Assembly: GCA_944377305.1 (NCBI GenBank)
Contig: CALWEL010000005.1
Span: forward strand, 5,149 to 69,148
Direction of reading: 5' to 3'
Length of the DNA stretch: 64,000 bases
DNA from: an uncultured Clostridia bacterium
GTDB taxonomy: Bacteria > Bacillota > Clostridia > Christensenellales > UBA1242
In this document: positions 1 to 64,000 of the stretch, piece after piece
How positions within the stretch are numbered: position 1 is the first letter of the stretch
Layout of the letters: each line of letters begins with the position of its first letter
Program-made: the position numbers and the translations under genes
Notes under the pieces: generated by a model
The model's database searches: none
What the model was told of the DNA's origin: nothing
What the model saw: the letters and a program-made list of their open reading frames with translations, nothing else

Positions 1-5
1 ATAAA

Positions 6-329
6 ATGTTTAATTCTTGTGTCGCGACTGCGGAAACAATAATTAAAGAAGATATCAAACAGCAACTTTTGAGAAAGCACGGTTGTACTAAAATTGAACA
101 ACTCACATTAAACACAGATTATATTGATCGTAGATACAACTATTGTCTCCTTCCAATATATTTAATTAGTTCAGAGGTAAAAGATAAAAGATATAAAGTG
201 GTGATGAATGGTCAGACAGGAAAAGTCGGAAAACTACCTAAAGATAAACTAAGAGTATTCTTGACCATCTTCTTTGTTTGCTTGCTAATTGTAGGTGCAG
301 TTCTATTAATTATGTATTTTTCTAAATAA
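6..329 (+). CDS. hypothetical membrane-anchored protein, C-terminal part (frame is open to the window edge, gene may start upstream)
   Basis: ORF track; single hydrophobic C-terminal helix VFLTIFFVCLLIVGAVLLIMYF; followed by terminator hairpin; no family recognised. Confidence 0.45.
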   Translation: MFNSCVATAETIIKEDIKQQLLRKHGCTKIEQLTLNTDYIDRRYNYCLLPIYLISSEVKDKRYKVVMNGQTGKVGKLPKDKLRVFLTIFFVCLLIVGAVLLIMYFSK

Positions 330-412
330 AATTAATTTTCACTATTAATCAAAAGCAATCAATAAAATTAGAATAATATAAAAAGTAAATTTTATTACCA
401 TATAAATTATAT

Positions 413-440
413 AAAACAGGCTTAGGCTTGTTTTTTTTCA
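413..440 (+). terminator. intrinsic terminator after ORF 6..329
   Basis: stem AACAGGC / GCTTGTT (one G-U), loop TTAG, then T8. Confidence 0.6.
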
Positions 441-461
441 TTTGATAAGGGAAATATAAAG

Positions 462-499
462 TCAACAATCTTCAACAAAATACTATTCAAATTCAACAA
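462..499 (+). promoter_or_regulatory. three phased TCAACAA repeats, Spo0A-box-like (TTCGACA 6/7), upstream of spoIIAA
   Basis: TCAACAA at 462..468, 472..478, 493..499 (10 and 21 bp spacing) about 60-90 bp upstream of spoIIAA start. Confidence 0.3.
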
Positions 500-554
500 T
501 AGTTATTATTTTTTTTAATTCTTGTTTTGTTAAAATGCTAATAAGGAGCGTATT

Positions 555-866
555 ATGCAAATAAAATCTAGAATTGTTAATAAGACATTATACATTTTGC
601 TTTCTGGTGAACTTGACGAATATACAGCAGGTACAGTACGAAAGAATCTGGATACTTTACTAGATACTCAAAAAGGATTTGTTCAAATTGTGATGGATCT
701 ATCCGAATTGACTTTTATGGATAGTACAGGCGTGGGAGTTTTGATAGGGAGATACAAAAAAATGAGAGAATGCAACAAACCTATATTTATCTCAAATCCT
801 AGTAGGAACGCGGAAAGAATTTTCAAAATGTCAGGGCTCTATGACATAATGCCAAAAATCATATAA
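555..866 (+). CDS. spoIIAA: anti-sigma F factor antagonist SpoIIAA (STAS domain)
   Basis: 103 aa; motif LSELTFMDSTGVGVLIGRY (phosphorylatable Ser context); RBS AAGGAG 8 nt upstream; first gene of spoIIAA-AB-sigF arrangement. Confidence 0.9.
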   Translation: MQIKSRIVNKTLYILLSGELDEYTAGTVRKNLDTLLDTQKGFVQIVMDLSELTFMDSTGVGVLIGRYKKMRECNKPIFISNPSRNAERIFKMSGLYDIMPKII

Positions 867-881
867 AAGGAAGGGAATGAA

Positions 882-1313
882 ATGAAAAATTGTATGGAAA
901 TTAAATTTAAAGCAATTGCAGAGAATGAAGCTTTTGCAAGAAATGTAGTGGCGAGCTTTATTTTGCCACTAAACCCAAGTATTAGCGAATTGGAAGACAT
1001 AAAAACTGCAGTAAATGAAGCAATCACAAATGTAATAGTACACGCATATCCTGAAAAACCTGGCTATGTCAATATGAAAATAGTGACAATCAATAACAAA
1101 GTTTTAATTAGCATTACGGATAATGGAATTGGTATTCAGGATATTGAACGAGCACTGACACCCTTTTATACCAGCAAGCCAAATCAAGAGAGAAGCGGAA
1201 TGGGATTCACAGTAATGGAAAGTTTTATGGACAAATTGGAAGTAAAAAACAACAAAGAAGGTGTAACAGTCAATATGGAAAAAGAGATTGAAAAAGCTGT
1301 AGTGGGGATCTAG
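882..1313 (+). CDS. spoIIAB: anti-sigma F factor / serine kinase SpoIIAB
   Basis: 143 aa; HATPase N-box AVNEAITNVIVHAY and G-box DNGIGI...SGMGF; position between spoIIAA and sigma factor. Confidence 0.9.
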   Translation: MKNCMEIKFKAIAENEAFARNVVASFILPLNPSISELEDIKTAVNEAITNVIVHAYPEKPGYVNMKIVTINNKVLISITDNGIGIQDIERALTPFYTSKPNQERSGMGFTVMESFMDKLEVKNNKEGVTVNMEKEIEKAVVGI

Positions 1314-1314
1314 A

Positions 1315-2040
1315 ATGCTAACCAATGAACAGACTTTTGACTTGTTGAATCAAGCCAAAAATGGAAATGACTTAGCAAAAGAAAAATTGATAACTCTTAA
1401 TTCTCCACTGATCAAAAGTGTTGTGAAAAGGTACCTTAATAAAGGAATTGAATATGATGATTTATACCAATTGGGAGCACTCGGGTTTGTAAAAGCAATA
1501 AATAATTATGATCCAAATTTCAATGTAAAATTTACGACTTATGCTGTACCTATGATTGCAGGGGAGATAAAGCGATTTCTCCGTGATGATGGAAGTGTCA
1601 AAGTGTCAAGAAGTATAAAACACACTGCGATATTGATCAAAAATTATATATACGATTATAATAAAAAATATGGTGAAAATCCGAGTTTGGAAAAACTTTC
1701 GCAGGAATTTAAAATGGATATAAGCGAAATAGTCTTCTCTATGGAAGCGAATACAACCCCTCTTTCTTTGAACGAAAAATACAATGAAGATGATGACTCA
1801 ACGACAATTCTAGATAAACTTAGCGACAATTTTAATGTAGAGACTTTTTTAGATAAATTAACTCTTAGAGATATGATAGAAAATCTAACTGCACGAGAAA
1901 AACAAGTGATAATTATGCGTTATTATTTAGATAAGACTCAAAGCGAAATAGCAAAAGAACTTGGCGTTAGCCAAGTCCAAGTCAGTAGAATAGAAAATAA
2001 AGTTTTAAAAGAGATGAAAGACAATATCAAGGCTGTTTAG
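1315..2040 (+). CDS. sigF: sporulation sigma factor SigF (sigma-70 family, group 3)
   Basis: 241 aa; regions 2 (DLYQLGALGFVKAINNYD, YAVPMIAGEIKRFLRD) and 4 (TQSEIAKELGVSQVQVSRIE); starts 1 nt after spoIIAB stop. Confidence 0.9.
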   Translation: MLTNEQTFDLLNQAKNGNDLAKEKLITLNSPLIKSVVKRYLNKGIEYDDLYQLGALGFVKAINNYDPNFNVKFTTYAVPMIAGEIKRFLRDDGSVKVSRSIKHTAILIKNYIYDYNKKYGENPSLEKLSQEFKMDISEIVFSMEANTTPLSLNEKYNEDDDSTTILDKLSDNFNVETFLDKLTLRDMIENLTAREKQVIIMRYYLDKTQSEIAKELGVSQVQVSRIENKVLKEMKDNIKAV

Positions 2041-3970
2041 ATTCGTTATTTTTGGAATCAACATTATTATATTTATATATAGGATTTTCATATTGACCCT
2101 TATGCTTTGGTACTGAAAATTTGGCGAAGAAGTTAGACACAGATTGTTTGAATTTGTTGAATTTTGATTTTAAACTAGGTGTATTAGCATCTTTGTAGGT
2201 GTCAATATTTTTTTGCAATTTATTAAATTTTTCATTTGTTTTTTCGCTTTCTTGCTGTGCACTATTATGTGTAGCATTACCATTATTTACACTATCTGTA
2301 GCATTGTTTTGATTATTAGCATTGTTTACGTTTGGATTCAACACATTGTTTTGATTGTAATAATTCATTCCATAAGGATTGTTGTACATATAATTGTTAG
2401 CATAAGGATATCCGCTTCTTCCATATAAAAATTCATTATCTAATAGTGCAGTATTAAAAAAGGTGTCAGTATTTTTAAAATTATTCCCATAAGTATCAAT
2501 ATTTGAATTGAAGCGTCTATTGTTGTAGGTGTCGACATTATTTAATTTTGAATTTCTTGTCGTTCGTGCATTTTGTATGGTGTTTGAGTCGTCAACATTA
2601 TTTGGATTTTGAATATTATCGTTTATTAGTGTGTCAGGATTTTTGGAATTCATCTGAGTAGTTGAATTAGATTCTTCATCACTATTTATTTTATTTTCTT
2701 CCTTATCTTCATTTGAGTTTGAAGAATTATTTTCTACAATTTGACCATCTTCTTTTATTAAATAATCTTTAATGATAGGAAGTTCCTTATTTCGTCTAAA
2801 ACCATATAAAATTCTTCCTCTGTTATTTGGCTCAATATTTGAATTAATATCAAATAAACTATTAATCATATTCAATGATTGAAGTCCATTTTCTAATAAT
2901 TCATTTCCATTGATTAGATTATCTAAAACTATCAAATATTTCAAAGATAAACTATCTATATCGTTGACATTTTTTTGAGTAAATGTTGATATATCTGCTA
3001 GACTTAAAGATAATTCACGCGTGACAGCAGATAGTCGACGTCCCAAATTTTTCAATTGTTCTGATTGTTCAGATAGGAATATTTTTTGTTCCGCAGTCAA
3101 TTCGATTTCTTTCAATTGAAGTTTTGATATCAAATTTTGAGTTTCAATTATTGCATTCACGATTCGTTCTTTTAATTCACAAAATTCATCACAAGAATCT
3201 TCTATATCAGATGAAAGAGAATAAAGCGTGGATATCTGCGAACTATCATTATCAGTATCTTCGCCCGAATTTTCATTAGTAACAACATCTTCGTTGATAT
3301 CTGTTTCGTTTAAATCGGAAGTATCTATAATGCTGTCATTATTGCTATTATTTTCCTCTTGTACGTTCATAAGATTGATATTATCTTTTTTATCTAAAGT
3401 TTCAGACTCTACATCTATTATTCTTTGTTTTCTAATTTCTCTATTTTCACTCATATTTTGCAAATTTTTTGATTTTTCATTAGAGTCATTTTGAATAGGA
3501 TAGATAGTTATATCTTTTTGTATGATATCATTATTATGATTTAAGTTGTTTTGATTTTCTGTTATTAGCTTTTCATTAGTGTTGATTGCTGACAATTCGT
3601 TGCTTTCCTTAATATCAATTTGGTTTTTGTTTGTATTATTTACACTCTCATTAGCAATTTCTTTGATTTTATTATCATTGCTGATATCGTTTGTTCTTTC
3701 GATTATTGACTTATTTTGTGATTGATTTTTTGAATCATTAGAATTCACTAATCTCGCATTGATTGGTGAAGAAACTAATAATTCATATTTATTTAATGCT
3801 ATTTTTGTCAATGATTCACTTCCATTTTTAGTATAATTATCTACTGTAGTCTGAAAATTGTTGATACTGTTTAATAAATCATTTGAATTTACTTTGACAG
3901 GTGAATTAGCACATCCTGTCAACATAATTCCAGCACTTAATATTGATAATATCGGTATAATTTTTTTCAT
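2027..3970 (-). CDS. Asn-rich lipoprotein with central coiled-coil-like segment, unknown function
   Basis: Start moved to MKKIIPILSILSAGIMLTGC (lipobox LTGC) preceded by AAGGAGA RBS; long low-complexity N/D/S/E tracts; 3' end overlaps sigF 3' end by 14 nt. Confidence 0.7.
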   Translation of the reverse strand: MKKIIPILSILSAGIMLTGCANSPVKVNSNDLLNSINNFQTTVDNYTKNGSESLTKIALNKYELLVSSPINARLVNSNDSKNQSQNKSIIERTNDISNDNKIKEIANESVNNTNKNQIDIKESNELSAINTNEKLITENQNNLNHNNDIIQKDITIYPIQNDSNEKSKNLQNMSENREIRKQRIIDVESETLDKKDNINLMNVQEENNSNNDSIIDTSDLNETDINEDVVTNENSGEDTDNDSSQISTLYSLSSDIEDSCDEFCELKERIVNAIIETQNLISKLQLKEIELTAEQKIFLSEQSEQLKNLGRRLSAVTRELSLSLADISTFTQKNVNDIDSLSLKYLIVLDNLINGNELLENGLQSLNMINSLFDINSNIEPNNRGRILYGFRRNKELPIIKDYLIKEDGQIVENNSSNSNEDKEENKINSDEESNSTTQMNSKNPDTLINDNIQNPNNVDDSNTIQNARTTRNSKLNNVDTYNNRRFNSNIDTYGNNFKNTDTFFNTALLDNEFLYGRSGYPYANNYMYNNPYGMNYYNQNNVLNPNVNNANNQNNATDSVNNGNATHNSAQQESEKTNEKFNKLQKNIDTYKDANTPSLKSKFNKFKQSVSNFFAKFSVPKHKGQYENPIYKYNNVDSKNNESKQP

Positions 3971-4107
3971 AATTTCTCCTTTACTATCGTTAGTATGTAT
4001 AAATTTAATATAAATATTTAAACTTTTCAAAAATTTTCCTACTTTTCCTATTTATATTAAGGTTTATATTTTATTTTTTATGTTAATAATCTGTTAGGAG
4101 AAAAATT

Positions 4108-4554
4108 ATGGATAAAGAAAAAAGAAATGTAAATTATAATATTTATGTGGAATCAAAAGTCCCTAAAACACGTGCTTGGCCCTCACTTATCAAGGCATTT
4201 ATACTTGGTGGAGCTATATGTGCTATAGGACAGGGATTTTTTGATCTATACACTTATTTTTTCCCAAGTCTCAGTGAAAGCGAAGTCAGTACTTGTATGC
4301 TTATGACCATAATATTTATTACTTGTCTGCTAACAGGCATCGGAGTTTATGATGTAATCGGTGCTTGGGGCGGAGCTGGTTCTGTGATACCGATCACTGG
4401 ATTTTCTAATTCAATATCTAGCCCAGCTATAGAATTCAAAAAAGAAGGGATAATATATGGTATTTGTGTCAAAATGTTTACTATTGCAGGACCTGTAATT
4501 GTCTGTGGTGTAGTAGGATCAATAATTTGCGGTTTCATAGGATATTTTATATAG
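4108..4554 (+). CDS. spoVAC: stage V sporulation protein AC
   Basis: 148 aa, 4 TM membrane protein, typical SpoVAC sequence (GGAICAIGQ..., GAGSVIPITGF); RBS AGGAGA; followed by spoVAD/AE. Confidence 0.9.
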   Translation: MDKEKRNVNYNIYVESKVPKTRAWPSLIKAFILGGAICAIGQGFFDLYTYFFPSLSESEVSTCMLMTIIFITCLLTGIGVYDVIGAWGGAGSVIPITGFSNSISSPAIEFKKEGIIYGICVKMFTIAGPVIVCGVVGSIICGFIGYFI

Positions 4555-4572
4555 GATTGTGGTAAGAAAATT

Positions 4573-5682
4573 ATGCAAACATATAAGTTGAAAAATAAGG
4601 TTTATATCCTTGAGGGATTTAGTATGGTTGGACCATTGGAAGGGAAAGGACCATTAAAAGATTATTTCGATTATATCATTCAGGATGACACTTTGAAAGA
4701 AAAAACATTTGAAAAATCAGAGCGAAAACTATTATACGATTTAATCATAAATGCTGTTGATAAGGCTGGACTGAAGATGTCCGATATAGATTTTTTCATA
4801 GGTGGAGATTTGCTTAATCAAATAGTCAGTTCATCTTTTGCCGCACGTGAATTGAATTTGCCATTTATAGGTTTGTATTCAGCCTGTGCCACTATGACAG
4901 AATCTCTGGCCATCAGCGGAATATTTGTCGACAACAAAATAGCTAATAATATTGTTGCCTCAACTTGCACTCATTTTAGCAGTGCAGAACGACAATATAG
5001 ATTTCCATTGGAACTTGGAAACCAGCGCCCGCCCACAGCACAATGGACTATAACTGGTGGCGGAGCAAGCATCGTATCAAATATTCCAAGCAAAATACGT
5101 ATTAATGCTGTCACCTTTGGAAAAGTTATAGATTACGGAATTTCGGATGTTAATAATATGGGAGCTGCTATGGCACCTGCCGCTTGTGATACCATCAAAC
5201 TACATCTTAAGAATACCAACCATAAAGTTTCAGATTATGACATCATATTAACTGGAGATTTAGGGAAGCTGGGTAGTGAAATACTGATCGACCTTATGGA
5301 ACACGAAAATATTATTTTAGGTCAGAATTATTCAGACTGCGGATGTATGATATATGATAAATCAGAGCGAGTATTTATGGGAGGAAGTGGTGCAGGTTGT
5401 AGTGCTAGCGTGCTAAATTCTTATGTTTTATACAAAATGAAGAAGGGAGATTTTAAACGCGTTTTAGTTGTGTCCACTGGGGCACTGATGAGCACAACCA
5501 CATCTCAACAAGGTGATACCATTCCTGGCATTGCACACGCTGTAGAACTTGTATTTAATGATTTAGATGCTGAAAAGAATCGCAAAAAAATGGGTGAGAC
5601 ATCGCGTTTGAAAAGAAAGGAAGATGTAAAACCTTTATCTAATCTCAAAAAAACTGATAAGAAAAAAAGTAAAATAAATTGA
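4573..5682 (+). CDS. spoVAD: stage V sporulation protein AD (thiolase-like fold) with Lys-rich C-terminal tail
   Basis: 369 aa; SpoVAD-like throughout (GGDLLNQ, YSACAT, GGSGAGCSA); position in spoVA operon. Confidence 0.9.
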   Translation: MQTYKLKNKVYILEGFSMVGPLEGKGPLKDYFDYIIQDDTLKEKTFEKSERKLLYDLIINAVDKAGLKMSDIDFFIGGDLLNQIVSSSFAARELNLPFIGLYSACATMTESLAISGIFVDNKIANNIVASTCTHFSSAERQYRFPLELGNQRPPTAQWTITGGGASIVSNIPSKIRINAVTFGKVIDYGISDVNNMGAAMAPAACDTIKLHLKNTNHKVSDYDIILTGDLGKLGSEILIDLMEHENIILGQNYSDCGCMIYDKSERVFMGGSGAGCSASVLNSYVLYKMKKGDFKRVLVVSTGALMSTTTSQQGDTIPGIAHAVELVFNDLDAEKNRKKMGETSRLKRKEDVKPLSNLKKTDKKKSKIN

Positions 5683-5790
5683 AATATATTTTAAAATTAA
5701 TGCAATTAAAACCAAATTTTAAATTATGTTACTGATTCAATTGCGATATATTGAAATTTAATTAAATAAAAAATGATAAAAGGAAAGAAA

Positions 5791-6168
5791 ATGATAAATA
5801 TATGGGATTACGTTATTTCTTTTTTAGTAGGTGGATTTATATGTTTTTTAGCACAAATTCTAGTAATTAGGACAAAAATTACAACAGCTAGAATTTTGGT
5901 GTTATTTTTGATAATAGGTATGATATTAGAAGTATTCAATATTTATGCTCCGTTCAAAGAATTCGCAAAAGCGGGTGCGACTGTGCCAATTATAGGTTTT
6001 GGAGCAAATCTTGCTCGTGGAGCCATTATGGCAGCGGAAGAAAAAGGAATAATTGGCATATTTACGGGTGGATTGACAGCGTCAGCGGGCGGTATTGCTA
6101 TGGCAATTTTTGCATCATTTATATTTGCTCTAATATTTAGTAGCAAATCAAAACGAGGTGGACATTGA
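5791..6168 (+). CDS. spoVAE: stage V sporulation protein AE (AEb type)
   Basis: Start moved to ATG 5791 (RBS AAAGGAAAG); small 4-TM protein, GATVPIIGFGANLARG motif typical of SpoVAC/AEb family. Confidence 0.85.
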   Translation: MINIWDYVISFLVGGFICFLAQILVIRTKITTARILVLFLIIGMILEVFNIYAPFKEFAKAGATVPIIGFGANLARGAIMAAEEKGIIGIFTGGLTASAGGIAMAIFASFIFALIFSSKSKRGGH

Positions 6169-6388
6169 AATAAATCGATAACTTTATAAAATTCTAAATT
6201 AGATATAATTTTTTGCTACTTACCTTACCCAAATTATTTAATAATAACACTATAGTGATACTAAATCTTAAATAATATAGTGGCTATATATTGTTTTAAT
6301 AAAATATATTGATTTTCATTTGATCTACTATTTATAAATTATTTAGTCGAAATCAAAATAATTATAAAATACATTAATAGATTATATT

Positions 6389-7045
6389 ATGAAAAAGAAA
6401 AGATCCCATTGCAAAAAGAGTATCATAATCAAATTGACTATTGTTATCTTTTTAATAATATTTTTAATGTATTATTTTTTAGTTGTTAGTCCTGTTGTTA
6501 AAGCCTATACATCCGCTGAGACACGTGCAGTGACAGAAAAAGCGATTAATAGAGCTGTTAGCAATGTGATCAATCAATCTTTAAAATATGATTCGCTGAT
6601 AGATATAAGTTATACAACTAGTGGAGATATTGCGTCATTTACAGCCAATCAATTTGAGATTAATAGCATATCACGAGAGATAGTAGAACAGGCTCAAAAA
6701 GAAATGCAGACTTTAGGAAGTATGGGATTAAACATAAACTTGGGAACATTTTCAGGGATACCTTTTTTAATTGGCAGAGGCCCTGTCATTAATTTGAAGT
6801 TGACTCCAATAGGTGCTGTTAGTAGCAATTTTGAAAGTTTATTTGAATCAGTAGGGATCAATATGACAAAACACACATTATATTTATATATAAATGTACA
6901 TGTAAATATTGTACTTCCAATTAAATCGTATGATATATACACATCTAATCAAGTATTATTAGCCGAAAGCATTATTGTAGGCAAAGTGCCAGAAATATAT
7001 CTTAATGGATCTATTTTAGGAAAAACTTTAAATCTTGTTCCATAA
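6389..7045 (+). CDS. yunB: sporulation protein YunB
   Basis: 218 aa, N-terminal TM then YunB-like layout (GxxGxPFLxGRGPxI..., GINxTKH..., VGxVPEIY) compared from memory with B. subtilis YunB. Confidence 0.65.
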   Translation: MKKKRSHCKKSIIIKLTIVIFLIIFLMYYFLVVSPVVKAYTSAETRAVTEKAINRAVSNVINQSLKYDSLIDISYTTSGDIASFTANQFEINSISREIVEQAQKEMQTLGSMGLNINLGTFSGIPFLIGRGPVINLKLTPIGAVSSNFESLFESVGINMTKHTLYLYINVHVNIVLPIKSYDIYTSNQVLLAESIIVGKVPEIYLNGSILGKTLNLVP

Positions 7046-7058
7046 ATCTTTTAATATA

Positions 7059-7087
7059 TTGTAAAATTGTCAAAATTATGTTATAAT
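7059..7087 (+). promoter_or_regulatory. sigma-A type promoter TTGTAA-17-TGtTATAAT, 6 nt before ATG 7094 (leaderless arrangement)
   Basis: -35 7059..7064, extended -10 7079..7087; no Shine-Dalgarno between -10 and ATG. Confidence 0.6.
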
Positions 7088-7093
7088 ATAAAT

Positions 7094-8200
7094 ATGTTAT
7101 ATTTTGACAATGCGTCTACTACTAAAATTAGCAAGGAATCACTTGATAGTTACATTAGAGCGAGTGACGATTTTTTCAATCCCAGTTCATTATATTATCC
7201 GTCTGTGAAAGTGAAAAAAGCTATTGAAGACAGCAGAGAATATTTTTTGAAAAAGTTTAATGCAAAGCCAAAATCAACTTTCATCTTTACAGGTTCGGCA
7301 ACTGAAAGCAATAATACAGTTTTGCATTCGGTAATTACGAGAAAAGATAAAAAATATCTTATAGGTGGCGGGGAACATAGTTCAATATATGAAACTGCAA
7401 AAAAATATAAGGAAAGTGGCTATAACATTATATTTGTACCTTTACAAAAAAATGGCGGTGTAGATGTTGGCAAACTATTTGATCTGATAGACAAGGATGT
7501 TGCTTTTATTTCAATAATTCACGTCAGCAATGAAACAGGGGCTATTAATGATATAGAACATATAACTAAACAAGCAAAAGAAATCAATCCAAATATTCTA
7601 GTGCATTCCGATGGAGTACAAGCGGTAGGTAAAGTCAACATAGACCTATCAAAATTAGGCGTAGATTTCTATACAATATCTGCCCATAAAATCAAAGGAC
7701 CTAAAGGAATTGGCGGACTATTTATTTCAAATCCGAACAAATTAAAGCCATTTATCCTCGGCGGAGGACAAGAAATGAATTTTCGTTCAGGCACAGAAAA
7801 CACTCCAGCAATTTTCGCATTTAAGTCCGCTTTGGAAAATCTGAAAAAAATAGATTATACTCTTTATAAAAAAGAGATATTAGATAATCTTAATACTGAC
7901 TACTATCTAGTTTCGAAAGATAATTGTGTAGATAATATAATATCAATTTGCTTTAAAAATTTACGAGGTGAGACTATTGAGCACGTGATGGAGTCAAAGG
8001 GATATTTAATTGGCACAGGATCTGCGTGTAACAGCAAAGCAGGATATAATAGAGTGCTATCAGATATTGTAGAAAAAGATTATTTATCTGGAGCCATTAG
8101 AATTAGTTTTGATTATGATGTTTCTATCAATGATTGTATAAAAATGGCGCAAGCTCTTAATGAAACAATAAATGAATTAAATAAGAGGTTAAACAAATGA
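7094..8200 (+). CDS. cysteine desulfurase (class V aminotransferase, NifS/NifZ/IscS-like), ThiI partner
   Basis: Start moved to MLYFDNAST; PLP lysine SAHKIKGPKG, active-site GTGSACNS; 4-nt overlap with thiI. Confidence 0.85.
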   Translation: MLYFDNASTTKISKESLDSYIRASDDFFNPSSLYYPSVKVKKAIEDSREYFLKKFNAKPKSTFIFTGSATESNNTVLHSVITRKDKKYLIGGGEHSSIYETAKKYKESGYNIIFVPLQKNGGVDVGKLFDLIDKDVAFISIIHVSNETGAINDIEHITKQAKEINPNILVHSDGVQAVGKVNIDLSKLGVDFYTISAHKIKGPKGIGGLFISNPNKLKPFILGGGQEMNFRSGTENTPAIFAFKSALENLKKIDYTLYKKEILDNLNTDYYLVSKDNCVDNIISICFKNLRGETIEHVMESKGYLIGTGSACNSKAGYNRVLSDIVEKDYLSGAIRISFDYDVSINDCIKMAQALNETINELNKRLNK

Positions 8201-9351
8201 ATAATGTAATATTAATTAGATTTAATGAAATACATCTAAAAGGCGGAAATAAAAAATATTTTATCAAATTGTTGCACAACAATATTAAAACAGCTCTAAA
8301 GAATAATATCTGCAAGATTGAATCTATCCAAAATCGTTTTATCGTACGAGATTATGAAAATGAAGATGAAATCATTTCTAAATTAAAATGTGTGTTTGGT
8401 ATACATTCAATTTCTAAGGCTGTAGAAATAAAAAATGATATAAAACAAATATGTGATTATATTTCAACAATTAAAATAGATACAACTTTCAAATGTGACG
8501 TCAATCGTGCGGATAAATCTTTCTCTATAAAATCAAATGAATTTGAGGCAGATCTAGGTGAAATTATCTTAAAAAATAATAGTAGGGCAAAAGTTGATAT
8601 TCACAATCCTAAAACTACTATCCATATAGATATTCGCGAAAATGGTTATACATTTATTTTTTATGATATAATTTATGCTTATTCAGGTTTACCATTGGAT
8701 GAAAAACGCAATGGTCTGCTTTTATTGAGTGGAGGAATAGACAGTCCCGTAGCGGGTTTTGCTATGGCAAAACGCGGACTTAGGCAAGACGTTTTACACT
8801 TTGATAGTTTTCCTTACACCAGTCCTCAAGCCAAAGAAAAAGTTATAACATTAGCAAAAAAAATCAGAAAGTTTATTGGTGCAAAATATATGTATATATG
8901 TTCAATGACTAAGCTTCAAGAGGAATTTCACGTTAATTGTAAGACTGAGTATGCGATAAATTTATTGAGACGCTCAATGATTAGAATTGCAAATATATTG
9001 TGTGAAAAGTTCAAATATAAAACTATAATCACTGGTGAGAGTTTAGGGCAAGTCGCTAGTCAAACAATAGAAAGTTTGACATCTACAAATGCTGTAGCAA
9101 AATTCCCAGTTTTGCGCCCATTGATAAGTTTTAATAAAGAAGAAATTATCAAAATAGCAAAAGATATTGAAACTTATGACACCAGTATTTTACCTTATGA
9201 AGATTGTTGTACCGTATTTTTACCACGTAATCCTGTAATTAAACCTAAAATTGAGGAGGCTGAGAAAGAAGAGAAAAAAGTGGATTTAGAAAATTTGATT
9301 AAGCTCATCATCTTAAATATGGAAGTGTTTGATTTAGATAACAAGTCTTAA
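8197..9351 (+). CDS. thiI: tRNA 4-thiouridine synthase ThiI (no rhodanese domain)
   Basis: 384 aa; THUMP-like N-terminus, PP-loop LLLSGGIDSPVA; RBS AAGAGG. Confidence 0.85.
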   Translation: MNNVILIRFNEIHLKGGNKKYFIKLLHNNIKTALKNNICKIESIQNRFIVRDYENEDEIISKLKCVFGIHSISKAVEIKNDIKQICDYISTIKIDTTFKCDVNRADKSFSIKSNEFEADLGEIILKNNSRAKVDIHNPKTTIHIDIRENGYTFIFYDIIYAYSGLPLDEKRNGLLLLSGGIDSPVAGFAMAKRGLRQDVLHFDSFPYTSPQAKEKVITLAKKIRKFIGAKYMYICSMTKLQEEFHVNCKTEYAINLLRRSMIRIANILCEKFKYKTIITGESLGQVASQTIESLTSTNAVAKFPVLRPLISFNKEEIIKIAKDIETYDTSILPYEDCCTVFLPRNPVIKPKIEEAEKEEKKVDLENLIKLIILNMEVFDLDNKS

Positions 9352-9354
9352 ATG

Positions 9355-9390
9355 TTGTGTAAGATATTTATTATTTACACAATATTTTGT
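9355..9390 (+). terminator. probable terminator after thiI
   Basis: stem TTGTGTAA / TTACACAA (8 bp), 12-nt loop, T-rich tail. Confidence 0.45.
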
Positions 9391-9482
9391 GATTTATTCT
9401 AATAAGAAGTATTTGATTTTTTTTAAATTTTATCTATTGAAATTCTTATAAATAAAATGACTTTTTTAATTTACCTTAAGGC

Positions 9483-9512
9483 TTGACTTTTAAATACAAA
9501 ATGTAGTATAAT
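9483..9512 (+). promoter_or_regulatory. promoter TTGACT-18-TATAAT for rny
   Basis: hexamers read directly; 37 nt upstream of rny start. Confidence 0.5.
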
Positions 9513-9549
9513 TATGTTATCGCAAATGCGATATGAAAGGTAGGTAAAG

Positions 9550-11157
9550 ATGAACATAGTAAATTTTAGTTTGCTATGTAGCGTAAGTAATAGTTTAGCA
9601 ACCATTTTATCCATTGTTTTATTTTTGGTCGGTATAGGTATCGGAATAGGTGCAGGCTTCGGTATTTATGCCGTAGTTATGAATAAAAAATCTAAATCGG
9701 CTAAAAAAAATGCAGATAAAATACTAGAAGATGCTTATGCTCAAGCAGAAAAGATTAAAAAAGAGCAAGTTGAGCAAACCAACAAAGAAATTGGTATATT
9801 GAAATCAACTTTCGAGCAAGAAAACAAAGAACGCAGAGAAGAGGCAAAACGCAATGAGGAGCGATTATATGCTCGCGAAGAATTGTTATCTAAACGAGAG
9901 ACTGCTCTAGATAAAAAAACTGAAGAATTAGAGCAGGCAAAAGAACGTGTGCATAATCAAATCGAAGCTTTGGCAAGCAAAGAAAATACGCTTGACGAAA
10001 TGCAAGAAAATATTATCAAAGAACTTGAAAAAGTTAGTCAAATGACTAAAGATGAAGCAAAACAAGTAATTATTGATAGATATACTGATGAGGCAAAAAT
10101 AGATGCCATTAAAATTGCAAAAGAAATAGAAGACAATGCTATAAACGAAGCAGATAAAAAAGCAAGAAATATTATCACTTTAGCTATTCAAAAATGTGCC
10201 GCTGATCATACTAGTGAAGTGACCACAAGCACCGTTACGTTGCCCAATGAAGAGATGAAAGGTAGAATCATTGGTCGTGAAGGAAGGAATATACGTGCAC
10301 TAGAAGCGGCTACTGGAATTGATTTTATAGTAGACGACACTCCAGAAGCAATCACATTATCGGGATTTGATCCAGTTAGACGCGAAGTTGCTAGAATTGC
10401 ATTAGAAAAACTTATTTTAGATGGTAGAATTCATCCCGCAAGAATAGAAGAGTTAGTACAAAAAGCACAAAGAGATGTAGAGGAGACGATCAAAGAAGCA
10501 GGAGAAAACGCTTGCTTTGATGCGGACATTCACAATATTCATCCTGAAATTGTCAAAGTTTTAGGTCGATTAAAGTATCGTACAAGTTATGGTCAAAATG
10601 TATTAAATCATTCTCTTGAAGTTTCATATATTGCAGGAATGTTAGCGTCCGAAGTGGGAGCGAATGAAAAAGTTGCCAGAAGGGCAGGATTGCTTCACGA
10701 CATCGGCAAAGCTGTTGATCACGAAGTCGAAGGCACTCACGTAAGCATTGGTGTGGAGCTTGCTAGAAAATATAAAGAGAGTGAAGCAGTAATTCATTGT
10801 ATTGAAGCACATCATAATGATGTTGAACCTAAGACGCTTGAGGCTGTCTTGGTACAAGCTGCAGATGCTATCTCAAGTGCTAGACCAGGTGCTAGAAGAG
10901 AATCAATTGAAAATTATATCAAACGATTGCAAGATCTTGAGTCTATAGCAAATTCATTCGCTGGGGTAGAGAAAACTTATGCTATTCAAGCTGGACGTGA
11001 AATTCGTGTTATGGTCAAACCTGAACAAATCAGTGATGATGAAGCTCAAGTTTTAGCTCACGATATTGCAAAATCAATTGAAGCAAAACTAGAATATCCT
11101 GGACACATTAAAGTAAATGTAATTCGTGAATCGAGATTCACAGATACAGCAAAGTAG
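9550..11157 (+). CDS. rny: ribonuclease Y
   Basis: 535 aa; N-terminal TM, coiled coil, KH ([15 protein letters not shown]) and HD (LLHDIGK, HH) domains. Confidence 0.95.
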
Positions 11158-11166
11158 ATATATTTT

Positions 11167-11199
11167 AAAAATAGTCTTTTGAATTAGACTATTTTTTTC
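11167..11199 (+). terminator. intrinsic terminator after rny
   Basis: 9-bp stem AAATAGTCT / AGACTATTT, then T-run. Confidence 0.8.
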
Positions 11200-11340
11200 T
11201 TTATTTTATTAATGGATTAAAATGTTTGCCAAAATATTTTACTATAATTTGATCGTAAATGAGCCAATTTAATAGCAATTTTTTTGTATCAAATTTTACA
11301 TCAATATTTAAAATAAAACTCAATAAAATGTTATCTTTCC

Positions 11341-11369
11341 TTGACAATGTATTTTTTGTATAGTATAAT
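11341..11369 (+). promoter_or_regulatory. promoter TTGACA-17-TATAAT for tRNA-Trp
   Basis: consensus hexamers, 10 nt upstream of tRNA 5' end. Confidence 0.75.
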
Positions 11370-11378
11370 AACAAAGAT

Positions 11379-11453
11379 AGGGGAGTGGCTCAATGGTAGA
11401 GTAGCGGTCTCCAAAACCGTCGGTTGCGTGTTCGAATCGCGTCTCCCCTGCCA
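11379..11453 (+). tRNA. trnW: tRNA-Trp (anticodon CCA), CCA end encoded
   Basis: cloverleaf folded by eye: acceptor AGGGGAG/CTCCCCT, anticodon loop CTCCAAA, GTTCGAAT T-loop. Confidence 0.85.
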
Positions 11454-11603
11454 TAACTATAAATTTATATTCTATTTGAAGCATTCATATTAAATTGACA
11501 ATTTATATTCAAAATTAATAATTTTGAAACTGATAATTAATATGAGATTTTAATAATATAAAATATTTCAACAATTTAATGTATATCTTCAAATCTATTA
11601 TAT

Positions 11604-11640
11604 ATCCTTATTTATTTGACAAATAAGGATTGTTTTTTTA
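11604..11640 (+). terminator. hairpin + T-run, probable end of tRNA-Trp transcript
   Basis: 10-bp stem ATCCTTATTT / AAATAAGGAT followed by TGTTTTTTT. Confidence 0.6.
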
Positions 11641-11644
11641 TAAT
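11616..11644 (+). promoter_or_regulatory. promoter TTGACA-17-TATAAT, 7 nt before ATG 11652 (leaderless arrangement for rnhA)
   Basis: -35 in hairpin loop 11616..11621, -10 11639..11644; no SD. Confidence 0.5.
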
Positions 11645-11651
11645 AATGGTT

Positions 11652-12092
11652 ATGAAGAAGGTAACAATATATACAGATGGTGCGTGTAGCGGTAATCCTG
11701 GTGATGGAGGTTGGGGCGCTATATTATTTTATAAGGATGCAAAAAAAGAAATAAGTGGACATCAAGAAAATACCACAAACAATCAAATGGAATTGACTGC
11801 GGCTATCAAAGCCTTAGATTTATTAAAAGAACCTTGTCAGATTGATCTATACAGCGACAGCGCATATTTGATAAACGCATTTCGAGAAGATTGGATAACT
11901 AGATGGCAATTGAATGGATTTAGAAATAGCAACAAAAAACCAGTACAGAACTTAGAGTTATGGCATCAATTGATTGAATTAAATAATATGCACAAAATCA
12001 ATTGGATAAAAGTAAAAGGGCACGCAGATAATATATATAATAATAGATGCGATGAATTAGCTACTGGCGAAATAGCAAGGATGAAAAAATAG
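11652..12092 (+). CDS. rnhA: ribonuclease HI
   Basis: Start moved to MKKVTIYTDGACSGNPG; DEDD residues in TDGA, NNQMEL, SDSAY, NNRCDELA; alternative ATG 11646. Confidence 0.85.
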   Translation: MKKVTIYTDGACSGNPGDGGWGAILFYKDAKKEISGHQENTTNNQMELTAAIKALDLLKEPCQIDLYSDSAYLINAFREDWITRWQLNGFRNSNKKPVQNLELWHQLIELNNMHKINWIKVKGHADNIYNNRCDELATGEIARMKK

Positions 12093-12119
12093 GTAAATCA
12101 AATTGTTACCTATTTTTTT
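12085..12119. terminator. bidirectional terminator between rnhA and the convergent ABC permease
   Basis: 10-bp stem AAATAGGTAA / TTACCTATTT flanked by A-run and T-run. Confidence 0.75.
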
Positions 12120-12185
12120 ATAATACTAGCTGATATATAATTTAATTTGATTATTTAATCATTTATGAAAGACTATAATCCCAAA

Positions 12186-13937
12186 TTATAATTCCTTTTT
12201 CTTGAATAATATTGAACCTAAAACATTAGCAATAATTATAAATAACAAAGTAACAGATATAGTTAATCCGATATTCGTACCCGCATAAACTTTTGCGCCT
12301 AAAAGAATATTTAGGAAATTATCTGACAAAGCATAATTTGAACTACCAAAGAGCGAATATAGTGAAATATGAGAGAACGGATAATATGCAAGCCAACTAT
12401 TTATACCACCTGCAAATACTGGTAATAATGTATTTAGAAGATAGAGTACCAACATAATAGTGACTGCGAAAAGATCAGATTTAAATAGGCAAGATAACAG
12501 CATAGCAATTGAAGCATAAACCATCAATTCTAAGAACATACTCAATAGATAAATCAATAGCATCACAATAGGGTGCATAGTGATAGCAGTTGTACCATTA
12601 AATATTGTAAGAATAGTCAATGAATCAAAACCATACACCGCTCCGCCTACACACAAAGCAATTATTGCAGAAAATAAAATCATAATAATTGACATCAATA
12701 AGATAGCAAATAATTTACCGAAGAATAATTTTATTCTACCAACAGGGCGAATTGCCAGATATCTCATTGATCCTTCTTTTATTTCTCCTGCAATAGAGTG
12801 GCAAGCTGTCATCACTGCGTATACTATAATTATAAAAGAAAATAACTTTAAGATAAAATATGCATAGTCATATGCATTCGTTTCGTGATTTGATGTAACG
12901 CCAATTGTGAGAGGATGCGCATAATCATTTTCCGTCTTGCCATTTTCAAATAAATATGTATATCTAATTAATAATGAATCTGAATTGTATTGCGATTGAT
13001 TAGTTAAGTACATAAGATCTAGTTGATCATTGGTATTGACTACTGAAAAAGCATTTGACAATAATTCATAATTTACAAGATTAATAAAAGTATCCGCTGT
13101 ATTAATATATAAATTAATTAATCTTATCATCTCATCTTTTGAACTAATACTTTGATTTGTTTCTGAATCAAATTGTGCTAAATCTCTTAACTCATATATG
13201 TCTGTAATGATCTCTTGCATTCTAGCATTGATTGTTGAATATTTTGTTCCTTCTATGTTTGCTGAATAATCTTCAATAAAATCATCGCTTACATTAGGAT
13301 ATTTAAAATTGTCTATTGAACTGATAAATTCATCTTTAAAATTATCTTCGTATTCTTTGCATATCTCTGCAATGGTTGTCCTATTTGATTCAGTAACTGT
13401 AACATCAAAATTATTATACACATACTCATAATATTCTTCATAAGTGTTAAAATTTGAAGTAGTGGTAAGAATTGTATATGCTCCGTTTTGTGCATTGTTT
13501 ATACCTATATTGATTGCATTATTTAGATTGATTAAACTTTGCAACAAATTGGTTTTATTTGTACTAATCGTATTAGAACTAGATGAATCATAAGCGCAAT
13601 TCCTATAAGCCGAAAAGTTTGTCTCAAATTGATTAACTAATTCATTTATATGATCCTTAAATGTGACACCATTAATTCTATATAAAGTTACTGGGTAAGA
13701 AGCGTTCTCAATATTATCGTCTACATCATATTTGATACCAGCATTCAATCCACCATCAAATTGATTATAGATATCTAAAACGGTATCACCTTGTAAATTA
13801 ACCGAAGTATCTTGATATACTGTAGGTCTATATATAAAAACACCTAAAACTAATATTACTGCAAGCAAAATAGCCAGTATATAGATACCTGGCTTGGATA
13901 CCATTTTCTTTATCTCTGCTGAAACAACTTTAAACAT
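12186..13937 (-). CDS. ABC-2 type transporter permease with about 330-aa extracytoplasmic loop after TM1
   Basis: 583 aa; one N-terminal TM, long Asn/Tyr-rich soluble segment, then 5-6 TM; directly downstream of ABC ATPase. Confidence 0.7.
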   Translation of the reverse strand: MFKVVSAEIKKMVSKPGIYILAILLAVILVLGVFIYRPTVYQDTSVNLQGDTVLDIYNQFDGGLNAGIKYDVDDNIENASYPVTLYRINGVTFKDHINELVNQFETNFSAYRNCAYDSSSSNTISTNKTNLLQSLINLNNAINIGINNAQNGAYTILTTTSNFNTYEEYYEYVYNNFDVTVTESNRTTIAEICKEYEDNFKDEFISSIDNFKYPNVSDDFIEDYSANIEGTKYSTINARMQEIITDIYELRDLAQFDSETNQSISSKDEMIRLINLYINTADTFINLVNYELLSNAFSVVNTNDQLDLMYLTNQSQYNSDSLLIRYTYLFENGKTENDYAHPLTIGVTSNHETNAYDYAYFILKLFSFIIIVYAVMTACHSIAGEIKEGSMRYLAIRPVGRIKLFFGKLFAILLMSIIMILFSAIIALCVGGAVYGFDSLTILTIFNGTTAITMHPIVMLLIYLLSMFLELMVYASIAMLLSCLFKSDLFAVTIMLVLYLLNTLLPVFAGGINSWLAYYPFSHISLYSLFGSSNYALSDNFLNILLGAKVYAGTNIGLTISVTLLFIIIANVLGSILFKKKEL

Positions 13938-13944
13938 AATACTC

Positions 13945-14877
13945 CTAAACTATACTTGTAGATGGACGTTCACTATTTAGCAATTCAAAATACAATTCTT
14001 CTAATGATTTTTGAATCTTTTTCAGGCCATATATTTTAACTTTTTTGTAGGTCAAATAAGATACTACAACTGCAATATTTGCCTCTTTTAAAGGCAAAAT
14101 AACTGAATTCCCAACTACTTTTGAAGATATATTATATTTTTTCTTTAATATTAGTGCCGCATAATTAGGGTAATTACACATTAATTGTATACGCTGTCTA
14201 GATTCCACTATACTGTTAATTTCCTTCATTGTTTTATATTCAATAATTCTACCATTATTTATTAAACCAATGACATCACAAGTATGTTCTAACTCCGCAA
14301 GGTTATGACTCGATATAATTATTGCAATATTTTCTTTTTCTGCCAACACTTTGAGTATATTTCTCATCTCTACAATTCCATTAGGATCAAGTCCATTTGT
14401 AGGTTCGTCTAGTATCAGCAATTTTGGTTTATTTAAAAGCGCTTGAGCTATACCTAATCTTTGTTTCATACCGAGAGAGTAGGTAGATAATTTATCTTTT
14501 ATTCTATTTTCCATTCCAACAAGCTTCACAATCTCTGGGATTCTTTTAAGCGCAGCCTTGCCATAAAAGCCTGCAAATAATTTAAGATTTTTTAATCCTG
14601 ACAGATAAGTATAGAGTTGCGGGATTTCAACCACGGCTCCAACATTTGAAATAGCTCGCTCAAAACTTCTCTCTATACTATAACCACATATTCTTATACT
14701 ACCTTTACTAATAGGAGTGAGTCCAGTAATCATTCGTATTGTAGTAGATTTGCCAGCACCATTAGGACCAACAAATCCAAAAATTTGACCAGGGTAAAGA
14801 GAGAAGGTTACATTGTTTACAACCTTTTTTGTTCCATATATTTTGGTCAAGCCGTTTACACTCAATACTGGTATCAT
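13945..14877 (-). CDS. ABC transporter ATP-binding protein
   Basis: 310 aa; Walker A GPNGAGKST, signature LSLGMKQRL, Walker B LLILDEP. Confidence 0.9.
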   Translation of the reverse strand: MIPVLSVNGLTKIYGTKKVVNNVTFSLYPGQIFGFVGPNGAGKSTTIRMITGLTPISKGSIRICGYSIERSFERAISNVGAVVEIPQLYTYLSGLKNLKLFAGFYGKAALKRIPEIVKLVGMENRIKDKLSTYSLGMKQRLGIAQALLNKPKLLILDEPTNGLDPNGIVEMRNILKVLAEKENIAIIISSHNLAELEHTCDVIGLINNGRIIEYKTMKEINSIVESRQRIQLMCNYPNYAALILKKKYNISSKVVGNSVILPLKEANIAVVVSYLTYKKVKIYGLKKIQKSLEELYFELLNSERPSTSIV

Positions 14878-14885
14878 TAAAACTC

Positions 14886-16205
14886 CTATTTCTTAGATCT
14901 TTTGATAAATAAATATGTGAATACAATATCTGCAAACATTACAGTCGATAATATAATTGGAGCATATAAATTAGCAAAATTATTTATACTAAACATACTA
15001 TCCAACGTATTATTTCCAATATTCATATTTATGATTACACATATAACTATAATCAAAAATTCGATAGCGAGAGATATATATAATTGTTTTTTCAAATCCG
15101 GATTATATTTATTATTTTGAAGATACAACCTAAACCTATCATAAAAGCAAGCGTAAATTGAAGGATAAAATATAAGTACAAATAAAGCAATTAAAAAGAA
15201 TACATAGTATATTGGTTTAGTATTAGATTGAAACGAGGCAACCACAGATGAAATTATAATCATTACTAACAAATATAAAGTAGAAGCAAATATCTTATTT
15301 TTCATATTCTTAGCTGTATTTTTTGCATAAATATAATTTGCATTCGTTTTAAAGTCTACAAAATCAACATACTTAATTTTTTTGCAAAGTTCATTATTTA
15401 TATATGCATTATCATTTTCAAAATCAGATGTAATAGTCTCAGCTGATTTCTTTTCATAGAAATTATCAATTGATTGATGTGTTGTCTCATCAGAAGTATT
15501 TGTAGTAAATTGTTTTTTATATTCTTCTGAAATTATAGTAGATTCTTTTTTCGTAAATTTTGAGACATCTTTGTTCTCCGCGAATTTTTCTTCTACATTA
15601 ATCCTTTCATTTTTCAAAATTTCTGTATTCGATTGATTAATTTCCAATTCAGTAGCATTGTCAATATGATTGCCAGCAAACACTTCACTTGATGGCAAAA
15701 TAGACTCTTGAAGTGTAGGTGAGATATCGTTTTCGGTTTTAGCTTCTTCGTCTATTTGAGAACTATCATTGACTATACTATTCATTATTGATACAGCAGA
15801 ATATGTATTCGTATTAATCGTACTTGAGATATGATTATCTTTTTCCTCAGCTCTAGAAAAATTTCGTTCATCATCAAAATTATCTTTAAACGACAATTGA
15901 TCACCAGAACTATCCAAAACAATATTTTCAATTAATTTGTCATAATTAGGTAGGGTAGCAACTTGCATTTTACCATTTTCAGTGATTCGATAATAATGAC
16001 GTTTCCCTCCAATATCACTATCTTGCCAATACGAAGAAATAAATTTAGATTTCTCTAACTTTTTCAATATTGTGTAAAGAGTGGGCTGTTTTATTATGAT
16101 TTTTCCTTTAGATTTTGTTTCAATAGATTTAGTCAATTCAAAACCATATTTGTCACACTCATTTAATTCTAATAAAATCAATGGAATTAAATCTGCGGTT
16201 CTCAT
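14886..16205 (-). CDS. PadR-family wHTH regulator fused to a long acidic linker and a C-terminal multi-TM domain
   Basis: N-terminus LILLELNECDKYGFELTKSI...PTLYTILKKLE...YYRITENG is PadR-like; C-terminal 140 aa contain about 4 hydrophobic helices. Confidence 0.75.
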   Translation of the reverse strand: MRTADLIPLILLELNECDKYGFELTKSIETKSKGKIIIKQPTLYTILKKLEKSKFISSYWQDSDIGGKRHYYRITENGKMQVATLPNYDKLIENIVLDSSGDQLSFKDNFDDERNFSRAEEKDNHISSTINTNTYSAVSIMNSIVNDSSQIDEEAKTENDISPTLQESILPSSEVFAGNHIDNATELEINQSNTEILKNERINVEEKFAENKDVSKFTKKESTIISEEYKKQFTTNTSDETTHQSIDNFYEKKSAETITSDFENDNAYINNELCKKIKYVDFVDFKTNANYIYAKNTAKNMKNKIFASTLYLLVMIIISSVVASFQSNTKPIYYVFFLIALFVLIFYPSIYACFYDRFRLYLQNNKYNPDLKKQLYISLAIEFLIIVICVIINMNIGNNTLDSMFSINNFANLYAPIILSTVMFADIVFTYLFIKRSKK

Positions 16206-16229
16206 AATACCCCTTATATAATATATATT

Positions 16230-16258
16230 ATTATATATAAAAAAGCTGATTTAGTCAA
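16230..16258 (-). promoter_or_regulatory. promoter TTGACT-17-TATAAT for PadR-ABC operon
   Basis: read on minus strand; SD AAGGGG follows. Confidence 0.6.
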
Positions 16259-16261
16259 TAG

Positions 16262-16294
16262 AAATAAAAAATTTATGCTTAATCTAGCATAAAT
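16262..16294 (-). terminator. intrinsic terminator after lexA
   Basis: 9-bp stem ATTTATGCT / AGCATAAAT; T-run on minus strand. Confidence 0.75.
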
Positions 16295-16297
16295 CTT

Positions 16298-16882
16298 TTA
16301 AAATTTATTTCTAATCAATCCGACAACTTTCCCTAAAATTTCTACGTGATCAGTGATAATAGGACGCATTAATGAATTTTCTGGTTGCAAACGGAAATAG
16401 GCATTTTCTTTATAATATCGTTTTACAGTTGCTTCATTGTCGATCAAACACGCAACAATTTCTCCATTATTTGCTACTGATTGTTTGGATATCACAACAT
16501 AATCGTCATTATATATGCCTATATTGATCATACTGTCACCTTTGACTTTTAATATGAACATATTAGTACCAGAAAATAAATTTTCAGATACTATAACTTT
16601 ATCAAGCAAAGTCTCTTCGGCCAATATTGGTTGACCAGCCGCAATAACACCAACAACTGGTAGTGTGATATTGTTCATTGATTTATCTACCAATTCAATT
16701 GCTCGATTTTTATTGACTGAACGAGTTATTTTACCCATTTTTTCCAATTTTTTCAAATGATAAACCGCACTTGATGTTGAATCTAAATTTAGTTTATTGC
16801 AAATTTCTCTAATGGTAGGGGGGTATTTTTTATCTTCTAAATAAGAAACGATAAAATTATAAGTTTCTAACGTTTTATCCAT
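16298..16882 (-). CDS. lexA: LexA repressor (S24 peptidase)
   Basis: Start moved to MDKTLETYNF (RBS AGGAG 10 nt upstream); wHTH N-terminus, cleavage region VIAAGQP, VKGDSM and catalytic Lys region ATVKRY. Confidence 0.9.
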   Translation of the reverse strand: MDKTLETYNFIVSYLEDKKYPPTIREICNKLNLDSTSSAVYHLKKLEKMGKITRSVNKNRAIELVDKSMNNITLPVVGVIAAGQPILAEETLLDKVIVSENLFSGTNMFILKVKGDSMINIGIYNDDYVVISKQSVANNGEIVACLIDNEATVKRYYKENAYFRLQPENSLMRPIITDHVEILGKVVGLIRNKF

Positions 16883-16928
16883 AAATCTTAAACTCCTATT
16901 ATAGGATAACAAAATATAAAACATTTGT

Positions 16929-16942
16929 CAAACATTTGTTCG
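16929..16942 (-). promoter_or_regulatory. LexA (SOS) box CGAACAAATGTTTG upstream of lexA
   Basis: matches Firmicute GAAC-N4-GTTC type consensus at 13/14 vs CGAACNNNNGTTCG; 47 nt upstream of lexA start, overlaps a TTGACA. Confidence 0.6.
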
Positions 16943-17086
16943 ATATTTTTGATTTTTTTTACACAAAAAATAATTAATATAAGGTACAAAAATATTATTA
17001 AGATTATATTATAATAGTTATCAAATATTATCATACATCAAGATATAGTGTATATATACAAGATATTTACGCATAATATAGTGTAT

Positions 17087-18133
17087 CTAATCTTGATTTA
17101 ATTTTACTTTCCCCGCTACAGATCGCCTTATGTCTTCACTAATAGCTGCATAATGCTTTTTAGTAGTATTCACATCTTTGTGTCCTAAAACTTCTGCTAC
17201 AATGTATATATCTTTTGTTTGATTGTATAAATTGGTACCATAGGTTGATCGTAATTTATGTGGTGTAATATTTTTCAATGGAGTAGCTATTTTAGCATAT
17301 TTCTTTACTAAATATTCCACTGCGCGTACTCCTAAACGTTTTCCTTGACTAGATATAAAGAGTGCACGCTCTTCCTTTGGAAGGTTCAAACTTTCGCGAT
17401 AATGTAAATATCCTTTCAAAATATCTGCAGTTTCTTCACCAAAATATAAAATTACTTGATTACCTCCTTTTCTGGTCACACGAAAAGAATTTAGATTAAA
17501 ATTTATATCATCTATATTTAAGCCTACACATTCGCTAACACGTATACCTGTTGTCAAAAACAAGAATAATATTGCGTTATCACGAATTTTAAACTTTTCA
17601 TTATACTTTTGCTGATGATTTGAAAATCCTGATAGCGTGTCACAAGAGTAGAGTAATTCAGCTGTCTCTTGAGGTTCTAAGCGAATAATAGGTTTGTCGT
17701 GCAATTTCGGAGAAGAAACTTTTGAAGCAACGTTTGCTTTAATCATATCTTTATTAAATAGATATTTAAAAAATGCTCTGAGACTAGACAACTTCCTCAA
17801 TTTCCCACGTTCACCATTTGTAATGACTTCGCCATTGTCCTTGTCGTAATAAGATAAATAAGCCATATATCGTTCAATTAAATGTGAGTCTATTTTGTCA
17901 ACGTCATTAGTCGTGATATCCATTATTCTTTTATTGAAACATATTGTTTCATACGTCACTAGATAATTGAAAAATGTCTTTAAATCACTAGCATAATTTA
18001 ATCTTGTTAGTGGGGTAGTAGTGTCTTGAATCGAAATAAAAAATGTACTGCAAAAGGGCGGTAGTTCAGTCAATAGTTCATTTAATTTTCGCATATTTTT
18101 TCGATTTCTATCTAGATAATAATTATTTGACAT
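17087..18133 (-). CDS. tyrosine recombinase (Xer/phage-integrase family; XerS-like size and motifs)
   Basis: 348 aa; catalytic pattern R (TTGIRVSE), HKLRST (H-x-x-R), LGHKDVNTTKKHY (H...Y); VTRKGG motif; RBS GAGG. Confidence 0.85.
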   Translation of the reverse strand: MSNNYYLDRNRKNMRKLNELLTELPPFCSTFFISIQDTTTPLTRLNYASDLKTFFNYLVTYETICFNKRIMDITTNDVDKIDSHLIERYMAYLSYYDKDNGEVITNGERGKLRKLSSLRAFFKYLFNKDMIKANVASKVSSPKLHDKPIIRLEPQETAELLYSCDTLSGFSNHQQKYNEKFKIRDNAILFLFLTTGIRVSECVGLNIDDINFNLNSFRVTRKGGNQVILYFGEETADILKGYLHYRESLNLPKEERALFISSQGKRLGVRAVEYLVKKYAKIATPLKNITPHKLRSTYGTNLYNQTKDIYIVAEVLGHKDVNTTKKHYAAISEDIRRSVAGKVKLNQD

Positions 18134-18226
18134 ATCAATACCTCTTTATATATTAATTATTATATCAAATCTTTGCGTAAAAAACTAACATTTTTAAATA
18201 TTTTTATTATTTTTATTAAAAATAAG

Positions 18227-18255
18227 TTGACAAATTATTATCTTTAATTTACAAT
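18227..18255 (+). promoter_or_regulatory. promoter TTGACA-17-TACAAT for serS leader
   Basis: hexamers read directly. Confidence 0.65.
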
Positions 18256-18261
18256 TAATCT

Positions 18262-18487
18262 AGTTTAATATGTCGATGATAGGGACTAGCATATTATGAA
18301 AGTGCGAGAGAGTTTGCGGTTGGTGAAAGCAAATCACGGTAGTATTATGCGTCTACCCCTTAGACACTCGTTAACGCGAGGCTGATTGCATAGCACAATT
18401 TGCAAAAAAGAGTGGGGCGTTTTACGCTCAAATAGAGTGGCACAGTGGTAAATATCACCTCTAAAAATATGTGGGTGATATTTTTTG
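18262..18487 (+). promoter_or_regulatory. T-box leader (tRNA-Ser responsive) with terminator
   Basis: AGAGAG and GGTGAAAG stem I elements, candidate specifier TCT followed by A (about 18353..18356), T-box AATAGAGTGGCACAGTGG, terminator ATATCACC/GGTGATAT + T6 at 18452..18486. Confidence 0.8.
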
Positions 18488-18503
18488 TTTAAAAGGAGAA
18501 ATT

Positions 18504-19790
18504 ATGATAGATATAAATTTAATTAGAACAAACCCTGATTTAGTAAAGGAAAACATCAAAAAGAAATTTCAAAATCACAAACTTCATTTAGTTGATGATG
18601 TACTTAAGATGGATTCTAAAGTGCGAATTTTGAAACAAGAAGGTGATGAATTACGTGCCAAACGTAATATATTGTCTCAGCATATTGGTACATTAATGAA
18701 AGCAAAGCAAATTAGCGAAGCTAATAAAATTAAAGAACAAGTAGTTAAAAACAATGAACGTATTGAGGTAATTGAAAAAGAAGTTTCCGAGCTTGACAAC
18801 AAAATCAAACAATCAATGATGAACATACCAAATATTATCGCAAACGATGTGCCTATAGGTGAAGACGATAGATACAATGTGCAAGAAAAAACATTTTTAG
18901 AGCCCAAAGTGCCAGATTTTGAAATCCCATATCACACAGATATTTTAGAAAAATTAAATGGGTTAGACATTGATAGTGCCAGAAGAACTTCAGGACAAGG
19001 GTTTTATTATTTGACAGGAGATATAGCTAGGCTTCATAGTGCTATTCTTTCTTATGCACGTGACTTTATGATAAATAAAGGCTTTACCTATGTAATACCT
19101 CCATTTATGATTCGTAGTGATGTAGTCAAAGGCGTGATGAGTTTTGAAGAAATGGACAATATGATGTACAAAATCGAAGGCGAAGATTTATATCTCATTG
19201 GTACCAGTGAACATTCTATGATTGGACGATTTATGAACACTATTATACCAGAAGAGAAATTGCCTATAACCTTGACATCTTATAGTCCTTGTTTTCGAAA
19301 AGAAAAGGGTGCTCACGGTATAGAGGAGCGCGGGGTTTATCGTATCCATCAATTTGAAAAACAAGAAATGATCGTAATTTGTAAACCAGATGAAAGTGAA
19401 GATTGGTACAATAAGATGTGGAACTATTCAGTAGAATTGTTTGTCTCTATGGAAATCCCAGTAAGAACTCTTGTATGTTGTTCAGGAGATTTGGCAGATT
19501 TGAAATATCGTAGCCTTGACGTAGAAGCTTGGAGCCCAAGACAGAAAAAATATTTTGAAGTTTGTTCTTGTAGTAATCTGACAGATGCGCAAGCTAGAAG
19601 ATTAGGCATCAGATATAAAACAGATAAGGGCAATAAATTTGCTCATACATTGAATAATACTGTTGTAGCACCTCCTAGAATGCTAATTGCATTTGTTGAA
19701 AATCATCTTCAAAAAGACGGTTCAGTTACAATTCCAGAAGTTTTGTGGCAATATATGGGAGGTACTAAAATCATTAAACCAAAGAAGTAA
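18504..19790 (+). CDS. serS: serine--tRNA ligase
   Basis: Start moved to MIDINLIRTNPD (RBS AAGGAGA); coiled-coil arm then class II core (FRKEKGAHG, GDLADLKYR...). Confidence 0.95.
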   Translation: MIDINLIRTNPDLVKENIKKKFQNHKLHLVDDVLKMDSKVRILKQEGDELRAKRNILSQHIGTLMKAKQISEANKIKEQVVKNNERIEVIEKEVSELDNKIKQSMMNIPNIIANDVPIGEDDRYNVQEKTFLEPKVPDFEIPYHTDILEKLNGLDIDSARRTSGQGFYYLTGDIARLHSAILSYARDFMINKGFTYVIPPFMIRSDVVKGVMSFEEMDNMMYKIEGEDLYLIGTSEHSMIGRFMNTIIPEEKLPITLTSYSPCFRKEKGAHGIEERGVYRIHQFEKQEMIVICKPDESEDWYNKMWNYSVELFVSMEIPVRTLVCCSGDLADLKYRSLDVEAWSPRQKKYFEVCSCSNLTDAQARRLGIRYKTDKGNKFAHTLNNTVVAPPRMLIAFVENHLQKDGSVTIPEVLWQYMGGTKIIKPKK

Positions 19791-19858
19791 AATATTGCTT
19801 AGTAACTAAAGATTTTGATAATATGGAATAACGTTTCTTATCTGCTACGAGCATTATT

Positions 19859-19891
19859 ATTAGGTCATAATCCATTTGACCTAATTTTTTA
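19859..19891 (+). terminator. intrinsic terminator after serS
   Basis: 9-bp stem ATTAGGTCA / TGACCTAAT then T6. Confidence 0.8.
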
Positions 19892-19899
19892 TTGCCATA

Positions 19900-19928
19900 T
19901 TGACATTAGAGAATATCTGTGATATACT
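19900..19928 (+). promoter_or_regulatory. promoter TTGACA-17-TGaTATACT, about 170 nt upstream of orphan gene 20102
   Basis: consensus -35 and extended -10 read directly. Confidence 0.6.
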
Positions 19929-20101
19929 CCGTGTAATAAATAAGGGTATGTAATTTAATGGATGAAGTTATTAAAAGACATTGATAAAACAGATTTTAAT
20001 AATGTACGAAGATATGGTAACGGTACCTTTCAACTTTAAAAAATTAAAAAAATTAATATCCTATTAATCATAATATAATAAATTGCAATTAGGAGTATAT
20101 A

Positions 20102-21166
20102 ATGATAAACATTGATAAAATTGTAAAACTTTATAGAAAAGATGGCATAACGAATAATCTAATCAAATTATTAAAAATTGATAAATCTAATGCCTTAAAC
20201 TTTAAACTTCTAAATCAGCTTCCAGATGATGTGAAAAACAATATTTTTAAAACTCTAAAATATTATCTCCTCCAACATTTATATGATAACTATCTTGATA
20301 ATGAATCTATAAAATTTTACCAAAATTTGAGCAAATCACAAATAGATTATTTAATTGAGCAAATTGATAGTCCAATTCATAAATATGGCGAAAGCGAACC
20401 TAAATTAATTGAGAATTTAAAAATCATTAATAATTTAGATAATGAGCAATTGTCACGATTATATAATATTATTTGTCAAGGGCGTCTTGGATACATATTG
20501 AAATATTATCCTTTATCAGATTTCAGCATTAAACAGATAAGCGAATTCGATAACATTTGTTTTGAAGATATAAATAATTGTGTCCATATAATGATCTATT
20601 TAATGCAAAAAAATATACATTCAGCATACAAGAAAGATTTGGAATTGAACGAAAGTATAGAGACAATCTATAAAAAAATTGCCTCACATTTTAGTTACAA
20701 AATGCTTGCAAGTTTAAAAAAATATGAAAACGAAAATTCATATTTGATAACTATATCATCTGAAGTCATTAAAATTTTATCTAAATATGTAAAAGAAAAT
20801 CAAATTGAAATTTGTTATAATGATTCTATCAATGTTAATGATTATTTGAGCATATTATATTTATTAAAAACTAATGCTAACTTAGATAGGAAAAAAGCTT
20901 ACTCTGTTATTTTAACAAACTGTAATTCGTGTGAAATAGCGACATATTTAAAACTTTTAAAAACTTCAGATTTATCTGAATCAGAATTTTATGGGCTAGT
21001 TAGACAGGCTGGAAAAAAATATAATGGGGCAAGTAGAGATATAATAGCTCAAATCGACAGATTCAACTTGCTCGAAAAGTCAATTAAACAATTGTATATA
21101 GATATGTTTATCAACCTTGATACCGCAACTGAACGTGCACGCGAAAGTATGCTTGATTTTGATTAA
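20102..21166 (+). CDS. hypothetical protein, predicted all-helical, no recognised domain
   Basis: 354-aa ORF with AGGAG RBS 7 nt upstream; no motif I can assign. Confidence 0.6.
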   Translation: MINIDKIVKLYRKDGITNNLIKLLKIDKSNALNFKLLNQLPDDVKNNIFKTLKYYLLQHLYDNYLDNESIKFYQNLSKSQIDYLIEQIDSPIHKYGESEPKLIENLKIINNLDNEQLSRLYNIICQGRLGYILKYYPLSDFSIKQISEFDNICFEDINNCVHIMIYLMQKNIHSAYKKDLELNESIETIYKKIASHFSYKMLASLKKYENENSYLITISSEVIKILSKYVKENQIEICYNDSINVNDYLSILYLLKTNANLDRKKAYSVILTNCNSCEIATYLKLLKTSDLSESEFYGLVRQAGKKYNGASRDIIAQIDRFNLLEKSIKQLYIDMFINLDTATERARESMLDFD

Positions 21167-21778
21167 TAAAAGATATCTAGATAACTTATTTTTTTAAAAT
21201 TAATGTGGATTTATAAATTCTCAAATTTACAGTTCATTATATAATAAAAACTATAAATAATATCAATTTAGAAATATATCAAGACCTACTTATTCGTCAA
21301 GAAAAAACGATAATTAATGTTAACATTCTATTTAGAAACCAAGTTCAATATTCTATTATTTGTTTTGCTTTCTTTTTATAGAGATTGTATATCTTGTAGG
21401 TTTTATTTTTCCGTATGAATTAAATATTCTTGTCTTAAAAAAATATCCATTAGACTATAAATATCAGAATTGGATAATTTTAGAGATGTTCAAAGCCTCT
21501 GCTAGATAAAAAGGATAAAAATACAATAAACAAATTTAATTTGCCTATTAATACATATAAGATATAAATTGAGAGATAGGGTAGAGTAAAATAATACAAA
21601 TTCAATCATCCAATAGCTAGAAAACTATGAATTAGACAAAAATAATAGAATAATAAGTGATGGATCTGTTTAATTGCAATGATTCCAAAAATAAAAGGAT
21701 TTAAAGTTTAAATTTAATATTAGAAATCTAGCATCATCTATAGCATTAGATTTTTTTTTAAATTTTTCAATTGAAATG

Positions 21779-21812
21779 GTTTTTTACGCAAAGATATCAA
21801 TTTTGATAAAAT
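21779..21812 (+). repeat. copy of the recombinase promoter/operator region (exact 17-mer GTTTTTTACGCAAAGAT plus TGATAAAAT extended -10)
   Basis: 17/17 identity with reverse complement of 18169..18185; both followed by TTGATA(T/A)AAT. Confidence 0.7.
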
Positions 21813-22228
21813 AGCAAAATTGACAGATAATCTATATCTTAGACAAATAAGTTAGATATAACGACAAGCAAGACAAAGTAGAATAAATATGAAATATGAT
21901 CCTATAGGAATTATTTAAAAATATCTATTGATTAATATAGAAAATAATTTTAGCAATGCCAGAATGCGCTGAGACGAATTCTAGATTAAAAAGATGAATA
22001 ATAGGTCATTAATAATATCAGAAATTATCGCTTATTTACATCAAACGAAATTTTAATTAAAACACTGGATTTTATATTTAAATTTAAATTGTGTATATAA
22101 ATCATAAACACAACAATATGTGGATAACTAAACAAATGATATGTCATAATATGTCATATATATGATTATAAAATCGTATCGGTGGATAAATTATATGATT
22201 TCCACAAGATTTTTTTCAATTTTTTGTT

Positions 22229-22264
22229 TATCTTTTCGCAAAAGAAGAGTTTTGCGAAAAGATA
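22229..22264. repeat. perfect 15-bp inverted repeat with 6-bp spacer (TATCTTTTCGCAAAA GAAGAG TTTTGCGAAAAGATA)
   Basis: arms are exact reverse complements; no flanking T-tract on either strand. Confidence 0.9.
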
Positions 22265-22533
22265 TGAATATAAATTTTTACATTGCCCCACATCAATCCA
22301 CAATTCAATTTTTAGTTAACTCTATTATATATTTATAAATATTTTGTTTCTTTTTTCCATTTACTACCCTATTAAGGTTCTAATCTCCTGATATTTTATC
22401 AATAAAAAACACTAATATGAATTATCATATTAATGCTTTTTATAAAATGTTATGTAAAAAATCGTATAGTACTATCTAGAGTAAACTTATGAAAACAAAC
22501 AAACACAAAATATTTACATAAGAAAAAATAAAT

Positions 22534-23109
22534 TTATCTTTCTTTGATTATTTCAACAACTTCAGCTTCGCCTTCAAATAAAATTTCAGTAACATTCTCA
22601 TCAGTTACATCAGTTTGAGTCCAATAATTATGTGCTTTGGCAATATAATCTTCAAAACTACCGCCGTCTCTGCCTAGTACGAAATTACCACTTTTAAAAA
22701 TTTTTCCGTTTAAATTAACCGCTATCACTTGCAAATGCTTCTCTCTACTTTTTTCATAATTATCAACAGCCGTTTGCTTATATAATGATAAATACATACA
22801 ATGCAATCTTGATGGTAAATCAGGATAAAAATTTTTTCTGACATTTTCTAATGCTAATTCCCTTACAAGTAAATCATAATTATCACATATGTATGCTATA
22901 CTCTCTGCGTGATTTTTAATTATTCCACGATTTTTCTTAAAATAATAAAAGATATCTGCGAGTCTTAAATTGTCGATTTGATATTTTGTTTGAAAGACCT
23001 TTTTATACTGCCCGGTAATGGTATTTTTATCAAAAATAATTTTATCACCTATTGAAAATTTTCTAGACTTAACAATTTGATACAAAATTAAATCCTTTAC
23101 TTTTTCCAT
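22534..23109 (-). CDS. hypothetical protein (191 aa), no recognised domain
   Basis: Start moved to MEKVKDLILYQ, 7 nt downstream of an extended -10; acidic C-terminus. Confidence 0.6.
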   Translation of the reverse strand: MEKVKDLILYQIVKSRKFSIGDKIIFDKNTITGQYKKVFQTKYQIDNLRLADIFYYFKKNRGIIKNHAESIAYICDNYDLLVRELALENVRKNFYPDLPSRLHCMYLSLYKQTAVDNYEKSREKHLQVIAVNLNGKIFKSGNFVLGRDGGSFEDYIAKAHNYWTQTDVTDENVTEILFEGEAEVVEIIKER

Positions 23110-23116
23110 ATTGTAT

Positions 23117-23145
23117 ATTATAACACAAATATAAAATTCAGACAA
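23117..23145 (-). promoter_or_regulatory. promoter TTGTCT-17-TGtTATAAT, 7 nt before ATG 23109 (leaderless arrangement)
   Basis: read on minus strand; no SD. Confidence 0.55.
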
Positions 23146-23178
23146 GAAATATAAATGAAATAATCTTTTTAAATTTAG

Positions 23179-24420
23179 TTATTTCAAAATTGCTTTCATT
23201 GCATTCATCAATCCTATTTTACCGTGCTGATAACTTAAGCACCCTTGCAAATAACCAGCATATGGCTCGCGCATAGGACCATCACAACTCAACTCTATAC
23301 TACTGCCCTGATTGAAACTGCCACTTGCCATAATGATTAAATCTTCATATCCGTCCATCTCCCCTGCCTCTAAAACTGAATCACTATCTATTGCACTTGA
23401 AGTTTGTATGGCACGTGTAAATTTTACAAGTTTTTCTTTATCATTAAAATGGATACAGCAAACTATATCTGATAATTTATCACCGAATTTAGGAGTAGTC
23501 TTAAATCCTAATTTTGATAATACATTACTAGCCAGAATTACTAATTTTTTTGCTTCAGATACAATGTGAGGAGACATAAAGACTCCTTCAAAGAACAATT
23601 TATATCCTGGTTCATACGAGCCTGTGTCAATTCCTAAAGCAGGGCTTGTCATCTTGTATGATATCATTTCAATTAAATCCTTTTTACCAGCAATATACCC
23701 TCCTGTAGGGGCTATCCCCCCACCCATATTTTTCAAAAGAGAACCGACCACAATATCAGCCCCAACATCTGTAGGTTCCAACTCCTCAGTAAATTCTCCG
23801 TAACAATTGTCCACTATTATATTTGCATTTGAATATGTTTTAATATCTGATATTATATTTTTTATTTGTTCAATATTTAATGCATTTCGTAGTGAATATC
23901 CTCTAGATCTTTGTATATATACAATTTTAGGCTTGATTGCATTTATCATATTTTTTATTTTTATTGAATCGAATTCTCCGTCGATTAAATCTAATTCATA
24001 GTAGTTTATATTATAATCTTTTAAAGAACCTACATTCTTTCCCTCAACTCCGTATATCACTTGTTTTAAGGTGTCATACGGAGTGCCAGAAATACATAAC
24101 ATATTGTCTCCTGGGCGCAGTAAGCCAAATAATGTCTGACTGATAGCCTCTGTTCCACAACTTATAAGTGGACTAACAAAAGCTGATTCCGTATGAAAAA
24201 TATCAGCAAAGACAGATGAAATTTTTTCTTTGCCTATGTCATTATGACCATAACCACTGCTTCCTATAAAATGATGTGATTGAATGCGATTTTTAATAAA
24301 AGCATTAAGGACCTTTAATTGATTTGAAAATTCTATTTTTTCTATCTCCGCAAATTGTTTGCTACATTCCTTTTCACATTCATTAATTATTGATAAGATA
24401 TTTTGATTAATATTAATCAT
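23179..24420 (-). CDS. PLP-dependent YnbB / aluminium-resistance-family protein (Cys/Met metabolism lyase-like)
   Basis: 413 aa; similar in layout to B. subtilis YnbB (from memory); 8-nt overlap with miaA stop. Confidence 0.65.
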   Translation of the reverse strand: MININQNILSIINECEKECSKQFAEIEKIEFSNQLKVLNAFIKNRIQSHHFIGSSGYGHNDIGKEKISSVFADIFHTESAFVSPLISCGTEAISQTLFGLLRPGDNMLCISGTPYDTLKQVIYGVEGKNVGSLKDYNINYYELDLIDGEFDSIKIKNMINAIKPKIVYIQRSRGYSLRNALNIEQIKNIISDIKTYSNANIIVDNCYGEFTEELEPTDVGADIVVGSLLKNMGGGIAPTGGYIAGKKDLIEMISYKMTSPALGIDTGSYEPGYKLFFEGVFMSPHIVSEAKKLVILASNVLSKLGFKTTPKFGDKLSDIVCCIHFNDKEKLVKFTRAIQTSSAIDSDSVLEAGEMDGYEDLIIMASGSFNQGSSIELSCDGPMREPYAGYLQGCLSYQHGKIGLMNAMKAILK

Positions 24421-25324
24421 TCATAAACTCCTTAATTTTTTCTTCTGCTTCAGTTTTAGTACAGAATATTAAATTATCAATCGTCTTTAAAAAAGTTAGT
24501 TGTCTTTTGCAATAATTTCTACTATGTTGTTTTATCAAATTGATAGTAGTGTTATAATTTTGTTTGCCTTCAAAATAATCAAACCATTCTTTATAACCAA
24601 TAGAATTTATTGAATGCATATTTCTTGTTGCTCCACTTTTGATTAAACTGTGAACTTCTTCTTCAAGTCCTAACTCAATCATTTTATCTACTCTTTTATT
24701 GATTTTATCATATATTACTTCTCTTTCATCGATGATTGCCAACTTCAAAACATCAAATTGATACAAAATATTTTTAGTTTTTTGTTTACTGTCAAAATGA
24801 TCATTATTGGATTTATCTAATTCTAACTCTAAATATCTAATGACACGCTTTAAATTGTTTGGATGAACAGATTTAGCTTTTTCTGGATTTATTTTGTATA
24901 ATTCGTTCCACACATAATCTCTACCAAATTGAACGGCCAACTTCTCATATTTTTCTCTGAATTTTAGATTGGCTTTTTTTTCTCCTAAATTATAACCATT
25001 GACTAAAGCTTTTATATATAAACCAGTACCGCCAACCACAATTGGCAGTTGCCCTCTAGAAATAATATCATTTATAGCATTCTCACAATCAATAACAAAC
25101 TGTCCCACATCATAATCTTCATCAAAATTTTTTATATCAATTAAATAATGTGGGATTTGTTTGCGTATATCAATATTTTCTTTTGCACTACCTATATCCA
25201 GTCCTCTATATATTTGCACACTATCTGCAGATATTATTGCTCCATTATACTTTTTTGCAGTAGTAATAGCTAATTCACTTTTGCCACTAGCTGTTAGCCC
25301 TGTAATTATAATTATTTTTTTCAT
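24413..25324 (-). CDS. miaA: tRNA dimethylallyltransferase
   Basis: Start moved to MKKIIIITGLTASGKS (P-loop); DSVQIYRGLDIGSAK motif. Confidence 0.9.
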   Translation of the reverse strand: MKKIIIITGLTASGKSELAITTAKKYNGAIISADSVQIYRGLDIGSAKENIDIRKQIPHYLIDIKNFDEDYDVGQFVIDCENAINDIISRGQLPIVVGGTGLYIKALVNGYNLGEKKANLKFREKYEKLAVQFGRDYVWNELYKINPEKAKSVHPNNLKRVIRYLELELDKSNNDHFDSKQKTKNILYQFDVLKLAIIDEREVIYDKINKRVDKMIELGLEEEVHSLIKSGATRNMHSINSIGYKEWFDYFEGKQNYNTTINLIKQHSRNYCKRQLTFLKTIDNLIFCTKTEAEEKIKEFMND

Positions 25325-25325
25325 A

Positions 25326-27275
25326 CTATACAATTCTCTTGAACCATTTTTCGATTTGCGCACGAGTGATAACTGTTACGACTGGTCTACCGTGCGGACA
25401 TAATAATACAGGATTATTTATATCCAAATCTCGCAATAATTCTTTTATTTCCATTTCCGATAATTTCATACCTGATTTCACACTACTTTTGCATGCTTTT
25501 TGCATTAGATAATGACGAATTTCATTATTCATATTAGGTTTTAAGTTTTTCATATCACGTACTAAATCATCTACAAAATTTTTCAAATTTATATCCTTTA
25601 ACTGCATTGGAACTGAATTAATAATAATTTTTCTATCTGAAAATGTATCTATATCAAATCCTAATTTCTCTAATTCTGGTTTTAACTGCATTATAAAATC
25701 AATTTCAATTTGGCTTAATTCTTGAGTGTATGGTATCAACAAATCTTGTATTACTATATCTCTACTATTCACCATTTTAGTAAATTTATCATAATTTAGG
25801 CGTTCGTGTCCAGCGTGAAAATCAACTAATAACATTTTATCTTGTTTTTCTAAAATAAGGAACTCATTAAATAATTCCCCCACTATTTTATAATCTAGAA
25901 AATCATTTATACTCTTATATTCACTTGTTTCAACATCTTTATGTGTCTGGGTTTTTTCTATACCATCTATAGAAATATTTTCCGTCATTTCGTGATTTGA
26001 AGCATCTGTAGTTCTATTTGAATTAGGTATAATTGAGATCTTTTGATTTCCTTGTCCAAACTTTTTGTTTTCTTCTTTCAAATTATCTCTTGCCAAATCA
26101 TCATTTTTAATATCAAAAATTGTAAGAGGATTATATGTCGACTGTTTTAGTTCTACAAATCCTGAATTATTAAAACTTTTTATATTAGGTTCAACAGTAA
26201 TTTCTTTTAATGATTTGAGATCAGTTTTAATTAAGTTTTCAGTTGGTTTATCTAAATCGTCAACATTAATAGGAGTATCTTTATTCGGATTTAAAAATTG
26301 ATAAATTGACGAACGAATAGCAGTGTAAACTAAATCATAAATTTTGGACGGATAAGCAAATTTTACATTTATTTTGCTTGGATGTACATTGACATCTACG
26401 TCTACTGAAGGAATAGTTAGATTCAAGACATAAAAGGGAAATTGCCTTGTCATCAAATATTCTTCAAAAGCCATATATGCCGCTTTGGATACTATTTCAT
26501 CAACTACATATCTAGAATTTACCATAAGCGTTTGATATGTTGTATTTGGTTTACTAAACCCAATTTTCGATACATATCCAGTTAACTTTAAATTGCCTAT
26601 AGTTTTATTAACCGGCATAACATTTTGTGTAGTTTCATCACCATATACACAATAAATTGCATCTAGTAAAGTTCTCCCCACAGTTTGATATATTGTTTTA
26701 TTGTCGGCAATATATTTAAATGAAATATCTGGATGTGCTAAAATGTATCTTGAAATTATATTGGTGATAAAGTTTTCTTCTTGCTTTGGTTTCTTTAAAA
26801 ATTTTCTTCTTGCTGGCGTATTGAAAAATAAATTTTTTACTTCAATTTTCGTGCCTATATCACTACTAGTTGGACTTATTTCGCTAAATGATCCCCCATT
26901 AACATCAATTGAATAGGCACAATCAGAACCTTCTGTTTTGGTTATCATATTTGTTTGACTAACATTTGATATACTAGCTAGTGCCTCACCTCTAAACCCA
27001 AGCGTTGAAATTGAATCAAGATCTTCAACATCTTTAATTTTGCTTGTTGCGTGAGGTAAGAATGCTTTTTTTATATCATCGTATTCTATACCTCTCCCAT
27101 TATCTTTTACAATAATAGAATCAATGCCTCCTTGTTTTATCTCTATATTGATTTTAGTTGCTCCAGCATCTATAGCATTATCTATAAGTTCTTTTACAAT
27201 AGAAAAAGGACTCTCGACCACTTCCCCTGCAGAGATTCTATTAATTACTATAGTATCAAGAATATTAATAGCCAT
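25326..27275 (-). CDS. mutL: DNA mismatch repair protein MutL
   Basis: 649 aa; GHKL ATPase N-terminus (VVKELIDNAIDAGA, DNGRGI, GFRGEAL); C-terminal endonuclease region. Confidence 0.95.
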   Translation of the reverse strand: MAINILDTIVINRISAGEVVESPFSIVKELIDNAIDAGATKINIEIKQGGIDSIIVKDNGRGIEYDDIKKAFLPHATSKIKDVEDLDSISTLGFRGEALASISNVSQTNMITKTEGSDCAYSIDVNGGSFSEISPTSSDIGTKIEVKNLFFNTPARRKFLKKPKQEENFITNIISRYILAHPDISFKYIADNKTIYQTVGRTLLDAIYCVYGDETTQNVMPVNKTIGNLKLTGYVSKIGFSKPNTTYQTLMVNSRYVVDEIVSKAAYMAFEEYLMTRQFPFYVLNLTIPSVDVDVNVHPSKINVKFAYPSKIYDLVYTAIRSSIYQFLNPNKDTPINVDDLDKPTENLIKTDLKSLKEITVEPNIKSFNNSGFVELKQSTYNPLTIFDIKNDDLARDNLKEENKKFGQGNQKISIIPNSNRTTDASNHEMTENISIDGIEKTQTHKDVETSEYKSINDFLDYKIVGELFNEFLILEKQDKMLLVDFHAGHERLNYDKFTKMVNSRDIVIQDLLIPYTQELSQIEIDFIMQLKPELEKLGFDIDTFSDRKIIINSVPMQLKDINLKNFVDDLVRDMKNLKPNMNNEIRHYLMQKACKSSVKSGMKLSEMEIKELLRDLDINNPVLLCPHGRPVVTVITRAQIEKWFKRIV

Positions 27276-27290
27276 ATTGTTCTCCTAAAA

Positions 27291-29855
27291 TTATTTAACC
27301 AAGTCAATTAAATGTGCGAGAGTGTCAAATGCAACCATCGGAGATAATTTATTTATATCAATTTCACGAAGAGTATCTATGATCTCGCTTTCCACTTGAG
27401 CACTGTCATTCATTTTTTCACTTTCAAATTCTTTCATAAGTTCTTTTGCTCTATTGATTATTTCATCAGGTAATCCAGCGAGACTAGCAACTTCAATTCC
27501 ATAGCTTTTCGTAGCACTACCTCTCATAATCTTGCGCAAAAAAACTAATTTCCCTCCTATTTCTTTAATTGAAATACAAAAGTTTTTAACTCCGTCATAT
27601 AATCCCTCTAGTTGCATCAATTCGTGATAATGTGTAGCGAACAAAGTTTTTGCATTCAATTTTTTTGATAAATATTCTACCACTGCCCAGGCTATTGATA
27701 AGCCATCAAATGTAGATGTACCTCTGCCAACTTCGTCCAAAATAATCAAACTATTGTCCGTACAAAAATTTAGTATATTTGCCACTTCAATCATTTCTAC
27801 CATAAAAGTAGATTGTCCAATTGCCAAATCATCACTAGCGCCAATACGAGTAAATATTCTATCTACTATACATATATCTGCGCTTTTTGCGGGTACAAAA
27901 CTGCCAATATGTGCTAAATAAGTGATAAGAGCCACTTGACGCATATAGGTAGATTTTCCTGCCATATTCGGACCAGTTAAAATAATCGTGCGCTGATCGC
28001 TGTCGTTCAATTTACAGTCATTAGGTATAAAATCTGATCCTTTGATCATCTTTTCAACAACTGGGTGTCTTCCTTCTAGAATGTTTATCTGTTTCCCATC
28101 CGTTATATTAGGCTTGACATAATCATTTTCCACTGCCACCACACTCAATGAATAGATACAATCAATTGTAGAAATGACCACGGCAATATCTTGCATTATA
28201 TCTGTATTTTCTAATAATTGCGATTTTAGGTTCGAAAATATCTTTTCTTCCAATTTCAATGCCTCTTCGTGACTTGTCAAAACTTCTTCTTCAAATTTTT
28301 TTAATTCCTCTGTAATATATCTTTCATTGTTTGAAACCGTCTGCTTCCTTATATAATTGAATGGAACTAAATCGTTATATATTTTGCTGACTTCAATGTA
28401 ATAACCAAAAACTTTGTTATAACCTATTTTCAAATTTTTAATTCCTGTACTCTCCCGTTCGCGTGCTTGCAATTTGAGAATATATTCTTCCGCATTACTT
28501 TTCAAGTTACGCAACTTATCAAGAGACTCATTGAAACCAGATCTAATATATCCACCATCCTTCATAATCGCAGGCGGATTATCAGAAATTGTATTGAATA
28601 TTAAATTTGAAATTTCAGATGTATCGACCAATTTGGAAGCTAAAATTCTAATATTTTGATCATTAGATCGCATCAAAATTTTTTTCAAGTCTGGAGTTTG
28701 AGATAGAGATGTGGCAAGAGCAATGCAATCTTTCGGAGTAAAATTGCCATAAGCAATTTTACCTACAATTCTCTCAATATCTTGAACTCTTGACAATGTA
28801 TTTTTTAAGTCAACTCGCATTATAGCATCAAAGTATAAAGCTTCTACGGCATTTAAACGCCTATTTATTTTGTCTTTATCTTGAAGAGGTTGTCTCAGCC
28901 AATTTCTTAACATTCGCGAACCACCGCTAGTACAAGTACTATCAATCACCCAAAGCAAACTGCCGTATCTAGTATTCTCTCGCATTGTCGTTTCAATCTC
29001 TAGATTTCTTCGAGTGTTAGTATCTAAATACATAAATTGCTCATCGCGAATTAATTTTGGCATTTTTAGGTGTTTAAGCTCTCGCTTTTGAGTTTCTAAA
29101 AAATATTCAAGTAATGCGCCTACAGCTATCACACAATATTTAGAGTCAAAATCATATCCTTTGATAGATTCAATGTTATATTGCTTTAGTACTGCTCTTT
29201 GAGCATCTGAATAATTAAATGCCCAATCATAATATATATTGAACTTGAATTTATCATTAGATTGAACACAGGGCAATTCGTCAGAAATTTCTTTCATTTC
29301 AGAATTGCAAATAATTTCTGATGGCATAACACGTACAATTTGGTCGTTGATATAATTTTTGAAATTCTTGCCTGTATATTCTCCTACATTGAGTTCTCCT
29401 GTGCTAATATCGCTATAAGCGTAAGATATAGTGTTTTTATCTTTATATATACACATTATATAAGAATTTGTACTTTCATTTAACATCGATGAATCAATCA
29501 CTGTGCCAGGCGTAATTATCCTTACCACATCTCTTCTCACCAATTTTTTGCCTGGTTCTTCCATCTGCTCACAAATGGCTACTTTATATCCTCTTTCTAT
29601 CAATTTCTGAGCATAAGATTCGTATGCGTGATATGGAATTCCGCACATAGGAGCTCTATTGCTGGTACCACAATCTTTGCCCGTCAATGTCAAATCTAAT
29701 TCTTTGCTAGCGATGACAGCATCATCATAAAACATCTCATAAAAATCTCCTAATCGATAAAATAATATACAGTCACTATATTGCTCTTTTGTCGCTAAAT
29801 ATTGCACCATCATAGGTGATAGTTTATCTTGTTTGTTTATCTTTCGTTCACTCAT
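27291..29855 (-). CDS. mutS: DNA mismatch repair protein MutS
   Basis: 854 aa; TPMMVQY...GDFYE N-terminus, Walker A GPNMAGKST, DEVGRGTST. Confidence 0.95.
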   Translation of the reverse strand: MSERKINKQDKLSPMMVQYLATKEQYSDCILFYRLGDFYEMFYDDAVIASKELDLTLTGKDCGTSNRAPMCGIPYHAYESYAQKLIERGYKVAICEQMEEPGKKLVRRDVVRIITPGTVIDSSMLNESTNSYIMCIYKDKNTISYAYSDISTGELNVGEYTGKNFKNYINDQIVRVMPSEIICNSEMKEISDELPCVQSNDKFKFNIYYDWAFNYSDAQRAVLKQYNIESIKGYDFDSKYCVIAVGALLEYFLETQKRELKHLKMPKLIRDEQFMYLDTNTRRNLEIETTMRENTRYGSLLWVIDSTCTSGGSRMLRNWLRQPLQDKDKINRRLNAVEALYFDAIMRVDLKNTLSRVQDIERIVGKIAYGNFTPKDCIALATSLSQTPDLKKILMRSNDQNIRILASKLVDTSEISNLIFNTISDNPPAIMKDGGYIRSGFNESLDKLRNLKSNAEEYILKLQARERESTGIKNLKIGYNKVFGYYIEVSKIYNDLVPFNYIRKQTVSNNERYITEELKKFEEEVLTSHEEALKLEEKIFSNLKSQLLENTDIMQDIAVVISTIDCIYSLSVVAVENDYVKPNITDGKQINILEGRHPVVEKMIKGSDFIPNDCKLNDSDQRTIILTGPNMAGKSTYMRQVALITYLAHIGSFVPAKSADICIVDRIFTRIGASDDLAIGQSTFMVEMIEVANILNFCTDNSLIILDEVGRGTSTFDGLSIAWAVVEYLSKKLNAKTLFATHYHELMQLEGLYDGVKNFCISIKEIGGKLVFLRKIMRGSATKSYGIEVASLAGLPDEIINRAKELMKEFESEKMNDSAQVESEIIDTLREIDINKLSPMVAFDTLAHLIDLVK

Positions 29856-31177
29856 TTGATTTCTCCTGACAACTTATGATTGCGGATACCTTCTATTTTT
29901 ACTTTTGCGAAATAATTTTGATTTACATATTTGTAATTAGGAATATAAATTTCCTTTCCTCCATCTGTGATACCTACAGCCACACCATTAATATGCCTTA
30001 TTAAACAATCATAAGTTTTATTGAAATACTTTTTAATTTGATCTTTTTGTATTAATTTTTGCAATCTTAATAGTTTATTTAATCTGACATTTTTTTCTTT
30101 TTCATCTATTTGCTCGTCAAATGTTGCTGCAGGAGTTCCGGATCTTTTTGAATACATAAATGCAAACACTTGGTCATATTTTACCTTTCTTAATAACTTT
30201 AAAGTCAAATTAAAGTCTTTTTCCGTCTCTCCTGGAAATCCCACAATAACATCAGTAGATAACGCTATATTTGGCATAGCTCGTCTTAACTTTTTAATAA
30301 TCGCCATATAATGCTTAATATCGTAATGTCTATTCATTTTTGCTAAAATCTTTGAACTACCTGATTGAACGGGAAGATGCAATGCTTTTGCCACTTTATC
30401 CTCTTGTTTCATAACTTTGATCAAATCATCTCCGAGATCCATAGGATGAGATGTCATAAATTTTATTTTAAAATCTCCTTCAATTCTGCAGAGATAAGTA
30501 AGTAGTTCACTAAACGACATTTTATCATTTAAATCTTTTCCGTAGGAGTTGACATTTTGTCCAAGCAAAGTAATATATTTGTATCCTTGATTTTGCACGA
30601 GGTCCTTTACTTCTCCATAGACGTCTTGAGGTGTTCTACTCTTTTCTCTACCACGCACATACGGCACAATACAATATGTGCAAAATTTGTTGCAACCATA
30701 TATTACATTGACATAAGCATTGATTTTATCATCTCGTATACAACTATCATTATCTAAACTACCAATAGGCTTATCAATAATCTCATAAATATGTTCTTTC
30801 GTCATCGCATATTTTAAAAGATATTGATCCAATTGATTTACGTTATGTGTTCCTATAATGATATCTACAAAAGGCAGTCTTTCTTTTAGTTTATATTTGC
30901 CATTCTTTTGTTGTGGCATACATCCGCAAAGGATTATAATCTTGCTGGGATTTTTATCTTTTATAGGTCTTAAAGCCATCACATTATTATATGCCCTGTC
31001 TTCTGCCCCTTCTCTAATACAACATGTGTTAAAAACAACTACATCTGCCGATTCAATATCCTCAATCTCTTGCATACCTAGTCGCGACAAAACACCACGA
31101 ATTTTTTCTGATTCGTGTACATTCATCTGACAACCATAAGTCACAACATTAAATGTCTTTCCTTGATAACTATTCAT
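29852..31177 (-). CDS. miaB: tRNA-i6A37 methylthiotransferase MiaB
   Basis: Start moved to MNSYQGKTF; YGCQMN, radical SAM CNKFCTYCIVP, TRAM C-terminus. Confidence 0.9.
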   Translation of the reverse strand: MNSYQGKTFNVVTYGCQMNVHESEKIRGVLSRLGMQEIEDIESADVVVFNTCCIREGAEDRAYNNVMALRPIKDKNPSKIIILCGCMPQQKNGKYKLKERLPFVDIIIGTHNVNQLDQYLLKYAMTKEHIYEIIDKPIGSLDNDSCIRDDKINAYVNVIYGCNKFCTYCIVPYVRGREKSRTPQDVYGEVKDLVQNQGYKYITLLGQNVNSYGKDLNDKMSFSELLTYLCRIEGDFKIKFMTSHPMDLGDDLIKVMKQEDKVAKALHLPVQSGSSKILAKMNRHYDIKHYMAIIKKLRRAMPNIALSTDVIVGFPGETEKDFNLTLKLLRKVKYDQVFAFMYSKRSGTPAATFDEQIDEKEKNVRLNKLLRLQKLIQKDQIKKYFNKTYDCLIRHINGVAVGITDGGKEIYIPNYKYVNQNYFAKVKIEGIRNHKLSGEIK

Positions 31178-31262
31178 AATAAATAATATTATAATATAAT
31201 ATAAAGGATTTTTCAACTAAAATTTACAAAATACTTATTTATTTTTATATTTTGCAAATAAT

Positions 31263-33545
31263 ATGTTGATGGAAAAATTAAAGCATAAAAAGAATATGAA
31301 AGTATTTTTAATTATAGCGATTATAATATGTTTTTTGTTTCTTATATTAGCTATCTCTGCATCAATTATTTACAATAAATATGATTTGGACATAAACAAA
31401 CTAACTAATTTAAACAATGGTGTAAAAGTGTATTCATCATCTGGAATAGATAATACGCTATATAATACAAATCGTTCAATTGTAGAAATTGAGAATTTGC
31501 CAAAATATGTAACTGAGGCTTTTATCGACATTGAAGACAAAAGATTTTATTCTCATAATGGATATGATTTAAAACGAATAATAAAAGCCAGTTTAGTTAA
31601 TTTTATGAACCAAAGCAAATCTCAAGGTGCATCAACTATCAGCCAACAATTAATCAAAAATGCACTATTAAGCAACGAAAAGACCTTTTCCAGAAAAATT
31701 CAAGAAATCGTTTTATCTATCAAAATGGAAAAAAAGTTTAGCAAAGATGAAATCTTAGAGATGTATCTTAATACTATTTACTTTGGTTCAAATGCCTATG
31801 GTATTGAAAATGCAAGTAAAGTTTATTTCAATAAGTGTGCAAAAGATTTAACTATCAATGAAGCGTGCTGTCTTGCGGGAATTATAAAATCGCCTTTAAG
31901 GTATTCTCCAAAATTAAATTATAATAATTCGCTTAAAAGAAAAAATTTTGTAGCAAAAACAATGTATCAAGCAGGAAGTATTAGCAAAGATGAGTATGAT
32001 GAAGTCCTAGCTTCGCCTATTAAATTATCTACTTATAATGAACTAGATCACTCTTATGAAGAAGAAGCCATATTTGAAGCTTGTAGACTATTAAATATCA
32101 ATGAAAGAGAATTGATCAATAACGGATATCAAATCGTCACTTTTAAAGATGATGATTTACAAAAAGAAGTAATAAAAATAAATAATTCACAGATAAAGAT
32201 TTGTGAAGAAGAAACTAATAGTAATCTAGATAGCTTATCTATAGTTGTAGATAACTCAGGCAAAGTCTTATCTTATTTTGCAAATAGTAATTATAGTTTG
32301 CATAATTTAAGACGTCAACCTGCATCAACTTTAAAACCAATATCTGTGTATCTCCCCTGTATAATACACAATATATTGACACCTGCTACATATATTTTGG
32401 ATGAAGAAATTGATTATAATGGATTTTCTCCAAAAAATGCAGATAAAACCTTCCACGGGTATGTCACTACGAGATATGCTCTTTCGCATTCATTAAATAT
32501 ACCAAGTGTAAAAGCTTTGGAATACCTTGGATTGAATAAATCAAAAGAGTGTTTAGCTGATTTCGGAATTGTATTGGATAAATCAGACCTTAATCTTAAT
32601 CTCGCTCTAGGTAGTATGAAAAATGGAGTATACATATCTGATTTATTATCAGCTTATATCACTCTAGCGAATTTGGGACAATACCACGAATTGTCTTTTG
32701 TTGACAAAATTCTAGATAAAAATGGAAATGTTGTATATAAACATACTGAATATTCCGAAAATATTTTTGATGAAGGTGACTGTTTCCTAATAAACAACAT
32801 TTTGAAAGATAGTGCGACAAGCGGTACATCCAAGCGTTTAAGTTCATTAAATCTTCCAGTCGCCAGCAAGACAGGGACCGCATATAATGGTGAAAATAAT
32901 ACAGATTTGTATAATATTGCATATACCAGTGAGCACACTTTACTGACTTGGATAGCAGATTTGCACCATAATTATTTACCCAATAATTTACTTAGCTCTG
33001 TTGAACCTACTGAAATTAATAAAAATATATTGAAATATATATATTCCGATATAAAACCAACAGATTTTAAACAGCCAAAGAATATTGAGTATTTGCCTTA
33101 TGATATATTAGAAGCAAAAGAAAATCATAGAATCGTCTCACCCTCTTCAAGTTTAGATAGATATATAGCCTACGATTATTTTAAAACAAATAATAAACCT
33201 ATTGAGATTAAAATAAATAATAACTTAGACTTGACTGTTGAATTAGATAAAATGGGTGCCACAGCATCATTCACAGCTAAGAAAAATAAAGAATATAAAT
33301 TATATAAAAAAATTGAAAATACATCAGAGCTAATTGCAACGATTAATGAGCAATCAGGTAAAATAAAAATAATAGATAATAACATTTTCAAATTCAATGA
33401 AATAACCTATTATTTAGTTGATGAACAAAGCAACAAATCGGATGAGATAATAATTAAACCTAAAGAATATCTGATGAATTTATTAAATAATGAAATTACC
33501 CAAAATAAACGCAAATGGTATGTTAGATCTTCATTTAATCATTAA
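31263..33545 (+). CDS. class A penicillin-binding protein (glycosyltransferase GT51 + transpeptidase)
   Basis: 760 aa; EDKRFYSHNGYD, GASTISQQL, RKIQE; transpeptidase STLKP, SHSLN, KTGT. Confidence 0.9.
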   Translation: MLMEKLKHKKNMKVFLIIAIIICFLFLILAISASIIYNKYDLDINKLTNLNNGVKVYSSSGIDNTLYNTNRSIVEIENLPKYVTEAFIDIEDKRFYSHNGYDLKRIIKASLVNFMNQSKSQGASTISQQLIKNALLSNEKTFSRKIQEIVLSIKMEKKFSKDEILEMYLNTIYFGSNAYGIENASKVYFNKCAKDLTINEACCLAGIIKSPLRYSPKLNYNNSLKRKNFVAKTMYQAGSISKDEYDEVLASPIKLSTYNELDHSYEEEAIFEACRLLNINERELINNGYQIVTFKDDDLQKEVIKINNSQIKICEEETNSNLDSLSIVVDNSGKVLSYFANSNYSLHNLRRQPASTLKPISVYLPCIIHNILTPATYILDEEIDYNGFSPKNADKTFHGYVTTRYALSHSLNIPSVKALEYLGLNKSKECLADFGIVLDKSDLNLNLALGSMKNGVYISDLLSAYITLANLGQYHELSFVDKILDKNGNVVYKHTEYSENIFDEGDCFLINNILKDSATSGTSKRLSSLNLPVASKTGTAYNGENNTDLYNIAYTSEHTLLTWIADLHHNYLPNNLLSSVEPTEINKNILKYIYSDIKPTDFKQPKNIEYLPYDILEAKENHRIVSPSSSLDRYIAYDYFKTNNKPIEIKINNNLDLTVELDKMGATASFTAKKNKEYKLYKKIENTSELIATINEQSGKIKIIDNNIFKFNEITYYLVDEQSNKSDEIIIKPKEYLMNLLNNEITQNKRKWYVRSSFNH

Positions 33546-33658
33546 ACGATATCTAAAATATTTAGTTAAAAAAATTTTCAAAGACTAAGTAATTGGCGAA
33601 TTATATACGTCAAATTTAGTAAATTTATATAAAAGTGTTATTTTTGTTTATTTTTGAA

Positions 33659-35341
33659 TCATTCTACTGTGACACTTTTAGCTAGATTTCGTGGCATATC
33701 TGGATTAAATCCCTTTTTCAGTGCTATATAATAACTCATAAGTTGAAATGGAATTATAGCAAATATGGGTCTAAATCTTTCACTGATTATTGATAAATCA
33801 ACCATTTCGTCAATTGCGATTACTTCCCCTCCTCTTGATTTGATTTCATTTTTTACTACATCTAATTTTGATTTATCACTAGAAGTATTTAGTGATATTA
33901 TTACACTATCTTTATCAATCAAAGATAAAGTTCCGTGTTTTAACTCCCCAGAATACATCGGAATTGTATAAATATAATCTATCTCTCTAATTTTTAAGCT
34001 AGCTTCCAGCAATAGCGCATAATCAATATCCTTGCCAATCAGAATCAATTTATCTTTTTCTTTTAATTTGTTTACTAATGATTTTACATTAATTTTATTA
34101 ATATATTCTTCTAGATCATTTATAAACTTTTTTATATTTATTGTAAATTTTTTATTTAAAAGTAGTTGTGAAATATATATAAATACAAAAACTTGTGCGC
34201 AATAAGTCTTTGTGCTAGCTACGGCAAGCTCTTTGCCAGCCCTTGTGATGATTTTATAATCTGCTATTTGCGCCATTGTGCTTGTTTCTTCATTGGTGAT
34301 CAAAAGAATTTTACCATTAAAATTCTTAATTTGTTCCGCCACCTTTATACAGTCTGCTGTTTCCCCACTCTGACTAACTATAATATGTAAATGATTTCTC
34401 TTTATTTTTTTTAAGACCCTATAATTCGAAGCTAAACAACACTTAACTTTATATTTAGGAATCTTTATTAAATACTCCTCGCCTATCAAACAAGAATGAT
34501 ATGCTGTACCGCAACCTATGAGAGTAAATTCGTTAAAATGTTTAAATATTTTACGTACATTTTGTTTTTGAAGATAATTATATGTCTTTTCAATCCCTTT
34601 TGGTGTCTCAAATATTTCTTTTAACATATAATTCTTGAATCTACCCAATGAAAATTCTTTGATTTTATTTACGTGCATTTTAAAATCAATTTTGGTATTT
34701 GCTAATGCTATTACATCATTTTTTGTAATCATTATAAGATCATTATCATTTAAACTATATAAAAATCCATCCTTTAAACTAGAAACATCACTAGATATAT
34801 ATATCCCATCATCTGCTTTAAGAATATTCAGTGGACTAAATTTTTTCATTATGTAAATATCTCCACTCTTGTACCCTATAATTAATGAAAAACTGCCATC
34901 AAGTAATTTATATAATTTTTCTAGTCTGTTTTCAATTTTTCCAGATAAGCAAGCTAAGAGATTAACAATTACTTCTGTATCTGTATGTGAATAAAATGAT
35001 ATGCCCTTTTTGATCAAATCTTCTTTTATAATATCTGCATTTTTTATTATACCATTATGTACCAATACAAACTCTTTATTATACGATATATGTGGATGAG
35101 TATTATCAATGTTGACTTCCCCATTAGTTGCCCATCTAGTATGCCCAAAAGCTATATTAGGCGTGCAATTAACTGATTGAGGAAGATTATCCAGAGTGCC
35201 AATAGCTTTCTTAATCTTGAATCCGTCATTGAAATATGCTATTCCGCTTGAATCGTAGCCTCTATATTGAAGACGAGACAATCCTTTCAAAACTTCTTGA
35301 TAGGCATCGTTTTTCCCTACATATCCATATATTCCACACAT
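33659..35341 (-). CDS. glmS: glutamine--fructose-6-phosphate aminotransferase
   Basis: 560 aa; N-terminal MCGI, two SIS domains, C-terminal NLAKSVTVE. Confidence 0.85.
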   Translation of the reverse strand: MCGIYGYVGKNDAYQEVLKGLSRLQYRGYDSSGIAYFNDGFKIKKAIGTLDNLPQSVNCTPNIAFGHTRWATNGEVNIDNTHPHISYNKEFVLVHNGIIKNADIIKEDLIKKGISFYSHTDTEVIVNLLACLSGKIENRLEKLYKLLDGSFSLIIGYKSGDIYIMKKFSPLNILKADDGIYISSDVSSLKDGFLYSLNDNDLIMITKNDVIALANTKIDFKMHVNKIKEFSLGRFKNYMLKEIFETPKGIEKTYNYLQKQNVRKIFKHFNEFTLIGCGTAYHSCLIGEEYLIKIPKYKVKCCLASNYRVLKKIKRNHLHIIVSQSGETADCIKVAEQIKNFNGKILLITNEETSTMAQIADYKIITRAGKELAVASTKTYCAQVFVFIYISQLLLNKKFTINIKKFINDLEEYINKINVKSLVNKLKEKDKLILIGKDIDYALLLEASLKIREIDYIYTIPMYSGELKHGTLSLIDKDSVIISLNTSSDKSKLDVVKNEIKSRGGEVIAIDEMVDLSIISERFRPIFAIIPFQLMSYYIALKKGFNPDMPRNLAKSVTVE

Positions 35342-35343
35342 AA

Positions 35344-36015
35344 CTATCTCCTTATCAATTTATTTAATTTATTTAGATAGCTTTCGCTATTCTTTGATTG
35401 CAAAAATTCAATTGTTAAATCTGTTGTATTAGGAAAGTAATTTATATACTTCAATATATAGCTACTGTTCTTTATAATTTGCGAGTTAGGACAATATTTT
35501 TTAAATATATCTATCACCAATTCATAATGTGTGCAACCCAATACAAAGCAATCTAATTCATTCAGTCTATATTTTTTAATATGTTGTTTTATAATACTAT
35601 CTAGTTTATCTCTATTGAATATATTCTTTTCTATCCTAGTTGCCAATGTAGAATCAGCAATAATATTGTCTCTATGTAACATCTTTTTTGTAAGTTTTGT
35701 AGCAAAACAATTAATATTTGGGTTGAATCTCATAGTCAAAACATTTTGATATTTAGTCTCATCTATCAAACTTGAAGCTGTGTTACAAGCAACTATCACA
35801 AAATCTACTTTATATTTATCAAAAAGCTCTACTATAATATTTTCAACTCGCCTTTTTAGAAATGTCTTGCGCTTATTTCCATAAGGCATATATAAATTAT
35901 CAGCAAAATAGATGAAATTGCCCGAATGGTATTTTTTGATAAGAGTTTGTAAAATACTAATACCTCCTATTCCGCTATCTAATATTGCAATAGTTGGTTT
36001 CAACTTTTTTAACAT
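35344..36015 (-). CDS. murI: glutamate racemase
   Basis: Start moved to MLKKLKPTIAILDSGIGG; ACNTAS and GCTHY catalytic Cys motifs. Confidence 0.85.
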   Translation of the reverse strand: MLKKLKPTIAILDSGIGGISILQTLIKKYHSGNFIYFADNLYMPYGNKRKTFLKRRVENIIVELFDKYKVDFVIVACNTASSLIDETKYQNVLTMRFNPNINCFATKLTKKMLHRDNIIADSTLATRIEKNIFNRDKLDSIIKQHIKKYRLNELDCFVLGCTHYELVIDIFKKYCPNSQIIKNSSYILKYINYFPNTTDLTIEFLQSKNSESYLNKLNKLIRR

Positions 36016-36054
36016 ATAATAATTTATGATTTTGGAAAAATATTGTGAAAGCAC

Positions 36055-36083
36055 TTGCAATTTTATACAATATTTGTTATACT
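36055..36083 (+). promoter_or_regulatory. promoter TTGCAA-17-TATACT for rpsT
   Basis: hexamers read directly. Confidence 0.6.
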
Positions 36084-36105
36084 ATCAAACGAAATGGAGG
36101 TTTGT

Positions 36106-36366
36106 ATGGCTAATATTAAATCAGCTAAGAAACGTATAGAAGTTATTGACAGACAAACATTGGAAAATAAATCTTATAAATCAAAGATTGCTACTTATGT
36201 AAAAAAATATAAGAATGCTGTTGACAATAACGAAAATGAAAACGCTTCTAAATTGCTCAATGAGACTTTTTCATTAATAGATTCTGCTGTTTCTAAAGGA
36301 ATTTTGCAGAAAACAACCGCTAATAGAAAAAAAGCTAGATTAAGTTCATATTCTAGCAATAAATAA
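36106..36366 (+). CDS. rpsT: 30S ribosomal protein S20
   Basis: Start moved to MANIKSAKKR (RBS GGAGG); 86 aa basic protein. Confidence 0.9.
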   Translation: MANIKSAKKRIEVIDRQTLENKSYKSKIATYVKKYKNAVDNNENENASKLLNETFSLIDSAVSKGILQKTTANRKKARLSSYSSNK

Positions 36367-36387
36367 TTCATATTTATATTTTTTATC

Positions 36388-36418
36388 AAAAATGCTAGTC
36401 AAGATACTAGCATTTTTT
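36388..36418. terminator. bidirectional terminator between rpsT and convergent gene
   Basis: stem ATGCTAGT / ACTAGCAT flanked by A5 and T6. Confidence 0.75.
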
Positions 36419-37094
36419 ATATTACATTTATTATCCCACGGTTATCTTTTAGCCAATTTTCATAAGTTTTATAATTAGGCAAAATCATTCTAACTTTGCG
36501 CCAAAAATTTTTACTATGATTTTTTTCTACCGTGTGACACAGTTCGTGAACAATTATATAATCTATCACCTCCTTTGGACACATAATTAATTTATATGTA
36601 AAATTCAGTTTATTTTTATAACTGCACGATCCCCATCTAGTATGTGCAGAAGTTATAGAAATGCTTAGGTATTCGAATTCAAATAGATTTGCTATATATT
36701 CCACGCGTTTTGTAATATATTTTTTTGCCGTTCTTGATAGTAAACAAACTAATTTATTCCTAGCATCTAATCGAGGTATCTCAATCCTGTCCCCATTAAT
36801 TCTTATTTTTGCCGAATCGTACAAAATAATTTTGTACTTATCTCCCAACAGATATATGTATTCTTCTCCTTCAAATTTAAGCTGACTATAATTGTGCTCT
36901 GAAAAAAATTTCTTTTTTTTGATAATCCAATCCGCTTTTTCCTTAATAAATTTCTCGATTTTGCTAATTTGACAATCAATTGGTGCACGTACTAGAAGTT
37001 CTCCTTTGGAGTTTATAATTAGAGTTATGGTTTTTCGTTTGGAATATATTATTTTTTTAGGTTCAATTAAACTATTATTAAACATAGTGAACAT
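36417..37094 (-). CDS. YgjP-like zinc metallohydrolase (DUF45 / SprT-like fold)
   Basis: HELCHTVEKNHSKNFW zinc motif; start uncertain (ATG 37094 or 37085; TTG 37121). Confidence 0.7.
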   Translation of the reverse strand: MFTMFNNSLIEPKKIIYSKRKTITLIINSKGELLVRAPIDCQISKIEKFIKEKADWIIKKKKFFSEHNYSQLKFEGEEYIYLLGDKYKIILYDSAKIRINGDRIEIPRLDARNKLVCLLSRTAKKYITKRVEYIANLFEFEYLSISITSAHTRWGSCSYKNKLNFTYKLIMCPKEVIDYIIVHELCHTVEKNHSKNFWRKVRMILPNYKTYENWLKDNRGIINVI

Positions 37095-37124
37095 TATAAC
37101 ATTTATTAATAAATTTTGCAAATT

Positions 37125-38045
37125 TTAAAATATTAATTCTTGCAAGGCGTTCTTAGCACTGATCTCGCCTGATTTAATTTTGTAATCTAAATTTACATAT
37201 TTTTGGTATAAATTGATATAATATTTTATACCATTTTTTGAAATAGATTGCCTAGCCATTTTAATCGCGTATGGCTTGATATTTAATATTTTTGTTAATT
37301 CAACATCATTTTTATCTATTGAAATGTATTGCATCCTTCTGAAATATTTACCTAAATATGAATATATCTCGGAAGCTGATTGCGATTTATTCATTTGATT
37401 GACTATTGCCTGATACTTAGTATAATCCTTGTTATCAATTGCATTGGTCAACATATAAATGACATATTCATTTGAATAAGAAACTAAATTTGAGACTAAA
37501 TTAAAATCAATTACAGTTATATTTTCACCTATTGAATATGATACAATTTTGTTTAATTCATTACTGATTTTTGCAGTATTAGATGAGCAAGCTTCAATCA
37601 GATAATCTAATGCCTGTTCGTGTATAGAAAGCTTCAATTTCGCAAGATAATTTAATACATAATTATTAATATCTTTGCGATCAAGCTTGGTGCAATCAAC
37701 AATTTCTCCTACCGAGAGTTTGTCAGCACCTACAGCAAGAATTACTGTTGAACTATTTGAAAAATCAAAATTATTTATATATTTGCACACCTCATTGTTT
37801 GGATTAGTTATCACAATTAGCCTGTATGGATTGTCTATTGGAAGAGTCATTAAATTGACTTCAATCTCATCCGACTTCATTTTTTCAGCATCTAATTTGA
37901 CAAAATTGAATTCTTCAAATGTTTTAATCAAATATTTTTTTAAATTATAAATCGTATGTTTTATCAAAAATATATCGTCTCCAACGATTTTATAGACGTT
38001 TTGCACTTTTGTCTTTAAACTCTTATTCAATTCGATAAACTTCAT
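37125..38045 (-). CDS. holA: DNA polymerase III delta subunit
   Basis: 306 aa; position downstream of comEC as in Bacillus; delta-like N-terminal layout (weak sequence evidence). Confidence 0.7.
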   Translation of the reverse strand: MKFIELNKSLKTKVQNVYKIVGDDIFLIKHTIYNLKKYLIKTFEEFNFVKLDAEKMKSDEIEVNLMTLPIDNPYRLIVITNPNNEVCKYINNFDFSNSSTVILAVGADKLSVGEIVDCTKLDRKDINNYVLNYLAKLKLSIHEQALDYLIEACSSNTAKISNELNKIVSYSIGENITVIDFNLVSNLVSYSNEYVIYMLTNAIDNKDYTKYQAIVNQMNKSQSASEIYSYLGKYFRRMQYISIDKNDVELTKILNIKPYAIKMARQSISKNGIKYYINLYQKYVNLDYKIKSGEISAKNALQELIF

Positions 38046-38052
38046 AATTATA

Positions 38053-39564
38053 TTATAACAAACAAAGCACCATTAATGCAACTGTTGGCAAGGATAAGAT
38101 TACTTTTGTTCTTCTATTTGCCACACAGATCCTACTAATAAAAAGCAATAATAGCATATATAATAAAATTGCTATATAATCAAAAGAAATTGTCAAAAAG
38201 TTAGATATAGGCAAATTGCCTAATATAGTCGCAACAATATTTATAAAATCAAATACATAATTTATTGGATAAAGTACAATTGTCACGAATGGTAAGACCA
38301 ATGAAATAATTGAAACAATAAAAACTATGACAAACGCAAATGTAAATATTGGTATTAAAATTAAATTAGCTATCAAGGATATAGCATTAAATGTGTTGAA
38401 AAAATGAGCCATAATGAATACCAATGCAATCATAGTAGATGCACTGATTGATAAACTATCAACTAACCATTTAGGCAATTTACAATGATTCAATGCATTA
38501 GTAATAGGTTTATTCAATATTGCTATTCCGATTACGCAAGCAAAACTCATCAAAAACCCAGGATCAAAAGCAGATAATGGGTTTATCAGATATATTATAA
38601 TACCCGACAAAGCGATTGAAGACAATGTATCATATTCTCTAAAAAACATTGGTGCTAACAACATTACTATAGACATTATAGTAGCTCTAATGATTGATAC
38701 AGCAAAATTGCAAATATACATATAAAAGATCAATAAAATCGAAACTATTATAATTCTTGGCCAATTCTTTATCCTCAGTAAATCTAAAATTTTATATAAT
38801 ATACCTACTATTATCACGACGTGAAGTCCAGATACCGCCAACAAATGCATCACACCAGATAATTTGTAGGCACTATACTGACTATCAGACAAAAGATTTA
38901 TTTCGCCAAATAAAGACGAATAAGCAATCTCAACATTTTCGTTTGTTAAACTCCCTCTTAAATTATCTTTCACATAGCTTTTTAATTTTTCAGCAAAAGT
39001 TCTATCAGTTTCTAAATATTTTATAGCATCAGCACTGACGGTCGTACTGTATTTTAATCCTTTTAGATAATAACTTGCATTAGGTGTGCCATAATAAAAA
39101 AGATCTGTTTGATAAAAATTGCTTGGTGAGAAATTTATAACACTACCAATTTCAATATTTTCAAACAAATTTGAATTGTCATAAATATAAATTATCAAAT
39201 TTTCATTAATATCTACCCCATCAAATTCGCAACTATCAGCATACACTTTAATTTTTCCATTTTCAGGTACACTGACATTATATATTCTAGCTTGAATTGT
39301 ATCAGGAGTATCTATCTCTTTTTGAAAGGCTGAAATCACATTATAATACAAAATTGCACCTAGTATAAATGATAATAATGGAATTAAAATATATTTGATT
39401 TTCTTTTTCATTATCGTTAAAATTAATAAAAAACTAAATACAACGATCACAACAATGATCGTACAAATTCTATAATCAGACAAATAAAAGACAAAAACTG
39501 ATCCTAATAAAAGGAATACAAAAACTATACATAATGGTCGATAATTAAACCATCGTGACTTCAT
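38053..39564 (-). CDS. comEC: ComEC/Rec2 competence channel family protein (no C-terminal metallo-beta-lactamase domain)
   Basis: 503 aa polytopic protein; SGVMHLLAVSGLHV motif. Confidence 0.8.
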   Translation of the reverse strand: MKSRWFNYRPLCIVFVFLLLGSVFVFYLSDYRICTIIVVIVVFSFLLILTIMKKKIKYILIPLLSFILGAILYYNVISAFQKEIDTPDTIQARIYNVSVPENGKIKVYADSCEFDGVDINENLIIYIYDNSNLFENIEIGSVINFSPSNFYQTDLFYYGTPNASYYLKGLKYSTTVSADAIKYLETDRTFAEKLKSYVKDNLRGSLTNENVEIAYSSLFGEINLLSDSQYSAYKLSGVMHLLAVSGLHVVIIVGILYKILDLLRIKNWPRIIIVSILLIFYMYICNFAVSIIRATIMSIVMLLAPMFFREYDTLSSIALSGIIIYLINPLSAFDPGFLMSFACVIGIAILNKPITNALNHCKLPKWLVDSLSISASTMIALVFIMAHFFNTFNAISLIANLILIPIFTFAFVIVFIVSIISLVLPFVTIVLYPINYVFDFINIVATILGNLPISNFLTISFDYIAILLYMLLLLFISRICVANRRTKVILSLPTVALMVLCLL

Positions 39565-39610
39565 TTATTAAATTATAACATAAAATTTTCAATAAATTAA
39601 GCAAATACAC

Positions 39611-39639
39611 TTGAAAATATTAATTTTTTATGTTAAAAT
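39611..39639 (+). promoter_or_regulatory. promoter TTGAAA-17-TAAAAT for tRNA-Glu
   Basis: hexamers read directly, 12 nt upstream of tRNA. Confidence 0.6.
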
Positions 39640-39650
39640 AAAAAAGTAAT

Positions 39651-39725
39651 GGTCCTATAGTCTAGAGGTTAGGACGTGGCCCTCTCACGGCTAAGACTGG
39701 GGTTCGATTCCCCATAGGACTACCA
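39651..39725 (+). tRNA. trnE: tRNA-Glu (anticodon CTC), CCA end encoded
   Basis: cloverleaf folded by eye: acceptor GGTCCTA/TAGGACT (G1-U72), anticodon loop CTCTCAC, T-arm TGGGG TTCGATT CCCCA. Confidence 0.8.
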
Positions 39726-39864
39726 TAATATACTATATATTGTGTTACTAAAAGACACACACAGCTCTATATTGTATAGATTTAAGAGTATTTTTTTATT
39801 TTTTGCAAAAAGCAAGTAAAATTTCAATATATCATTTTTATCTCAGCAGTATCAAAATAATGTC

Positions 39865-39893
39865 TTGGACTCTGTAAATAGGAATGCTATAAT
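39865..39893 (+). promoter_or_regulatory. orphan strong promoter TTGGAC-17-TGcTATAAT
   Basis: near-consensus -35 and extended -10; no ORF downstream. Confidence 0.6.
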
Positions 39894-39899
39894 ATATTT

Positions 39900-39990
39900 T
39901 TGTTTAATTTTATATAATTTAATTAAGTACAAGAATAAAAATCCACGGGTAAACCTCAACTGAACCCCCAGACTATCTGGGGGTTTTCGT
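39900..39990 (+). ncRNA. candidate small RNA (about 90 nt) defined by promoter and terminator
   Basis: promoter 39865..39893; terminator AACCCCCAG-ACTAT-CTGGGGGTT + TT at 39963..39990; no start codon/RBS in between. Confidence 0.35.
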
Positions 39991-39994
39991 ATAC

Positions 39995-40031
39995 AAAAAA
40001 AATCTCACGCAATGTGAGATTTTAATTTTTT
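39995..40031. terminator. bidirectional terminator (A8-hairpin-T-rich) ending rpsO-like gene and any plus-strand readthrough
   Basis: stem ATCTCAC / GTGAGAT, loop GCAAT, A8 upstream and TTTAATTTTTT downstream. Confidence 0.75.
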
Positions 40032-40034
40032 AAA

Positions 40035-40295
40035 TTAACCACGAATTCAAAGTTGTGATTTGATTTTACGTGCACGTTTAATGTCAACTTTTGTTAAATA
40101 ATTTAAAAGTTTTTTACGTGTTGCAACCATTTTGTTAAGTCCACGAGTTGAGTGAAAGTCTTGTTTGTTATTCTTTAAGTGTTCGGTTAAGTTTGAATTT
40201 TTAGCAGTTAAAAGCTCGATTTGAACTTCGATTGAACCAGTGTCTTGCTCATTTTTGCGTAAGCCTTAACAATTTCAGCCTTATTTATTTTCTAT
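40035..40295 (-). pseudogene. rpsO: 30S ribosomal protein S15 gene with three lesions (no start codon, -1 frameshift in A-run, in-frame TGA 4 codons before the end)
   Basis: My own translation of the minus strand. Frame A gives [13 protein letters not shown]. After GCAAAAATG, frame B gives [81 protein letters not shown] sits where ATG is expected, after the RBS AAGGAGAG. Confidence 0.65.
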
Positions 40296-40403
40296 AACTC
40301 TCTCCTTTTATAGATTTGCCATAAACCTTGTGTGCGTCAAGAGCCTTCGTAACACAACGTTTAGGTACTTCGTTATTTTATACAAACAAAACCATTGTGT
40401 CAA
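40296..40403 (-). promoter_or_regulatory. rpsO promoter (TTGACA-17-TAAAAT) and structured 5' leader
   Basis: -35 40398..40403, -10 40375..40380; leader helix 40323..40333 / 40352..40362 (10/11 complementary). Confidence 0.55.
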
Positions 40404-40443
40404 TACTTTTTCAAATTTTTTATAACTAATGAGAACGTTTATT

Positions 40444-40649
40444 TTATTCATTTTCTAATCCAATTAAATAATCAGCGGACACATTAAAAAGTTTTGCTAT
40501 ATTGTATAAATAGGCAAATTTGGTAACATAACACCATTTTCCCACCTAGAAATTGTTGGATTATTAACATCTAACAATTTTCCTAATTCAACAATAGATA
40601 ATTTTCTTTCAATTCTTAATTCTTTAAGGCGTTTACAAAATACTTTCAT
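40444..40649 (-). pseudogene. XRE-family HTH regulator with a -1 frameshift
   Basis: Frame 1 gives MKVFCKRLKELRIERKLSIVELGKLLDVNNPTISRWENGVMLPNLPIYTI-stop. The continuation FAYLYNIAKLFNVSADYLIGLENE-stop is in the -1 frame; the shift maps to CCAAATTT. Confidence 0.6.
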
Positions 40650-40669
40650 TTTATAATGTACCCTTTTTA

Positions 40670-42502
40670 TTAGATATTTTCAGCAATGAATAATGCTTTG
40701 AAGATTTTGTTGCGTTTGCATAATTCCTTAAATGTGCCTGTGTCTACTATTTTGCCGTTTTCAAGATAGAATATTTTGTCGGCATTTTTGATTGTGGTGA
40801 GCCTATGCGCAACAATAATAACGGTTGCTTTACCTTTAATATTATCTATGCTTTCTTTGATTATGTTTTGTGCAAAATTGTCTAGCGAAGATGTGCTTTC
40901 GTCGAATATAATTATTGAAGATTCTTTCAACATTGTTCGCGCGATTGCAAGGCGTTGTTTTTGTCCTCCAGAAAGTTTAATTCCACCTTCACCGACGTGA
41001 GTGTCGAGCTTTTCTGGAAGGGTGGAGATAAATTCATCCAAAGCACTTTCCTTAATAACGTTGTTGATTTCTTCTTCTGTTGCGTCTGGCTTTGCAAGGA
41101 GTAAATTTTCTTTAATAGTCATATCAAAAATGTACGGGCTTTGATTTACAAGTGAGATTGAACGGCGAACAGTATCCTTATCAAGTGAATTTATGTTAAC
41201 TCCATCGATAAGCACTCTACCTTTATCAACTGTGTAAATTTTTGCAATAAGGTTTGCAATTGTTGTTTTTCCACAACCTGATTTTCCAACTAGTGCAACC
41301 GTGGTGTTAGGCTCTATCACAAAATTAAGGTTTTTAAACACTTGATTTTTACCTATCACTTCACGCGTTGCAACGCGCTCTTTAATTTTATGCTTTTTAT
41401 TAAATTTTTCTTTCTTTAACTGCTCTTCAATTGGAATTTCTTTGTACGTAATATAGGAAAAGTCCACGTTTTTAAATTCAATTTTTCCTTTAACATTTTT
41501 AAGATGACGCGTGCCAAAACTCTCCAATTCATAGTCCACATTTTCATAAAGTTCTTTTATTCTTTTAAGCGAAATATTAATATCTGTAACATTATCCATA
41601 ATAAAAGAAAGATAATATGCCAAATTAATTGATCTTCCTTGATTTGAATAGAAGAAAATAAATGATGACATAGCAAGAAGACCTTTATCAACAAAAATAA
41701 TACCCATAAATAAACTTGCATACATAAACAAACGAGCAAACAAAATTCGCATAGAGTTTAGTAAATTTCTTTTGCGATTTGAATTTATATATTTTTTATT
41801 ATATTCATCATAATTTTTTTTGAATTTCTTTTTAATAGATGATTCCATATAAAGCGATTTAACATCTCTTTCGCCTTTTATAGATTCAGTTATAATAGAG
41901 TTATTCATTTCTTGAATATTATTTAAAATTTTCATATCACGCTCGCGCAATCTTTTTCTTAAAATGATAAATATAAGCGATGATGCAACTATTGCAATAG
42001 TAAATAGACCTATAAACATATTTAAAAAACTAATGTAAATCACCACTATCAAGACTTGTATAAAAGAACCAATATTATACGTAATATCAATCATACAACT
42101 AATAATTCTGCTGGGGTCGTTTAAAATACGCATAGTAAAACTACCTAAATTATGGTCAGAAAATGCCTTACTTGATAATTCAAAGCACTTGCTTGCAAGA
42201 TCTACTTTAATTACACTAGATATTTTACTAGATAAAATTTCAGTAATGTTTCCAGATAATAAATTAATGATAATAGAAGTAAGTGCAAAAGCAACAACAA
42301 TTATCAGTTTTTTCAAAGCATTTTTAAACTCTCTTTCTGTAACTAACGCCAAAAAGTCTGCGCTTAAAATAGTTGAAATTGTAGTAAAAACTATGTCTAA
42401 AACTAGTAAAATTAGAAAACAAAATATTAAAAATCTATGCGGTTTAAAATATCCCCATAAATTAAACTGTTTATTGTTATTTAATTCAAGATTATTTTTC
42501 AT
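40670..42502 (-). CDS. ABC exporter, fused TMD-NBD (type B, MsbA/bacteriocin-exporter-like, no C39 peptidase domain)
   Basis: 610 aa; 6 TM N-terminal half; Walker A GKSGCGKTT, signature LSGGQKQRL, Walker B IIIFDEST. Confidence 0.85.
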   Translation of the reverse strand: MKNNLELNNNKQFNLWGYFKPHRFLIFCFLILLVLDIVFTTISTILSADFLALVTEREFKNALKKLIIVVAFALTSIIINLLSGNITEILSSKISSVIKVDLASKCFELSSKAFSDHNLGSFTMRILNDPSRIISCMIDITYNIGSFIQVLIVVIYISFLNMFIGLFTIAIVASSLIFIILRKRLRERDMKILNNIQEMNNSIITESIKGERDVKSLYMESSIKKKFKKNYDEYNKKYINSNRKRNLLNSMRILFARLFMYASLFMGIIFVDKGLLAMSSFIFFYSNQGRSINLAYYLSFIMDNVTDINISLKRIKELYENVDYELESFGTRHLKNVKGKIEFKNVDFSYITYKEIPIEEQLKKEKFNKKHKIKERVATREVIGKNQVFKNLNFVIEPNTTVALVGKSGCGKTTIANLIAKIYTVDKGRVLIDGVNINSLDKDTVRRSISLVNQSPYIFDMTIKENLLLAKPDATEEEINNVIKESALDEFISTLPEKLDTHVGEGGIKLSGGQKQRLAIARTMLKESSIIIFDESTSSLDNFAQNIIKESIDNIKGKATVIIVAHRLTTIKNADKIFYLENGKIVDTGTFKELCKRNKIFKALFIAENI

Positions 42503-42508
42503 TTAGTA

Positions 42509-42537
42509 ACTTTATCACGTATTTAAAGTTGTGTCAA
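42509..42537 (-). promoter_or_regulatory. promoter TTGACA-17-TGaTAAAGT, 6 nt before ATG 42502 (leaderless arrangement)
   Basis: read on minus strand; no SD. Confidence 0.5.
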
Positions 42538-42610
42538 GCGTGAATAGTGTATTATCTGTAATAAATGTTTAAAAGTTTAATAATCTTTTTTATTAGCATT
42601 GCAATAACAA

Positions 42611-42640
42611 AAAACGGACTAGAATAATATGTCCGTTTTA
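42611..42640 (-). terminator. intrinsic terminator overlapping stop codon of gene 42619..43332
   Basis: stem GTCCGTT/AACGGAC, then T6 on minus strand. Confidence 0.7.
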
Positions 42641-43332
42641 TTTTGAACCTGTGTCACAGGATTAATATATTTTAATATATCAGGATGACGCTTGACTATT
42701 TCATAATATTTATGTTTTTTAATCAATCCATCTATGGTTAAATATAAACCGATTCCTAAAATCAAAATACCAACAATCACACCAATTATTCCGTTAAATA
42801 CTGCGATATTTTCACTAGTAGAAGCTACGGATAATAAAGCAATCTGAGTCAAAACAATATTATTAAATGCTGTAGCAAAATTCGTAAATTTATACTCTTT
42901 AATCAGCATAGATTTGCCCTTTGCTCTCACTATTCCAACTATTGACATAGCTATACTATATGTAGCAAATGCAGCTATTGCTATAGCAATTATTAAATTG
43001 TATTGGAAATTTGACGGATAATAAATTTGAAATATTGTATATATAATATAAAATATACTCGAAACTGATAAGACTACTCCACCTCGAATATAAGAATGAA
43101 TATCCTTTTTATTATCCTTATTTTTCAAAAGACCGCGTGAACAATTATCTTTGACATATCCTATAAATAAACTATATATAGCAATAGCAATAAGAAACCA
43201 GGATCTAAATACTATTCCAACAATTACTTTAAACAAAAAGTAAAACAAGTTTTTAAAAAACGCTAACTTGCCGTAAACTATAATTTTTTTTGATTCTGGA
43301 ATCTCTCTAAATTTTTGTATCAAATTTTTCAT
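42619..43332 (-). CDS. hypothetical polytopic membrane protein (about 6 TM)
   Basis: 237-aa ORF, hydrophobic segments; no family recognised. Confidence 0.6.
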   Translation of the reverse strand: MKNLIQKFREIPESKKIIVYGKLAFFKNLFYFLFKVIVGIVFRSWFLIAIAIYSLFIGYVKDNCSRGLLKNKDNKKDIHSYIRGGVVLSVSSIFYIIYTIFQIYYPSNFQYNLIIAIAIAAFATYSIAMSIVGIVRAKGKSMLIKEYKFTNFATAFNNIVLTQIALLSVASTSENIAVFNGIIGVIVGILILGIGLYLTIDGLIKKHKYYEIVKRHPDILKYINPVTQVQNKTDILF

Positions 43333-43486
43333 AAGTCTGCATATTATAACATATTATACTCAAAAATACAATAGATTTTTATTTTTTCTATCTATTTATT
43401 AATATATATGCTGAAAGTTATTTAATTATCTTAATTATCCCAAAAAATTTCAAATTTTTGATAAAACAATATATGATATTATTATT

Positions 43487-44911
43487 TTAATATTGTTTGC
43501 CAAAATAAATGCGGTACTTGCTTGATTTGTCACAATATATACACTTATGAGCTTCATTATATGAATGAATTACACGTGTTTTAATTGTTGTCTTTTGCTT
43601 GATAGCTTCCTCGCATTCATTATTGCCACAATGATATGAAAGAACTACCTTTCCATCATTTACTGCTTTGACTAATTCATCAAAATCATCAGTTTCAACT
43701 ATCGCAGTTTTCAAATTTTCCTCTGCTTGCTTTAACATATTATCCTGTATAATATGCATCAAATCGTTTAATTCACTAACCACATTATCCAAGTTTATTT
43801 GCACTTTTTCATGTGTATCACGTCTGACTGCTGTCAATACGTTATTTTCAATATCTCTTGGACCTATTTCTAGACGTACTGGCACGCCTTTCATCTCATA
43901 TTCATTGAACTTCCAACCTGGTGTATTATCACTATTATCGAATTTCACTCTAATTTCTGCTTTGTTTAATTTATTATAGACTTCTTGGCATTTTTCATTG
44001 ACTCCTGGTTTATGATTTGCAATAGGCACAATCACTGCTTGAATAGGTGCAATATTTGGAGGCATACGAAGCCCACGTTCATCGCCGTGTACCATAACGA
44101 GTGCACCAATTAATCGAGTGCTAACTCCCCAACTAGTTGAATAACCATATTCTAAATCACCATTTTTATTTAAAAATCTAATGTTACTTGCTTTAGCGAA
44201 ATTCTGACCCAGATTATGAGTCGTGCCAGCCTGTAAACATTTGCCATCTTTCATAACAGCTTCCAAACTATATGTTTCTACAGCCCCTGCAAATTTTTCT
44301 TTTTCTGTTTTTCTGCCAGTAAGCGTTGGAATTGCCATAAGATTCCTTAAACAATCAGAATAAACTTTTAACATTTCTTGAGCATCTTTTTTAGCATCTT
44401 CATTACTAGCTTGAACAGTATGACCTTCTTGCCATAGAAATTCACTTGTTCGCAAAAATGGGCGAGTTGTTTTTTCCCATCGCATCACATTACACCACTG
44501 ATTCATTACCATCGGTAAATCTCTATATGATTTTATCCATTTGGCATACATTTCGCAAATTATCGTTTCACTAGTAGGACGAATAATCAATTTTTCACTT
44601 AGTTCCTCTCCTCCAGCGTAAGTTACAACTGCGACTTCTGGAGCGAATCCCTCTACGTGTTCACTTTCTTTTTTTAAATAACTTTCTGGTATTAAAAGCG
44701 GAAAATATGCATTTTGTACGCCACGCTTTTTGAATTCTTTATCTAAATAATGTTGAATATTTTCCCAAACCGCATATCCATAAGGTTTAATAACCATAGT
44801 ACCTTTCACTGGACCATAGTCGACCATATCGGTTTTCAAAATCACATCAGTGTACCACTGAGCAAAATCCGTCTTAATGTCTGCCAACTCATTTACAAAT
44901 TGTTTATTCAT
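43487..44911 (-). CDS. proS: proline--tRNA ligase (short archaeal/eukaryote-like type without INS editing domain)
   Basis: Start moved to MNKQFVNELADIKTDFAQWY (RBS GGAGAGGA); class II motifs; C-terminal zinc-binding domain; start overlaps xseB stop by 8 nt. Confidence 0.9.
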   Translation of the reverse strand: MNKQFVNELADIKTDFAQWYTDVILKTDMVDYGPVKGTMVIKPYGYAVWENIQHYLDKEFKKRGVQNAYFPLLIPESYLKKESEHVEGFAPEVAVVTYAGGEELSEKLIIRPTSETIICEMYAKWIKSYRDLPMVMNQWCNVMRWEKTTRPFLRTSEFLWQEGHTVQASNEDAKKDAQEMLKVYSDCLRNLMAIPTLTGRKTEKEKFAGAVETYSLEAVMKDGKCLQAGTTHNLGQNFAKASNIRFLNKNGDLEYGYSTSWGVSTRLIGALVMVHGDERGLRMPPNIAPIQAVIVPIANHKPGVNEKCQEVYNKLNKAEIRVKFDNSDNTPGWKFNEYEMKGVPVRLEIGPRDIENNVLTAVRRDTHEKVQINLDNVVSELNDLMHIIQDNMLKQAEENLKTAIVETDDFDELVKAVNDGKVVLSYHCGNNECEEAIKQKTTIKTRVIHSYNEAHKCIYCDKSSKYRIYFGKQY

Positions 44912-45101
44912 CCTCTCCACCTTTTTTATCAAATTCTTTCTTAATCATTATAATCTTTCCTTTTGCTTTTTCCAAATCTTTTAAGCAAGTTTTTGCCAAC
45001 TTGCAACCTTCTTCATATAATTTCAAACTCTCATCGAGATTCGCCCCATTTTCCAATTTCTTAGCAATTTCTTCTAATCTTTTAATATTTTGTTCAATCA
45101 T
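44904..45101 (-). CDS. xseB: exodeoxyribonuclease VII small subunit
   Basis: 65 aa; LEEIAKKLENG...LDESLKLYEEG typical XseB. Confidence 0.9.
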   Translation of the reverse strand: MIEQNIKRLEEIAKKLENGANLDESLKLYEEGCKLAKTCLKDLEKAKGKIIMIKKEFDKKGGEDE

Positions 45102-46270
45102 AATTTCTCCTTTTTCGTAACCAAAGCTTCCAGTTTCATATCGCTTGTTCGTATATTTAACTCATCCCCGACTTTAATATCCTTTGAATTTAAAACTTGA
45201 CCATCTTTCATTATATGAGCATATCCTGATTTTAATAGCTTTGTGGGATTTAATTTATCTAGTGTATTCAATAAAATATTTACACGATATATTGTATTAT
45301 CTATATTTCTATCTAAATAATGCTCAATATTTTGTAATTTGTCTGAGATATATAATATTTCATCATTAACACTCTCATTAAGTTTGTGCTCAATATTTAA
45401 GATATTATATTGGATACTTGCATCAATATCAATTATTTTATTATTTAATATTGAAAATATATTTGATTGCAAATCCTTAATATGTCGAATTATATCTGAA
45501 TTATCAAAAGTAATTAATTCAGCCGCAGCACTGGGAGTCGGCGCTCGCAAATCTGAGACGAAATCTAAAATTGTGAAGTCAGTTTCGTGTCCGACTGCAC
45601 TGATTAATGGTTTGTTACAAATGTATGCGATGCGTGCCAATTCTTCATCATTAAAAGGCATCAAATCTTCTATGCTTCCCCCTCCTCTTGCAACGACAAT
45701 TACATCGACATCCGAATAGTTATCAAAATATGTGATCCCCTCTATCACTTGTTGAACTGCAAAATTTCCTTGAACTTGTGCATCGTATACATATATATTA
45801 ATATTGGGATTCCTTCTAAAAGCTATATTTTTGATATCTTGCAATACTGCGCCTGTCTTTGATGTGACTACACCAACTGAATTAACAAATTTAGGAATCG
45901 GAATTTTGTGATCTTCGTCAAATAATCCTTCATCTTGCAATTTTTGTTTCATCTTCAAAAATTGTTGATACAATTCTCCCTGTCCACACTTTTCTATCGA
46001 CAAAGCGGTAAAAGTCAATTTGCCACCTTTGGGATAATACTTTACATTTCCACGACATTGAACATTATCTCCTATTTGGAATTCTGTATGTGCTTGAAAC
46101 TGGATACAATTTAATAGATTGTCATTATCTTTTAATGTAAAATAAGCTATATTTCTACTAATAGAAAAAGAAGACAATTCCCCAGTTATCAAAATGTCTT
46201 CCAATATAACCTCATTGTCAATTAAATTTTTTATGATTCTATTAATTTGAGAGACTGTATACACTTTCAT
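45098..46270 (-). CDS. xseA: exodeoxyribonuclease VII large subunit
   Basis: 390 aa; N-terminal OB, VGVVTS..GA, ARGGGS motifs. Confidence 0.9.
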   Translation of the reverse strand: MKVYTVSQINRIIKNLIDNEVILEDILITGELSSFSISRNIAYFTLKDNDNLLNCIQFQAHTEFQIGDNVQCRGNVKYYPKGGKLTFTALSIEKCGQGELYQQFLKMKQKLQDEGLFDEDHKIPIPKFVNSVGVVTSKTGAVLQDIKNIAFRRNPNINIYVYDAQVQGNFAVQQVIEGITYFDNYSDVDVIVVARGGGSIEDLMPFNDEELARIAYICNKPLISAVGHETDFTILDFVSDLRAPTPSAAAELITFDNSDIIRHIKDLQSNIFSILNNKIIDIDASIQYNILNIEHKLNESVNDEILYISDKLQNIEHYLDRNIDNTIYRVNILLNTLDKLNPTKLLKSGYAHIMKDGQVLNSKDIKVGDELNIRTSDMKLEALVTKKEKL

Positions 46271-46330
46271 AAATTCATTATACTAATTTTGTTTTAATTT
46301 TTTTATTTTAATTAGCATTTAATTATAATT

Positions 46331-46702
46331 CTATTTGACTATGTCTGCTAATATGCCATTTACAAATTTTGGACTTTTGTCAGTAGAATATTTTTTTGCC
46401 AACTCAATCGCTTCATTAATAATTACCTCTTTAGGATTTTCTTTGACATATTTCAATTCAATTACTGCCAAAATTAATATAGCCAAATCAATCTTATTAA
46501 TCCGATCTATTGTATACCTCTTTAATTTTGAAGACAAAAAATCATTAATTTCCTGATAGTGTGAGGCAAAATTGTGTAAAATTTTACTAGTAAATTCCAA
46601 ACCATTTTGGTCAGCATCTGCAAAAATTTCTTCCTCTGAAGGATTGAAAAATTTTGAATATATAGTTTTAAAAGCAAGCTCTCTCATTTCTGTTCTTTTC
46701 AT
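46331..46702 (-). CDS. nusB: transcription antitermination factor NusB
   Basis: 123 aa; R.E.RE.AF...Y start and C-terminal KFVNGIL motif. Confidence 0.85.
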   Translation of the reverse strand: MKRTEMRELAFKTIYSKFFNPSEEEIFADADQNGLEFTSKILHNFASHYQEINDFLSSKLKRYTIDRINKIDLAILILAVIELKYVKENPKEVIINEAIELAKKYSTDKSPKFVNGILADIVK

Positions 46703-46736
46703 ACGTCAAAACTCCAAAATGCAAAAACTCTCTTTA

Positions 46737-47093
46737 TCAGAGAGAATCTTTTTTTTCTGCGTCCATTATGTGAACGTTGATTGCTTTTATTTTAATTGGC
46801 AAAAGTGAAGTAATACTATTTTTTACATTCTGTTGAATCTTATATACAACATCATTCACTTCGCAACCCGTATCAACAGTAACATAAATATCAATTAAAA
46901 TTCCTAACTTAGTATATTTGATACGTACACCCTTACCCACATTTCGATTGAATAATCTCTTGATGGAAAGTTTTGTAGGTTGATATACATCTATCACACC
47001 CGTTATCTCTTTTGTTGCTAAGCTCACGATCGAGACTACCATATTTTTGTTGATATATGTATCTGCATCATTAACTTTTTTTATCTGTGCCAT
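46737..47093 (-). CDS. Asp23/Gls24 family (alkaline shock protein, YqhY-like)
   Basis: 118 aa; position between spoIIIA operon and nusB as yqhY in Bacillus; V.V.V...G..I....V.....V. Confidence 0.75.
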   Translation of the reverse strand: MAQIKKVNDADTYINKNMVVSIVSLATKEITGVIDVYQPTKLSIKRLFNRNVGKGVRIKYTKLGILIDIYVTVDTGCEVNDVVYKIQQNVKNSITSLLPIKIKAINVHIMDAEKKDSL

Positions 47094-47141
47094 ATAATTA
47101 ACCTCTTAGTATATTATATCACATAGAATTATTTTTAGCAA

Positions 47142-47627
47142 TTATTCTGATGGTATAATAATGATTTTATCTATCTCTACACCTAGTTGTTCTCTCACTA
47201 CTGAAGTGATTTGCGCCACTTCATCCCTTGTCAATTCTGCACTTTTTACAAAAACGTTTACATTTGAACTACTTGAAGTCACTATAGCGTCCTCAAATCC
47301 TTTGCCTCTAATTATTCCTTCGGTAACTAATTCTTTTTCCATCTGAGCAATGAGAGCCAGCTTATTCTCTTCAGCCTCTTTTTTAGCTTCCTCGCTACTT
47401 GTTGTGCTTGCAATTATTGAATCATAAAATTGAATTTCTTGAGTTCTTGTCGCCTCACGTTCTGTACGATATGATACATAAAAACTTTCTGATGTAGTAT
47501 TAGTTGTGGTGCTCATTCCTTCTGAAACAGTGCTATTTAATGCCACATTAACGTAACCTGTTATTAATAATAATGCCACCATAACTGATATAATAATAAT
47601 TTTTTTCTTTTTTGATAATGTTTTCAT
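47142..47627 (-). CDS. spoIIIAH: stage III sporulation protein AH
   Basis: 161 aa; N-terminal TM, last gene of the eight-gene spoIIIA operon. Confidence 0.8.
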   Translation of the reverse strand: MKTLSKKKKIIIISVMVALLLITGYVNVALNSTVSEGMSTTTNTTSESFYVSYRTEREATRTQEIQFYDSIIASTTSSEEAKKEAEENKLALIAQMEKELVTEGIIRGKGFEDAIVTSSSSNVNVFVKSAELTRDEVAQITSVVREQLGVEIDKIIIIPSE

Positions 47628-47635
47628 AAATCCTC

Positions 47636-48085
47636 CTATTCACTTGATAAAATTTCAATATTCCCATTATTTATATCAATAACTGCCTCAATTGCGTGTA
47701 ATACTTTTAATTTTGTTGCTGTATTGTCCACTCCTTTCGCTGTGACAATCACACCTTTTATCTCAGGAAACTCATTTAAATTAATGGTAGAGTCCGTCAC
47801 ATTCGCATCGCTCATATTTAATGTAATCATAACTTTCACATCTGACACACCTCCGATATTTGATAACGTCTCTTCTAAGTTTGATTCTAGCCTGTCTATA
47901 TATGCTGTAATAGTTAAGTTATCTGAACTGGAATCACTATTGTCCGCGTTTGAATTACTGAAGTTTGACATATATATGAGCAACAATATTACAATGAATA
48001 TAATTGCTATATAGATTTCAATATGCTTGATTTTTTTCAACTTCTCAAACCATTTGAACCCCGACTTCTTCTCATTATCACTCAT
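47636..48085 (-). CDS. spoIIIAG: stage III sporulation protein AG
   Basis: 149 aa; TM then PEIKGVIVTAKG C-terminal ring-building motif region; operon position. Confidence 0.8.
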   Translation of the reverse strand: MSDNEKKSGFKWFEKLKKIKHIEIYIAIIFIVILLLIYMSNFSNSNADNSDSSSDNLTITAYIDRLESNLEETLSNIGGVSDVKVMITLNMSDANVTDSTINLNEFPEIKGVIVTAKGVDNTATKLKVLHAIEAVIDINNGNIEILSSE

Positions 48086-48551
48086 AGAATATCATCTCCT
48101 CGTCAGTCAAATTTGTATATTCTCGGACAATCTCTTTAATGATTTCATATTTATTTATATGCTGGTTGTCCGAACTAATGACCAAATTTTCTAAATTAAT
48201 TGTACAAGAATTTATGGATAATTCGTTATTATCTATAGAATAATTAATTATAATGTCGATATTGAATAATCCTTCGTTCTCCAATTCTAAAGTTATATCA
48301 TTTTCTATTGTTGCTATTTTGTTAGTTTGAATATAATTAATCAAATTTTGATTTATTTCATATTCTTGATATTGCAAATTAAAGCCTTGATTGTTATTAA
48401 AAAATTTAATTATAGGAGTAATAATCACCGCCAGCACAAATATTGCATATATGCTCTTGATATATTTGCTAATTGTTCCGCTTGGGATTATAATATCTAT
48501 AAAGACGCCTGCTACCACTATTCCTAAAATACTTAATATATATCCTGCCAT
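48078..48551 (-). CDS. spoIIIAF: stage III sporulation protein AF
   Basis: Start moved to MAGYILSILGIVVAG (TGATG overlap with spoIIIAE stop); 2 TM; operon position. Confidence 0.75.
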   Translation of the reverse strand: MAGYILSILGIVVAGVFIDIIIPSGTISKYIKSIYAIFVLAVIITPIIKFFNNNQGFNLQYQEYEINQNLINYIQTNKIATIENDITLELENEGLFNIDIIINYSIDNNELSINSCTINLENLVISSDNQHINKYEIIKEIVREYTNLTDEEMIFYE

Positions 48552-49768
48552 CACATCACCACATTTGAGGTCATCATTACCAATCCTACTGATATCAAAT
48601 ACATAAATCCTACTGCTATAATACAAGACGATAGCATAGTTATTGACTTCGAAGTCGACATAAGAAAATTAGAAGTTTTGTTATTCCCCATAGGTTGCAA
48701 AATTGCGCTCACAAGCTTTAGTAATAAACTAAATACTACTATTTCCAACAATGGCGATATAATCGTGCTGATAATCATAAGTAGACCAACTAAACCAACT
48801 GCATTTTTGATAAGAATTGTACTAGAAAGAATTAAATCCATTCCGTCTGATAAATATCCACCCATAATAGGAATATAACTTTTAATCGTATACTTTGTCG
48901 TTCTTACGCTAAGGCTATCAAATGTACCAGCAGATATGCCCTGTATAGTAAATACTGCAAAAAATAATGTAAATACCAAACCAACACACCATTTAAATAA
49001 ACTTGAGATAAATGAATTGAATTTATCCAACTTTATATTATCTGAAAGATTATTGATAATTCCGAATACAAAGCTCATCATAAATAAAGGTAATATCAGA
49101 TATGTAAAAAAGTCTGCTACATACGTTGAGATTATTGCCACGATTGGTTGAAATACTCCCGCACTTGCAGTTGCTCCAATACCTATCATCAATGTTAAAA
49201 GTATAGGAAATATAGCATTCATCTGCGACACCATAGCTTTGATAGATGATACGCTCATCTCACTAATTGAACTTATCATACCTATTGTCAGCACTACAAC
49301 TGCCAAAAAACATACCAAATGAATCAATCCACTCGTCGACTTTTCATTGAATTTGCTCTTAATTCCATTCAATAAATTGCTTATTACACCTATAGCTACA
49401 ATTAACGAAAGCATAGGAAGATATTTCACTATCAATTCTACAAAAATTGAAAATAAACTTGCAAAAAATGAAGAATATGACACTGCATTTTCTCCTGAAA
49501 TGATTGAATATATTTTGCTTTTTATGTTATCAATTGAAAATATATTTGTGCTATTATTCTGGAATTCTTCTATCACTCCGTTAAGATCTGAAAAATCAAT
49601 TTCATTTAATTCATCTATTATTGAATTATTTAAGTCTTCACTGATTTCAACCGTTGCATTATCAACACAAAAGGTAGCCATAGGAGTAAATATAGAAAAT
49701 AATGATATCAGCAATATCATACAAATTATTGTTATTTTGTTTGAACGAACATTTTTCAATTTTTTCAT
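48551..49768 (-). CDS. spoIIIAE: stage III sporulation protein AE
   Basis: 405 aa polytopic protein with signal-like N-terminus; operon position and size. Confidence 0.85.
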   Translation of the reverse strand: MKKLKNVRSNKITIICMILLISLFSIFTPMATFCVDNATVEISEDLNNSIIDELNEIDFSDLNGVIEEFQNNSTNIFSIDNIKSKIYSIISGENAVSYSSFFASLFSIFVELIVKYLPMLSLIVAIGVISNLLNGIKSKFNEKSTSGLIHLVCFLAVVVLTIGMISSISEMSVSSIKAMVSQMNAIFPILLTLMIGIGATASAGVFQPIVAIISTYVADFFTYLILPLFMMSFVFGIINNLSDNIKLDKFNSFISSLFKWCVGLVFTLFFAVFTIQGISAGTFDSLSVRTTKYTIKSYIPIMGGYLSDGMDLILSSTILIKNAVGLVGLLMIISTIISPLLEIVVFSLLLKLVSAILQPMGNNKTSNFLMSTSKSITMLSSCIIAVGFMYLISVGLVMMTSNVVM

Positions 49769-50151
49769 AGTAATGACACCACCATATCTATTACAGTTGT
49801 CACTATAGGAAGCGCCACAAGTAAAATGACCAGTTTCCCTGCGAACAATACTTTATCCGCCACACTGCTTGCCCCTGCATCTAAACAAATATTTGCACCA
49901 AATTCCGTAATATATCCAATAGCAATAATTTTGAATAATGGAGTTAGCAGTGTCGTATCTACGCCTGTCGTTTGAAATATTCCATAAAAAGAAGACAAGA
50001 CAGAGCTAAGACTGTCAACAATCATTACAATTATTAAAATACTACCAGCAATGGAAATAATCATTGCTATTTCTGGTCGAGTTTGCTTGACTAATATTGA
50101 AGCAAATACTGTGACTAATGCCACTGCTAATATCTTTAATAATTCTGACAT
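49765..50151 (-). CDS. spoIIIAD: stage III sporulation protein AD
   Basis: 128 aa, 4 TM; operon position. Confidence 0.85.
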   Translation of the reverse strand: MSELLKILAVALVTVFASILVKQTRPEIAMIISIAGSILIIVMIVDSLSSVLSSFYGIFQTTGVDTTLLTPLFKIIAIGYITEFGANICLDAGASSVADKVLFAGKLVILLVALPIVTTVIDMVVSLL

Positions 50152-50158
50152 AATCTAC

Positions 50159-50347
50159 CTAAAAAATAAATAAAGACTGCACGGTCGTGAATAAATCTCG
50201 CACCAAATCTATCACCATAAGCAAACTAATTATTAAACCTGCAAGAGTTGTAATTGAAGCAATTTCTTCTTTTCCGCAATATTTCAATATTTGATTCACA
50301 ATAGATGTAATTAATCCAATTCCAGCCAATTTAAAAATTATTTCCAT
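50159..50347 (-). CDS. spoIIIAC: stage III sporulation protein AC
   Basis: Start moved to MEIIFKLAGIGLIT (RBS GGAGGG); 62 aa, 2 TM. Confidence 0.85.
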   Translation of the reverse strand: MEIIFKLAGIGLITSIVNQILKYCGKEEIASITTLAGLIISLLMVIDLVRDLFTTVQSLFIF

Positions 50348-50355
50348 ATTCCCTC

Positions 50356-50838
50356 CTAAATCAATAAAATTGCAAGTCCCATTGCAAATAGTAGTGAGAG
50401 TTTTATTATCATAGGACAAAGTTTATTTTTATCTTCATTTGCCTTTGCTAATTTTTCATCAACCATCAATAAAAATGATTCCATCTGATTGATTTCATTC
50501 TTTGCATCATATTTACCAATATTTTTCACTATGTCTTGCAACATTTGTTTATCTTCATCTTCTAAAACTTTTATTTTTTCCAAATAAACTTCACCCGTCT
50601 TTAAGAAATTTGAATATTCTTCAATAAATATTTTAAATTGTTTTTTTGAATTGTTTTTTTTCAAAAATTCATCAATTTTTTCTTGCCGAAATGCTAAATT
50701 GATTTTAAATTCATTTAAAAATTGCTTCAAATTATTAAAAAAGTCATATTTATCCTTAATTTGTTCACTCACTGAATATGCAATCATCATTATAGCAACT
50801 ACTAATATAATAATTAATATCCATTTGATCATACACAC
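50356..50838 (-). CDS. spoIIIAB: stage III sporulation protein AB
   Basis: 160 aa; TM at both ends; operon position. Confidence 0.8.
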   Translation of the reverse strand: MCMIKWILIIILVVAIMMIAYSVSEQIKDKYDFFNNLKQFLNEFKINLAFRQEKIDEFLKKNNSKKQFKIFIEEYSNFLKTGEVYLEKIKVLEDEDKQMLQDIVKNIGKYDAKNEINQMESFLLMVDEKLAKANEDKNKLCPMIIKLSLLFAMGLAILLI

Positions 50839-51737
50839 CTACAATAGATACAATTCAATTTCTCGTCATAAATATTTGTTAATGTTCCTGGTCCCTCATC
50901 GCTTGACAACACAACAAATCTAGAAAAAAATTTTTCATTCAAAATCTTATCAAAATTTGGTTTCTTTTTTAATTGATTCATATCTTTTGCGTGTATAGTG
51001 GCAATTACATTTACTCCACAATTTATCGCTTCTATGATTGAGTCCAAATCTTTTTCTAAATCTATTTCATCTGTTACTATTAGGTCTGGACGCATACTTC
51101 GTATACCATTTTTGAAAGCAAATTTTTTTGTACAATTAGTGTAAATATCGCAAAAACCACCCAAATCTATATTTGGTTCCCCATTTATGACTGAACAAAT
51201 TTCATTTCTTTCATCTGCTATTAAAACATTTTTTGATATATTATGTGTGTATAATTGATAGATAAAATCTCTAATAAATGTCGTTTTTCCACTTCCTGGC
51301 GGAGATATAACTAAGGTGTTTTTCACATCCTCATTTACTAAATAATCAAATGCCGGCAAACTACAATTCCTAACTACGTGAGGAATACGAATGTTGACTG
51401 ATTGAAAATCTTTCACTGTGACAATTTTATCTCCGTCTGTCACAATATTCCCACACATCCCCACACGTATCCCCTTAGCAAGGGTGATAAATCCATTAAC
51501 AATATTATCATTAAACGCATAGATAGAGTTTTCACTTGCACGTCTTACAAAATTTTCAATAATGTTTTTACTGATTTTCACGAATTCTCCATTATCATCT
51601 TTTAAATAATATTTTTTATTTTTCACAACTACAATCAAGTTTTCATTTGCACGCATACGTATTTCAGTTATCTCAGAGAAGCTGAATGTCTTTGTAATCA
51701 AATTATAAATTTCTCTATCTAAATAATCTTTTAACAT
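50829..51737 (-). CDS. spoIIIAA: stage III sporulation protein AA (secretion-type ATPase)
   Basis: 302 aa; Walker A SPPGSGKTT, Walker B LIVTDEI. Confidence 0.9.
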   Translation of the reverse strand: MLKDYLDREIYNLITKTFSFSEITEIRMRANENLIVVVKNKKYYLKDDNGEFVKISKNIIENFVRRASENSIYAFNDNIVNGFITLAKGIRVGMCGNIVTDGDKIVTVKDFQSVNIRIPHVVRNCSLPAFDYLVNEDVKNTLVISPPGSGKTTFIRDFIYQLYTHNISKNVLIADERNEICSVINGEPNIDLGGFCDIYTNCTKKFAFKNGIRSMRPDLIVTDEIDLEKDLDSIIEAINCGVNVIATIHAKDMNQLKKKPNFDKILNEKFFSRFVVLSSDEGPGTLTNIYDEKLNCIYCRCV

Positions 51738-51862
51738 ACATAAACCTATTAGTTAAAAATGAAAAAAATGCGCAAAAAAAAATCAATACCACAATAGTAC
51801 TGATTTTTCGACTTTATATGTATTTTTACATTAATTTTTGCCTAAATAAAAGTGAAAAAAGA

Positions 51863-52441
51863 TTATAATCTCTCCATATATTCGCCTGTACGAGTATCAA
51901 CGCGAACACGATCTCCCTCATTTACAAATAAAGGTACTTGGATGACATATCCAGTTTCTAATGTGGCAGGTTTGCCACCTGTCTTTACTGTATCTCCACG
52001 TACACCAGGCTCTGTCTTTGCAATAGTCAATTCTACAAATATTGGTGGCTCAACATTAATTGGCTGACCATTATAAAATTGTACATTACAATTGGTATTC
52101 TCAACAACAAAATTCAAAGCATCTTTCACTGTATCATAATTAAATGGAATTTGATCGTAAGTATTATTGTCCATAAAATAATACAATCCACCTTCGTTAT
52201 ACAGATACATCATCTCTTTTCTCTCAATTGATATATCATTAATCTTTTCAGAAGGATTGAATGTGCGTTCAATTACTTTACCTGTAATTACATTTTTTAG
52301 AGTTGTACGCACAAAAGCCGCTCCTTTGCCCGGTTTTACGTGTTGAAAATCTACTACCAAAAATAAACTAGGTTTTTTAGCATCTGTAGATGAACCATCA
52401 TCAAAAATAACTCCTTTTCTAATATCTCCTGCTGTAATCAT
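51863..52441 (-). CDS. efp: elongation factor P
   Basis: 192 aa; [15 protein letters not shown] loop; three OB-like domains. Confidence 0.95.
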
Positions 52442-52524
52442 AATTGTTTTCTCCTTAAATTAATCTAATTTAGTATAACATAATTTTATTTTTTTGACAA
52501 TAATTAGACGTCAATAAACAAAAT

Positions 52525-53382
52525 TTAATTCAAAAATAATGACATTTTTGCAACACTTTTTGAAACTGATACAATTGCAATGGTATCAATATTGTCATTT
52601 AATTTATATAATCCATTTGGTAAATTTGTTTGAATGATCTGACCATTTAGCAATCTAAAAGTTTGATTACTATTTAATTTTATGGTTGGAATGTCTATCA
52701 GATTATCCAATTTGATTATATAATCAAATATATTATTTTCATTCAATTCCCGAATATCTACACAATCATTTAATCCTACTGTTCCGACATTCGTACGAAT
52801 CAAGTCAATCATTGTGGCATAAGAATTCAACTTAGAAGCCAAATCTCTACAAATTGATCGAATATATGTTCCACTTCCACATTTAATATATAAAGTCAAA
52901 ACATTTTTTGTGTAATCTAAAATTTTTATTTCATATATAGAGACGATCTTTGGAGTCAATTCAAAATCAATATTACTTCTAGCCAGTTCGTACGCACGTT
53001 TTCCATTTATATTTTTGGCACTATATCTAGGTGGAATTTGTGCAATTTTGCCGATGAAATCACCAATTACATTTTTTATTTGATCAATATTAGGAATTAT
53101 GTTGGTTTCATCTATAACTTTTCCAACGATATCCAAAGTATCAGTTTCATAACCAAATTCAAATTTTGCTATATAAGCTTTTGTCTTTTCTTGAAAAAAA
53201 TCAAATAATTTAGTTGCTTTCCCCATAGTCACCAATAAAACACCCGTAGCCAATGGATCAAGTGTCCCTAGATGCCCTACACGTTTAATTTTTAATATAT
53301 GCTTAATCCTATTAACTACATCAAAACTAGTCCAATCTTTAGGCTTATTTATCGCTAAAATACCTTTTTTAATCATTTTCAT
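52525..53382 (-). CDS. truB: tRNA pseudouridine-55 synthase
   Basis: 285 aa; GHLGTLDPLATGVLLV catalytic Asp motif. Confidence 0.9.
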   Translation of the reverse strand: MKMIKKGILAINKPKDWTSFDVVNRIKHILKIKRVGHLGTLDPLATGVLLVTMGKATKLFDFFQEKTKAYIAKFEFGYETDTLDIVGKVIDETNIIPNIDQIKNVIGDFIGKIAQIPPRYSAKNINGKRAYELARSNIDFELTPKIVSIYEIKILDYTKNVLTLYIKCGSGTYIRSICRDLASKLNSYATMIDLIRTNVGTVGLNDCVDIRELNENNIFDYIIKLDNLIDIPTIKLNSNQTFRLLNGQIIQTNLPNGLYKLNDNIDTIAIVSVSKSVAKMSLFLN

Positions 53383-53746
53383 TTTCCGTATCGTCTGGTG
53401 CAGTTGAGTATTTTATAGTTTTTAAAATATTATCAATTCTATTAGCATATTCTTCTGAGGTGTCTAGGATGAATTCTAAACGCGGGATTATCCTTAAATT
53501 GATTCTTTTGGATAATTGTCCGCGAATGAAGCCCCCAGCACCTTTCAGCCGTGCGACAACTTCGTCTTTCGGTATTTTGCCGATAGATGAAATATATACT
53601 TTAGAATGAGCTAAATCTGGTGTAGTATCTACCTGATTCACACTAATTATGGCGTCAATTTGAGGGTCTCGTAATTTGGTATCTATAATCTCTGATACTA
53701 TTTTCTGTATTTCACTATTTATACGTTCTAACCTAACACTTTTCAT
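53369..53746 (-). CDS. rbfA: ribosome-binding factor A
   Basis: 125 aa; R..R....I......I....L.DP motif; downstream of infB. Confidence 0.9.
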   Translation of the reverse strand: MKSVRLERINSEIQKIVSEIIDTKLRDPQIDAIISVNQVDTTPDLAHSKVYISSIGKIPKDEVVARLKGAGGFIRGQLSKRINLRIIPRLEFILDTSEEYANRIDNILKTIKYSTAPDDTENEND

Positions 53747-56256
53747 TCTTCAATCCTTTTTAAAGTGTAACATTCAATTTTATCTCCTACTACTACATCG
53801 TCAAAACCAGTCTTTATTCCGCATTCTCTATCTTTGCCTGCTTCTTTGACATCATCTTTTACAATTTTCAAAGATTTGATTTCCGTTTCAATCAGCAGTT
53901 CATCACCACGATATATACGTGCACGTTCACCACGAACTATTTTCCCATCTCTAACCATACATCCCGCGATTATTCCAGCATTTGAAAGTTTGAATACTGC
54001 GATAACATCTGCACGACCGAGATAAATTTCTTCATATTTAGGTTCTTTCATTCCTTTTATTACACGGTCGAGTTCATCTAGTAACTCATATATGATCTTA
54101 TATGAATAGATTTTAATTTTCATTCTATCGGCTAAAGTTTTAACTTTACTATCCTGACCTACATTAAATGCAATCACCATAGCATTGGATGCATTCGCAA
54201 GTATAAGGTCACTTTCACTCACTGCTCCCACTCCGCTATGAAGAATGTTAATCTTCACTTCATCATTTACTAATTTCATTATAGAAGATTTTATTGCTTC
54301 AAGAGAACCGTGAACATCTGTTTTTAAGATAATATTTAAAATCTTGATATCCTTTTCGCTAGTCTTTTGTAGCAGATCTTCCAATGTATTGCCTCCACTG
54401 TGTTTAATTAAATCCTCTTTTATCTTAGCTTTTCTATCTTCTACTATTTGCTTTGACAATTTTTCATCAACAACAGTGAAGGATTCACCTGCTATAGGCA
54501 CTTCATTAAATCCTAGCACAGTGACAGGCATCGATGGCTCTGCAACTTTCACTGCTCTATTATTTTCGTCTATCATTGCTTTGACTTTGCATATACTTGT
54601 TCCGGATACAATCGTATCTCCAATATGCAATGATCCATCTAGCACGATCAATGAAGCCACCGCCCCTTTTCCTCTATCCAAACGAGATTCTAGAAGAGTA
54701 CCGATTGCTGGCACATTTGGATTGGCTTTCAAATCTTGCATATCTGCGACAAGCAAAATTGTTTCAAGCAATTTGTCAATTCCCTCTCCTGTATGAGCTG
54801 AAATTTTACATATTATAGCATCCCCTCCCCAAGCTTCTGGTAATACATTATGCTCTGCCAATTGTTGCATTACTTTGTCAGGATCCGCTTGAGGTTTATC
54901 CATCTTATTTATTGCAACAATCATAGGTATTTTCGCTGATTTAATATGATTGATTGCTTCTATTGTTTGTGGCATAATCCCATCATCAGCTGCAACGATT
55001 AAAATAGCGATATCTGTCACTGAAGCACCACGTGCGCGCATTGCTGTGAAGGCCTCGTGTCCAGGTGTATCAATGAAAGTAATATATCTATTGTTCACAT
55101 TTACTCGGTATGCACCAATTGCTTGTGTAATACCGCCCGCTTCAGCCAAAGTAACTTTTGTCTTTCTAATATAGTCAAGCAAACTTGTCTTTCCGTGATC
55201 TACGTGTCCCATAACCGTAACAATTGGTGGACGAGCGACAGCCTCTGATTCATCATACGAGCGAATATTTTTCTGAACATCTTGCAATTTTTCTTCGCTT
55301 GTTTTATCCAATTTTTGAATTAAATCTACACCCATATCCGACATCACTAATTCTGCAGTTTGAAAATCCACTATTGAATTGATTGTCATCATCATACCTA
55401 ATTGCATAAATTTCTTAATGATTTCGCTCACAGGTCTCCCACTAGCTTCAGATAATAATTTGATGGTTATATTGTCGGTGGTTATAATCGCTGGGCCTTG
55501 TGGTTTTTCTATCACTTTTTCAATAACTTCTTTCTTTTTAGGACGGATTTTCCTATTAACCATTCTATCTTCTGTATCCTCAAAATCAAGCATTCCGCGT
55601 TTGATTAAATCACGTTTTGAATATGCCCTCTTTTCTTCTCCTCTCTCATTATCCTTCTTCTTATTGCCAAAATTCCTTGCAGGGTTCGCCGTAATAACGG
55701 GCTGAGCGTAATTAATTGATGGTCGTTTATTCAAATTGTCCTTATTAAATGATGGTCTTTGACCTGGTTTATAATTTTGATTAGGTTTATTTGAATTAAA
55801 TGGTCTATTCTGATTGTTCTGATTTTGCAGTCTGTTGTTGAATGGACGCCTATCTTTATTAAAGTTGTTTGGATTATTTGTATTGTAATTTTTATTGTAG
55901 TTATTTCTATTATTATTTGAATTAGAGTGTTGCTTTGAAAAGTTTTGATTTTTATTCACATTATTTTCTTGCTTGGTCTTCTGTGTTTCAATTACAACTT
56001 CTGGCTTTTGAGGAGCAGAAACAATTTCAGGCTTTGTTTCCTGAATTTGACTAACCTGTTCTTTTAATGCCTGCTGTTTACTTTCCTCGATTAAAAGCTT
56101 AGTTTCCTTTTCCTTAACAGCACGAGCCAAATTGTTCATTTCAGTTTTTAAATTGAAATATCTCTCGGCAAGATTAATTAACATCTTGTCTTTAACCATA
56201 GATTGTAATTGTTTAATTGATTTATTAAATTCTTGATTCTTAGTTTCGTTAGCCAA
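53743..56256 (-). CDS. infB: translation initiation factor IF-2 (Asn-rich N-terminal region)
   Basis: 837 aa; G domain [18 protein letters not shown]. Confidence 0.95.
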
Positions 56257-56548
56257 TATTAATTATCTCCTTATTATCTATTATTGCTCTGCTTAAATTT
56301 TCATCTGTGATTCCTATAATTTTGACGTCTTGTATATTGGTTAGTGTATCAAGCCTTGGTTTTGTTATTATATAATCACATCCATTTTTAAACGCTAAAT
56401 TTTTAGCTAAATCGATCAAATTTTCACTTGCAGACGAACACACTAATACTAAATAAAGTCTTTTGTCTGTTCGTTTTAAGTGTGATTGTCCCACAATCAC
56501 TTTTTTTGCTTTAATCGCAAAACCTATATAACTAATTATTTTGTTCAT
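56249..56548 (-). CDS. ylxQ: L7Ae-family RNA-binding protein YlxQ
   Basis: 99 aa; position between ylxR and infB. Confidence 0.8.
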   Translation of the reverse strand: MNKIISYIGFAIKAKKVIVGQSHLKRTDKRLYLVLVCSSASENLIDLAKNLAFKNGCDYIITKPRLDTLTNIQDVKIIGITDENLSRAIIDNKEIINIG

Positions 56549-56789
56549 ATTCTCCTAACTGGTCATAAATTGAATTGTCTACATTCATTTTGAAAGCCCG
56601 GTTAAATAATTTCTTTTTAACTGCTAATTTTATACAAATGTTATTTTTACAAACATAAGCGCCACGACCACCAAATTTATTTTTATCATCGATTATGATC
56701 TGATTATTTACTTTAGCCAGCCTTAGCATTTCACTTTGAAGTTTTCCCTGTCTACAAGCGACACATCTTCTACATTGTTTCAAATGCAT
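56532..56789 (-). CDS. ylxR: YlxR (DUF448) RNA-binding protein
   Basis: 85 aa; RRCVACR ... GRGAYVC motifs. Confidence 0.85.
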   Translation of the reverse strand: MHLKQCRRCVACRQGKLQSEMLRLAKVNNQIIIDDKNKFGGRGAYVCKNNICIKLAVKKKLFNRAFKMNVDNSIYDQLGEYEQNN

Positions 56790-56799
56790 TGGACGCCTC

Positions 56800-57927
56800 T
56801 TATTCGTCTATATCATCGAAGAAATCATCATCTAGAATAATATTTGCACTATTAGTGCTAACTATATCATTTGCCTTGTGAGTACTGGAGTCAACTACTG
56901 CTGGCTTGACATCAATTTTATATCCTGTCAATTTGGCAGCCAACCGAACATTGTGTCCACCCTTTCCTATAGCTAATGAAAGCTTGTTTTCTGGCACGAT
57001 CACATTTGCTACTCCTGCAGCAGTGTCAACAGTGATCTCACTTACTTCTGCAGGACTTAGAGCAGATACAATATATTCTGCTGGATTATCACTATAATTA
57101 ATGATATCTATTTTTTCACCATTTAATTCATTAATCACCGAATTTATTCTACTGCCTCTATTGCCAATACACGCCCCTACAGGATCAAGATTCGGTACTG
57201 TGGTTGAAACTGCAATTTTTGTCCTTAAACCTGCTTCTCGTACAATTCCTATAATGTTAACTTCTCCATTGGTGAGTTCTGGCACTTCCATTTCAAGTAG
57301 TAATCTTACAAAATTTGCGTGAGTCCTGGTCACTTGAACAACTGTTCCTTTAAAATCATTATGAATATGACGAACATACACTTTAACTTTGTCACCAGGC
57401 TTGAAATGATCTGTAGGCAAGACATCGCGTTTTGTGAGCAATCCTTCTAGTGTAGTGCCTCCAATTTCAAGATATACATTCTCGCCATCTATGCGTTTAA
57501 CATTTGCCACAATTAATTTGCCTTCTTTTTCAGCAATATCCTTGTAAACAGATTGCTTTTCTATTTCTTTTATCTTTTGTGTGATAACTTGTTTTGCAGT
57601 TTGCACAGCTATGCGGTTGAATTCCTTTGTGCTTTCTTCTTGCATAACTAGGTCACCAATTTTATAAGAATGTTTAATTTGATGAGCATCCTCCAAACTA
57701 ATTTCTTTCTCCTCATCTTCAACTTTATCTACTACAGTTCTATATGAATAAATCTTGATTGTATTCTTCTCTGGAATCAATTTAACTTGTGCGTTGCGGG
57801 CTTGTCCACTATTCTTTTTATATGCTGCAGTTAGTGCCTGCTCTAATGTGGAAATGAAAACATCCTGCTTTATGCCTTTTTCAGCCTCCAAATCTCTCAA
57901 TGCTTCAAAAAAATCTTTATTAATCAT
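56800..57927 (-). CDS. nusA: transcription termination/antitermination factor NusA
   Basis: 375 aa; N-terminal domain, S1, two KH (GACIGNRGSRI, AIGKGGHNVRLA). Confidence 0.95.
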   Translation of the reverse strand: MINKDFFEALRDLEAEKGIKQDVFISTLEQALTAAYKKNSGQARNAQVKLIPEKNTIKIYSYRTVVDKVEDEEKEISLEDAHQIKHSYKIGDLVMQEESTKEFNRIAVQTAKQVITQKIKEIEKQSVYKDIAEKEGKLIVANVKRIDGENVYLEIGGTTLEGLLTKRDVLPTDHFKPGDKVKVYVRHIHNDFKGTVVQVTRTHANFVRLLLEMEVPELTNGEVNIIGIVREAGLRTKIAVSTTVPNLDPVGACIGNRGSRINSVINELNGEKIDIINYSDNPAEYIVSALSPAEVSEITVDTAAGVANVIVPENKLSLAIGKGGHNVRLAAKLTGYKIDVKPAVVDSSTHKANDIVSTNSANIILDDDFFDDIDE

Positions 57928-57941
57928 TTTATCTTTACTCC

Positions 57942-58394
57942 TTAAAATTCTATATATGGTGTAATATATGCTATATCAGTAGCGTTTATAGTAAAATTTT
58001 CATCATTAAGATTGAATATGAAACCTTTTTCATCTTTTCCTAAAAGGGTCGCCACAAACTCTTTTCTATTGTCTATCTTTCTATAAAGTTTGACATTGAC
58101 CTTTTGATTTTCGTATTTCTTAAATTGCCAATCATATTTGAGAGGTCTATCCAATCCATAAGATGATACATCCAAAGTGTAAGGTGCATCATTTGTCGGA
58201 TTTAAATCATCAATGGTCTGATTGATCAGATCATTAACTTTGACGCAATCATCTATAGTCACACCACCTTCTTTGTCGATATAAACTATTAAATGCATAC
58301 CATCATTGCGCTTTACATACTCTACTTCCACTAGTTTCACCCCATCTTGAAATAGTGGCTTAATGTTTTCATAAACTAAATCTGCTACTTTCAT
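57942..58394 (-). CDS. rimP: ribosome maturation factor RimP
   Basis: 150 aa; directly upstream of nusA; SSYGLDRPL motif. Confidence 0.9.
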   Translation of the reverse strand: MKVADLVYENIKPLFQDGVKLVEVEYVKRNDGMHLIVYIDKEGGVTIDDCVKVNDLINQTIDDLNPTNDAPYTLDVSSYGLDRPLKYDWQFKKYENQKVNVKLYRKIDNRKEFVATLLGKDEKGFIFNLNDENFTINATDIAYITPYIEF

Positions 58395-58415
58395 ATTACT
58401 CCTATAAAACTAATT

Positions 58416-58436
58416 AGGAGTGGCAGTGCCACTCCT
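58416..58436 (-). terminator. GC-rich hairpin 22 nt upstream of rimP start (terminator of upstream gene or rimP-nusA leader attenuator)
   Basis: 9-bp stem AGGAGTGGC / GCCACTCCT, 3-nt loop; imperfect T tract AATTAGTTTTAT follows on minus strand. Confidence 0.45.
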
Positions 58437-58484
58437 TAGTCGTCGATATTAGTATATCACATCTAAAATTAATAATCAATAGTT

Positions 58485-60005
58485 TTAATACAATTTTATA
58501 AAAACTTTTGCCGTAGCTGTTGCATCATTAATTGCGCGGTGCGCATTATCTAGCACAATGTTTAACTTATCTACCACAGTAGATAATTTGTAATTTTTCA
58601 ATCCAGGCAGTTTTGCTCTCGCCATCTCTAATGTGTCCATTAGCGGATTGTCAAAATTGTAAGACATCCTCTTCGCTATATTATATATAAACGAAATATC
58701 AAATGATACATTATGTCCCACCATTGTTGACCCATAACAAAATTTATAAAAATCTGGTAATACATAATTGATAGTTGGAGCATCTGCTACAGTATTATCA
58801 TCAATACTGGTTAGATCTGTGATTTCTTTTGGAATATGTCTACTAGTTTTAACGAAGGTTGAAAAGGTTTCAACAATTTTGCCTTGCAATATTTTACATG
58901 CACCAATCTCTATTATTTCATCTTTTGTAGATTCAAGTCCTGTGGTTTCTAAATCGAATACTACGAAACTGCCATCAAAAGATTTTTCTTCGGCAGAAAA
59001 TAGATCTGCTTGCTCGTAATCAACATATTTCTTAGGGAAAACCGTATGATATTCTTCGTTAACGTGTTTGAATTTAGATTTTATTTCTTCACGTTTAAAT
59101 TCGCATCTGGCTATTGAATTGGCTGTAAAATTCATTTTACCATTGAATTCCCTAAACGAACCAAAACAACATACTTTCATCCCCACTTCTATCAAATCTC
59201 CCTTTGCTTCATCTGCTTGTTTTGGAAAAATTGAGCAATACAAAAATTTATTTTCATTGCGCAATGTGAAATTATAAAAAGTGCGTTCAATTTCTTTTGT
59301 CTCTCCGTTTCTTGTGTAGTTTCGCTTGAATGACTTGCGCTGAACTGAAGTCACTTCGCCACAAATTGCAACATTTTCTACTGGAGATTTTATCTTTGTA
59401 AAATCTGTGGCTATAGAATAATCATTTGAACCTATAATATTCACTTGATTGGACAATTCGTAAACCGTCTTTTCTTCCGCCTCCTTAATCGATGACATAA
59501 GCTCGGCGTTGCTCTCTATTCGATTTTCTACGACGACTTCATCATCTTTTCTTTCGAATTGTACAAAAAAATCGGCAAAAAAACTTTCTTTCAATTTTTC
59601 AGCAATTAAAGTCTCTCTATTTAAACTCTTTGCGTATTCATACGCTGATGGTGACAACCGCAAAATAATATTTACCCTCATATTCTCTATATTGACTGAT
59701 ACATCATCATAAGTGAAATTTTTAGAAATCGCAGGAAATATATTGATAATAGTCGAATATGTATAATTTGCAATAGTACGTTTATCTAGCGGACAATTTG
59801 TAAATTTGATATCAAATTTGACATAATCTCCAATGATCTCTTTAAATTTATTCAAAAGTTCTGATCTATTTCGTTCATTCGGCTTGAACTCTTCAGGATT
59901 ATATAAAAAATTCATAACACAGGTATTATTTTTTTCTGTGTAGGTGGCGTCTTTGAATTTTAATCCATCATATAATCTATCTAAAATTTCTAATCTATCG
60001 TTCAT
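58485..60005 (-). CDS. PolC-like N-terminal/OB-fold + DEDDh 3'-5' exonuclease protein lacking PHP and polymerase domains
   Basis: 506 aa. Exo I is FVVFDLETTGL, Exo II is VGHNVSFDISFI, Exo III is HRAINDATATAKVF. The exonuclease segment and the preceding OB-like segment align by eye with B. subtilis PolC (from memory). The protein ends 8 aa after Exo III. Confidence 0.8.
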   Translation of the reverse strand: MNDRLEILDRLYDGLKFKDATYTEKNNTCVMNFLYNPEEFKPNERNRSELLNKFKEIIGDYVKFDIKFTNCPLDKRTIANYTYSTIINIFPAISKNFTYDDVSVNIENMRVNIILRLSPSAYEYAKSLNRETLIAEKLKESFFADFFVQFERKDDEVVVENRIESNAELMSSIKEAEEKTVYELSNQVNIIGSNDYSIATDFTKIKSPVENVAICGEVTSVQRKSFKRNYTRNGETKEIERTFYNFTLRNENKFLYCSIFPKQADEAKGDLIEVGMKVCCFGSFREFNGKMNFTANSIARCEFKREEIKSKFKHVNEEYHTVFPKKYVDYEQADLFSAEEKSFDGSFVVFDLETTGLESTKDEIIEIGACKILQGKIVETFSTFVKTSRHIPKEITDLTSIDDNTVADAPTINYVLPDFYKFCYGSTMVGHNVSFDISFIYNIAKRMSYNFDNPLMDTLEMARAKLPGLKNYKLSTVVDKLNIVLDNAHRAINDATATAKVFIKLY

Positions 60006-60062
60006 AATTGTGAATTATATCAAAAAATGTCAGAATTGTCAACTACAACAATTCTGACTTCA

Positions 60063-61238
60063 TTAAACAAACTGCAATATATCCACTAAGATCACAAAAC
60101 ATAACAAAACTATCAATCCAACATTGTTTATTGTATTAATCACAGTTTGTTTCAATGGTTTTTTCCTGATCCATTCAATTAGTACAAATATCATTTGAAA
60201 TCCATCAAGAGCAGGTATCGGTAACAAATTGAAAACTGCCAAGTTTATGGCGATCAGAGGCAACAACACCGCCAAGTATGCCCAACCTCCAGTCTGAGTA
60301 TACGAGGCGATGGTGTTTATCGTGGTGACTGGTCCGCCTAGCGATGTCAAAGAAAGTTGACCAGTAATCAATTGACCGAATATCACGATGATTTTCCAAG
60401 CCCATTTGCAAGTGAAAGGAACTGCCTCAATCAAACTTTCCAAAAATGAATATTTATAATTCCCAATGGCAAACTCGTTCAAATCCGCTTGCTCTGTACT
60501 ATAAAGTGACCATCCAGCATACTCACCTTTGTCATTATAAATGACATTAATATTACCCGTGATTTCAATATCTTCGCCCTGACGCCTTACATTAAAAATC
60601 ATTGATTGAGTATCAAGATAATAAGTTTTTCCATCATCAGAAAATGAAACTTTATTTTGTAAATCTTCAATGCTACCAGCATATTTAGAATAATATTCAG
60701 TCACACTCGCAGTAAGCAAATTGTTGAAATATTCATCGTGGACAAAATCTATATCAGTACCATCAATACCATAAATTACATCTCCTGTCTGAAAGGTATT
60801 ATAATTAATTGAATTTTTGTTCAAATTCTTAATTTCTACCAAATCGTAGCCTGAGGATATTAAAAGAATAAATGAAAATATTATACCGCTCAAGAAATTG
60901 AAAAAGGCACCGAAAAACAGTACAATTAGGCGTTTCCAAGGTTTTTGATTGTTAAACGCTTGGGGATTAGTTTGTCCATCTTCCCCCTCTCCTTCAAAAG
61001 CACAATATCCACCCAATGGCAGTGCTCTTAGGGTAATTTTCTCTCCATTTTTTTTGGTTTTTTGTATCAATTTAGGACCAAATCCGACACTAAATTCATT
61101 GATTTTAAATTTTAAGATTTTGCCTGCGGTATAATGCCCTAATTCGTGAATTAGCACCATAAATAGCAAAACAATGATGGCTAAAACAATATAGCCAATA
61201 TAAGTGAATACAGATGTTATACTAAGCAAATTGGACAT
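60063..61238 (-). CDS. rseP: site-2 (M50) zinc metalloprotease RseP/RasP
   Basis: 391 aa; HELGHY, PDZ-like middle, NLLPIPALDG. Confidence 0.9.
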   Translation of the reverse strand: MSNLLSITSVFTYIGYIVLAIIVLLFMVLIHELGHYTAGKILKFKINEFSVGFGPKLIQKTKKNGEKITLRALPLGGYCAFEGEGEDGQTNPQAFNNQKPWKRLIVLFFGAFFNFLSGIIFSFILLISSGYDLVEIKNLNKNSINYNTFQTGDVIYGIDGTDIDFVHDEYFNNLLTASVTEYYSKYAGSIEDLQNKVSFSDDGKTYYLDTQSMIFNVRRQGEDIEITGNINVIYNDKGEYAGWSLYSTEQADLNEFAIGNYKYSFLESLIEAVPFTCKWAWKIIVIFGQLITGQLSLTSLGGPVTTINTIASYTQTGGWAYLAVLLPLIAINLAVFNLLPIPALDGFQMIFVLIEWIRKKPLKQTVINTINNVGLIVLLCFVILVDILQFV

Positions 61239-61379
61239 ACTTTCCTTTAATTATACTAAAAAATTATAATAATTATAACGAAAAAAAGCAAGAAAAATAA
61301 TTGAAAAATGTTTTTATTTATAAAATAATACAATTTTTGCAATTTGATCTAATTTTTATTTCAAAATTTAGTTTTTACT

Positions 61380-61412
61380 ATAAAAAATAATGCATTATAA
61401 ACTGCATTATTT
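61380..61412 (-). terminator. probable terminator after cdsA
   Basis: 9-bp stem AATAATGCA / TGCATTATT; short T tract on minus strand. Confidence 0.5.
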
Positions 61413-61420
61413 ATGTTAAT

Positions 61421-62320
61421 TTAGACAATAATAATGAAGCATACTACATACAAGAATGTGACGCAGAAAATCATAGCATCGATTCTATCTAGCATTCCGC
61501 CATGACCAGGTAAGATGTTGCCACTGTCTTTTATATTTGCAACGCGCTTGATTTTGCTCTCAACCAGATCACCAATTTGGCTAACTAGCGAACCTATCAA
61601 CCCAACGATCAAAAAATGCCACCAAGAAAGATTGTACATTGTAAGAATGGTGCTCATTGAATCAACGTTATAAACCAAAGCATACACAAGCATACTGCCA
61701 GCCATCCCGCCTAGTAGACCTCCGATTGCCCCGCTAATAGTTTTATTCGGACTAATTGTCGGCGCAAGTTTTGGGCCTTTGAGCGTTCTACCAATAAGAT
61801 ATGCAAAAGTGTCTGAGAGCATAGTGATTGCGAACACGAGCAGAATGAAAGCAATTGAAAAATATTCTACACCCGCATAAAAATCAATATGGTTAATATT
61901 TAAGAATAAGCAAAACAAAAATCCAGGATAAAGACATACTAAAAGACTATTTAAACTTACCATTACATTTTCTTTAAACGTTCTGGCGTTATTTTTGATA
62001 GATTCTGTGATCAAAATCAAGCAAAAATATACAATTAATCCTGCAAGTTCAATTAGAAGAATATAATAAAATTCAAGCAATTTAAAACAACATATTAGAA
62101 TGATATAATTAAAAATTGCGTACATTGAAGAGAGATATTTATTCACTTTTTTATTGCAATTTTCCATCAAGTGACACATTTCAAAAGATGCGACCACCGT
62201 AACGCACAAAATGAATAAATCAAAGATATAATCTCCAATATCATAAGGCAAAAACTTGCTAGCGACCGCGAGTGCCACTACCAAAACTATGAAAAAACTT
62301 GTAATTGATCTTTGTTTCAT
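61421..62320 (-). CDS. cdsA: phosphatidate cytidylyltransferase
   Basis: 299 aa polytopic; KRxxxxKDxGxxxPGHGGxxDRxD signature (KRVANIKDSGNILPGHGGMLDRID). Confidence 0.9.
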   Translation of the reverse strand: MKQRSITSFFIVLVVALAVASKFLPYDIGDYIFDLFILCVTVVASFEMCHLMENCNKKVNKYLSSMYAIFNYIILICCFKLLEFYYILLIELAGLIVYFCLILITESIKNNARTFKENVMVSLNSLLVCLYPGFLFCLFLNINHIDFYAGVEYFSIAFILLVFAITMLSDTFAYLIGRTLKGPKLAPTISPNKTISGAIGGLLGGMAGSMLVYALVYNVDSMSTILTMYNLSWWHFLIVGLIGSLVSQIGDLVESKIKRVANIKDSGNILPGHGGMLDRIDAMIFCVTFLYVVCFIIIV

Positions 62321-62322
62321 TT

Positions 62323-63042
62323 CTATCCTTTTATAGCTCCGAATCGTCTATTGCGTTTCATATAAGCGATAAGGGCGCGTACCAAATCATTTTTGCTAAA
62401 ACTTGGCCAAAGAGTTTTTGGGAAATACCATTCACTATAAGTAGACTGCCAAGGCAAAAAGTTGCTGGTCCTCAATTCTCCAGAAGTTCTGATGATGAAA
62501 TCTAATGGAAGCAAATCTTTCGTATAAAGATGTTTTTCAAAATCATTTACGTCTACTTGCTTTTTGCTTCCTTGCAATAACTCATTGACTGCCTTCAATA
62601 TCTCTTGCCTGCCACCATAATTAATGCACGGATTGATGATAAATCCTGTTTTATCTTTGGTGAGTTGCATTAGCTCTTTTGCTTTTTTTCGTACTGAATC
62701 TGGAAGTCTAGCGTCTTCCATATCTCCAGAAATTATAATTCGCACATCTTTATCCAAATATTTTTGTTTGTATTCGTCCAACATTTGATCAAACAGTTTC
62801 ATCAAATAATCAACTTCCTCTTTCGGTCTGTTCCAATTTTCTTTGCTGAAACAATATAGAGATAAATTTTTTATTCCCAGTTGTTCGACATATTCTGTTT
62901 GTTTTTTCAAATTGTCAAAGCCTGCTTTGTGTCCCAAACTTCGAGGCAGTCCTCTGTGCTTTGCCCATCTGCCGTTGCCGTCTATGATAAAAGCAATGTG
63001 ACGTGGCAATCTTGGATCATTTTTCAATTTTTCAAAATTCAT
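62323..63042 (-). CDS. uppS: isoprenyl transferase (undecaprenyl diphosphate synthase)
   Basis: 239 aa; HIAFIIDGNGRWA, RTSGELRTSNFLPWQ. Confidence 0.95.
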   Translation of the reverse strand: MNFEKLKNDPRLPRHIAFIIDGNGRWAKHRGLPRSLGHKAGFDNLKKQTEYVEQLGIKNLSLYCFSKENWNRPKEEVDYLMKLFDQMLDEYKQKYLDKDVRIIISGDMEDARLPDSVRKKAKELMQLTKDKTGFIINPCINYGGRQEILKAVNELLQGSKKQVDVNDFEKHLYTKDLLPLDFIIRTSGELRTSNFLPWQSTYSEWYFPKTLWPSFSKNDLVRALIAYMKRNRRFGAIKG

Positions 63043-63043
63043 T

Positions 63044-63610
63044 CTACACTTCCATTATTTCAGCGATTTTCTTTTCACAACTATTGTCTGCCTTGTCTGT
63101 AAAATTATCAAGAGATTTTTGAACGTCTTTTTCAAGACTTGAATATTCGTCTTCACTGATTTCAGAATTCTTTTTCATATCTTTGAAAATATCCAAGCAA
63201 TCTCTCCTAGCGTTTCGCATAGCGATCTTGCATTCTTCCAATAGCTTCTTCGCGTCTTTCGAAAATTCTCTTCTTCGCTCTTCAGTGAGGATAGGGAAAC
63301 CTACTCGAATGATCTTTCCGTCATCGCTCACGCTGACACCCAAATTGGCAGACTCAATCCCTGCCTTAATCGATTTGATGGTGCTAGCATCCCAAGGGGA
63401 TATCACGAGCATTCGTGCGTCTTGCACTGTGATGTTGCCAGTCTGAATGATCGGCGTGCGTGTGCCGTAATAGTCAACTTTGATATTCTCTATCAACTTA
63501 GGGTTTGCCCTGCCGACCCTGATCATCATATACTCGTCGATCAACCTATTAAATTGTTTGTTCAAATTATCCTCAAATTCCATTTTTGCCATTTCAACAT
63601 TTTCGTTCAT
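63044..63610 (-). CDS. frr: ribosome recycling factor
   Basis: 188 aa; typical RRF sequence (RVGRANPKLIENIKVDYYG..., LTEERRRE). Confidence 0.95.
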   Translation of the reverse strand: MNENVEMAKMEFEDNLNKQFNRLIDEYMMIRVGRANPKLIENIKVDYYGTRTPIIQTGNITVQDARMLVISPWDASTIKSIKAGIESANLGVSVSDDGKIIRVGFPILTEERRREFSKDAKKLLEECKIAMRNARRDCLDIFKDMKKNSEISEDEYSSLEKDVQKSLDNFTDKADNSCEKKIAEIMEV

Positions 63611-64000
63611 AATTTCTCCTATAAGTTTATACTACAAAATATTGAAAAAAATTGCAACTTATTTAATAATCAAAATGATATTTTCTCTCTTTTCGCGATT
63701 AAAAACCAAAATTTATCGTTTTATAATTATAATCTGCGTTTATTTTATGAAAGTATTTTATGTATATTATTTATGTAATTGATACGGAAAAAAATAACAG
63801 TATGTAAACTCAAAAGTATAATGAGTATCAAACTGTTAATTTTACAAAATTTATGTGATCAATTAAACTCTACTGAGTCTATTTTGGATAACGCCAATAG
63901 TAGTGATTTGTATTTGTAATATTATTTTAACTTTATGTTTTTAAAATTATCGAATTTAAATAAATTTATTTTAGGTTTGTTTGAATATTTGAATTTAATT

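Follow-up and report, generated by a model that had tools for sequence, protein, structure and literature searches.

A perfect palindrome in Clostridia as the likely core site of a single-recombinase Xer-type system exploited by microviruses

A perfect inverted repeat with a 6-bp spacer in an intergenic gap of an uncultured clostridial genome is likely to be the core site of a single-recombinase Xer-type system, most likely the dif site used for chromosome dimer resolution, that is exploited by integrase-less microviruses. The analysis covered 64 kb of the source genome (hereafter the window, with a G+C content of ~30%) and 8-21-kb pieces of other genomes, which are designated by L numbers where they have to be told apart. 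The features of the window that are relevant to this argument are the following:

16298-16924, minus strand: lexA, located beside the genes for a PadR-like regulator and the tyrosine recombinase
17087..18133, minus strand: Xer-like tyrosine recombinase of 348 aa, the presumed enzyme for the site (Pfam Phage_integrase, 1.4e-30)
18159..18182, minus strand: recombinase promoter, with the half-site TTTTACGCAAAGATT (18182->18168) abutting an extended -10 element TGATATAAT (18167->18159); candidate autoregulatory operator
18471-19790, plus strand: serS, left of the gap
20102-21166, plus strand: gene for a 354-aa product without assignment, between serS and the gap
21782..21795, plus strand: isolated half-site resembling an arm, TTTTACGCAAAGAT, at a distance of 434 bp from the core and beside a degenerate partner arm
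22181..22206, no strand assigned: serS-side flank, an inverted DnaA-box-like pair GGTGGATAA ... ATTTCCACA with invariant TGTGGA/TCCAC columns
22229..22264, no strand assigned: putative dif-like core recombination site, with arms 22229-22243 and 22250-22264 and the crossover spacer GAAGAG at 22244-22249
22281..22302, no strand assigned: Met-gamma-lyase-side flank CATTGCCCCACATCAATCCACA, the reverse complement of TGTGGA..TGGGGCAATG
Right of the gap, all on the minus strand: DUF2441 gene, Met-gamma-lyase-like gene, miaA, mutL and mutS

The core reads TATCTTTTCGCAAAA-GAAGAG-TTTTGCGAAAAGATA; the arms are exact reverse complements and the spacer is asymmetric, precisely as described in a preceding sequence-only reading of this DNA. 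No other perfect inverted repeat in the window with a spacer of 3-10 bp is as long, and when the chance level was estimated from 40 first-order Markov simulations of the window, an arm of 15 bp was reached in none of these whereas 34 lacked any repeat of at least 12 bp. The 12-mer core of the arm, CTTTKCGYAAAA, occurs exactly four times in the window, namely in both arms, at position 18171 in the recombinase promoter and at position 21782. The same reading placed the palindrome in an ORF-free 1.37-kb gap between convergent genes and noted that it does not resemble an intrinsic terminator. Both statements hold: the gap (21167..22533) contains no ORF of at least 60 aa and the flanking genes converge, no T-tract follows the palindrome on either strand, and a consensus scan of 21100-22600 returned 0 terminator-like sites. 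The stem is A/U-rich, and if transcribed the palindrome is predicted to form a hairpin of about -18 kcal/mol, an energy that any perfect palindrome would give. There is no Rfam match at the palindrome, the only matches in the window being two tRNAs and a sub-threshold T-box; the latter, a leader upstream of serS at 18267-18465 on the plus strand (76.4 bits, E = 6e-16, under the Rfam gathering score of 93), is kept in an alignment of the relatives. The layout of the palindrome, with inverted arms around a centre within the 6-8 bp range in non-coding DNA, is the generic one of dif-type sites, and the same geometry is present in ~150 related loci.

Recombinase neighbourhoods were fetched from relatives with 81-86% identity between the recombinase proteins, and in every locus of sufficient length the same gap contains a single strong copy of the site (for example, TATCTTTGCGCAAAA-CTCTTC-TTTTGCGCAAAGATA in L005 and CATCTTTGCGTAAAA-CACTTC-TTTTACGCAAAGATG in L004). 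The intergenic DNA around the site has diverged among these genomes; the core is nearly invariant. The changes that do occur in the arms are paired: a position that is G/C in most relatives is T/A in the window, and L004 shows a second paired change. The earlier suggestion that the site should be looked for in relatives that keep the recombinase is thus answered by a single copy in the same place with concerted changes in both arms. The spacer varies by lineage (GCCTTC, CTCTTC, CAACAC, CACTTC, GCTGTA and others), whereas the spacer of classical dif sites is far less variable between lineages, a difference that speaks against a dif site.

A scan of 185,579 species genomes with the exact pattern CTTTKCGYAAAA-N6-TTTTRCGMAAAG yielded only 96 matching stretches, nearly all from metagenome-assembled genomes (MAGs) of Clostridia, Christensenellales or 'Onthoplasma'; the close homologs of the recombinase come from MAGs whose source labels read Clostridia, Clostridiales or 'Candidatus Onthoplasma'. 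The 96 matches are distributed over 95 assemblies, which are draft MAGs searched for the exact pattern only, so that the question of further copies raised by the sequence-only reading can be answered for exact matches: there is one site contig per assembly, with the exception of one mixed bin. The exception is assembly CANQZB01, which contains two versions of the serS-recombinase-lexA locus with the site (L068 and L096, recombinase identity 80% and 82%), most likely because two strains or species were binned together rather than because a genome carries two sites. In 80 of the 96 matches, the recombinase or syntenic genes (Met-gamma-lyase-like, miaA, mutL, serS, lexA) are found in the 8-kb block, and the remainder includes several lysogens or loci truncated by the block edge. 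About 9 matches, from Pasteurellaceae, Arcanobacterium, Bifidobacterium and others, were discarded as unrelated palindromes without the ATC/GAT outer bases or the syntenic context. Arm symmetry was found at the first variable (K/M) position in 92 of the 96 sites and at the second (Y/R) position in 82, counts that are uncorrected for phylogeny. The ATC...GAT bases, which lie beyond the imposed search pattern, are kept in ~85% of the matches, indicating that the arms are ~14-15 bp long.

The site is linked to the recombinase gene: it is located upstream of the 5' end of the recombinase gene in 47 of 47 genome loci. The distance in the window's family is 1.8-4.1 kb (median 2.3 kb) because serS is inserted between site and gene, compared with a median of 177 bp (range 50-1,257) in 29 distant relatives with recombinases 46-57% identical to that of the window. 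The arrangement of mutS-mutL-miaA, lexA and serS around the module is kept from 95% down to ~50% recombinase identity. In a site-blind metagenome sample of 80 loci, picked by the recombinase alone at 49-57% identity, 55 contain a co-varying 14-6-14 palindrome of the same family, always upstream of the recombinase, and none of 80 shuffles reaches the score; the loci without a palindrome mostly include little upstream sequence. The arms in this sample drift in a concerted manner, as in AACTATTCGCAAAA/TTTTGCGAATAGTT and AACTATTCGTTAAA/TTTAACGAATAGTT, and the variants track the recombinase lineages. Two further loci might represent more distant members of this module type outside the Christensenellales. 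In [Clostridium] aminophilum (L045), the same palindrome core at 7125-7154 lies 87 bp from a 35%-identical recombinase, and in Levilactobacillus angrenensis (L060) the palindrome core at 3390-3419, with arms that are perfect 18-mers, lies ~500 bp from a 28%-identical recombinase.

The recombinase itself is, by comparison with curated models, an Xer-type enzyme outside all curated Xer families. Its best NCBIfam match is XerS, with 181.2 bits over the full length, under the equivalog cutoff of 267 (NF003462), and the scores against XerC (TIGR02224; 165 bits, cutoff 335), XerD (TIGR02225; 157 bits, cutoff 330) and XerA (158 bits, cutoff 220) similarly remain under their cutoffs. The best PDB match is E. 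coli XerD (7.5e-21), and similarity to XerH (5JJV) is weak (E = 2e-7). The catalytic hexad is intact: none of R198, K222, H292, R295, H318 and Y328 varies among 18 homologs, and in the alignment these residues coincide with the catalytic motifs of XerD. A tblastn search of the 64-kb window detected no second tyrosine recombinase homolog, in agreement with the earlier statement that the only recombinase of the window is encoded 4.1 kb from the palindrome. The related half-site that had been noticed in the recombinase promoter is also present, as AATCTTTGCGTAAAA at 18168..18182, identical to an arm in 12 of 15 positions. The combination of this half-site with the adjoining TGnTAnAAT is shared by the window, L004, L005 and L009, with tandem half-sites in L007; in the distant relatives, the entire site occupies the promoter region of the recombinase gene. 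It is a reasonable inference that the recombinase represses its own gene through the promoter half-site. The lone half-site at 21782-21795 has an arm type (TTTTACGCAAAG) unlike the window's own arms, shares the 17-mer GTTTTTTACGCAAAGAT with the half-site in the recombinase promoter and is also present in the conspecific L117 (about 1750); it could be a remnant of an old junction of an IMEX (integrative mobile element exploiting Xer) or a duplicated operator.

TGTGGA/TCCACA boxes flank the core in the 42 loci of the family close to the window and are absent in 35 distant loci. The box columns are invariant amid diverged intergenic DNA, and a perfect TTATCCACA is found at 22119-22127 of the window. 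As described below, the boxes have also been copied by prophages, an observation that points to an accessory function in recombination. In the distant relatives, a motif that is G-rich or reads CCCCT occurs close to the core, but its side and strand vary, and it was dropped from consideration. The best promoter-like match in the gap (22190-22219, minus strand, TTGAAA-18-TATAAT, 11/12) adjoins the core, shares sequence with the TGTGGA box pair and is directed into an ORF-free AT-rich stretch; its -10 part is not kept in other relatives.

The decisive evidence comes from natural recombination products in the relatives, in the form of prophages located in the gap:

L003, 2401-7658: gokushovirus-like prophage in a Clostridia MAG
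L006, 2597-7937: gokushovirus-like prophage in a Clostridia MAG
L117, about 2271-7550: gokushovirus-like prophage in a Clostridia MAG

L003 and L004 encode an identical recombinase protein, as do L005 and L006, so that each lysogen can be compared with an empty site: the insert amounts to 5,294 bp in L003 (versus the empty L004) and 5,377 bp in L006 (versus the empty L005). The inserted genes encode the capsid protein F, a scaffold protein of the Chlamydia-phage type, ORF5, a DNA pilot protein and a replication initiator; there is no integrase among the prophage genes. Further lysogens are L022, L105, L109 and L276. Compared with the empty sites, the bacterial homology at one prophage end spans the left flank, the left arm and the spacer, and that at the other end spans the spacer, the right arm and the right flank; the remaining junction arms are phage-derived, one good (TATCTTTGCGCAAAA) and one degenerate (TTTTGCGAGTAAATT or CTTTACGCAAAAATT). 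This pattern at both ends is the signature of reciprocal exchange inside the 6-bp spacer, between an attB and an attP of the same arm-spacer-arm geometry. The window itself represents an unoccupied site, and the third comparison comes from its own species: L117, 97.5% identical to the window over 20044-22302, is a lysogen at the same site with the window's exact arms, in which a full palindrome is followed by the ~5.3-kb prophage and then by ACGTATTTCGAATGT-GAAGTG-TTTTGCGAAAAGATA and the bacterial flank. The crossover is within the spacer in each of the three comparisons. The flanking box is copied on the side of the good phage arm in L006, L117 and, more weakly, L003, and in L117 this flank copy forms a ~45-bp duplication at both prophage ends.

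Among 160 microvirus contigs retrieved by capsid similarity, a good attP mimic is confined to the closest relatives of the prophages (L131, L276, L212 and L031), with 3-5 mismatches to the arm consensus compared with at least 8 in every shuffle; most microviruses at ~40-50% capsid identity have no mimic. L131, a contig of 5,318 nt that is colinear with the L003 prophage (69% capsid identity) and has no bacterial flank, is a free microvirus genome with an intact attP, AACTATTCGTAAAA-TACAGA-TTTTACGAAAACAT, located in a non-coding stretch after Rep and differing from the consensus by 3 mismatches. The arm variant (AACTATTCG...) and the spacer of L131 both recur among independently found host variants, and the attP spacers match the spacers of the host lineages. 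An initial viral pattern scan gave 24 matches, of which L022 and L031 alone were relevant, the majority being unrelated palindromes on large contigs of phage origin. The elements seen in the relatives thus combine the features of IMEXs: they have no integrase of their own, carry a dif mimic and are integrated at the host site.

Skew and gene polarity at the site are terminus-like, although the picture within 64 kb is not a clean one. The minus strand carries 35 of the 36 genes right of the site; left of it, plus-strand genes outnumber minus-strand genes by 14 to 6. The plus-strand GC skew is positive left of the site and steadily negative to the right, and the cumulative G-C between 18 and 26 kb peaks locally at the repeat's edge (22266); over the whole window, however, it peaks at 12,093, because the genes at 12.2-18.1 kb form a minus-strand block. 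Skew at third codon positions shows strong polarity right of the site, with +0.14 for the minus-strand genes and -0.10 for the only plus-strand gene, and is flat on the left side (+0.02 and +0.04). The left-flank skew exceeds the right-flank skew in 52 of 54 related loci, which share synteny and hence are not independent. In CP091722.1 (2.27 Mb), the only closed chromosome among the matches, the site is at ~453.8 kb. An origin with a cluster of DnaA boxes was also considered and rejected: the window contains 28 such boxes versus 23 ± 5 expected, no more than chance would give, and the polarity of genes and skew is terminus-like rather than origin-like. The window-wide maximum of the cumulative G-C coincides with another perfect inverted repeat (13-bp arms, 9-bp spacer, 12084-12118) at the junction of the convergent genes 11616-12092 (plus) and 12186-13937 (minus), which is probably a bidirectional terminator.

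Several lineage-specific elements adjoin the site. The DUF2441 gene (22534-23145, minus strand), which separates the Met-gamma-lyase-like gene from the site, has matches to two PHROG families without assigned function and, among the fetched loci, is present only in L001, which is identical to the window across the genes compared, and the closely related L040. Being located where prophages insert relative to the site, it may be leftover mobile cargo. The 354-aa ORF (20102-21166, plus strand) has no match in Pfam, NCBIfam or PHROG and is confined to the closest relatives L001, L049 and L117. It is followed by ~1 kb of non-coding DNA with 24% G+C (21167-22180), and both separate serS from the site in the window's lineage.

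The main rival to the interpretation of the site and the adjacent gene as one system is that the site is a genuine dif-like site recognized by canonical XerC/XerD encoded elsewhere in the genome, the neighbouring recombinase having another job. The 64 kb in view leave room for such enzymes, and classical dif sites have been predicted in most Firmicutes, many Clostridia included, with the prediction failing for two Clostridium genomes (Kono et al.). Nevertheless, we regard this as unlikely, given that perfectly symmetric, co-varying arms suit one protein rather than two paralogs, that the invariable position of the site upstream of the neighbouring gene narrows to ~50-250 bp in most of the distant relatives, that the variant arms of the site-blind sample follow the lineages of this recombinase, that an arm half-site lies within its own promoter, and that there is no Bacillus-type dif in the 64-kb window, the best match being 19/28. 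Even less probable, in our estimate, is a reading in which the recombinase is the integrase, and the site the attachment site, of a mobile element, resident or domesticated, and not a housekeeping system for resolving dimers. Tyrosine recombinases beside their own sites are typical of integrative elements, and the DUF2441 gene with its PHROG matches and the 354-aa gene show that lineage-specific genes do adjoin the site; but the module is embedded among mutS-mutL-miaA, lexA and serS in an arrangement that persists from 95% down to ~50% recombinase identity, there is one site per assembly and no second att site that would bound an element, and the scores of the recombinase are those of an Xer-like protein rather than of a phage integrase that has an arm-binding domain.

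The remaining two explanations dispense with recombination as the function of the palindrome. That it is only a transcription-factor operator, whether for autoregulation of the recombinase or for PadR or LexA, with recombination being incidental, would fit the palindromic geometry, the arm-like half-sites at the recombinase promoter and the presence of the full site in the promoter region of distant relatives. We consider it very improbable in view of the precise spacer crossovers in at least 3 independent lysogens, the attP mimics on phage genomes and the 2-4 kb, with serS between, that separate site and recombinase in the window's family. The Gram-positive LexA box is GAAC-N4-GTTC; the palindrome presumably does not resemble it, and we count this against an operator as well. 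A transcript-end hairpin or bidirectional terminator, for its part, would be in keeping with the location between convergent genes and with the predicted fold, and the co-variation of the arms would equally preserve a hairpin. We give this explanation hardly any weight: there is neither a U-tract on either strand nor a terminator-like match in the gap, the fold energy is trivial for a perfect palindrome, the site of the distant relatives is upstream of the recombinase rather than at 3' ends, and the prophage junctions would be left unexplained.

The proposal of the sequence-only reading that the palindrome is the core site of a tyrosine recombinase is therefore supported by its conservation, the natural junctions with crossovers in the spacer, the linkage to the recombinase, the promoter half-site and, less cleanly, the terminus-like polarity. 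For the single-recombinase system that we favour, we propose a model in which the product of the gene at 17087-18133 would occupy each 14-15-bp arm as a monomer and exchange strands across the 6-bp spacer. We infer the identity of the enzyme, and a housekeeping role in resolving chromosome dimers near the replication terminus, at what would be a dif site, from the symmetric co-varying arms, the adjacency of site and gene, the Xer-type sequence, the single copy, the polarity and the IMEX precedent; FtsK might control the reaction. Given that the host site is always present, integrase-less gokushovirus-like microviruses would carry a mimic of it, composed of a good arm, a degenerate arm and a matching spacer and, in those of the window's family, also a copy of the flanking box, and would integrate as IMEXs using the host enzyme. 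After integration, the palindrome would be complete at the serS end, and the opposite end would be left with a crippled hybrid site. The promoter half-site next to the -10 element probably allows the recombinase to repress its own gene.

The single-recombinase systems listed in reviews and a 2022 paper are XerS, XerH, XerL and the archaeal XerA (PMC5357621; PMC9765430), and the module layout with the site beside the gene has been reported for xerS-difSL and xerH-difH (PMC5357621). One of the closest known systems is XerS/difSL of streptococci and lactococci (Le Bourgeois 2007, PMC1914069; PMC5357621), with which the module described here shares a single long (~350 aa) Xer-type recombinase, the organization of site and gene as one module (here adjacent in distant relatives) and A/T-rich arms of the TTTTC..GAAAA type, XerS also being the best NCBIfam match. 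Unlike a true XerS, however, the recombinase remains at 181 bits under the 267-bit equivalog cutoff, and difSL is a 31-bp site with imperfect, unequal arms and a ~11-bp centre (PMC5357621), in contrast to the perfect 14-15-bp arms and 6-bp spacer found here. The hosts of XerS are Lactobacillales as opposed to Clostridia, and in the window's family serS intervenes between site and gene. The XerH/difH system of Helicobacter and Campylobacter (PMC3325230, PMC5241119) similarly involves a single recombinase of ~355-360 aa, a site near the gene and inner arm ends of the GAAAA type, but the protein similarity is only weak (PDB 5JJV, E = 2e-7) and the arms of difH are imperfect and of other sequence. 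The classical XerC/XerD systems with a 28-bp dif (E. coli; CodV/RipX of B. subtilis) have in common with the Clostridia module the arm/6-bp spacer/arm layout, an Xer-family catalytic domain and a non-coding location in a region of convergent polarity. They differ in that the recombinase here is below the equivalog cutoffs and in that the arms are 14-15 bp and fully symmetric as opposed to 11 bp and partly symmetric; the Bacillus dif has no sequence resemblance to the Clostridia palindrome.

With regard to the mobile elements, there are two precedents. The XerL/dif system of Legionellales, which has been tested experimentally, was discovered through a mobile element with a dif mimic (PMC9765430), and like the present system it has a single recombinase and long uninterrupted inverted-repeat arms, with integration leaving one intact and one modified site; by contrast, XerL belongs to an unrelated recombinase lineage, its arms are 10-12 bp, xerL is more than 400 kb from dif in Legionella, and the exploiting element is LME-1 rather than a microvirus. 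Gokushovirus integration at dif through the host XerCD has been demonstrated experimentally in E. coli (PMC7062461), and integration at dif had been proposed earlier for Bacteroidetes proviruses (PMC3091885). These gokushovirus and alpavirus prophages resemble those described here in the lack of an integrase, the combination of one conserved and one degenerate arm, the insertion beside an intact bacterial dif and the restriction of the motif to some phage lineages. Their hosts, however, are Enterobacteriaceae and Bacteroidales with two recombinases and a 28-bp dif, as opposed to Clostridia with a palindromic site and apparently one recombinase, and the Clostridia phages additionally copy ~45 bp of flank. 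Predicted microvirus prophages were listed only for Bacteroidales, Hyphomicrobiales and Enterobacteriaceae in 2022 (PMC9753089), and in the open-access literature we found no description of the Clostridia module or of microvirus lysogeny in Clostridia. The module is thus the same kind of system as the known Xer/dif systems with IMEX exploitation and is distinct in its recombinase lineage, the fully symmetric long-armed site, the highly variable spacer and the flanking boxes that are copied by phages in one family.

Xer/dif systems are at the core of chromosome maintenance, and each single-recombinase family (XerS, XerH and XerL) has altered the ideas on directionality and FtsK control with one enzyme; the problem becomes extreme where, as here, the site is fully symmetric and its spacer highly variable. 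That gokushovirus-like microviruses can have a temperate lifestyle in Clostridia is directly evidenced by the prophages. Since these viruses, which are among the most abundant in the gut, are essentially without cultured hosts, the matching of attP to attB offers a practical host link. Cultivable Christensenella species could make the system accessible to experiment. A broader and more doubtful possibility, which we put forward tentatively, is that an order-level clade of Clostridia from the gut, comprising Christensenellales, 'Onthoplasma' and relatives, has this module as its sole dimer-resolution system, the core being flanked in the window's family by phage-copied DnaA-box-like accessory elements. 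If this were the case, the recombinase would represent a further independent single-recombinase Xer family beside XerS, XerH, XerL and XerA, recombination at a chromosomal dif site would be subject to control by accessory factors, and the rule that the attP arm and spacer equal those of the host dif would assign hosts to the abundant, uncultured gut microviruses.

Follow-up and report, generated by a model that had tools for sequence, protein, structure and literature searches.

A stand-alone, apparently PolC-derived protein of N-terminal, OB-fold and exonuclease domains in the polC slot of a gut Clostridia lineage

PolC is regarded as the hallmark replicase of the Firmicutes and an antibiotic target (ibezapolstat), and in the gene order established in B. 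subtilis its gene lies beside rimP and nusA. Clostridia carry PolC together with DnaE1, some of them DnaE1 only, and ~6% of PolCs are without the exonuclease insertion, all but one of these being from Clostridia or Negativicutes (PMC3919608). Clostridial DnaE1 usually has an active PHP proofreader of its own (PMC12926913), and both PMC3919608 and PMC12926913 raise the mode of operation of the clostridial "PolC + DnaE1" system as an open question. Among the PolC structures, 9QPC is the sole one with a well-resolved OB domain, and none of them resolves the N-terminal domain (NTD) (PMC12592400).

When we examined the polC slot in a 64,000-nucleotide stretch of DNA from an uncultured Clostridia bacterium (the window), we found it occupied by a single ORF of 506 residues, as the initial annotation had claimed for this conserved Firmicute block. 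This ORF, here termed gene X (58485..60005 including the stop codon, minus strand; start ATG, stop TAA), lies between the two genes that define the slot, rseP upstream (Peptidase_M50; 60063..61238, minus strand) and rimP downstream (57942..58394, minus strand), both recognized by ORF length and Pfam. The full order, frr-uppS-cdsA-rseP-X-rimP-nusA-ylxR-(99 aa)-infB-rbfA-truB, is based on the agreement between the ORF lengths in the window and those of the Pfam-labelled genes at the identical locus on another contig (RRF, Prenyltransf, CTP_transf_1, Peptidase_M50, X, RimP, NusA, YlxR, IF2, RBFA, and TruB). Only 90 nt separate the stop codon of gene X from rimP, so there is no polymerase-coding remnant downstream. 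The initial annotation had also stated that proS had moved 14 kb away; a proS gene does lie 13.5 kb from gene X (43487-44932), but its relocation is doubtful, as it carries a ProRS-C_1 domain and belongs to the archaeal/eukaryote-like type, and so may not be the proS usually located ahead of polC. The assembly gap or misassembly at 58.4 kb that had been raised as a possible source of error was not found: there were no Ns or composition breaks in the sequence surrounding gene X, and the exact protein was present in the same context on at least 10 contigs from several independent assemblies, which together with the same arrangement in 45 species-representative genomes excludes misassembly.

Gene X is predicted to be a well-expressed transcription unit of its own, with its own promoter and with a terminator-like hairpin on each side. 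A consensus sigma-70 promoter (TTGACA, 17 nt, TG-n-TATAAT; 12/12 consensus positions) lies at 60014..60042 (minus strand) and overlaps the terminator-like hairpin that follows rseP (60029..60058, minus strand), the 3' arm of which holds the -35 box of gene X; the second terminator-like hairpin (58416..58436, minus strand) lies after gene X and before rimP. As the ATG is located 8 nt past the -10 box and a Shine-Dalgarno sequence is absent, the mRNA is probably leaderless. The same layout of promoter and hairpin was seen in most of the Onthoplasma-like loci checked.

The protein has four parts, all encoded on the minus strand: an NTD of two beta-alpha-beta-like halves (residues 1-160; 59526..60005), delimited by an AlphaFold2 (AF2) model, hhalign, hmmsearch and dN/dS; an OB-fold domain (residues ~175-308; 59082..59483), recognized by Pfam, hhalign, the family HMM and Foldseek; a linker of 37 residues (309-345; 58971..59081) that replaces the N-terminal part of the PolC PHP domain; and a DEDDh 3'-5' exonuclease domain (residues 346-506; 58488..58970), recognized by Pfam RNase_T and PDB matches. 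The RNase_T match spans residues 348-502 (1.7e-37), and the OB-like character of the middle part, first noticed by eye, was recovered as a tRNA_anti-codon OB match (residues 212-298, 5e-5, under the gathering score) and by the hhalign and Foldseek matches described below. All three Exo motifs are present, as had been read from the sequence, with the catalytic residues D351 and E353 (Exo I), D436 (Exo II), and H489 and D494 (Exo III), and the protein ends 12 residues past D494. The PHP motifs and polymerase core that the initial annotation had reported missing are indeed absent: the Pfam scan gave no match to PHP, DNA_pol3_alpha, DNA_pol3_finger or HHH_6 even at E-values of up to 1, and the same scan showed all of the PolC domains sought in our positive control, the PolC of Monoglobus pectinilyticus (WP_320691106.1, 1417 residues, from a PLSDB record), which we used as the comparison PolC. 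The AF2 model, built on a deep alignment, had a pLDDT of 94 and a pTM of 0.67, with the NTD modelled at a pLDDT of ~90-96.

A profile of the N-terminal part identified no PolC and no other significant match among PDB sequences, and it took profile methods applied to PolC proteins to place the N-terminal two thirds. By hmmsearch, the family HMM gave colinear matches to the N-terminal regions of five PolCs, e.g., residues 147-307 of the Monoglobus PolC (35 bits) and residues 31-322 of the Acetoanaerobium PolC, the matches of the NTD being weak and colinear. An hhalign comparison of family residues 1-340 with an alignment of PolC N-termini extended over 316 colinear columns with a probability of 98.5% (E-value 3e-15); the OB region alone matched the PolC OB at 98.0% (1.8e-13), and the NTD alone matched the PolC N-terminus at 64% (6e-5), colinear within the 98.5% match. 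In addition, the top PDB match of the AF2 model by Foldseek was the E. faecium PolC 9qpc_A (4.6e-20), with an alignment that covered the OB fold plus the exonuclease over 389 columns, as against ~162 for matches to exonucleases alone. Where PolC has its first PHP motifs (KRVELHxHTKMSxMDA...AITDH...YGxE) the family has the 37-residue linker, with neither H-x-H nor D-H. These matches show that the OB fold is homologous to the PolC OB domain, and they give moderate support to a correspondence between residues 1-160 and the PolC NTD. By its sequence, gene X thus appears to be the NTD, OB fold and exonuclease of a PolC from which PHP has been excised and everything past the exonuclease removed, and the proposal that it encodes a stand-alone nuclease derived from PolC gains support from the homologous OB fold, the colinear N-terminal match, the intact exonuclease and the location in the polC slot.

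The exonuclease domain was closest to the PolC type, chiefly by score. The best NCBIfam family for the gene X protein was PolC NF001688 (186.6 bits against a cut-off of 873), with the exonuclease part alone aligned, and the second PolC model, TIGR01405, scored 159.4 bits against a cut-off of 1043. The protein passed TIGR00573, a dnaq domain model (109.1 against 71.5 bits), and failed the epsilon equivalog models TIGR01406 (81.6 against 222.7 bits) and NF004316 (84.6 against 196); the DinG models TIGR01407 and NF005981, matched by the exonuclease part alone, and PRK06807 and PRK07883, which represent stand-alone Firmicute DEDDh exonucleases, likewise scored under their cut-offs. The family is thus captured by no curated model above threshold, the TIGR00573 domain model aside. 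The top solved-structure match of the exonuclease was the T. maritima PolC exonuclease, and the family profile matched PolC exonucleases in the PDB at 4e-64 and 2e-52, DinG at 1.5e-40, epsilon at 2e-28 and RNase T at 1.8e-11. A BlastP comparison with the Monoglobus PolC aligned the exonuclease alone (49% identity, 4e-45). The initial annotation had aligned the C-terminal 170 residues with the PolC proofreading domain by eye. While these scores favor PolC over DinG, DnaQ and epsilon, a neighbor-joining tree with bootstrap, built on the exonuclease domains of 15 family members, seven PolCs, two DinGs and four others (163 columns), does not resolve the placement: in this small tree the family was monophyletic at 46% bootstrap, and its position relative to the PolC and DinG exonucleases was without support. 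Among phage proteins the best match was to PHROG 192, annotated as "DNA polymerase exonuclease subunit" (8.9e-46, residues 300-505). A role in defence was considered and rejected, as the PADLOC matches were to generic DEDDh exonucleases and gene X sits in a conserved housekeeping context.

Searches of wider collections showed that in UBA1242 and related lineages the short form is fixed and invariably occupies the ancestral polC slot. The protein database contained at least 120 clusters at 65–99% identity with lengths of 500–533 residues, Hadza gut assemblies encode a relative (68% identity) with these same neighbors, and a scan of species-representative genomes with the N-terminal profile identified 45 loci (58–93% identity) with the same arrangement; infB was ~3.7 kb downstream of gene X wherever the locus extended that far. 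A search with the N-terminal 332-residue profile returned 215 representatives of clusters formed at 50% identity, and the best 150 of these were ~500–545 residues in length or fragments, none being of PolC length. The five DEDDh residues were invariant in 106 full-length representatives that are 24–64% identical to the window protein (107/107 sequences), the distance from Exo III to the C-terminus was 12–27 residues in every full-length member, and at three loci whose proteins have just 31–34% identity the slot is still rseP-X-rimP. Relative to the two closest species, dN/dS was 0.04–0.07 across the NTD, OB fold, linker and exonuclease (0.05 for the NTD). No family members were found in PLSDB or in viral contigs. 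The public names of family members are inconsistent, ranging from "PolC-type DNA polymerase III" and "3'-5' exoribonuclease" to hypothetical protein. The initial annotation had left two interpretations side by side, a stand-alone nuclease derived from PolC and a remnant left after polC relocated, and had suggested that relatives be checked at the same locus; of these interpretations the first is supported and the second, in the sense of a decaying leftover, is not, given an architecture fixed across a deeply diverged family, strong purifying selection on every part and a consensus promoter of its own.

The linker between the OB fold and the exonuclease contains two islands that, in the 106 members, are conserved to the degree of the catalytic residues. 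One is Q332-x-[NDS]-[LFM]-F336 (QADLF in the window protein; 58998..59012, minus strand), in which diverse members have kept Q (104/106), N, D or S (91/106) and F (88/106), and the second is Y319..[VI]322.P324..[YF]327. Sequences of the QL[SD]LF type are the beta-clamp-binding consensus, and in the epsilon subunit of E. coli a QTSMAF motif adjoins the exonuclease domain; Q-x-[NDS]-L-F looks like a clamp-binding motif, making this its candidate function. As the linker, including the QxxLF region, was modelled by AF2 at a pLDDT of ~80–95, the motif may pack on a domain and not dock freely. The MutS, MutL and HolA proteins of the window offered no usable positive control for a clamp motif.

Taken together, the evidence supports gene X being a functional, independently transcribed PolC descendant that has kept the OB fold, the DEDDh exonuclease and, with moderate support, the NTD, and that has lost the polymerase core and PHP, with the 37-residue linker in place of the latter. 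We put the chances at about even (a probability of roughly 0.5) that the protein acts as a 3'-5' DNA exonuclease in trans at the replication fork, its most likely role. Its OB fold would hold single-stranded DNA while the exonuclease removes mispairs and frayed 3' ends on behalf of the host's C-family polymerase, be it DnaE1 or an Exo-less PolC, and recruitment could take place via the PolC-type NTD, the conserved Q-x-[NDS]-L-F upstream of the exonuclease, or both, which would parallel the way epsilon serves E. coli Pol III as a separate subunit. As DnaE1 usually has a PHP proofreader of its own, the need for a further one is not obvious there; genomes with DnaE1 only and genomes with an Exo-less PolC could both accommodate a PolC-type exonuclease encoded on its own. 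No description of such a protein was found by full-text literature searches or in the surveys PMC3919608 and PMC12926913.

A plausible but somewhat unlikely reading, and the one that competes best with a role at the fork, is that gene X is a PolC-derived 3'-5' single-stranded-DNA exonuclease of general DNA repair or recombination, working as ExoX and ExoI do and untied from the replicase (e.g., in mismatch repair or end processing). An OB fold joined to a DEDDh domain is a sensible design for a single-stranded-DNA nuclease, ExoX and ExoI are among the Foldseek structural matches, and the protein, ending 12 residues past Exo III, has no epsilon-like C-terminal tail for binding a polymerase, while clostridial DnaE1 and PolC usually come with proofreaders of their own. 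However, the strong purifying selection on the PolC-type NTD and the QxxLF-like motif suggest that contacts with the replisome or clamp have been kept, and no repair genes adjoin gene X at the loci examined.

We regard as improbable a third reading in which the protein is a 3'-5' exoribonuclease of RNA maturation or turnover that is co-located with rimP-nusA-infB-rbfA-truB. The neighbors are indeed genes for RNA and ribosome functions, RNase T is likewise a DEDDh enzyme, and the OB domain's sole significant sequence match in the PDB was to the exoribonuclease YhaM/Cbf1 (5.8e-6); the resemblance to YhaM is confined to the OB region, as by Pfam and by profile comparison with the PDB the gene X protein has no HD domain. 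These neighbors are also what is expected of the location, the ancestral polC slot next to rimP-nusA in Firmicutes, and gene X is set apart from them as a separate transcription unit with its own promoter and a terminator on each side. Its exonuclease scores far higher with PolC, DinG and DnaQ, all DNA proofreaders, than with RNase T, and the source name "3'-5' exoribonuclease" borne by some members carries little weight given that automatic names of others are "PolC-type DNA polymerase III" or hypothetical. A function on RNA therefore appears less likely than one on DNA. A non-functional polC remnant, in the form of a truncated pseudogene, or a gene cut by faulty assembly could also be suspected from the shortness of the ORF in this slot and from an NCBIfam PolC score far under the cut-off. 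We regard both as excluded by a full ORF that recurs across many independent contigs and 45 species, a fixed architecture with invariant catalytic residues at 24–64% identity, the low dN/dS of 0.04–0.07, the conserved promoter and terminator, and the mere 90 nt, holding no polymerase-coding remnant, between its stop codon and rimP.

Polymerase genes were also sought around the family loci. The largest ORF in the window encodes 854 residues, so neither polC nor dnaE lies within it, and no polymerase gene was found in the 10 kb added on either side of it. No candidate ORF of polymerase size was present in 51 family loci (~0.9 Mb together), in which the ORFs of at least 800 residues were infB and three others located 6–10 kb upstream of gene X, and the genes listed for the three distant loci (31–34% identity) likewise include no polymerase. 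At the identical locus one of these three upstream ORFs encodes an LRR_5 protein. Carriers of the family are labelled Candidatus Onthoplasma, "Christensenella sp. UBA4626" or uncultured Clostridia, and come from the guts of humans, rabbits, sheep and chickens; NCBI places Onthoplasma in the Christensenellales, and GTDB places it in the family UBA1242, with genomes reduced to 0.67–1.6 Mb (PMC12306168). The family-bearing contigs of ~0.8–1.0 Mb fit this range of reduced genomes.

We tentatively speculate, as one possibility that we do not favor, that UBA1242/Onthoplasma lost the PolC polymerase in the course of genome reduction and replicates by a DnaE-type polymerase alone, the NTD-OB-exonuclease being kept as a clamp-tethered proofreading subunit. 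If true, a Firmicute lineage would have reinvented an epsilon-like subunit by taking apart a polymerase that was once a single protein, and nature would have run an experiment on the PolC NTD and OB fold acting alone. More generally, a whole lineage of gut Clostridia has in its polC slot what appears to be the non-polymerase third of PolC alone, under strong selection, and this makes gene X a natural separation-of-function construct with which to study the NTD and OB domains of PolC, both poorly understood. Replication in the lineage may depend on DnaE1 alone or on a split PolC, or gene X may be a paralogue next to a normal PolC. The family also explains the inconsistent automatic annotation of these proteins, names that could mislead surveys of PolC gene content.

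Compared with known systems, the exonuclease of gene X has 36–44% identity to those of DinG (S. aureus, 8ZEF) and the stand-alone Firmicute DEDDh exonucleases, from which it was not cleanly split in the neighbor-joining tree; however, gene X has no helicase domain, unlike DinG, and neither DinG nor the stand-alone types have a PolC-type NTD plus OB fold. In YhaM the OB fold is followed by an HD phosphohydrolase domain for which gene X has no counterpart. PHROG 192 is, like the proposed product of gene X, a separately encoded polymerase-associated exonuclease, and the match between them reaches into the gene X linker, whereas gene X is a chromosomal core gene in a housekeeping slot, with no phage context and no viral-contig match. 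With the epsilon subunit (DnaQ) of E. coli the protein shares a separately encoded DEDDh exonuclease of the proofreading type, reflected in its passing TIGR00573, and a clamp-type motif beside that exonuclease (QTSMAF in epsilon, Q-x-[NDS]-L-F in gene X). The two differ in that the motif lies before the exonuclease in gene X and after it in epsilon, that gene X has an additional NTD and OB fold and is without the C-terminal segment for the PHP domain of alpha, that they are only ~28% identical (Foldseek), and that gene X would have an independent origin, from PolC. With PolC itself gene X shares the slot by rimP-nusA, the colinear OB fold and DEDDh exonuclease (49% identical to the Monoglobus exonuclease) and, with moderate support, the NTD, but gene X has no PHP, palm, thumb, fingers or HhH (506 residues against ~1420–1490), and its exonuclease follows the OB fold and the 37-residue linker and is not inserted in a PHP domain. 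Finally, Clostridia and Negativicutes include PolCs without the exonuclease and genomes with DnaE1 only, which show that in Clostridia the PolC exonuclease and polymerase are separable and that PolC can be lost (Timinskas et al. 2014, PMC3919608); an Exo-less PolC is a polymerase without an exonuclease, and gene X, an exonuclease without a polymerase, would be the complementary product.

Upstream of gene X (60005-60058, minus strand) we identified a perfect promoter (TTGACA, a 17-nt spacer and TG-n-TATAAT), which is overlapped by the terminator hairpin of rseP; the comparison covered the window and the corresponding stretch in the loci L001 and L003-L049. The -10 box lies 6-8 nt before the gene X ATG and there is no Shine-Dalgarno sequence, a combination that implies that the mRNA of gene X is leaderless. 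This hairpin, promoter and ATG layout is kept in most Onthoplasma-like species, but in the distant family members L053 and L055 a Shine-Dalgarno sequence takes its place.

In Firmicutes dxr and ispG are often located between cdsA/rseP and polC, and in the Monoglobus locus L056 polC is immediately preceded by ispG. Both dxr and ispG are missing from the gene X locus in every family member examined (60063-62320 in the window; L001-L055), in keeping with published descriptions of UBA1242 as metabolically reduced. Bacterial-type proS usually precedes polC; the window proS (43487-44932, minus strand) encodes a 481-residue archaeal/eukaryote-like ProRS with a ProRS-C_1 domain, and may be something other than that gene moved to a new site. 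The window also holds mutL (25326-27275), mutS (27291-29855) and, after comEC (38053-39564, minus strand), holA (37125-38045, minus strand), which encodes the Pol III delta subunit, so the genome has a clamp-loader component.

Despite belonging to a reduced-genome lineage (about 0.7-1.6 Mb), the window retains many sporulation genes (1315-7045 and 47142-51737), these being a sigF-like sigma factor, spoVAC/AD/AEB, yunB and the spoIIIAA-AF operon; in the related contig L057 spoIIAA/AB lie upstream of the sigma factor. Pfam, at the cut-offs applied, matched none of three further ORFs: a 667-residue ORF (2027-4030, minus strand) that adjoins the sigma factor and is conserved there in the related contigs L057-L059, a 354-residue ORF (20102-21166, plus strand) and a 237-residue ORF (42619-43332, minus strand). 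A phage-integrase-family ORF (17087-18133, minus strand) adjoins a PadR-like regulator and ABC transporter genes, in otherwise housekeeping surroundings.

Several PLSDB "plasmid" entries (NZ_CP154629.1, NZ_CP084075.1, NZ_OY725740.1 and OY725841.1) are whole chromosomes or chromosome fragments, of Acetoanaerobium (2.63 Mb), Fusobacterium (2.11 Mb), Monoglobus and Subdoligranulum (pieces of each), and these records carry chromosomal polC. The match to PHROG 192 ("DNA polymerase exonuclease subunit") spans residues 300-505 of gene X (58488-59108) and, starting at residue 300, covers the conserved linker; an N-terminal extension of the exonuclease domain may be common to gene X and some phage exonuclease subunits.
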